From Oculina patagonica (taxonomy: Eukaryota): a stretch of 64,000 nucleotides of DNA. The first letter of the stretch is position 1. The number at the start of each line of letters is the position of its first letter. This document shows positions 1-64,000 of this stretch, piece after piece. The translations under genes were made by a program, and so were the position numbers. Below the pieces are notes generated by a model. That model made no database searches. It was not told where the DNA came from and was given only the letters and a program-made list of their open reading frames with translations. The stretch spans positions 8,928,001 to 8,992,000 of the forward strand of contig NC_135765.1 of assembly GCF_052425735.1 (NCBI RefSeq), read 5' to 3'.

Positions 1-3000
1 ATCATTTGCTCGCAAGCCAAGTCCACGTTCGAACATTTATAATCCGGAAGGTTATAAATCAAATTAAGTCATTTAAGTTTACATAGAAAAGTGCCTCGAG
101 CAAAATAATAAACCGCACGTTACGACACGATCACGAACTCAACGTACGATGTTTGCAGAAAATAACTTTTTCCGTTTCTGAAAAGAAAAAGTCCCACACG
201 TTGAAGAAACGGAGAGAACCGAAAAAACAAAACAAAAGGCAGATTACGACAAAAACTCATTCAAAAAAAAAAAAAATTACTATAACTGAAAAAGTAGAAT
301 TAAGTTTGTACGTGTTCAGCTGTCCAGGGGAGAGCTGTTTGTGAATAAATTCTTGTTAGTTCCCGTTAACTTGAACTTGTGATTTCTCAAAACACCTAAA
401 GTCAACTTTTCAGCGATGAATCAAAACACGAAAACGGAACTTTCGGAACGAATTGCGTGGGTAAAAAGGACAACGGACTGGTTTGAAGAGGGTGGCAGAA
501 AAACTCGACTTCCTGGCCAGGATTATGGCTGATGCCTAGCATATGCCCATTCACGATTTAAAATACACAACCCCGGTTTTAGTTTTGGCATTGGTTGCGC
601 AACTTTTCCTACGCAGAGAATACATACCCACATTTAATCTATTTCTATGTTGTTTTTCGGCATTATCACTAGGCTGTGATATCAAATACCGACAAATCCT
701 CGCGCCGCGCTCTATGAGACCCGGCATCGCAGCCACACCCCCACCCCCTCAACCAACAAGTGATTATCAAAGGTCGTTTCATGTAATTTCGCTTGGAGTT
801 TGTATCTTATTTACGACTGTTTTTAGATTAATATGTATTACTTTCCTCTTCTTCTTTGGTGGGCTTTATTTAAGCGGTAGTGGGTAGACAGCGGAAAGCA
901 AAGGAAATCGGATATTGAAACTAGAAACGCCTGGCATGCGGCGGGTTTTCTATCATTTTGTTGCCTGCGTAGCTGGCGGTTCTGTTGGGGTTAACACGCG
1001 CGCGCGCGCGAGAGGGGCACAACTTGCGAGACACGCGCACCTTGCGATTGCGACTTGAAAGCGAGCTATAATTCTGACTTTCCTCTTAATCGCATACGCG
1101 TTATAAACACAGGTTTAGATATGATTTACCTGACCGCTTATCCCAAAAGCTTTATCGTACCGGATTTGTAAAGCCTTGTGGAAAGCGCACGAGGACAAAG
1201 ATAACATTGTTGATTGATTGATTGACAGACAGGAGTCACTTGTCTTGGAGCAAGCTCAAAACAAATATTGCAACATGTACCTACACGTTTAATTCTCGCG
1301 TTTTATAAGGTCTCCTGCAGAATGCAAACTAGCGGCACTGGGGAATGACTGTTATATTATCACAGCCTAAATTCTGTTTATACATCTGCTTTTTTTAATC
1401 ATAATTGCATGTAAATGCAAGTGCCGTTTAATTGGAAAAAGTATTGAACAAAACAAGCCTTTATTGAACTTCTTTAAGAATAAAAAAGTTCTTAGAGGCA
1501 TCGATTTCTCTGCAAACTGGAGCTTCGCCTTTGGAAGCCATTCGAAATAAAATTTCCGTGCATACATTTTTTTGCAATCTAGATTAAACCGATTTTCGCG
1601 ATAAACTTCTTAACGAGGATCGCAAGCAAAACATGATTAAAAAAACACCAAGGAAAGCTTTCAATTAGCCAAGTGTCGCTAAATCTGTCAACGATTTGCA
1701 TATGAATGAGGGCAGAGTTGTTTTTGTTGCATGCAAATCAAACGTTGCGGAGATCTAAACGATAGCAGCGTCCAAAAACAAACCTAAAATCAAACGCTTA
1801 TTCAGAAAGTAAGCTTGCAAAAACTTCCTTTGCAAAGATAGCTTATTTCCTGGCCATGAAATAAGTTATGGTCATTTCCAGCATGCAACGAAACACAAAA
1901 GAGGTCGCACGCGCCTTGAAGTTGTTTACCTCAACGTGCGATGTATGCAAAACTCTCTGCCCCAATGCGAAGGTCAGAAAGTACTGGTAATTACATAACA
2001 TAACTATAATTATCTCTAGCAGAAAAATACACTCGACCAGTGTTTGCAAACAGACTTGTTTTTTAACTCTGCGGATCTTGAGGTAACGATCAATTCCAAA
2101 ATAAAAAGTAGCAATTGGTCTGCTGCTAGTGCAAACAGCATGCGATGAGCGAAAATTGTACAAAAATGGTCAATTTACAGTGCTATATGTACAAAAGGCA
2201 TGTATGTGTTATTGATGTCAGCAGGGAACGGATATACGTATTTTTGATGTCGCAAGACCGAGAAAATGCCGACGGAGAGTAAAATACACCACACAAAACG
2301 AACGATTGCAATAAAATTTTTACATCGAGTTTGCCGGAAGAAAGAAAAATATTTCGCTTTCTTTATTGGCCCGGCCAAAGGTTCGAAATTTGCATACTGC
2401 TTGCCTTGACATTGCAATCTCACTTCCGGTAATTTATGAACTGTCAACTTGAAATAACGAACGCAAAATTTTTCAGAAGTTCTGTTTTTCTCGGCTCCCA
2501 AACCGCTACATAGATTCATATGAAAGCAGAATCACTTGCGGTTTACTTCGACTTCAGAAAAATATAAACAAAAGTTGAAAACATATCGAAAATCTAATTC
2601 TTTCCGCTCACGAAATTGCGCTCGATCGCAGCAACGCAGAACAACAATAAAGATAGAAATCGGTTATTCTTCTTTCCGAACGTTAGAATTGACAGACTGT
2701 TTAACTTTCGAGCGATAATACATTGAAGACAAAATATTACTTTGGCGTTGTTGATTCCAAGCACCGAATTTATTGGCTGGCTCGCCACATCCGGTAATTT
2801 CGCGGTCGCTTCCAAAAATTTTTTTTATCCCGTTCGCAACATGATAGCTTCGGCGAATTCGAATAATCTCAAAGAAATAGGATTTTATACTCGCGCAATT
2901 GGAATAAATGTACCTTAAGATTGAGGAATGGATCGCAAAATAGTTATCGATTGGGTCGTTTGGATAAATAAACCAAGAACCGGTGGCTTGATTCAAAAGC

Positions 3001-3114
3001 GCCGGGTTGACATTTCAAACGGAACAGGCGCTCTTGAAATCATGTTCAACAAGATAAGAGACTTCTGATGGCTTACATATAGACGCATATTGAAAGAAAT
3101 TCAAAATAAAATAC

Positions 3115-3319
3115 CTGTTTCTCCTTTGCTTTGCCTGAATTCTTCCAGCAGCGCCTTGTAGATAATGCCTGTGTTGTTCTGTATTCCCAGCACAACAAAT
3201 TGTGCTATAAAACCGGCAAGGCATATAAACCATCCCCAACCACCGTCCGGGACGGATCGGACCTGAATTTCCACCTGAACTTTCTCGATTTCTTTGCTTT
3301 CTTTACTATCCTTTCCCAT
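3115..3319 (-). CDS. First coding exon of an SLC16 monocarboxylate-transporter-like MFS protein; the rest of the gene lies left of the window
   Basis: MGKDSK...VPDGGWGWFICLAGFIAQFVVLGIQNNTGIIYKALLEEFRQSKGET contains the PDGGWGW SLC16 N-terminal signature. It ends at a phase-1 GT donor (ACAG|GTATTT at 3115/3114). A candidate acceptor TTTTCAG at 3365 suggests an upstream non-coding exon. No further exons recognised in 1-3114. Confidence 0.85.
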
Positions 3320-5275
3320 GATTGCAGTTATTCGGGAAATTTCTTCAAACGAGAGCTGTGAGACCTGAAAATGTGATGTTCTGTACTGCTCTCAGTCCGC
3401 GCGCTCCGCTCTCCAAGCGAGCAAATTTCAGGTGAGGGAGAAATTTTTTTTCGCCGAGTTGAAACTTTAGATAACACATGACGTAATGAACACCCTGAGG
3501 GCAAACACGCCCTGCTATTGGCTAAAAATATGGCATGATCAATGGGCGAATAACAGCGCAGATGTATTGTTGTGCTTCAAATAACATGCGCCCATTTGTG
3601 GAAAGCTGAGCGCTGAACAAAAGAAGGCTTGTGATAAACAAAGCTCACGAGTTCAGCATGTGATCGTACGCAAACATCCTTCGCATTTCTCGCAAATTCT
3701 AATCTCCAACTCCGATTTATTGCTTCCAGTGGATTCAAAAAAGCTGTATTTTATATAGGTGAGCAGTACCTGCTTTTATGACAGGTTTTTTGTGGTGTGA
3801 CGTAGACCAACACGACGCTGTGATTGGCTGCGCTTTACATAAAAGAAATAAACAAGTACAGGTCTGCACGGGCAGGTAATAAGAAACCAATTGAAAGCGC
3901 ATGGAAGCGGAAAAAATGGAGTGATATAAGAAAAAGCTTCAAACTGCTGGGTCCACGTCTTTTTATATATCAGGGGTTTTCCCCGAAATGAGACCACGAG
4001 GAAATATTGCATCAGCTGACGACCTTGTTGTGAACATGCCTCTAGCAAAAAGAGCTTTTCGCGATAAATTATTCACAAAAACTGTCACGAATTGGAGTCG
4101 AGCTGTGAAAAATAAATGTTGCGTTCTTGCCCGCAACTTGTTTATGCTACATGAATAACAATCTTGTTTTCCACATTTGAGTACTTTTTCGCAGACTTCA
4201 GTTTAATTCGAAAAATGAAAGAAACACACAGAAAATAAAACGAATGTTTTCCTTCACGGGTGATAATAGTTTATAATTACTTTTAATTGTTCAAAACACG
4301 CTGCGTTTTGCTGTAAAGTCTGGTGTTGTTTATTTCGGTTTTCAATCATCGGCCAGAATTATTATTAAAACTTTATTTTTTTTGATGAAAAGATGTAAAC
4401 CAGGCTTCTAAATGCTCGCTGTTAATAAATTCAAACACTAAAGAAATATTTGCAATGAAATATTTAATATCGCTCCTAAGAGATCTGACAATTTTAACCG
4501 CTTTAAAAATTTAATGTTAACGTTTCCAAATTGAACGCATGAGAGAGCACAGTACAATTTGAAAGTAAAATTCAGTTCCGTGACACGAGTGTTGTAGAAA
4601 GAAGTCATCTGTAAAGCACGTGAATGATGAAAATATCGATATACACACGTGAACCTGTCATACTAAGAAAAAAAACAACATGAAAGCTACATTGTGCATG
4701 AAACACATGCTCAACATTTCTGCTACATTAATAATATAATGCTTGCTTAGTACAAAATTAACTTAGAAAACGTGCAAAAGCGAGTTTTTTTTCAGTTTGT
4801 ATGTCGCGAATTTTTTTTTCGATTTTTGATAAGCCATTTGTTTGCGGCGATTCCCTGAAATCAGCTGATTAGTTTCTCACCCTCCCCCACCCCCCCTCTC
4901 CACCCCCACCAACAATTTTATTCTTGAAAAGTTAGCTAATCTTCTATACAACCAAAAGTTTCGCTGACGTTGTTTGCAGAGTTTATTAGTGAGGGAAAAA
5001 TTTTGCAAATGTAGCAAATTCACATAATGGCATTTCGAAAATGCAAAATGAACGCACAGGAATTATTTTGGTAGAATTATTGAATGGCAGATCAAAATGG
5101 CTCTGAATAGAAATTTGAAGGCTGATTTTCTTATTACAAGCACGAAAAGCAGAAAAGGTAACTAGAAATGTTTTCGTGCAAAATTTGAAAGCTTATGCCT
5201 AGGGATTAAATTGCTGTTGTTATTATTAAATGCTAATATATGCACAAATATTGCTGAGATAAGCAATGCCCTTAA

Positions 5276-6231
5276 GGTCGCGGGGGATACCTACAGCATG
5301 AATAAATTCATGAAGCGAAATTTTGCTTGACCTGTATCTTTTAAAACGCTTATTTCTCGGCTGTTATGGGTGCGATTAAGCTCAAATTTTACAGAGAGAT
5401 AAAGAAATGATAAAATATTATGTATGTCTTCTTTTATGTGGTAGATTGTACTTAACGGCGATGTAATAGCCACGTTTGTGTCAAATTGGGAAGAACATGA
5501 TTTTGTGGCAGAGTTTGTAGAACCAGTACGAGACAGCACACTGTGATCTTGTCAAAAACTAATCAGTCAATACCTCTAGAGTGTCATAACAGAAGCGGAT
5601 TTTTTAATTTAAAATTTGCAAGCAAGTTATGGCGGTTTAAATGCGCAAGTTTTTATTTAATGCCTTCTACCTCTTTCTAAAAGCGCTCATTTAAAATTCC
5701 GCCTCTGTTATGACACTCTACAATATCCATAGTTTACCTATCTGCAGTGGCAAGTCATGAAGGTCTGTATCCGCGCTGTATTCTCTGCCACAAAATTGTC
5801 GGAAAAGTCCAAACTTTGAGATTTCCGAAGGTGTCCCGACCAAAACACGATCAGTTTCGAAAGGAGAGATGTAATTATGGTAATTATATTCCACGCTTTT
5901 ATGGTGAGAACAATGCGTTTTTTTATGAAGGACACGATTGTTTATGCCGAATATTATTGTGATTACTCTGAGTTGCAGAAACATTCAAATTTGAATAAAA
6001 ATCAGCTCATAGACTTCCTACAATCTATATAAACGTATAACGCCAAGTGTTGTTTTAAATTGGTTAATATCAAAGAACCAGGAATTTATTTCTTTTTAAA
6101 AATCACGCGCACGCACCCATATTTTTAACCAGTCATGAATATCTCGTAAAGTTGTCGATGTCCGTCGTTGCACTTCGTGCATACGCTTTAAATAAATGCA
6201 TAATGATGAGCCTAAGGTGTCCCCCGCGACC
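5276..6231. mobile_element. Non-autonomous Kolobok-type DNA transposon (956 bp)
   Basis: TIRs GGTCGCGGGGGATACCT / AGGTGTCCCCCGCGACC, flanked by TTAA on both sides (5272-5275, 6232-6235). GG..CC termini plus a TTAA target fit Kolobok rather than piggyBac. Confidence 0.75.
5577..5720. mobile_element. MITE with TAG..CTA ends nested inside the Kolobok-like element
   Basis: TIR TAGAGTGTCATAACAGAAGCGGA / TCCGCCTCTGTTATGACACTCTA; the flanking duplication is unclear. Confidence 0.7.
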
Positions 6232-7385
6232 TTAAACAATACTCAAATGGACTAACAATAACACTGTTATAGCTTTTCCTTTTAATATCCGCTTACACGT
6301 TTTTAGCTTGAAATAATTGTGCTGATCGCCAAAAAAGATATAAAAATTTATCAAATCTTGGCAATTCGACAACATTTGATACAAAAACACGCTTTTACAC
6401 GCGAAAAAACACACAACATAAAGCTGAACACACGGTGGCAATCGAATCGAACAAATTGAAATCAAACATTTAATTCATATATTTTTTTGTATCCGCTGCA
6501 TAAATCGTTTTAATTTCACACATCAACCACGCAACTACGTTTTCTCCAAACAGTCACGATACCGTTAACGGCTGTATAAAGCAAGAAAAAACCATTGCAT
6601 TTGGTGCGTTTGCTCCCCTTAGTCCTTTTCTGAACTGAGCCAGGTCAAAAAATTTGCGATATTTTGGTCGGGTATTTTGTGAAGGTGTCAACATGGTGCG
6701 AAAACGGTAAAACGGATGGGTCATTTAGAATCTGACGTCACATAATTTCCGTTCAAGTTCAGTTCTTTCTCTGAAATTGAAACTGAAACTCCGCTGTATC
6801 CGCTACAGCATATCTGCATTTCTTCAAATTAATTGATAAATTTGATCAAGGGTACCTCCAAGGTAATAGAGACCGCGAATAAATGACAAATAAATTTTCA
6901 TTTTTGTTTCTTTCCTCTTTTTTTTTAGATTCCCGTGCCAATAGCCTATGTAAAGCCGTACCTATCCCCGAGGAAATACCAGAGCGTTTTTCCTCGGGGG
7001 TGGGCACTTGTGTAAACACTGCTTTTCGCGCCTGTTTGCACGCAAAGCGAAGTCAACTTATCCTTTGTTCTCTTTTGATCGTTGGCAGTTTAATCAACAC
7101 CACTGAAATGAAGGTTGTTAATGAGCAAATTATTGGGTGAATTTCTCATCGTTGTCATATGTAATGAGACTAAACCTTTCGGTCACTGGAGGACTCATCT
7201 TGAAAACAAAAAGGCCAATTGTTTCATTATTAGCTATTACATTCCACGCCTGTTTGCACGCGTACGCAAACTAATTTTGGGCCACTGAGCGCGCGGTAGG
7301 TGGATGGAAAACTGCGGTTTATTTTTTGCGGAGTTATATTGCGAGTGCTGTATCAGAAAAACTGCGAACAATCCAAAGAGTAACG

Positions 7386-8720
7386 ATGGCCATTGTCGAC
7401 GAAAACTGGCAGACGAAGCGATCAACTATCAAAGAGAGAACCACGTTTATTTTCAACACGGAGACACTGAGCGCTGTGAAATTTGTTGTTCCACGGTCGA
7501 CTGATGAATGTGAGAGCAAAAAGTCTAAATTGGTGATCCAAGCTCACAAGTTTGTGCTTGCCATCAGCAGTCCTGTGTTCTTTGCCATGTTCTATGGTCC
7601 AATGGCGGAGACTTCAGACTCTATTGAACTGCCTGACTGTGAGTACGAGAGTCTGTTGGAGATGTTTCGTTATTTGTACAGCGACGAAGTGAAGCTGAGC
7701 GGAAATAATGTGATGCAAGTGCTGTACTTGGCGAACAAGTATATGGTGCCTTCTCTTGCTAAAAAATGTAACGAATATCTTCGAGAGAACTTAAAAACAT
7801 CCAATGTGTTTTGCATTCTCCCGTTCGCTCAGAAATTTGAAGATAAAAATTTGGAGGATCGATGCTGGGAAGTGATTGAGAAGCAGACAGAAGAAGCTGT
7901 GACGTCAGATGAATTTGTTACAGTTGAGCGATCACTAGTCGAGACAGTCGTGAAAAGAGCAGAAAGACTCGGAAGGTTGAACGTGAAGGAAGTAGAACTA
8001 TTCAAAGCTGTTGATCGCTGGGCCACAAAAGAAAGTGAAAGGCAAGGGATAACTCCTGATGGCCATGCGAAGAGACGAATTCTTGGAGAGGAGATCGTGA
8101 AAGCGATAAGGTTTCAAAGGATGTCACAGAAGGAGTTTGCGTCAGTTGTAATTGATTCTGACATTCTTACATCTAAGGAGGTTGGTGACATGATGAAACT
8201 TTTCAGTGATGTTTTAACATCTCCAATTGTACAAGCCCCAAGGGTAGTTGCTCTAACTGGTCATCGGGTTCAAAGATTTGGAACCTTTAAACCGCCATTA
8301 ACAAATCGGTTATGTGATGGTATGGCTGATTATATAAATTTTACTGTTAACAAACCCATCACGTTATATGGAGTTCAACATTTTGGTTCTGAAGGTGGCA
8401 AGTACAAGGTTTACACTGAAATTAAAGATACCACATGTACAGATATCTGTTCTCTGGTGATACAATTCGAATCATACACTTCAGAAAAGGACGAGACTTA
8501 TGATTATTACGGCTTTGATGTACGGTTTGATCGTCCAGTTTGTTTAGAGGAAGGCAAAGAGTACATGTTAATGGCGGTTATTATCGGTCCTAAGTCATGG
8601 TATGGAGAAGACGGACAAACATCTGTTGAGTGTCAAGGAGTACGATTTACATTCCGTTCTCATGTCCCTTTCAGAACCACTGAAACAAGAGGCCAGTTTC
8701 CTGCGTTTTTGTTAGCTTAA
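7386..8720 (+). CDS. BTB-BACK-PHR protein (BTBD3/BTBD6-like, putative CUL3 adaptor), copy C, intronless, 444 aa
   Basis: ATG 7386 aligns with the paralog starts (the track's TTG extension is unlikely). BTB motifs AHKFVLAISSPVFFAMFYG and VLYLANKYMVPSL; BACK motifs EVELFKAVDRWA and IRF; C-terminal PHR-like YINFTVNKPITLYGV..GQFPAFL. Confidence 0.9.
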   Translation: MAIVDENWQTKRSTIKERTTFIFNTETLSAVKFVVPRSTDECESKKSKLVIQAHKFVLAISSPVFFAMFYGPMAETSDSIELPDCEYESLLEMFRYLYSDEVKLSGNNVMQVLYLANKYMVPSLAKKCNEYLRENLKTSNVFCILPFAQKFEDKNLEDRCWEVIEKQTEEAVTSDEFVTVERSLVETVVKRAERLGRLNVKEVELFKAVDRWATKESERQGITPDGHAKRRILGEEIVKAIRFQRMSQKEFASVVIDSDILTSKEVGDMMKLFSDVLTSPIVQAPRVVALTGHRVQRFGTFKPPLTNRLCDGMADYINFTVNKPITLYGVQHFGSEGGKYKVYTEIKDTTCTDICSLVIQFESYTSEKDETYDYYGFDVRFDRPVCLEEGKEYMLMAVIIGPKSWYGEDGQTSVECQGVRFTFRSHVPFRTTETRGQFPAFLLA

Positions 8721-8723
8721 GCC

Positions 8724-8864
8724 TAGCCTGTTCCAGGCTCTCGGTTTGTGGGGAAGAGCGAAAAAGGCGTGCGACCGCGGAAAAGACTCCCGCTCGTTGT
8801 TTCCCTCGGTCGCTCGCACGCTTTTTTCGCTCTTCCCCACAAACCGAAAGCCTGGAACAGGCTA
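8724..8864. mobile_element. Hairpin MITE (TAGCCTG..CAGGCTA) inserted 3 bp after the BTB copy C stop codon
   Basis: Long TIRs TAGCCTGTTCCAGGCTCTCGGTTTGTGGGGAAGAGCGAAAAA. It is absent at the same position in copies A (38331) and B. Confidence 0.85.
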
Positions 8865-9252
8865 GCTCTTTTGTCAGTCTTAGCCCAGTCTAGTAGTTGT
8901 ACATATCGAGTTCTTTGCTAATCCGTTCTATGTTGAAGTACTCCTTAGTACATTATTTTTGTTTTGAGTGTCTTCGTGTCTCCGAAAAGAGGTCAACATT
9001 AATTACACTTCCGTAACTCGTAACATGTAAAGGCTTATGTATGCTACACCTTGAAAGACGATTGGTGCTTCTGAGATGCATCAAGCATCTCAGAAGCGTT
9101 TAGTGTATGGGAAGTAATAAAAGAATGCAGGCTAAATATACAATCTACTTGGTTTTGACTACTTGTTACTGGGATTTGACACTGTACCCCCCCCCCCCCC
9201 CCCCACCCCCTTCCGAATGGGATCTCATCCTTCCACCAGGTTGACGACTCAT

Positions 9253-10146
9253 CGTAGTTGTTCATTTAGCGCGGTGTCTCGTAAATGTCTGTTTTCGATT
9301 CGCAAGGCTTCAAGTTGCGCGTTCGTTACCTTCAAAGAACAATGAAATAAAACAGTTTTGGTGTGGAGAGCTACTTGGGCATATTCTAAGACAATCATAA
9401 TCAACCCTGTTATTCCGTTCACCCACTCTTCTCAAGGAAGATGCACTCATGTACCTACTTTATGTTGCAACACGCGCGCACCTCACGCGTGTATCCACAC
9501 GCACGCACGCGCCACACGCGTGTATCCACGCGCACGCACGCACGCACATAGACACTAACATTTCCAATGCTTACCTGAAGTTCAGCAGCTGCGCGCTCTG
9601 TCATGCTTTGCGCTTGCTTCACGAAGGTCTTTTTCCATGCGTTGAGTTCTCTCAGTGATGGATGCAATTGCAACGTCCCTATCATCAAATGAAATAAGAT
9701 CAAAATAAGAAAAAAAAAGAAGAGAAAACTTGCCACAACAAAAATAAGCCTTCATAGGCGCGCAAGAGAAGGAAAGGAAAGGAAAGGCAAAATGAAATAA
9801 AATAAAAAAGAAATAAAACGAAAAGAAACAAAAAGGAAAACAAAAGAGTTATAAGATAAGTAAGTGGAAAAAAGCTCAAAAGACCAGTTGTTTATCAGTG
9901 AAAAGAACATTCTCGTCTATAGAGCCGCCTGTCTCTCTTAGCTGGCGATTGGCTAGATGTAACAAAGGGAATTTTAAAGTTAGCAAAGCAACCGAAGGTA
10001 ACAAACAAACAAACGAACAATGCACATCCAAATGCAAAATCACCTTTTATGAAGTTCAGCAGTCATGTTACCAATCTGTTTCTTCATACCGTCCACTTCA
10101 GCCTGATGTCCATCCTTAACAGTTGAGACCCTTGCTATTTTTTGAG
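9253..10146 (-). pseudogene. CEP63: CEP63 pseudo-exons 17-19, unit C
   Basis: Exon 17 (10044-10146) is +5 nt with an early TAG; exon 18 (9575-9678) has a +4-nt frameshift; the exon 19 (9253-9329) donor has changed GT to AT; exons 20-24 are deleted. Confidence 0.85.
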
Positions 10147-10512
10147 CTGTAGATTCAAACGCACTATCACAAGTTCCATAAACTACCGACATTTCTGAAG
10201 AATTCAAACCACGAGTTTAGTTGGTTTATTCAGCAACCGAGAAGCATCACTCCAATTAAGTTCGTCCAGAATTAAAGGAGCTTGCGGCACTGGCCAAATG
10301 CCGGAGTAACCTGATTAAAAATTCGAGATTCGACTGTCTTATCAAAAGACATGACAGACGCTTATACCATTTACGTTGCCAACAACAACCGAATGGTTGT
10401 CCTCAAAGAAGACTGGGAACAGGAGAAACGTACAAATGGTAAAGAAATTTTCGGTGAGACTAAACCTTGTGAGCCTTGATGTGACAATTCAAAAGAAAGT
10501 TGTTGGTGAGTA

Positions 10513-10918
10513 CAGTCAACTCTCGTTATGGCGGAAACGCTCGGGACGCCGTTGAGTGTACGTAATAGCGAGAGTCCGTAATAGTGGGGTGTGAAAAAAA
10601 AAGTGCTGTTAACATGAGTTAAATATAATATAGACTATGACGAGCACATCAGCAGTGGTGAAGCTGCTAAGCAGTCGATAGTAATTACTACGTAATTAAG
10701 TTACATGAGAAAGTTACTGTGTCCGCTTCATCGAGAGTCAAAACACTAAATTTGTTATTTTGGTACCACGAAAGTGTACGTAATTCCGCAATAGCGAGAG
10801 TCCGTAATAACGGCAGTCATTTCCAGTCAAACTTCTATAGCTTTCTCCGAGATCTGGATTTTGTCCGTTATAGCGAGCGTCCGTAAAAGCGGGCTGTCCG
10901 CAAGGCGAGAGTTGACTG
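10513..10918. mobile_element. Tc1/mariner-type MITE (CAGTCAACTCTCG..CGAGAGTTGACTG, TA flanks)
   Basis: TIRs and TA dinucleotides at 10511-10512 and 10919-10920. A paralogous copy at 30586-31546 shows that it predates the duplication. Confidence 0.8.
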
Positions 10919-11793
10919 TATTTTGCCAGGAGCTGGTACAAAAGAAAAACGAGGCACGGTATTTCATATCAAGGCGTTCGCAAAGCGATGGGGCGGGGTT
11001 AAACTTGTCACATTTCTCAATACACCTATCCTACTGTCTAGAAGTTTTGAAGATTAGACGACCGCAATCCAATGACAAAACAAAAAGCTGTAAACAATCA
11101 TTCTTTATTCTCACTTTACATTATAGCTAGAGGCAGTTTGTTTTTTCTCCACCTCAAGAAAACTTCACAAATATCTACCAATACACTGTAAGCGATTTCA
11201 ACCTCGTTGTCACAGTATACGCCGGGTCACTCCGAAATTCATAAACTTGCGTACAAAGATCTTAATTTGCTCATTAAATTAAAATCGAATACAGTCTTCG
11301 TATTGAACTATACAGTACTGATATTTAAAGTTAAAAAGTAACAAAAAACGTAATTGTAATAAATAAGTTTACAAATAGCCTGAAAACTAGTATATGCTGC
11401 AACATATTGCTTTGTAGATACAAGATAATTTCGTTAGTGTTGCAAAAGTAACAGAAAATATTGTTCTTATTAGTTGAGTAGAGAGAATACGGGATGAAAG
11501 TGACCTACCTAGTAACGAAAAAGCCCAGAATCGAATAATAATTAAGTTAATTTAGATTTTTTCACAAATAGTGCTACCTGTGAGTAATAATTTAGAAATA
11601 AATTATGGCCACTCCTGGGTAATCTTGTAGTGGACTGTCTCAATGAAGCCTATGAGTGTGGTGAACTTTCAACTTCTCAGAAAATGGCCATAATTAAATT
11701 GATAGAAAAGAAGGGAAAAGATAAAATGTATATTAAAAACTGGAGGCCGATCTCGCTCCTAAATGTGGATGTCAAGATTGCATCCAAAGCTAT

Positions 11794-36100: not shown

Positions 36101-39100
36101 CTTCTAACGTTGTAAGTTTCTCGCGAAGAGTTGCTACCTCACTTCGCAAATTTCTGTTATCATCCTGAAATGGCACAATCAGGCCATGGAATGCAAGAAG
36201 ACAAGTTGTTGTCTCGTGTATTTTTTTTTCAAAACGTCCATTTAAAGTAGCTAGGATAGCATATTGTTTCTTACATTCACAAATGATAAAATCCTTATAA
36301 GCAAAGGCTTAATGTCATCAAGAAGTGCAAGAATAAGTTTGATTGTTTAGTGCATGAAATGCTACTAATCAGAGAATTGTCACCATCTCTAAATGTCCAA
36401 TCAGACTCAATCAGAGCCAAACTATTTGCGTGACATTGCATATTTTATTATGTTAATCTTAAGCGAACTTTTTCTGACAGTTTATTCTTTACATTTTTTG
36501 TGAACTTGATAATGAAAATGAAAAACAAAAAAATAAAAATTACCTCAAGTTGACCGATGAGCTGCAGATTACCACTGTAAAGGTCTGATAAATCCTTTAA
36601 AAAAACAACATAATTTAGGGTTAGTGTCTCTCAGCTAGTACGAATGGTCGCTTGTGTACTGTATTTCAAACAGAAACACCCCTATTATTTATTTAATTTA
36701 TTTATTTTCGAACTCAGTCAAGCACTGGGCAGCACGATTCAGTGTTAGGGGCACGGGCTTTCAGCAGCAAGAAATTATTTTTTCAAAAATCACAGCAGGA
36801 GACACGCAAGACGTATCCATTCAACGAAGCACACCATTTAACTCAGACAAATAGTCACGCAGTTGTGTGACAGGTTTTAAGCCCGCGCCCGCAAGCAATT
36901 TGCTCACTCAGCGGTAACTATTTCCTTGTTTCGTTTTTGCTTAGGGGACGGATAAAAAACTGAGCTGCATCGAAACATTTGTTGTATCAGAAAAACTGCA
37001 AACAAGCCAACGAGAAATGATGGCATTTGTCGAAGACAACTGGCAGACGAAGCGATCAACCATCAAAGAGAGAACCTCATTCATTTTCAACACGGAGATA
37101 CTGAGCGATGTGAAATTTGTTGTTCCAGTGTCGACTGGCGAAAGCGAAAGTAAGAAGGTGATCCCAGCTCACAAGTTTATGCTTGCCATAAGCAGTCCTG
37201 TGTTCTTTGCCATGTTTTATGGTCAAATGGCGGAGACTAAAGACTCTATTGAACTGCCTGACTGTGAGTACGAGAGTCTGTTGGAATTGTTTCGTTATTT
37301 GTACAGCGACGAAGTAAAGTTGAACGGAAGTAATGTGATGCAAGTGCTGTACTTGGCGAACAAGTATATGGTGCCGTCTCTTCGTATAAAATGTAACGAA
37401 TATCTTCGAGACAACTTGAAAACATCAAATGTGTTTTGCATTCTCCCGTTCGCTCAAAAATTTGAAGATAAAGATTTGGAGGATCGATGCTGGGAAGTGA
37501 TTGAGAAGCAGACAGAAGAAGCTGTGACGTCAGATGAATTTGTTACAGTTGAGCGATCACTAGTCGAGACAGTCGTGAAAAGAGAAAGGCTGAACGTGAA
37601 GGAAGTAGAGCTATTCAAAGCCGTTGATAGCTGGGTCACAAAAGAAAGTGAAAGGCAAGGGATAACTCCTGATGGCGTTGCAAAGAGACGAATTCTTGGT
37701 GAAGAAATCGTGAAAGCGATAAGGTTTCCATTGATGTCACAGAAGGAGTTTGCCTCAGTCGTAATTGATTCTGACATTCTTACTTCAAAAGAGGTTGGTG
37801 ACATGGTGAAACTTTTCAATGATGTTTTAACATCTCCACTGCCATTTGAACAAGCCCCAAGATTAGTAGCTCTAACTGTTAAACGGGTTCAAAGATTTGG
37901 AACCTTTAAACCGCCATCAGTCGACTGGGGATACGGTGGTTTTGATGATTATATAAATTTTTCTGTCAACAAGCCTATTATGTTACATGGAGTTCAGCAT
38001 TTTGGTTCTGAAGGTGGCAAGTACGTCGTTTCCACACAGATTACAGATGCTAGAGATAACTCATCTTTCGTGTTTCAATCAGGATCATACGCTTCAGAAA
38101 AGGACGAGACGTTTGGCTATTTCGGCTATGATGTACGGTTTGACCCTCCAGTTCGTTTGGAGAAAGATAAAGAGTACTTGTTATTGTCGTTTATTACCGG
38201 TCCTGTGTCATGGTATGGAGAAGATGGACAAACATCTGTTGAGTGTCAAGGAGTACGATTCACCTTCCGCACTTTTTACGGTAGAACCACTGAAACAAGA
38301 GGCCAGTTTCCTGCTTTTTTGCTAGCTTAAGTCCTCTTTTGTCAGTCTTAGCCCAGTCTACTGGTTGTACATATCGAGTTCTATCCTCATCAGTTCTAGT
38401 TAAGTTCCTTAGTACATTATTCTTGTTTTGTGGGTCTTCGTGTCTCCGAAAATAGGTCAACATTAATTACACTTCCGTGACCTGTTACATGTAAAAGCTT
38501 ATGTATGTTATACCGAAAGTGTATCGAATACCCGTTAAAGATGACTGGGATAATAAGAACTAGTGTATAGTAAAAGCATAAAGCATCTCAGTAGCATTTA
38601 GTGTATAGGAAACAATAAAAGAATGCATGCTAAATATATACTCTTCTTGGTTTTGACTACTTGCTTCTTAGTGTTCACGCTTGGATTTGACGCTGTACAC
38701 CCTCCCTCCGTATGGGATCTAGTTTATCCAGAAGGTGGACAATCAAAGCACAGACTCACCGTTAATTGTTCATTTAGAGCGGTGTCTCGTAAATGTCTGT
38801 TTTCAATTCGCAATGCCTCAAGTTGCGCGTTCGTTACCTGAAAAGATGAAAAGAATAATGAAATAAATCAATTTTAGCTCGTTTACAAACAACAAACCCA
38901 ACTGAACACGCAAAAGTACCCTAGCCTGCTATGCATGGCACAATCCTATCCTCGCCAGATTACACTCAACTGAAGAGCTCAGTTTGAGCCACTAGGGTAT
39001 AGTTATTCATAATCAACCCTGTTTTTCTTTCACTTACTCTTCTCGAGAGAGATTGCACAGATATACTAGTACCAGAACCAACACGCGCGCACTTCACGCG

Positions 39101-42100
39101 TGTATCCAGGCACGTACGCACGCGCACGCAGACACGTACATTTGCAAGGCTTACCTGAAGTTCGGCAGCTGCTCTGTCATGCTTTGCGTTTGCTTCACGA
39201 AGGTCTTTTTCCATGCGTTGAGTTCGCTCAGTGATGGATGCCATTGCAGCGTCCCTATTGTAAATGAAAGAAGGTCAAAGATCGAAAAAACTAAATAAAT
39301 AAACTTTGTCAAGAAAGACAAGAAAATAAAATAATAAAGTTAATCGGCAATAAGTGGAACTCTTCTAAGGGCTATGACTGCGGATCCCAAGGTAAACAAG
39401 CAAACAAACAAACAATGCACATCCAAATGCAAAATCACCTTTTATGAAGTTCAGCAGTCATGTTAGCAATCTGTTCCTTCATACCGTCCACCTCAGCCTG
39501 ATGCCCATCCTCTCCGGTTGAAATCCTCTCTTTAAGCTGTAGGTTCAAAGTATTATTAAAGTTTTAAAAAATAACCGACACTTCTTTAACTCTTTAATAC
39601 TAAGATTTTATCCGTCATCGATCGTCTCACCAAAAGAAATGACGCTTATACCATTTACGTCATCAACAACGACCTCATGGTTGTCCTCGAAGAAGAAAAT
39701 TATTGGCGTTCCGTTCTAACCAGAGAAGTAGGAGTACCTCTGAAGGAACGCCATAATGTTCTTCAAAGTTTCGAACCATTTCGAACACGTTCCCAGGGCC
39801 TCTACCGCCCGGTCCAAATTACCAAGGAAAAAACCCTGGGGGTACTAGGTTAGGTGGGTACTGGTGTGCACCCTAGCTCATGCTATTTGAGGAATCTCTG
39901 GACTAATCGTTATTTTAGAAAAGTGGAGTTTTCTAACCTTTGAATTTTCCAGCATCAGTTGTTTGAGGTCATTGTCTTCTATGAACTTCACTTCCTCCTG
40001 CTAAAAGTTCAAAAGTAAAGCATCACTTACAAACAAATATAATAAACAGTGTCAAAACCACTGCCTGGTCAGATAAAAAGGGCAAAATGCATGGGAAAAA
40101 ATGTCTTGTGCAAAACACATAAATTACAATAACTTACCTTTCTGCACAGCTCTGCCTGTAGCTTAGAGAGTTCATTTTTACTATTTTCCAGTCTGTTGAA
40201 AGGGAAAGAAATAGTGCAACGAAGTTTAGATTCATTTAGACAAGCACAAAGCAAGATTTCAGAGCTTTTGTAAATGATCTTACTTTTGATTCAGATGGTT
40301 CAGTTCATTCTTTTGATATTGACTGGTGTCTAGCTGCGACCTGCGTGAAAACGATATCTTTTAAAATACTGACAATGATTTTAAACTCGCTGATACGGGT
40401 AACGGTGTAAGAATTTGAACAGGAAAGGTAAAGGAACTACAAGCGTAGACAAAAGTAGTTGGAACGCTTACCTTTTGAAAAGCCGAAAGAAATGCAAATA
40501 CTTCACGCTTAAACAGATTAAACTGTCACATTCAATATTTTTAGAGGGCCCACTCCCCCTTTCAATGTTGAGCTATTCAAGGAATTTCTGTGCAATATAT
40601 TGGGGGGGGGGGGGGGGTCAATGTTTGAGATCGGGAGGGAGAGAAAAGGAAAAAAATTGGTAATCGTGACAACAATTTTGAGGAGGGTTATATGTTTTTT
40701 CTGATGTATAATAAAATTGCTTTCAAATTGAAGGAAACCTCAAAATAATAGTTTTCCAACGCAGAAAAACACCAAAGGAGTAAAAATAAATGGAAAATAA
40801 ACAAGGATGTTTAAGACGGAGGGAGATTATGTCGGATTACAAATGACAAACTTGAAAAAGTTGGGCAATTTTTTTAAGATACGCCGTCTGTGACGCTAGG
40901 TTGGTTTCCACTGACGTGTAATTTTAGGTGCGTTTACAGGTGTTTTTTTTTTAAAAAAGCGACTCACTGTATTTCCATTCGGCTCGTCCTGAGATCTTCT
41001 TTTAACCTCCTTACTTCAATATTTTCTGTTCGTCTACTAACGTCTTCCAATTGCCTGAAAATAAGCCAAAAAACGTTGATTATAACAAACAATGTTTTCC
41101 AATTTTATTTTCAAGTAAAAAAAAAAAAAAGAAATAGCCCTAAACAGAAAGTTTGACTGCGATTTCTTAGATGTTTTTCTCAAAAGCAGCCAGAAACATA
41201 GTCTCCTCCGCAGCCGTTGTTTGGGCTCGTCACGCAACGCTTCTCTCGAGGGAGCGTTGCGTGACGATCCAAGTAACGGCTGCGAAGAAGACTACCAGAA
41301 ACACTACTGACAAAACAAACAACAACAACAAAGACAAATTAAAGAGGCCTCGATTCTCTGTCGTACCTGATAACCTCGTCCTTCATTATCAAACTGTGTT
41401 CCAGTTTAGACATGTCTTCTGAATGCTGTCTTTGGTCATCTTCTGCTGCCTGCAGTCAACAGAAATAAGCTCGCTGTAGCATAGATGTTTTTTATCTACT
41501 GTCGCTCTTAAAAGCCTGTAGTTGAAGAATGTACAGGGCTCAAAAGACAAATGAGACGGCGCGAGGTACCATTCGATGGTGTCTTTTCATTCCGACATCT
41601 TTCTCTGCTTTTGCTACCTGAAGATACTTTACTTTGCTACTTTACGGTATACTGTATGTCGAAATTTCCAAAGACGATGAATGAACATTATATATATTTT
41701 GTATGCGGTACACTGCATGTGGTTTAGGAACGCAATTCTTGTGTTCACCCACTCAAGTCGGTTTTTGTCGAAGGTTATGCCAACTAGTCCCAAGTGCACG
41801 GGGATTCTTTTATTAAGAAAAACAACCAACCAAAGAAACAAACACGAGAAAGTAAAATAAATTAAAATACAATACCCTAATAAGATCGTCTCTGGCTTGA
41901 AGTTCTAGCTGCAGATGACCATTATCTTCCTCAAGACGCTGAAAAAAATAATGAAAAATAAGACCGACTTACTGTAAAGAGACATTTTGCTTTGCGTAAT
42001 ATTTTGCTAGGAAAAAGGACGGGTAGGCGAGGAAGGGGTAAAGGGGACATGACAAAGCACCCCCCTCTCCTTTGTCCAGTGCCCCCCCTTTCATCTCCCC

Positions 42101-43197
42101 CCCCCCCCAAATTTCTTCACGATTTCCCAGATTCCTGGCCTATGTATAGCAGTACCCACCTTCCCATTTTACCTCGGGGAGGTGGGTACGTCTATACGTA
42201 GGCTACCAGATCTCCATACCCTTACTTTGCCGAGATTTTTAATGTGTTTTAAAAGCAAGGTGGGTTGAGTTTGTTGTTGTTTCTCGTCGTTGCTGCGACG
42301 GTTTTCTTCGGGTTCTGCGGTTTTCCTTCCTCCACAAAAAACAACACTTCCAAATTTTAATTCGATTGGGAATCCGAGGGCGACAAGTTTGTAAGTTGCA
42401 ATACTATTATGTGCTACCCTCGTAAAATAAAGACAACTTTTTTTTACTTAAATTTGAATGTGTAAAATCTCCCACCCCCTTTCCTGGGCCACTCGTTCGC
42501 TCTGTTCAGATTTTCCTCAACCTCCAGATCAAATCATCACATACCTGTAGAGAAGACCGAGTCTTTCTGAGTTCATCTTGTAGCTTGGCAAAGTCAGTAG
42601 CTTGTTCTCTGTTGGATGCAAGAGCTTCCTCTAAAGAACTCTTCAACCTAACAAGCACATAACAATTGTTACCAATATCAACAGGGATGCCATGCAAAAC
42701 CTCTATGATTTGTGTTACAGAACCGTTGGTCTCCGAAGGAACATCGAAATTTTGCTGTACTATTAAACGCGATGGCCGTAATAATGAGCACAGATTTTTT
42801 TGCAATCATTGTGCTCGCCTTGTTTTGTAAGGAAAGACAATCTCCTCTGTCATATTGATTAAAAGAATAATAAAAAACCTCGGAAAATTCTCGATAAAGA
42901 AAAAACAAAGAGTTGTAAAAACGATAAGTAAAAGCTGATCAGAAGAATTGTTATCTTACTGTTGGACGGTGTCTTCAGTTCCATCACATTCATCCTTTGC
43001 ACGTCCAAGCTGAAATTATGCAAAATATGTTCAATCATTCGTCACATGAATCAGGTTAGGCCTGCGTAGATTTACAGAAATACTCTTGAAAGAGGACAGC
43101 AAAGGCAGATTATTTCATACATGCTTAGTCCCTTTTTCTACTGTTTTTTTTCCCTCTTTTCTTGTGGGAGGGGCCGCACGCGCGCGCGCGCGCGTGC

Positions 43198-43252
<55 letters not shown>

Positions 43253-46200
43253 AGGGGTGTATGGCATTACTTCAACGTGCTTAGGGATAGGATGAGTCGA
43301 TAGAAAAACGAATAAATTATGTAAAAAGGGTGAGTCAAAACGTACATGTATCGCGTGTACGGATGATTAGTTGAATAATTTTTAACCTTATTCAAAATTA
43401 AGAAAGCTTATGGTGAGTGGAATGTTGCACTGTAAGATGATTTTAGGACGAGCGAACGACCGAGCTAGCGCTGATTCAATAGGAAAAGAGAGAGGAGGGT
43501 TGGGGCGTTTCAGAGTGGAAAAACGGACAAGGGAGTGGGAGTTAGGCTGGAAGAAAGAGCCCCCATTCCCAAGCGCTCGCCCACCAAATACGCCTGCACT
43601 GCAGTTTGGGCGACCCGATCCATAGGGACAGGGTTTGTTACTGATTTGTCAAAAATGCAACTTTCACATACCTGAGAATGTAATGCTGCCATCTCCTGCT
43701 GATGATCACGTTCAAGGTCTTCCATCATCTGCCTCCTCTTGTTTAGCTGTGCTTGGTATCCTAGCAACTGTTGCTAAGAGATAAAATTTTCATGATACAT
43801 TAAAAGGGTGACAGAAAAAGTTGCTTTAAATTAGGGCACAGTCAAATGATTAGTACATCTGTACGTAATCATGTAAAGTATACCTGTTGCAGGTTAAAAT
43901 TGGTTTTTAGGCTAAATCCAATTCCGACCTATATTAATCTCTTTCAACCTGTAATCAAAGATAACAACTATTGGACTTCCTTCTTGTGAATTCAAGTTAT
44001 TTTAGGTCATTGTAAAAGTGTATCTTCTTGTTGAAGCAGATCAATTTTGGTCGGAAATGGATTTCACCTGAAAACCAATTTAATTTGCAACATACCCAAC
44101 TGTAGTGCATAAAATCACATGGCCAATAGCTATGTAATACCTGCATCAAATCACTCTTTTCAATTAATGCTTTCTTTTGACTCTCCAGCCCTCGGATGCG
44201 GTCATCCCGTGCTTTCCTTCCTCCTTCCCAATCCAACGTTTTGGCTTTATATTCCTATAGTACATGACAAAGAGGCATGAATCGAAACAAAGGTTTAGTG
44301 GAGAAACATTTTAATTCCCCTTACTGTTTCACAGTTGTTCCACATATTTCTTCCTCTTTCTTTGGAAGAATCAGTACAGTTTAAATCAAACCTTCAGAAA
44401 CTAAAGGAACAGACCTGAACATCTGCATTTAGAAGGTACAGCTTGGTAGAACTTTATTGATTATTAATGAAGATGAGTTTTCAACAATGTCACGAGCATG
44501 GGACAAAGAAAAATTCTGAGTCTCCGACGGGAATCGAACCCATGGCCTCCCAGGTGTTCCTTTTTGTGGATTCGAGGTTTGATTGTTTTACTTTTGCTTG
44601 AAACACTACAGATAGTGTACAGTAGGAATAAGGGTCCAGTGGACTAGAGGTACATTAAGGGAGGTACATTACAAGCCCTACCCAGAGATCTTTCTGTTTT
44701 GTTCTTAGGCAAGACACGCTACTCTTACCATGCTTCTCTTTAAACAGAAGTGTATGGGAACGAGAGAAACTGACAATAAAATCACTTCTTGCTACAGACA
44801 ATAGAGTTTTGCACAAGCACAAACTTTAAGTGGTGTTACACTAACATCTAAACTTGTAATCATTTTAGCCCTGAAAGTGGGCAGTCTCTAATTTCTGCGA
44901 TGTGAGATTAAAGGAACTGACTATTTAATGAATGTATCTCAAGGACATGGTGAAATGGACAGGGAGTTATGATGTTGGATCAATGTCGGGACCATGGCAG
45001 TACTTCATTCATACCTCTAATCTATCTTTCAGTTTATCCACTTCTGAATCTCTAGATTTTAGATCAGCCAAAAGCTAAAATAAAAAGAGAACAACATTGT
45101 TAATGCCACAAATAATTATTACACATTTATGTACATAACCACAACCAGATTTTCAAGCAAAACTGTGAGAAAAGGAAGCAGGACACTGCAACTTGAATCT
45201 ATGATTGGTTGATGGGTGGAGCCATAAACAAATTACCTTATTATAGGAAATTAACGCTTGTGTTTATTAAGGTATTTGAAATTAACGCGACTTAAATTAA
45301 CACGAATTGAAGGAAAAATTACTTCCCAATAAAGGAAATTAACGCGAAAGAGGGGGTAACATTTCAAAATTAAGGAAATTAACGCGACAAACACAAAGGA
45401 AAAAAAACTTGTTAAGACAACAGGAACAAGTTTACTTTAACACAAAGGAAACTGAGCGCCTCGAGCGTTTTTCACAGTTTTAGTGATCCGGCAGATTTCC
45501 ACGCTGATGAAATAATGTCTTTTCATAAGTGTCAAGACGTCTGGCGTGTATCGAGAAATTGGTTCCAAAATAATGGAAATTAAGGTCATGGAAATTAGCG
45601 CTCCACTTAATTAACGGCGCGGAAATTAACGTTAACAAAAATTAATGCGACTTAAATTAACACGAATTTTCGAAATTCGCGTTAATTTCATGAAGCGTTA
45701 ATTTCCTATAATAAGGTATGGCGTGCACAAGTTAATTAAATTATCCTAGAACTCCTTGTGCTGAAGTACATACACTGAGTCTTCACACAGTTTCTGGATT
45801 GGTGAACACTCAAATTACAGTGTACATAGTTCCATTTTAGTTTGAGCAACAGCAGTATTGAAAACATTTTCAGGTTCTTATTTCTCCAATGAGAGGCTTG
45901 TACACACACTTGCAAGTAGTTTTAAATATCACACAAGCACTCTGTTCTCAGAGAAGGAGCTTCACAAAAAAAAAAAACTCTCTAATCTTGCTGTCATTTG
46001 GGATCTTGGCAACCTACCTGGTCTCTCTCCTTTTCTATGTGTGCTGTTTGCTTGTTGCTCTTTTTCTGGAGTTTTTCATGTTCATATTTCAGATTGTCAA
46101 CCTAGAAAATAATTGTTATGCACAATTGCAACAGAGATCAGTAGAGCAAAGAAAACTTAAAATGAAGCGAAAACATCAAAGTAAAGCATGAATGATAATA

Positions 46201-49200
46201 AGCAATAAAAATCTCGATGATTTGGTAACTGCAGAATGCAATATGGAACAATTGAAAGTATGATGTTTTATATATGTTCATGTTTATTTGCTTTATTTTA
46301 CTTTCGGAAAAACTGTTCACAGGCTACTTGTATTCTTTCCCAGGTGTTCCTTACGCTAATCTTTGCAAACGTATCACGACACTTTTGTTCGTTTGTAACA
46401 AAATACTTTTGTCTTCCTTGAAAATGCGATAACATGAAACTTTTGTTTTTTGTTTTTTTTACGGCGGCATCGATGACATTTGTTTAATTTAATTAAGTTA
46501 CGGTTTAGACTGCACGAAAGACGATTCTCAAAAACTAAAGAAACAAATCTAATCAAAAAACATATTTTTCGACAGGTTTTTTAAAAAGCAGTACAGCTAG
46601 GATATTTGTTTCCTGGTTATCAGGTGTTCACGCCGAAAATCCCGGTGCAAGTTTTTGCATACCTAATTACGAAAGCGATGTGAAAGTCTCAAAATCTAAA
46701 TGATTTAATTAATTTGCGGTTTTTACTTGGCGCCAAGAAGTCTGCAGGAAGCCTACCGCAAACACGCAATACAAGCGATGTTCATGATAGTTCCAGAAAA
46801 CAACGTAGACTAATCTGCGCATGCGTTTGGTGTAAATTACGTTGAGTAGTACCACAAGGAGAGCAAAGGGTTTTCTGAAACAAATATATACGTTTGAGAT
46901 CTTCATATGAAAGTAACGTAGATGTGCTCCAGGTTTTACCTAGGGGTACGGTCAGGTGCTCCCCACCCCCACCCCCTTCACAAGAAATAATTAATTAATT
47001 GATATTAATTAATTAATTGACTATTAAAGTTTACACCATAGCGCTTTAGGGGTTTAGCGGACGACAGCCCCAACAAACCATCACAATAGTGCATTCTGCA
47101 CTAAAAACCATCACAATAGTGCATTCTGCACTAAAAAATGACGTTTGGATGTCATCTTGACATCTCAATAAGGATGTCAAGATGACATTTAAACATCGTT
47201 TTTAGCACTTATTTCCATTTTGAAATGTATTACAAATTGTTTGCTCATTAAAACATGAATGTCTGTATGCATCACCTCTTCCTTAAGATGCATCACATGC
47301 TCCTCATACTCTGTAACAATGTCTCTTTGGCTCATCTCCATCTCGTCCACTTTCTGTTGAAGACTGCCAACCTGTTGAAGGTCAGAAGTAATGTTGCATT
47401 ATGGTGATGTTTGTCACATCTTTAAAACCTTTCACCTCACAATATGCCTTATGCATGATAACGTCATAAAATTATGCCTAAAATTCATCACCAAGCTTCG
47501 TTCACGCGTATTATTCTCAAACCCGTCACCTTCATACAGTTTTCAAGTGGGTATTCTTTTCATCTTTGCTGCTTTGGGAATTCATTCAATCATGATGAAA
47601 TTTACAAGTTTGCACTTTGAAAGCAAGGCTTAGTGTTGAAACTAGCCTGACATAAACATGCATAAGGGCTATTTACACTGTACACTCTTCATTCACCACC
47701 ATTTTGAAAAGTCATTATGACATCTCATTACTTCGTTGAATTACAGTAGTTGGTCCTTCTTGCTGTCAATAGCCTGATTCTCGAATTGTCAGATGTCACA
47801 AAGGAGACAAGGGAGTGAGAGCAAGTGACCTCTGGACGTCTGAGAATCAGGTTATGGTTACAGTTGCCGAAGTGAGCACACTAGGCCATTGAGAAAGAAT
47901 CTCTGGCAAGTTTGATTGTGCCAATTTTATCAGTGGTCGATACTGTAGCATGCACAGTCAACCCATCCCTTTATGAACACCTCTATATTATGGACAGTTA
48001 CTTGGCCACAAGGTAACCAGACTTTATACACTCAGACACCTCCACCTAAAAAACCTAGACTAATGTGGATTAAACAACAGTGAAACCTTAAACCCTACAT
48101 GTATGTACATGTACTGTATATGTAATACTATGTACTTTGTTGAATCAAAATAATGTCTTAAGATCACCTCTTGAAAATTCCAACCCAGGAAACAACATCA
48201 AACAAGGTCCTTATTGAGATGTAACTCATTCTATATCAACATTTACACATACAATATTCTACAAATGAATGCAATTCTGTAGACTGAGTTTTCTTTTTCA
48301 AAAAGGTCACTAAAAACCTCATATTCAAGCCATTGAATATGAGGTTCTACACCTAATAAATTGCAATAACGTTGTCATAGAAAAAAGGAAAAAGAAAAAG
48401 GTAATTAGGAATTAATTAGCGTAGTTTTGTAATTGGTAGCATTTACAGAAAATTCATGAGTTTTTATCTGCACACTTTAAGTCCACTTTTTTATGCTGTA
48501 ACCATATTTAAATTGATTTATTCATATTTTAAGGCTTTTTGAGGCCATTTGTATGAATAAATTTCATGCATGCGCTTAATTAATTCCTATTTGACTTTTT
48601 CCTTTTCCTTTTTTCTATGACAACCTTATTGCAATTAGGTGTACCTATAAGGTAGTAATAAGTAGAATGTAATATTGTTAATTTTAGTACCATATTGTCT
48701 TTGAAAAGCCTCCATGGGGAAAGATAATAAAGGATGTATGTATGTATGTAAGTCATAAAAGAATTTTGGACCAATTTTGACCCTTGAATTCAAAGTTAAT
48801 GGACTGTATCCCTAACTAAAGGCAGTTTCATTAACACAATGTCCATTACATTGTATAGCTACAGTACGAACCTCCTGGCTCTTCTGTTCCAGTTGAACTC
48901 TGACAAATTCCAGTTCCTTGGTTTTCTTGTCCAGTTGTATCTGAACAGCATGTATGTGATTTTCCCATTCTGCTTTCTTGGCCGTCACCATCAGGTCAAT
49001 CTGCCGCATCAGCTGAAAACATTAAAAAATATGTTGTGTAACATTTATGTGATAATCACCTTGTACAGCAAAAATTGCATACCAGTAATTTTCAATTTCC
49101 TTTGATTTTTTTAAACAATCATTTGTTTCAAAATTTGTACAAACAATCATATTGATCAGTGATCAAAAGGATTTATTTATTATTATCTACTGTAGTTGTT

Positions 49201-61399: not shown

Positions 61400-62225
61400 A
61401 TCGCGAAGTGACGCGAACAATAAGTGTCGCGAACATAACATGACGCGGAAATTAAGTGACTCGCATCATGTCAATTTTCAAGGAAGAACAAGTTTAGTAC
61501 CACTGAAGGAAAGAATTTTTAATGTGCATGGATGATATCGTCACAACTGACCCTAGAACAATAAACAATAACCCATGCACGTACAAGTATGACCTACTTG
61601 AAGACATTGTGAGAACCCGGGGGGGGGGGGGTACTCAAAAAAGTTTGATACGGGGAGGCTCCGCCCCAAGTTCTAACCCCTTACCCTTTTATATACCATT
61701 TTTGACAGAAATTGTACCCCTTTCGTATACCTTTAACTGAAAAAGGTACCCATTCTATATACCTAAGAGACATGGCGTGGACTTAAAATAGGACGTTTTC
61801 TTGTCATTTTTATGTAGCGCTTAATAAATTAAAATAATACAGCCATAAATTGCGTCTGTTTGAAATATTTTAAATAAAGGCCCTTTTAAATAGCCAAATG
61901 ACAGATTTCTATACCCTTTCATATACTTAAACTCGTGAAATCCCTACCCTTTTTATATACCTGAAGCCTGAAAAAGGTACCCCTTTCGGGCGGAGCCTCC
62001 CCGTATAGGCCATTATAGGGTGTGAGAATTTAACTGCTCTGTTGCTGAGGTTTAGTCCTTCCCTTTGCGTTTTTGTTAATTTAGACGTTATTGTTCCTTT
62101 GAAGAAGTCGTTTTATTTAATTATTAATATTGCCAAGGGAATTCAAAATTTTCGAAAAATCGCGAAATATGCGCACCTCACAATCGCTAAATTGACGTGT
62201 CGTGAAAATTTCATGTAATGAGGTA
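61400..62225. mobile_element. Truncated pogo-like MITE containing a CCCGGGG-type element at ~61616-62020
   Basis: Repeated TCGCGAA motifs and right end TTTCATGTAATGAGG-TA. The inner element has inverted ATACGGGGAGGCTCCGCCC arms and TGTGAGAA on both flanks. Confidence 0.55.
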
Positions 62226-62669
62226 CCCCTTTTGTCTTTCTATTTTTAGTCTTTCCGTTGTCACTGTGTAAGTGTAAAGCAGTATGTTTACTTATGTTTT
62301 TGTATTTTTAACTAGTTGTTCGTTACTGCCTATTTTGTTTTAACTAGGAAAATTTGTAGTTTGTCTTTTTCGCCAATTTTTACTGATTTTTCCCAGTGTT
62401 TTTCTGACATATTTTTCTCAACTTCGTGCGCGACTTGATTACTCGTGTTTTTGCTCCAATTTTATGAAACAGTCCTTTAAATTGGCTTGCACGAAGCGAA
62501 AGTCTGTTTTTAAACAACCTAATGCAAATACCTTGGGTGAACGAACTTGTCAAAATTCTTGGGAATTACTTCAGGATTTCAATTTTCGAACTGTGTTGTA
62601 ATAACAATCGCCAACAACTTGACAACATCGTCCAAATCTTAGAAAAACTAGAGCGCAAAACTCATATCC

Positions 62670-63630
62670 CGATGACTTTTCTCTGGACAGCTTTCATGGA
62701 AATAATTTTGATCAGGATCCAGTTGTTTGGTTAGATGAATTTGATCGTTTTTCATTTCTTAACCGCTGGTCACTTACAGATAAACTTACTGTTTTGCCAC
62801 TTTATTTAAATGGCGTCTCTAAAACCTGGTTTTCTAACCTGTCTACTGAAACAAAGAATAATTATGAGCTATTTACTGAAGCCTTTCTTGCTCGTTTTAA
62901 TTCTGACGCAGTACAATTGTTTATTTGGCAACGACTACGAAATCGCAAACAAAAAGAATCAGAGTCTGTTGACCAATACGCTTCTGATATTTTACAATTT
63001 TTTACATCTAAGTGACGTTGAGGCTATGCGACATGTTATCAATGGTTAACTGCCTGATTTGCAAAATTATGTTCTTTTGAAACAGCCAATTTCATTTGCA
63101 TCAGCTGAGGCAGAGGCCCGGCTCAAACAAATGGTAAATATTTGCTATTCTTCGCCAGCTGATCCATTTGTGACTTTCGCCGATTTTGCTAAACACGTAG
63201 CTGACCCGATTCTCACAGCAAGAACTAAGACACATGAAAATCAGGACAAAATTTCAGACCAAGATTTGCGCTGTGATCCCAATTCACGCCGACGATTGCA
63301 ACCTCATTATTACGGAGGAAAACACAAACGTTTCAATGACAAATCTTTACTTAACTATTGTCAACAGCCTAGTACGGAAAACTGAAACGGGGCCTTCCGT
63401 GTCGAGGGTCGGTTGGGCCTAGTGACATATTTTATTCTCCTCGTACCAATTCTGCTATCAGAGATATTGATACAAATAGCGCTATTCAACCTCCAAAATT
63501 TGGAAGAAATATTAGGACTTTCAAACCTTCACATTTTTCGCATGGTGATTACGATTTGTCAGAACATGGTTATTTCACAGATTTGTCTTCTAGTGCACAA
63601 GATAACGGCCGATCTCAATAAGTTTGAAAC
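62670..63630 (+). pseudogene. Decayed Ty3/Gypsy-type retrotransposon gag fragment
   Basis: ..DPVVWLDEFDRF..LPLYLNGVSKTWF..FTEAFLARF..RKQKESESVDQYASDI.. (capsid-like), broken by frameshifts and stops. Confidence 0.7.
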
Positions 63631-64000
63631 ACTAGGCAGAGGCGGATCAAGGGGAGGGGTTGAGGGGGTTGCAAACCCCCCCCCCCCCCTTTGAGCAGCA
63701 TTTGTTTTATTTGTTTGGGTCTTCATAAAAATAATAGAACAAAATTGTTTCATACGTAGTTGTGTCACTTCCACTAATAATTGACTGATTGTCAAGTTAA
63801 AAAAAGATAGGGTATATTTCGCGACAGTTCAATATGAGCAACAACTAGAATACCATCGGTTCTCGAGCAATTCTTTAACAAAGTGCCTCTATTGTGCCGT
63901 AGCAAGGGGATGGGCCGGGGGGGCCCGTGCCCTCCAGTTTTTTTTTCCAAAAAGTAAAATCAGACCTGTATAAAAGGTTGAAAATAAAAATTTTATAGCC

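Follow-up and report, generated by a model that had tools for sequence, protein, structure and literature searches.

The CEP63 locus and its repeat units

We analyzed a 64,000-nucleotide stretch of the genome of the stony coral Oculina patagonica, CM126642.1 (hereafter the window), with all positions counted from its first letter. Functional CEP63 coding exons were found on the minus strand (33168..50643) from the annotated product, tblastn and a spliced translation that continues without a break. The 729-aa annotated CEP63 product, a minus-strand gene product with its end at position 33168 of the window, matched the Pfam CEP63 N-terminal domain PF17045. Exon mapping with a 724-aa coral CEP63 (P0139) as the tblastn query gave 23 collinear exon matches covering residues 8-724, identifying the gene as CEP63. 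One 5' exon was not found, and our coding-exon numbers are those of an earlier, sequence-only reading minus 1. The exons that concern us here, all on the minus strand, are exon 14 (40192-40138), exon 15 (40000-39938), exon 16 (39536-39439), exon 17 (39254-39155), exon 18 (38837-38760), exon 19 (36594-36544), exon 20 (36164-36022), exon 21 (35032-34872), exon 22 (34156-33993), and exon 23, which includes the stop codon (33323-33168).

Three plus-strand open reading frames with Pfam BTB, BACK, and PHR matches are present. Copy C (37017-38330; 437 aa), which is intronless and is found in the genome annotation, lies antisense and wholly between the mapped CEP63 exons 18 and 19, confirming that an intronless BTB-BACK-PHR gene sits in a CEP63 intron; it is the only one of the three that is a nested gene, and its 5' flank shares DNA with exon 19, which is read from the opposite strand. 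Copy B (25534-26841; 435 aa) and copy A (7386-8720; 444 aa) are located downstream of the CEP63 3' end, amid non-functional exon copies. Copy B has lost 8 codons in frame and is shifted by +1 at a point six codons ahead of the ancestral stop, and the original 5' flank of copy A is down to about 40-110 bp. The sequence-only reading had described all three frames as open, with in-frame internal indels and a shift in the last codons of copy B, and our analysis agrees. In all three copies, an N-terminal BTB/POZ domain (PF00651; E=4e-21 to 1.5e-23) is followed by a BACK domain above the Pfam cut-off (PF07707; E=6e-8 to 2e-12) and a C-terminal PHR beta-sandwich (PF08005; E=1.5e-17 to 4e-20). In copy B, whose C-terminus has changed, the match to the PHR profile stops at position 133 of 151. 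Among solved structures, 2VKP (the BTB domain of human BTBD6; E=5e-26) and 3NO8 (the PHR domain of BTBD2; E=5e-7) come closest, and in the AF2 model the PHR part consists entirely of beta structure, with pLDDT above 90.

Self-BLAST of the window revealed a repeat at E=0, with collinear matches extending through introns and flanks. Unit I (30195-40161; ~10.0 kb), delimited by self-BLAST and junction alignment, comprises the functional CEP63 sequence 3' of mid-exon 14 together with BTB copy C, and also takes in the 3' flank and the distal segment X. Unit II (10455-30208) is a full copy of ~11.1 kb once a transposon insert is subtracted, and is 75-92% identical to unit I depending on the segment. 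The nested insert (11600-20232; 8.6 kb), absent from unit I by self-BLAST and found in unit II only, contains a 1489-aa minus-strand ORF inside a LINE with a reverse-transcriptase ORF (RVT_1 match). Unit III (6666-10454) is truncated to 3.8 kb: it lacks exons 14-15 and 19-23 along with the greater part of the BTB 5' flank, and what it keeps is copied exons 16-18, BTB copy A, segment X, and a remnant of segment e. The proposal of a ~10-kb unit running from mid-exon to past the 3' end and present three times thus stood as regards the repeat and its mid-exon breakpoint, and has to be amended for unit III. The first sequence of unit II is the last 24 nt of exon 14, which places the breakpoint within that exon. 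Segment X (30195-30468) forms the far end of the first duplication and recurs at 6666-6990, adjoining unique downstream DNA. At the I/II junction (~30208) X is joined to mid-exon 14; the II/III junction lies at 10454/10455, where the motif TGAGACTAAACCTT (10455-10469) recurs at 7165-7179, with its unit I equivalent at 30526-30540. Head-to-tail copies, common non-coding flanks, and identifiable junctions mark this as a tandem segmental duplication. Divergence K along the unit is patchy, ranging from 0.08 to 0.31; units II and III are sisters in a non-coding tree (support 100/99) and have in common a +5 insertion in exon 16.

Copied CEP63 exons and BTB reading frames

Exon-by-exon alignments located the unit II copies of exon 14 (24 nt only) to exon 18 at 28770-30208 on the minus strand, with a decayed exon 15' (several indels), a +5 shift in 16', an in-frame TAG in 17', and a -1 shift in 18'. 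The unit II copies of exons 19-23 (21134-25078, minus strand), annotated as a 5'-partial 236-aa gene, are better preserved: exon 21' has a +6 insertion in frame and keeps its GT donor, exon 23' carries +4 near its end, and the remaining three (19', 20', and 22') are intact, which leaves an uninterrupted spliced ORF as far as the +4 shift. In unit III, exon alignments placed the copies of exons 16-18 at 9246-10173 on the minus strand, where 16'' has the same +5 as unit II, 17'' has +4, and 18'' has -1 and a donor changed from GT to AT. Frameshifts, a TAG, and two lost donors had been reported from the sequence alone; the alignments reproduce the shifts, the TAG, and the loss of the 18'' donor, and the exon 21' donor is retained.

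Nine independent disabling events were counted in 1314 nt of copied exons, compared with one terminal shift in 3957 nt of BTB sequence (P=3e-5); disabling lesions in the copied exons while every BTB ORF is open are far beyond chance. All six indels between copies A and C are in frame, where 27% would be expected from a non-coding control in which 16 of 60 indels over 5.0 kb were in frame (P=3.6e-4), and the chance of one ORF staying open under neutrality ranges from 2e-3 to 2e-7. It is thus the reading frame, through the lesion contrast and the in-frame indels, that argues for selection on the BTB copies.

Substitution ratios tell a different story. On their branches the copied exons showed an omega of ~0.37: non-synonymous changes numbered 26 and synonymous ones 25, where mutation alone would make a fraction of 0.73-0.74 non-synonymous (P=0.0005); the neutral proportion of changes expected from mutation only was not found in these exons. 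Adjusted omega obtained by the same method for the BTB terminal branches was 0.96 for copy A, 0.70 for copy B, and 0.48 for copy C, and the substitutions in copy A follow a pattern close to neutral and not distinguishable from it, with an adjusted omega of 1.03 in its BTB-BACK part. Because the ratio in the copied exons is lower than in the BTB copies, dN/dS is unable to show selection here. The earlier argument that selection maintained the BTB copies accordingly holds for the reading frame and not for dN/dS, which does not separate them from the disabled exons. Its companion idea, that the dead exons serve as a neutral control of the same age, fails on their omega and on the spread of K along the unit. 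The low omega of the copied exons, together with the surviving ORF of exons 19'-23', suggests continuing exchange with the functional unit.

Duplication history and the status of the extra copies

The locus most likely consists of an intact CEP63 and, downstream of it, a tandem segmental duplication, with BTB copies held open by selection on frame, in an array that is changing and that forms one small branch of a large coral family; it is a real yet ordinary local gene-family expansion. The first duplication spanned mid-exon 14 to segment X past the 3' end, taking the antisense BTB gene along. Judging from the junctions, a second duplication would have occurred inside the lower unit, and the lowest unit would next have lost the greater part of segments e, d, and c to a ~6.4-kb deletion, leaving only BTB copy A, its 3' flank, and ~100 bp of 5' flank. 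The partial CEP63 copies, without promoter and 5' exons, gather frameshifts and a stop, and each BTB copy is a complete gene whose ORF is preserved by reading-frame selection, with the BTB-BACK half conserved and the PHR loops and one exposed strand varying. The array is probably still changing through unequal crossing-over and gene conversion, which would explain the grouping of units by species, the patchy divergence, and the purifying signature on the disabled exons. It is an ordinary outcome of segmental duplication that a partly copied gene ends up as unprocessed pseudogene fragments next to a passenger gene that was copied whole, and the locus resembles this in its truncated CEP63 copies, which lack promoter and 5' exons and have frameshifts, a stop, and donor loss, and in the persistence of the nested gene; it departs from it in that the copied exons are not simply neutral and that 19'-23' still form a spliced ORF.

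The same nested gene is present in a related coral, in a larger array with at least four further units, and that coral also has a dispersed unit; all five of its BTB copies have open ORFs. In trees of three segments the units group by species with 100% support, pointing to unequal crossing-over or conversion. We give somewhat less than even chances to an array that already existed before O. patagonica and the related coral split, its units since having been made alike within each species by concerted evolution; otherwise the arrays would have been amplified independently. Such a shared origin is favored by the first-duplication junctions of the two species, which nearly coincide (~50-70 bp apart at most, on both sides), and it fits the patchy divergence along the unit and the purifying signature of the copied exons, as expected from exchange with a functional unit. 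Against it, the junctions do differ, starting inside exon 14 in O. patagonica and 15 nt upstream of the exon 14 acceptor in the related coral; the three segment trees separate the units by species; and the +5 in exon 16 of O. patagonica was not found in the related coral's units.

Copy A, and perhaps copy B, could be a young unprocessed pseudogene open by chance, with copy C alone functional. This is improbable, even though copy A has a near-neutral adjusted omega both overall and in BTB-BACK and lacks the shared 5' flank beyond ~100 bp, the C-terminus of copy B is frameshifted, and the expression evidence is thin. That evidence is made up of short unitigs, assembled from runs with a guessed RNA type; these RNA-type runs contained 0.14-0.29 of the sampled words of copy A and 0.42-0.53 of those of copy B, the latter counting against a pseudogene. 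In three such runs, copy A-specific unitigs were 98-99% identical over the PHR part; they cover only 7510-8980, with zero cover of the flanks, which also speaks for a functional copy, and none of the first 125 nt of the ORF. A poly(A) raw-read run yielded 2 reads only. The pseudogene interpretation must moreover accommodate six indels that are all multiples of three, zero stops despite ~60-110 substitutions, and a joint neutral survival probability of at most 2e-3.

A slightly less probable alternative is that copy A is a separate insertion, by retroposition or a staggered cut, and not a third tandem unit, the 3.3-kb insert (7180-10454) lying between the two TGAGACTAAACCTT copies. A 14-15-nt motif at both ends that is single in unit I, the intronless BTB gene, and paralogues elsewhere that share the gene body only would be in keeping with this. 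The insert, however, has no poly(A) tract and no terminal inverted repeats, and it includes copies of CEP63 intron and exons. The DNA past the left motif, from 7180 to ~7290, is homologous to the related coral's flank, so that the motif falls within the duplicated segment; it is the left end of the second duplication, with no target-site duplication. A retrocopy or LINE-mediated insertion is not supported for copy A, given the missing poly(A) and terminal inverted repeats and the ancestral-flank homology past the motif.

The family as a whole is large: of the 8000 candidates scored, 3420 were homologs at E<=1e-10, and many corals contribute to the more than 100 proteins that are at least 69% identical. 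O. patagonica has at least 16 close paralogs on four chromosomes (among the top 120 matches and one further cluster member), named BTBD6-like by NCBI. The nearest other O. patagonica cluster, at 5.19 Mb and 3.7 Mb away, has a 5.5-kb unit in which homology covers the gene only, from 63 nt upstream to the stop. The sequence-only reading had cast the CEP63 intron as a cradle for a putative CUL3-adaptor family; in its strong form, with the coral BTB-BACK-PHR family originating in that intron and spreading from it, this is now largely refuted and very unlikely. A unit on a different contig of the related coral, where a BTB gene is accompanied by copied exons 14 and 18 of CEP63, and a 5.19-Mb cluster barely more distant than the related coral's copies would speak for it; it founders on the size of the family, on the position of the CEP63-linked copies as one shallow twig of the family tree, on the 5.19-Mb cluster, in which no CEP63 remnants were found, and on a more distant CEP63 locus with no BTB gene inside. 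That the repeat is an assembly artefact, with haplotypes or collapsed reads set side by side, can practically be dismissed, as the units are 8-31% apart, far above allelic divergence, and differ structurally (the 8.6-kb transposon in one, the 6.4-kb deletion in another), runs spanning several studies and organism labels contain words specific to copies A and B, and the same kind of array is present in the independently assembled related coral.

Putative function and array dynamics

The BTB-BACK-PHR architecture has been described (PMC1257465), and Btbd6 is a Cul3 adaptor (bioRxiv 10.1101/575910). By homology to Btbd6 and to the BTB-BACK regions of KLHL, KEAP1, and SPOP, the coral proteins would most likely serve CUL3 as substrate adaptors, their binding partners being determined by the PHR side. 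Pairwise omega was 0.30-0.41 in BTB-BACK versus 0.58-0.69 in PHR, reaching up to 1.8 in the PHR of the related coral, and site entropy and the predicted structure placed the variable sites in PHR loops and on one strand face. Vertebrates have a handful of conserved genes of the BTBD6/BTBD3/BTBD1/BTBD2 type, whose three-domain order the coral proteins share by Pfam; the coral genes differ in being intronless and very numerous, in forming tandem arrays, and in having hypervariable PHR loops. The nematode and plant MATH-BTB and F-box families are lineage-specific adaptor expansions in which the half that binds the ligase is conserved and the half that binds substrate evolves fast. The coral family is similar in its many tandem paralogs, constrained BTB-BACK, and faster recognition domain, although that domain is PHR, neither MATH nor F-box-associated. 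The 5.19-Mb array is likewise tandem, of the same family, intronless, and 74-84% identical, with variable PHR loops, whereas the unit at the CEP63 locus is a piece of the host gene, each copy being tagged with CEP63 exons and introns.

Tentatively, the 3' part of CEP63 and its nested BTB cassette may constitute a dynamic array of robust corals, in which selection for more, and more varied, adaptors would drive copy number, unequal crossing-over would time and again swap segments of dead units with the working 3' half of CEP63, an essential gene of the centriole, and the cassette could seed new loci; the second-contig unit of the related coral indicates that the cassette has moved at least once. 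If this is true, the omega of ~0.37 in disabled exons, the grouping of units by species, and the unequal array sizes with near-coincident junctions would all be explained.

The nested gene and its repeat array

The feature is real, and most details of the sequence-only reading proved accurate. A segmental duplication in tandem multiplied a nested gene in complete form and left behind host copies that are truncated. The best protein matches and exact look-ups put the window on O. patagonica chromosome CM126642.1, at about 8,928,001–8,992,000. A search of a representative protein library with one exon translation returned a 724-aa coral CEP63 (P0139); in a tblastn search of the window with P0139, 23 exon matches lay in collinear order at 50643–33168, spanning residue 8 through the stop. 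The genome annotation gives CEP63 as a 729-aa product on the minus strand with a range ending at 33168. The last ten exons, refined to splice sites, gave an uninterrupted translation. Exon numbers used here are one lower than in the sequence-only reading, because the exon that encodes the initial few residues was not located. A 4.2-kb satellite (55865–60061) lies upstream of the first CEP63 coding exon that was identified. It has a 10-nt motif (CATTCACCTT) and 40- and 110-nt higher-order periods, is about 85% regular, and has a plus strand nearly free of G (GC skew −0.97). The next downstream gene (1–3319, minus strand; annotated 525 aa, MFS_1) encodes a major-facilitator transporter, whose first coding exon (3101–3319) resembles a monocarboxylate-transporter N-terminus.

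Three BTB-BACK-PHR ORFs were found on the plus strand: copy A (7386–8720, 444 aa), copy B (25534–26841, 435 aa) and copy C (37017–38330, 437 aa). Their BTB, BACK and PHR domains all pass Pfam thresholds, and all three copies are in the NCBI protein set of the O. patagonica genome. As the sequence-only reading had claimed for the BTB gene, copy C lies antisense within a CEP63 intron, wholly between exon 18 (38837–38760) and exon 19 (36594–36544). Among solved structures, human BTBD6 (2VKP) is closest for the BTB domain and BTBD2 (3NO8) for the PHR domain. Btbd6 has been described as a Cul3 adaptor of BTB-BACK-PHR architecture (bioRxiv 10.1101/575910); for the coral proteins, we infer putative CUL3 binding. 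A stretch of about 60–100 bp 5′ of the start codon, with the motif GCTGTATCAGAAAAACTGCGAACAA..CCAA.GAG, is conserved in all copies (36950–37016 for C, 25436–25533 for B and 7275–7385 for A), including those of a BTB cluster at 5.19 Mb (L005). It is the sole upstream sequence retained by copy A, and is probably a 5′ UTR or core promoter.

Self-BLAST of the window revealed repeat units that are collinear through exons, introns and flanks: unit I (30195–40161, with copy C), unit II (10455–30208, with copy B) and unit III (6666–10454, with copy A). The earlier proposal of a unit of about 10 kb present three times was right about the array but not about unit III, of which few parts are kept: copies of exons 16–18, BTB copy A, about 40–110 bp of BTB 5′ flank and a tail remnant. 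Unit II is split by an 8.6-kb nested transposon (11600–20232) that unit I does not carry. This insert holds an intact 1489-aa ORF (12304–16773, minus strand) with no Pfam match, within a LINE that has a reverse-transcriptase ORF at 17904–20039 (plus strand).

At the junction of units I and II, a distal segment termed X (30195–30468) is fused to the last 24 nt of CEP63 exon 14, so the breakpoint falls inside an exon, as had been read from the sequence. A second copy of X (6666–6990) adjoins unique downstream DNA, which fits the expected far end of a tandem duplication. The stretch 7180–10454 has a 14-nt motif at both ends. A target-site duplication was rejected for this motif, since the DNA past it is homologous to the flank in a related coral; poly(A) and inverted repeats were likewise absent from the stretch. 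From these observations we infer a history of three events, in which a first duplication of the unit would have been followed by a second duplication within the lower unit, bounded by the motif and by the equivalent of position 29933, and then by deletion of about 6.4 kb from the lowest unit. A +5 insertion in exon 16 is common to units II and III, and a tree built from the non-coding exon 16–18 region places these two units as sisters (support 100/99). The protein tree joins BTB copy A with C, whereas the non-coding DNA and the +5 insertion join units II and III (copies B and A). A test for gene conversion among the three BTB ORFs had only 9 shared derived sites to go on, too few to order the three copies.

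Reading frames, substitutions and transcripts of the copies

Lesions in the copied CEP63 exons were read from exon-by-exon alignment (a prime denotes the unit II copy and a double prime the unit III copy). In unit II, exon 15′ is decayed with several indels, exon 16′ carries +5, exon 17′ an in-frame TAG, exon 18′ −1 and exon 23′ +4; in unit III, exon 16″ carries +5, exon 17″ +4, and exon 18″ both −1 and a donor change of GT>AT. Most of the lesions listed in the sequence-only reading (shifts, TAG and the exon 18″ donor) were thus recovered, but the donor of exon 21′, listed as lost, is retained: a 6-nt in-frame insertion lies ahead of a kept G/GT donor. With this donor intact, exons 19′–23′ still splice into one unbroken ORF that runs as far as the +4 shift. 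They are annotated as a 5′-partial 236-aa gene (21134–25078, minus strand), and exons 16″–17″ as an 81-aa gene. Exons 19′–23′ are either recently dead, exchanged with a functional copy, or possibly still used.

All three BTB ORFs are open, as had been claimed. Independent disabling lesions number 9 in 1314 nt of copied exons, whereas the 3957 nt of BTB ORF show a single, tolerated terminal shift (P=3e-5). Internal BTB indels had been described as in frame, apart from one shift in the last codons of copy B, which holds for A versus C (6/6 multiples of three) and for 4/6 between B and C, the other two being 1 and 11 nt long and at the 3′ end; in a non-coding control of 5.0 kb aligned between units, 27% of 60 indels were multiples of three. 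Using the local indel-to-substitution ratio, and with 4.4% of substitutions making a stop, we estimated the chance that a neutral 1.3-kb ORF remains open at 2e-3 to 2e-7. In the related coral, 5/5 BTB copies are open. This frame evidence is strong, and the case that selection keeps each of the three BTB copies open is well supported.

Substitution rates were not decisive. Pairwise omega was 0.41–0.72 for the whole BTB ORF, 0.30–0.41 for BTB-BACK and 0.58–0.69 for PHR. Terminal-branch values were 0.38 for C, 0.58 for B and 0.78 for A, and became 0.48, 0.70 and 0.96, respectively, after correction for the local mutation spectrum estimated from non-coding alignments; by substitutions alone, copy A cannot be told apart from a neutral sequence. 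The copied CEP63 exons had been proposed as a neutral control of the same age. Their changes were polarised with the functional exons of the related coral and counted as for the BTB copies, and their branches gave omega of 0.25–0.49 uncorrected and about 0.37 corrected (P=0.0005). Along these branches, 25 changes are synonymous and 26 non-synonymous, against an expected non-synonymous fraction of 0.73–0.74, so the "dead" exons are no neutral yardstick; the branch of exons 19′–23′ likewise shows a deficit of non-synonymous changes relative to the expectation from mutation alone. The contrast suggested between BTB dN/dS and the pseudo-exons is not well supported, and dN/dS was set aside as a selection test, given the values returned by the copied exons under the same method.

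Runs classed as probable RNA, their type being guessed, come from several studies and organism labels; of the 31-mers sampled, they contain 0.14–0.29 for copy A and 0.42–0.53 for copy B. Over 6000–10500, the unitigs of three such runs cover 7510–8980, with none over 6302–7509 and almost nothing past 9020; the first 125 nt of the copy A ORF are without unitig cover. Unitig pieces of 126–236 nt over the variable PHR part have 1–3 mismatches to copy A, which argues for copy-specific RNA, not DNA carry-over. A poly(A) raw-read run contributed 2 reads on copy A. The evidence for copy-specific RNA is thin. The short stretch 6000–6301 has a very high word depth (about 95–850) in three RNA-type runs, with loose ends on both sides, and probably belongs to a dispersed repeat or to some abundant transcript.

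The array in a related coral

In the related coral (ENA ERZ25067872), functional CEP63 exons 13–23 are present and a BTB gene lies in the same intron. The functional unit is followed by at least four others, all of which combine a BTB gene with copied exons, and one extra unit on another contig has kept copies of exons 14 and 18. Inside this array, a block on ctg20523 (65617–71660; L003:1–6046) has densely packed prokaryote-style ORFs, among them those for a collagen-repeat protein and a packaging ATPase of Pox_A32 type, and resembles a virus-like or Polinton-like element that has integrated. No BTB gene lies inside the CEP63 locus of a more distant assembly (GCA_927797965.1).

Units group by species in all three trees (BTB coding, non-coding exon 16–18, and exon 19–23). 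The two corals may share an old array homogenised by concerted evolution, or their arrays may have been amplified independently; the first-duplication junctions lie no more than about 50–70 bp apart and are not identical. Divergence (K) is patchy along the O. patagonica unit, at 0.08–0.10 over portions of segments d and e, against 0.31 in the exon 16–18 region when units I and II are compared. This patchiness, the selected-looking copied exons and the copy-number difference between the species favour continuing exchange among units.

The coral BTB-BACK-PHR family

Among 8000 candidates scored in a family search, 3420 proteins passed E<=1e-10, and more than 100, mostly from coral assemblies, are at least 69% identical. 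Among the top 120 matches and one additional cluster member, at least 16 are O. patagonica paralogues, and these are spread over four chromosomes. The nearest cluster beyond the window (L005, at 5.19 Mb) is 3.7 Mb away and has a 5.5-kb unit; its similarity to the window is confined to an interval that opens 63 nt ahead of the start codon and closes at the stop, and comparison with the window found no CEP63 remnant. A tree of 119 family members puts the CEP63-linked copies together with this cluster in one shallow, unresolved twig. The idea that the CEP63 intron served as a cradle for the family is therefore unsupported: the family is large, its O. patagonica paralogues lie on four chromosomes, the nearest cluster is free of CEP63 remnants, and the CEP63-linked copies belong to a shallow twig. 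It is expanding by tandem duplication all over the O. patagonica genome. Across 80 members, variable sites are concentrated at copy C residues 283–314, 380–392 and 418–428; in an AlphaFold model (pLDDT >90 in the PHR part), the variable PHR sites are loops and one strand face. Literature searches found no published description of a coral BTB-BACK-PHR/BTBD6 expansion, and nothing relevant on nested-gene amplification.

The one point worth following is that the copied CEP63 exons look, oddly, as if under selection. On method, the case warns against taking co-duplicated pseudo-exons in a tandem array as a neutral yardstick without further check. The locus is a worked example of an intronic passenger gene multiplied by partial duplication of its host, in which host fragments tag the history of the copies. 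It adds evidence that stony corals have a very large, tandemly expanding BTB-BACK-PHR family with variable PHR loops.

Follow-up and report, generated by a model that had tools for sequence, protein, structure and literature searches.

A tandem family of intronless BTB-BACK-PHR genes in the coral Oculina patagonica combines a conserved N-terminal half with variable PHR loops

Three neighbouring genes in the genome of Oculina patagonica encode proteins that are much alike in their N-terminal BTB and BACK domains and differ far more in their C-terminal PHR domain. Is this contrast a sign that the proteins have diverged in what they bind, or can it arise by other means? An earlier note, made from the DNA sequence alone, proposed that the PHR domain is under diversifying selection for substrate specificity, possibly as part of a ubiquitin system for surveillance of symbionts or pathogens. 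We analysed the 64-kb window in which the three genes lie (the window is the whole stretch of DNA studied) together with their paralogues elsewhere in the genome.

Three gene copies and their encoded domains

The window carries three intact, intronless, single-exon BTB-BACK-PHR genes on the + strand, designated copies A, B and C (Table 1); a tblastn search of the window found no further copies. The three are young tandem segmental duplicates. The flanks of the duplication units that carry B and C are 66–92% identical at constant offsets in self-BLAST, with the right end of the second unit placed approximately. The unit of copy A is broken at positions 11600–20232 by inserted mobile-element DNA, and a 1489-aa ORF inside this element has no Pfam match. 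Copy A, the first in the array, is the most deviant of the three: its homology with B and C begins just 40 nt upstream of the ATG, and at columns with ≥90% conservation it departs 13 times, as against six times each for B and C. Copy B has a shortened C-terminal PHR loop.

In each of the three ORFs all three Pfam domains score above the curated cut-offs: BTB/POZ at the N-terminus (PF00651, 76–84 bits, cut-off 20.5), BACK following it (PF07707, 33–47 bits, cut-off 20.9) and PHR at the C-terminus (PF08005, 65–73 bits, cut-off 23.6). The best sequence match among solved structures is the BTB domain of BTBD6 (2vkp, E 5e-26), and the paralogues are named BTBD6-like in public annotation. The PHR part of an AF2 model of copy C has pLDDT values of 81–95; its Foldseek matches are 3no8, 3gbw and 3hwj (E 5e-13 to 1e-10), the best being the PHR domain of BTBD2 (3no8, TM 0.84). 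The BTB part was modelled at low confidence (pLDDT <50 at residues 26–97), probably on account of an alignment that is shallow in diversity.

BTB adaptors contact CUL3 through a phi-x-E motif. The M-A-E of copy C aligns with the M-S-E of KLHL3 in PDB entry 4hxi, and the motif is kept as [L/M]-A-E in 73–75 of 75 paralogues. Because this motif is conserved, the proteins of the family are, judging from their sequences, probably ubiquitin-ligase (CUL3) adaptors.

Table 1. Features of the three gene copies; positions are those of the window, and residues are numbered as in copy C
Feature	Positions	Strand	Evidence or properties
Copy A	7386..8720	+	Intact 444-aa BTB-BACK-PHR gene without introns; ORF and Pfam domains
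Copy B	25534..26841	+	Intact 435-aa BTB-BACK-PHR gene; ORF and Pfam domains
Copy C	37017..38330	+	Intact 437-aa BTB-BACK-PHR gene; ORF and Pfam domains
Two tandem segmental duplication units carrying B and C, each ~11.5 kb	20233..43000		Self-BLAST
phi-x-E motif M71-A72-E73 of copy C, BTB domain	37227..37235	+	Aligned to KLHL3
36-codon BACK stretch, protein identical in A, B and C	C 37476..37583; A 7851-7958; B 25990-26097	+	
PHR beta-sandwich of copy C, residues 289-437	37881..38327	+	PF08005, DSSP strands, Foldseek
Hypervariable loop 1, residues 299-310	37911..37946	+	omega ~0.94
Variable loop, residues 345-349	38049..38063	+	Length 2-16 residues; omega ~0.81
Loop 395-399, holding high-omega site V397	38199..38213	+	
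Hypervariable C-terminal loop, residues 419-432	38271..38312	+	Length 7-24 residues; omega 0.74-0.98

Selection on the two halves of the genes

In pairwise comparisons of A, B and C, amino-acid identity is 86.5–90.1% in the N-terminal part versus 66.9–70.4% in PHR (Fisher p 2e-7 to 3e-6), and the indel columns fall mostly within PHR. The peptides quoted in the earlier note were all found in place in the three complete ORFs, and its observation that substitutions and indels cluster in the C-terminal domain is borne out, with predicted loops carrying most of them. Its description of BTB/BACK as nearly fixed is right insofar as this part is more conserved than PHR but overstated, as 10–13% of the residues differ. 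Across 75 full-length paralogues, which lie on six chromosomes, the domains contrast in the same way.

In 20 independent sister pairs, omega is 0.25–0.28 in BTB/BACK (the lowest value, 0.25, belonging to the BTB domain, the least variable part of the protein), 0.41 in the PHR strands and 0.63 (CI 0.50–0.79) in the three most variable, indel-rich PHR loops. Maximum likelihood estimates under M0 are 0.30 for BTB/BACK versus 0.54 for PHR. Within PHR, omega is higher in loops than in strands (Mann-Whitney p 6e-4), and 12 of the 14 sites with beta/alpha >1 fall in loops. Strong purifying selection acts on the BTB/BACK half, which retains its CUL3-contact motif, and moderate purifying selection on the core of the PHR beta-sandwich. 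Three or four PHR loops take indels often and evolve near the neutral rate; at a few loop sites the nonsynonymous rate is about twice the synonymous one. A uniform omega below 1, which the earlier note had named as speaking against diversification, was found in part: omega is below 1 everywhere, but it is not uniform.

No domain or loop group reaches omega >1, and that the value stays below 1 even in the most variable loops is consistent with relaxed constraint. Tolerant surface loops of PHR in redundant duplicates would then drift and take indels without functional meaning, a possibility that we take seriously while regarding it as rather less than probable. Two further observations agree with it: about one-third of the PHR loci sit in truncated frames, and copy A gathers changes at conserved positions. 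On the other hand, the omega of the PHR strands and the ~100 intact ORFs indicate that the domain is maintained.

The site models bear on the same question. They favour a positively selected class in PHR, where M8a/M8-type comparisons give nominal 2dlnL values of 54 and 79 (sets of 21 and 74 sequences); for BTB/BACK the values are 21.7 (21 sequences, significant) and 1.6 (74 sequences, not significant). The M1a/M2a/M7/M8 fits were made with our own approximate implementation (fixed branch lengths, a coarse scale grid and interpolation) and are indicative, and the site tests are inflated because of recombination among the paralogues. When synonymous-rate variation is allowed, 2dlnL is 14.2 and 11.8 in PHR and 3.6 and 2.6 in BTB/BACK, and the PHR signal shrinks to a handful of loop sites, among which G307 and V397 recur. 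The probability P(beta>alpha) is 0.86 and 0.95 for G307 in the two data sets, and 1.00 (21 sequences) and 0.96 (74 sequences) for V397. The loop with G307 varies from 9 to 18 residues in length among 74 paralogues and also holds sites 302 and 303; the 21-sequence set also flags sites 421, 423 and 425, in the C-terminal loop. By the DSSP strands of the AF2 model, the variable sites sit in predicted loops of the PHR structure.

The weakness of the positive-selection signal under variable synonymous rates suits relaxed constraint. Arguing against it, both data sets agree on two of the flagged loop sites, and for PHR the nominal M8a/M8-type tests reach strong significance; the corresponding tests for BTB/BACK are not significant with 74 sequences, but they are with 21. 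The earlier proposal of diversifying selection on PHR is therefore upheld in part. A PHR omega about double that of BTB/BACK and a few loop sites with beta>alpha speak for it, while no region exceeds 1; likewise, the M8-type comparisons favour a selected class in PHR, but the evidence is modest once synonymous rates vary. Evidence that the change in PHR is adaptive is weak.

Recombination among paralogues

The trees of the two gene halves are incongruent (AU p 4e-8 and 1e-4), demonstrating recombination among paralogues, and dS in the 5′ half is ~0.6 of dS in PHR. Both observations, together with a 108-nt stretch that is nearly identical in A, B and C, would fit concerted evolution, in which the 5′ half, but not the 3′ half, is homogenised by gene conversion or unequal crossing-over. 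However, the dS ratio is alike (0.54–0.73) for neighbours, distant copies and copies on different chromosomes, and it is 0.61 between the arrays of two coral species, where conversion cannot act. The 5′/PHR ratio for dN is ~0.25–0.3 versus ~0.6 for dS, that is, dN differs fourfold and dS just 1.6-fold. Because the dS ratio is the same between species, gene conversion is not the full cause of the contrast and was rejected as such. Homogenised synonymous sites in the 5′ half, which the earlier note had set against its own reading, are present to a degree, dS being lower there, but far less so than dN. We consider concerted evolution quite improbable as the explanation. A pattern of concerted BTB/BACK halves with cross-species orthology of PHR was not seen; A, B and C cluster away from the other coral's syntenic copies in both gene halves.

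The 108-nt stretch corresponds to 36 codons of BACK and has 0–1 nucleotide differences where ~4 synonymous differences per pair are expected; in a Sawyer-type test, no other run of identity is as long (p 0.005–0.03, uncorrected). The identity on which the earlier note remarked is real in the protein but extends to synonymous sites, and because these are conserved too, it reflects local homogenisation or chance and not protein-level fixation alone. A functional element at the nucleotide level was rejected for this stretch, as its synonymous rates are ordinary (not low) across 74 paralogues.

The expanded family and its possible role

The genome of O. patagonica has at least 150 PHR-domain matches above the cut-off, and ~100 of these lie in open frames of ≥430 aa. 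From 626 candidates, 96 full-length matches were scored. This lineage-specific tandem expansion, which includes pseudogenes, ranks among the larger ones of the genome, and a syntenic array in another coral assembly has the same domain pattern. We found no description of the coral BTBD6-like expansion in the literature searched. A polyA RNA library contains k-mers of the family, over coding sequence only; the public RNA runs gave only short unitigs common to several paralogues, and it is the family, rather than single copies, that is seen to be transcribed.

We think it fairly likely that A, B and C are CUL3 adaptors in a lineage-specific birth-and-death family whose PHR loops differ in binding. 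The family, made up of lineage-specific single-exon BTBD6-like genes of which at least 100 appear intact, would have grown by segmental duplication, with loss of copies and occasional recombination between paralogues. Its putative CUL3 adaptors would have one common ligase-docking module and PHR loops that differ in putative binding targets, and together they may thus form a panel of binding specificities.

The earlier note took it as established that the C-terminal domain selects substrates. This is so for MATH and Kelch adaptors; for PHR it is not, and we know of no PHR-domain ligand or defined binding surface in any organism. A role of PHR as substrate selector is suggested by analogy with those adaptors. 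In the sole biochemical study of a BTB-BACK-PHR adaptor found in our literature search, Btbd6 recruits Plzf by BTB heterodimerisation, and the role described for PHR is in localisation (bioRxiv 10.1101/575910). The coral proteins might likewise act without their PHR domain, capturing partners through BTB or titrating CUL3, with PHR variation incidental. The same study lends this some support, but BTB is the part with the lowest omega: all paralogues would then share their partners, and nothing would explain why at least 100 copies persist whose PHR core is intact and constrained. We regard such action as highly improbable.

Among known systems, the nearest to the adaptor family that we favour is that of the vertebrate genes BTBD6, BTBD3, BTBD1 and BTBD2, whose products have the same three domains in the same order at a similar length. 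Vertebrates have a few such multi-exon genes; unlike them, the coral genes have a single exon, number in the hundreds, form tandem arrays and have hypervariable PHR loops. The CUL3 gene of the coral is itself multi-exon. The expanded MATH-BTB families of nematodes and grasses, and expanded F-box families, likewise join a conserved cullin-docking module to a faster-evolving putative recognition domain and likewise show lineage-specific tandem expansion with birth and death of copies, as described for MATH-BTB genes in grasses (PMC4091423, PMC6883508). The coral family differs from them in that its variable module is a PHR beta-sandwich, not MATH or FBA, and positive selection in it is weakly indicated.

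In animals without adaptive immunity, large families of ubiquitin-ligase adaptors with fast turnover are candidate repertoires for innate immunity or control of symbiosis. How coral hosts control their intracellular algae, and pathogens such as Vibrio, is a central and still open problem. The family could be imagined as an intracellular recognition repertoire encoded in the germline: at least 100 CUL3 adaptors would each join a constant docking half to CDR-like PHR loops whose diversity was selected to tag foreign (symbiont, bacterial or viral effector) proteins for ubiquitination; we hold this stronger version to be unlikely. What we report is a description of a real pattern for which an adaptive meaning is weakly indicated. 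Whatever drives it, the family is a natural series of PHR variants that could be used to find what PHR binds.

Tandem clusters of BTBD6 are also on record from another phylum, in smaller families than that of the coral and in papers that report copy number only: the hydrothermal-vent snails Chrysomallon squamiferum and Gigantopelta aegis have 56 and 35 copies, respectively (PMC7736800), and the vent-snail BTBD6 expansions have been listed among the immunity-related expansions of a symbiotic host (PMC7895826).

Three BTB-BACK-PHR genes and their tandem units

The window carries exactly three copies (A, B and C) of one intronless BTBD6-like gene, each an open reading frame of 435-444 codons in which the Pfam domains BTB, BACK and PHR all score above curated thresholds. 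In sequence, the nearest relatives of known structure are one BTB domain, that of human BTBD6 (2vkp, E 5e-26), and two PHR domains, those of BTBD2 and MYCBP2. AlphaFold2 modelled the BTB part of copy C weakly and its PHR part with confidence (pLDDT 81-95); the latter superposes on the PHR domain of BTBD2 (3no8) with a TM score of 0.84 and an rmsd of 2.4 Å.

Coordinates of the features in the window
Feature	Position	Strand	Remark
Copy A	7386-8720	+	uninterrupted ORF
Copy B	25534-26841	+	uninterrupted ORF
Copy C	37017-38330	+	uninterrupted ORF
36-residue identical stretch (in C)	37476-37583	+	same protein in A, B and C
Mobile-element DNA	11600-20232		breaks the unit of A
ORF in inserted DNA	12304-16773	-	intact, 1489 aa, no Pfam match
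ORF in inserted DNA	17904-20039		711 aa, reverse-transcriptase domains RVT_1 and zf-RVT
Apparent spliced transcript	36079-39938	-	crosses a duplicated unit
Satellite	55865-60061		4.2 kb

The genes lie in tandem segmental duplicates with a unit of ∼11.5 kb and non-coding flanks that are 66-92% identical. Ahead of the ATG, A is homologous to B and C over no more than 40 nt, so that its upstream region differs from theirs. At positions at least 90% conserved among 99 homologues, A has 13 departures, B six and C six (family median 6, 90th percentile 11), and A may be on the way to losing its function despite its intact ORF. In loop 1, copy A has also lost a W and a Y that are conserved elsewhere; the D is gone from its LSDV motif, several more near-invariant residues have been lost, and there are two small insertions.

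Another coral assembly (ENA ERZ25067872, ctg20523, 32-91 kb) has a syntenic array of three or more BTB-BACK-PHR genes (L088-L090); its unit of ∼11.35 kb matches that of the window, and identity between its flanks and the window is 66-86%. In trees of both gene halves A, B and C cluster apart from these copies, so either the triplication is younger than the split or whole genes have been homogenised.

Contrast between BTB/BACK and PHR

The earlier note, whose peptides were all found in the three copies, described BTB/BACK as nearly fixed and PHR as variable. The contrast is real, with amino-acid identities of 86.5-90.1% in the N-terminal part versus 66.9-70.4% in PHR (Fisher p <= 3e-6) and the majority of gap columns in PHR, though 'nearly fixed' goes too far. 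The 36-residue stretch is the longest identity run in all three pairs (Sawyer-type permutation test, p 0.005-0.03, uncorrected for 15 pairs). It is no proof of exceptional protein constraint, since its DNA is nearly identical too (0-1 differences per 108 nt, at a local synonymous background of ∼0.17-0.2 per site); as synonymous rates within it are ordinary across 74 paralogues, it appears to be due to local homogenisation or to chance.

Substitution rates by domain (Nei-Gojobori totals over 20 phylogenetically independent sister pairs from 75 full-length coding sequences; residue numbers of C)
Region	dS	dN	omega
BTB	0.20	0.051	0.25
BACK	0.23	0.066	0.28
PHR strands	0.33	0.134	0.41
Three hypervariable loops (299-310, 345-349, 419-432)	0.46	0.289	0.63 (bootstrap CI 0.50-0.79)

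Codon model M0 on 21 close paralogues gave omega of 0.30 for BTB/BACK versus 0.54 for PHR, and A, B and C alone gave 0.27-0.38 versus 0.58-0.75; among the three ctg20523 copies PHR omega is 0.94. No domain or loop class examined reached omega of 1, so dN/dS is below 1 throughout, yet it is not uniform: 0.25-0.28 in BTB/BACK and 0.41-0.63 in PHR.

The dS of the 5′ half is ∼0.6 of PHR dS, which could reflect homogenisation of BTB/BACK by gene conversion with PHR escaping. Exchange of segments between paralogues did occur, since the AU test finds significant incongruence between the tree of one half and that of the other (p 4e-8 and 1e-4). The dS ratio is 0.73 for copies up to 100 kb apart, 0.54 for copies far apart on one chromosome and 0.65 for different chromosomes. 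It is 0.61 between the window array and the syntenic array, and conversion is unable to homogenise copies of different species; conversion therefore does not chiefly account for the lower 5′ dS, and it leaves the fourfold dN difference unexplained. The full explanation by conversion that the earlier note had raised against its own reading thus does not hold.

Variation in the PHR loops

Among paralogues the three hypervariable loops range over 9-18, 2-16 and 7-24 residues, respectively, and omega is higher in loops than in strands (Mann-Whitney p 6e-4). In our own FUBAR-like grid, with per-site synonymous and nonsynonymous rate variation and a separate tree per half, 2dlnL for beta>alpha classes in PHR was 14.2 with 21 sequences and 11.8 with 74; in BTB/BACK it was 3.6 and 2.6. 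The estimated share of such PHR sites is 6-17%. All PHR sites at P >=0.9 fall in predicted loops except L390 (strand), as do 12 of the 14 with beta/alpha > 1; G307 and V397 were flagged in both sets, and sites 302, 303, 421, 423 and 425 in the 21-sequence set. In approximate M8a/M8-type fits (no synonymous-rate variation, fixed branch lengths, interpolation), 2dlnL was 54 and 79 in PHR versus 22 and 1.6 in BTB/BACK (21 and 74 sequences); recombination is known to inflate tests of this type. 'Diversifying' is apt as a description, the loops being the variable part; that the diversification is adaptive is only weakly suggested.

The family, its expression and possible function

Of 626 candidates from a genome-wide protein search, 96 were scored as single-exon matches of nearly full length. 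With the PHR profile, 150 of 210 candidates exceeded the cut-off; these matches cluster on contigs C3, C12, C11, C7, C6 and C8, and for ∼100 the open frame has at least 430 aa. About one-third of the PHR matches have truncated frames or stops, which fits birth-and-death turnover. Two paralogue pairs are near-identical, L014/L015 (G000:C7:27576826-27578133, 27584817-27586124; overall dS 0.004) and L038/L040 (C3:3856343, C3:3950373; per-region dS 0-0.07), so duplication or whole-gene conversion is ongoing in the family.

BTB adaptors contact CUL3 through a phi-x-E motif. That of C aligns with the motif of KLHL3, and 73-75 of 75 paralogues have [L/M]-A-E at this place, which supports, but does not prove, a role of the family as CUL3 adaptors. 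By analogy with MATH and Kelch adaptors, PHR may select substrates. The sole biochemical study of a BTB-BACK-PHR adaptor that we found has Btbd6 recruiting Plzf via BTB heterodimerisation (bioRxiv 10.1101/575910). The family pattern resembles that of expanded MATH-BTB and F-box families, and tandem BTBD6 expansions are reported from symbiotic vent snails as well (PMC7736800, PMC7895826); a literature search found no paper on BTBD6-like expansion in corals. A role in symbiont or pathogen surveillance is speculation.

In a polyA RNA library, family k-mers are present over the coding region of C and absent over its flanks; the RNA pieces are short and common to paralogues, so they show transcription of the family and not of single copies. 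Contig joints with CT..AC ends (GT..AG on the minus strand) lie at 36163>36543, 36593>38759 and 39536>39938 (two probable RNA runs); a spliced minus-strand transcript seems to cross the duplicated unit, with gene C inside one intron.

Long ORFs listed within the satellite are artefacts of the repeat. The satellite consists of ∼10-nt units (CATTCACCTT / CATACACCTT), with TRF periods of 40 and 110 (85% matches), nearly no G on the plus strand and a GC skew of -0.97.
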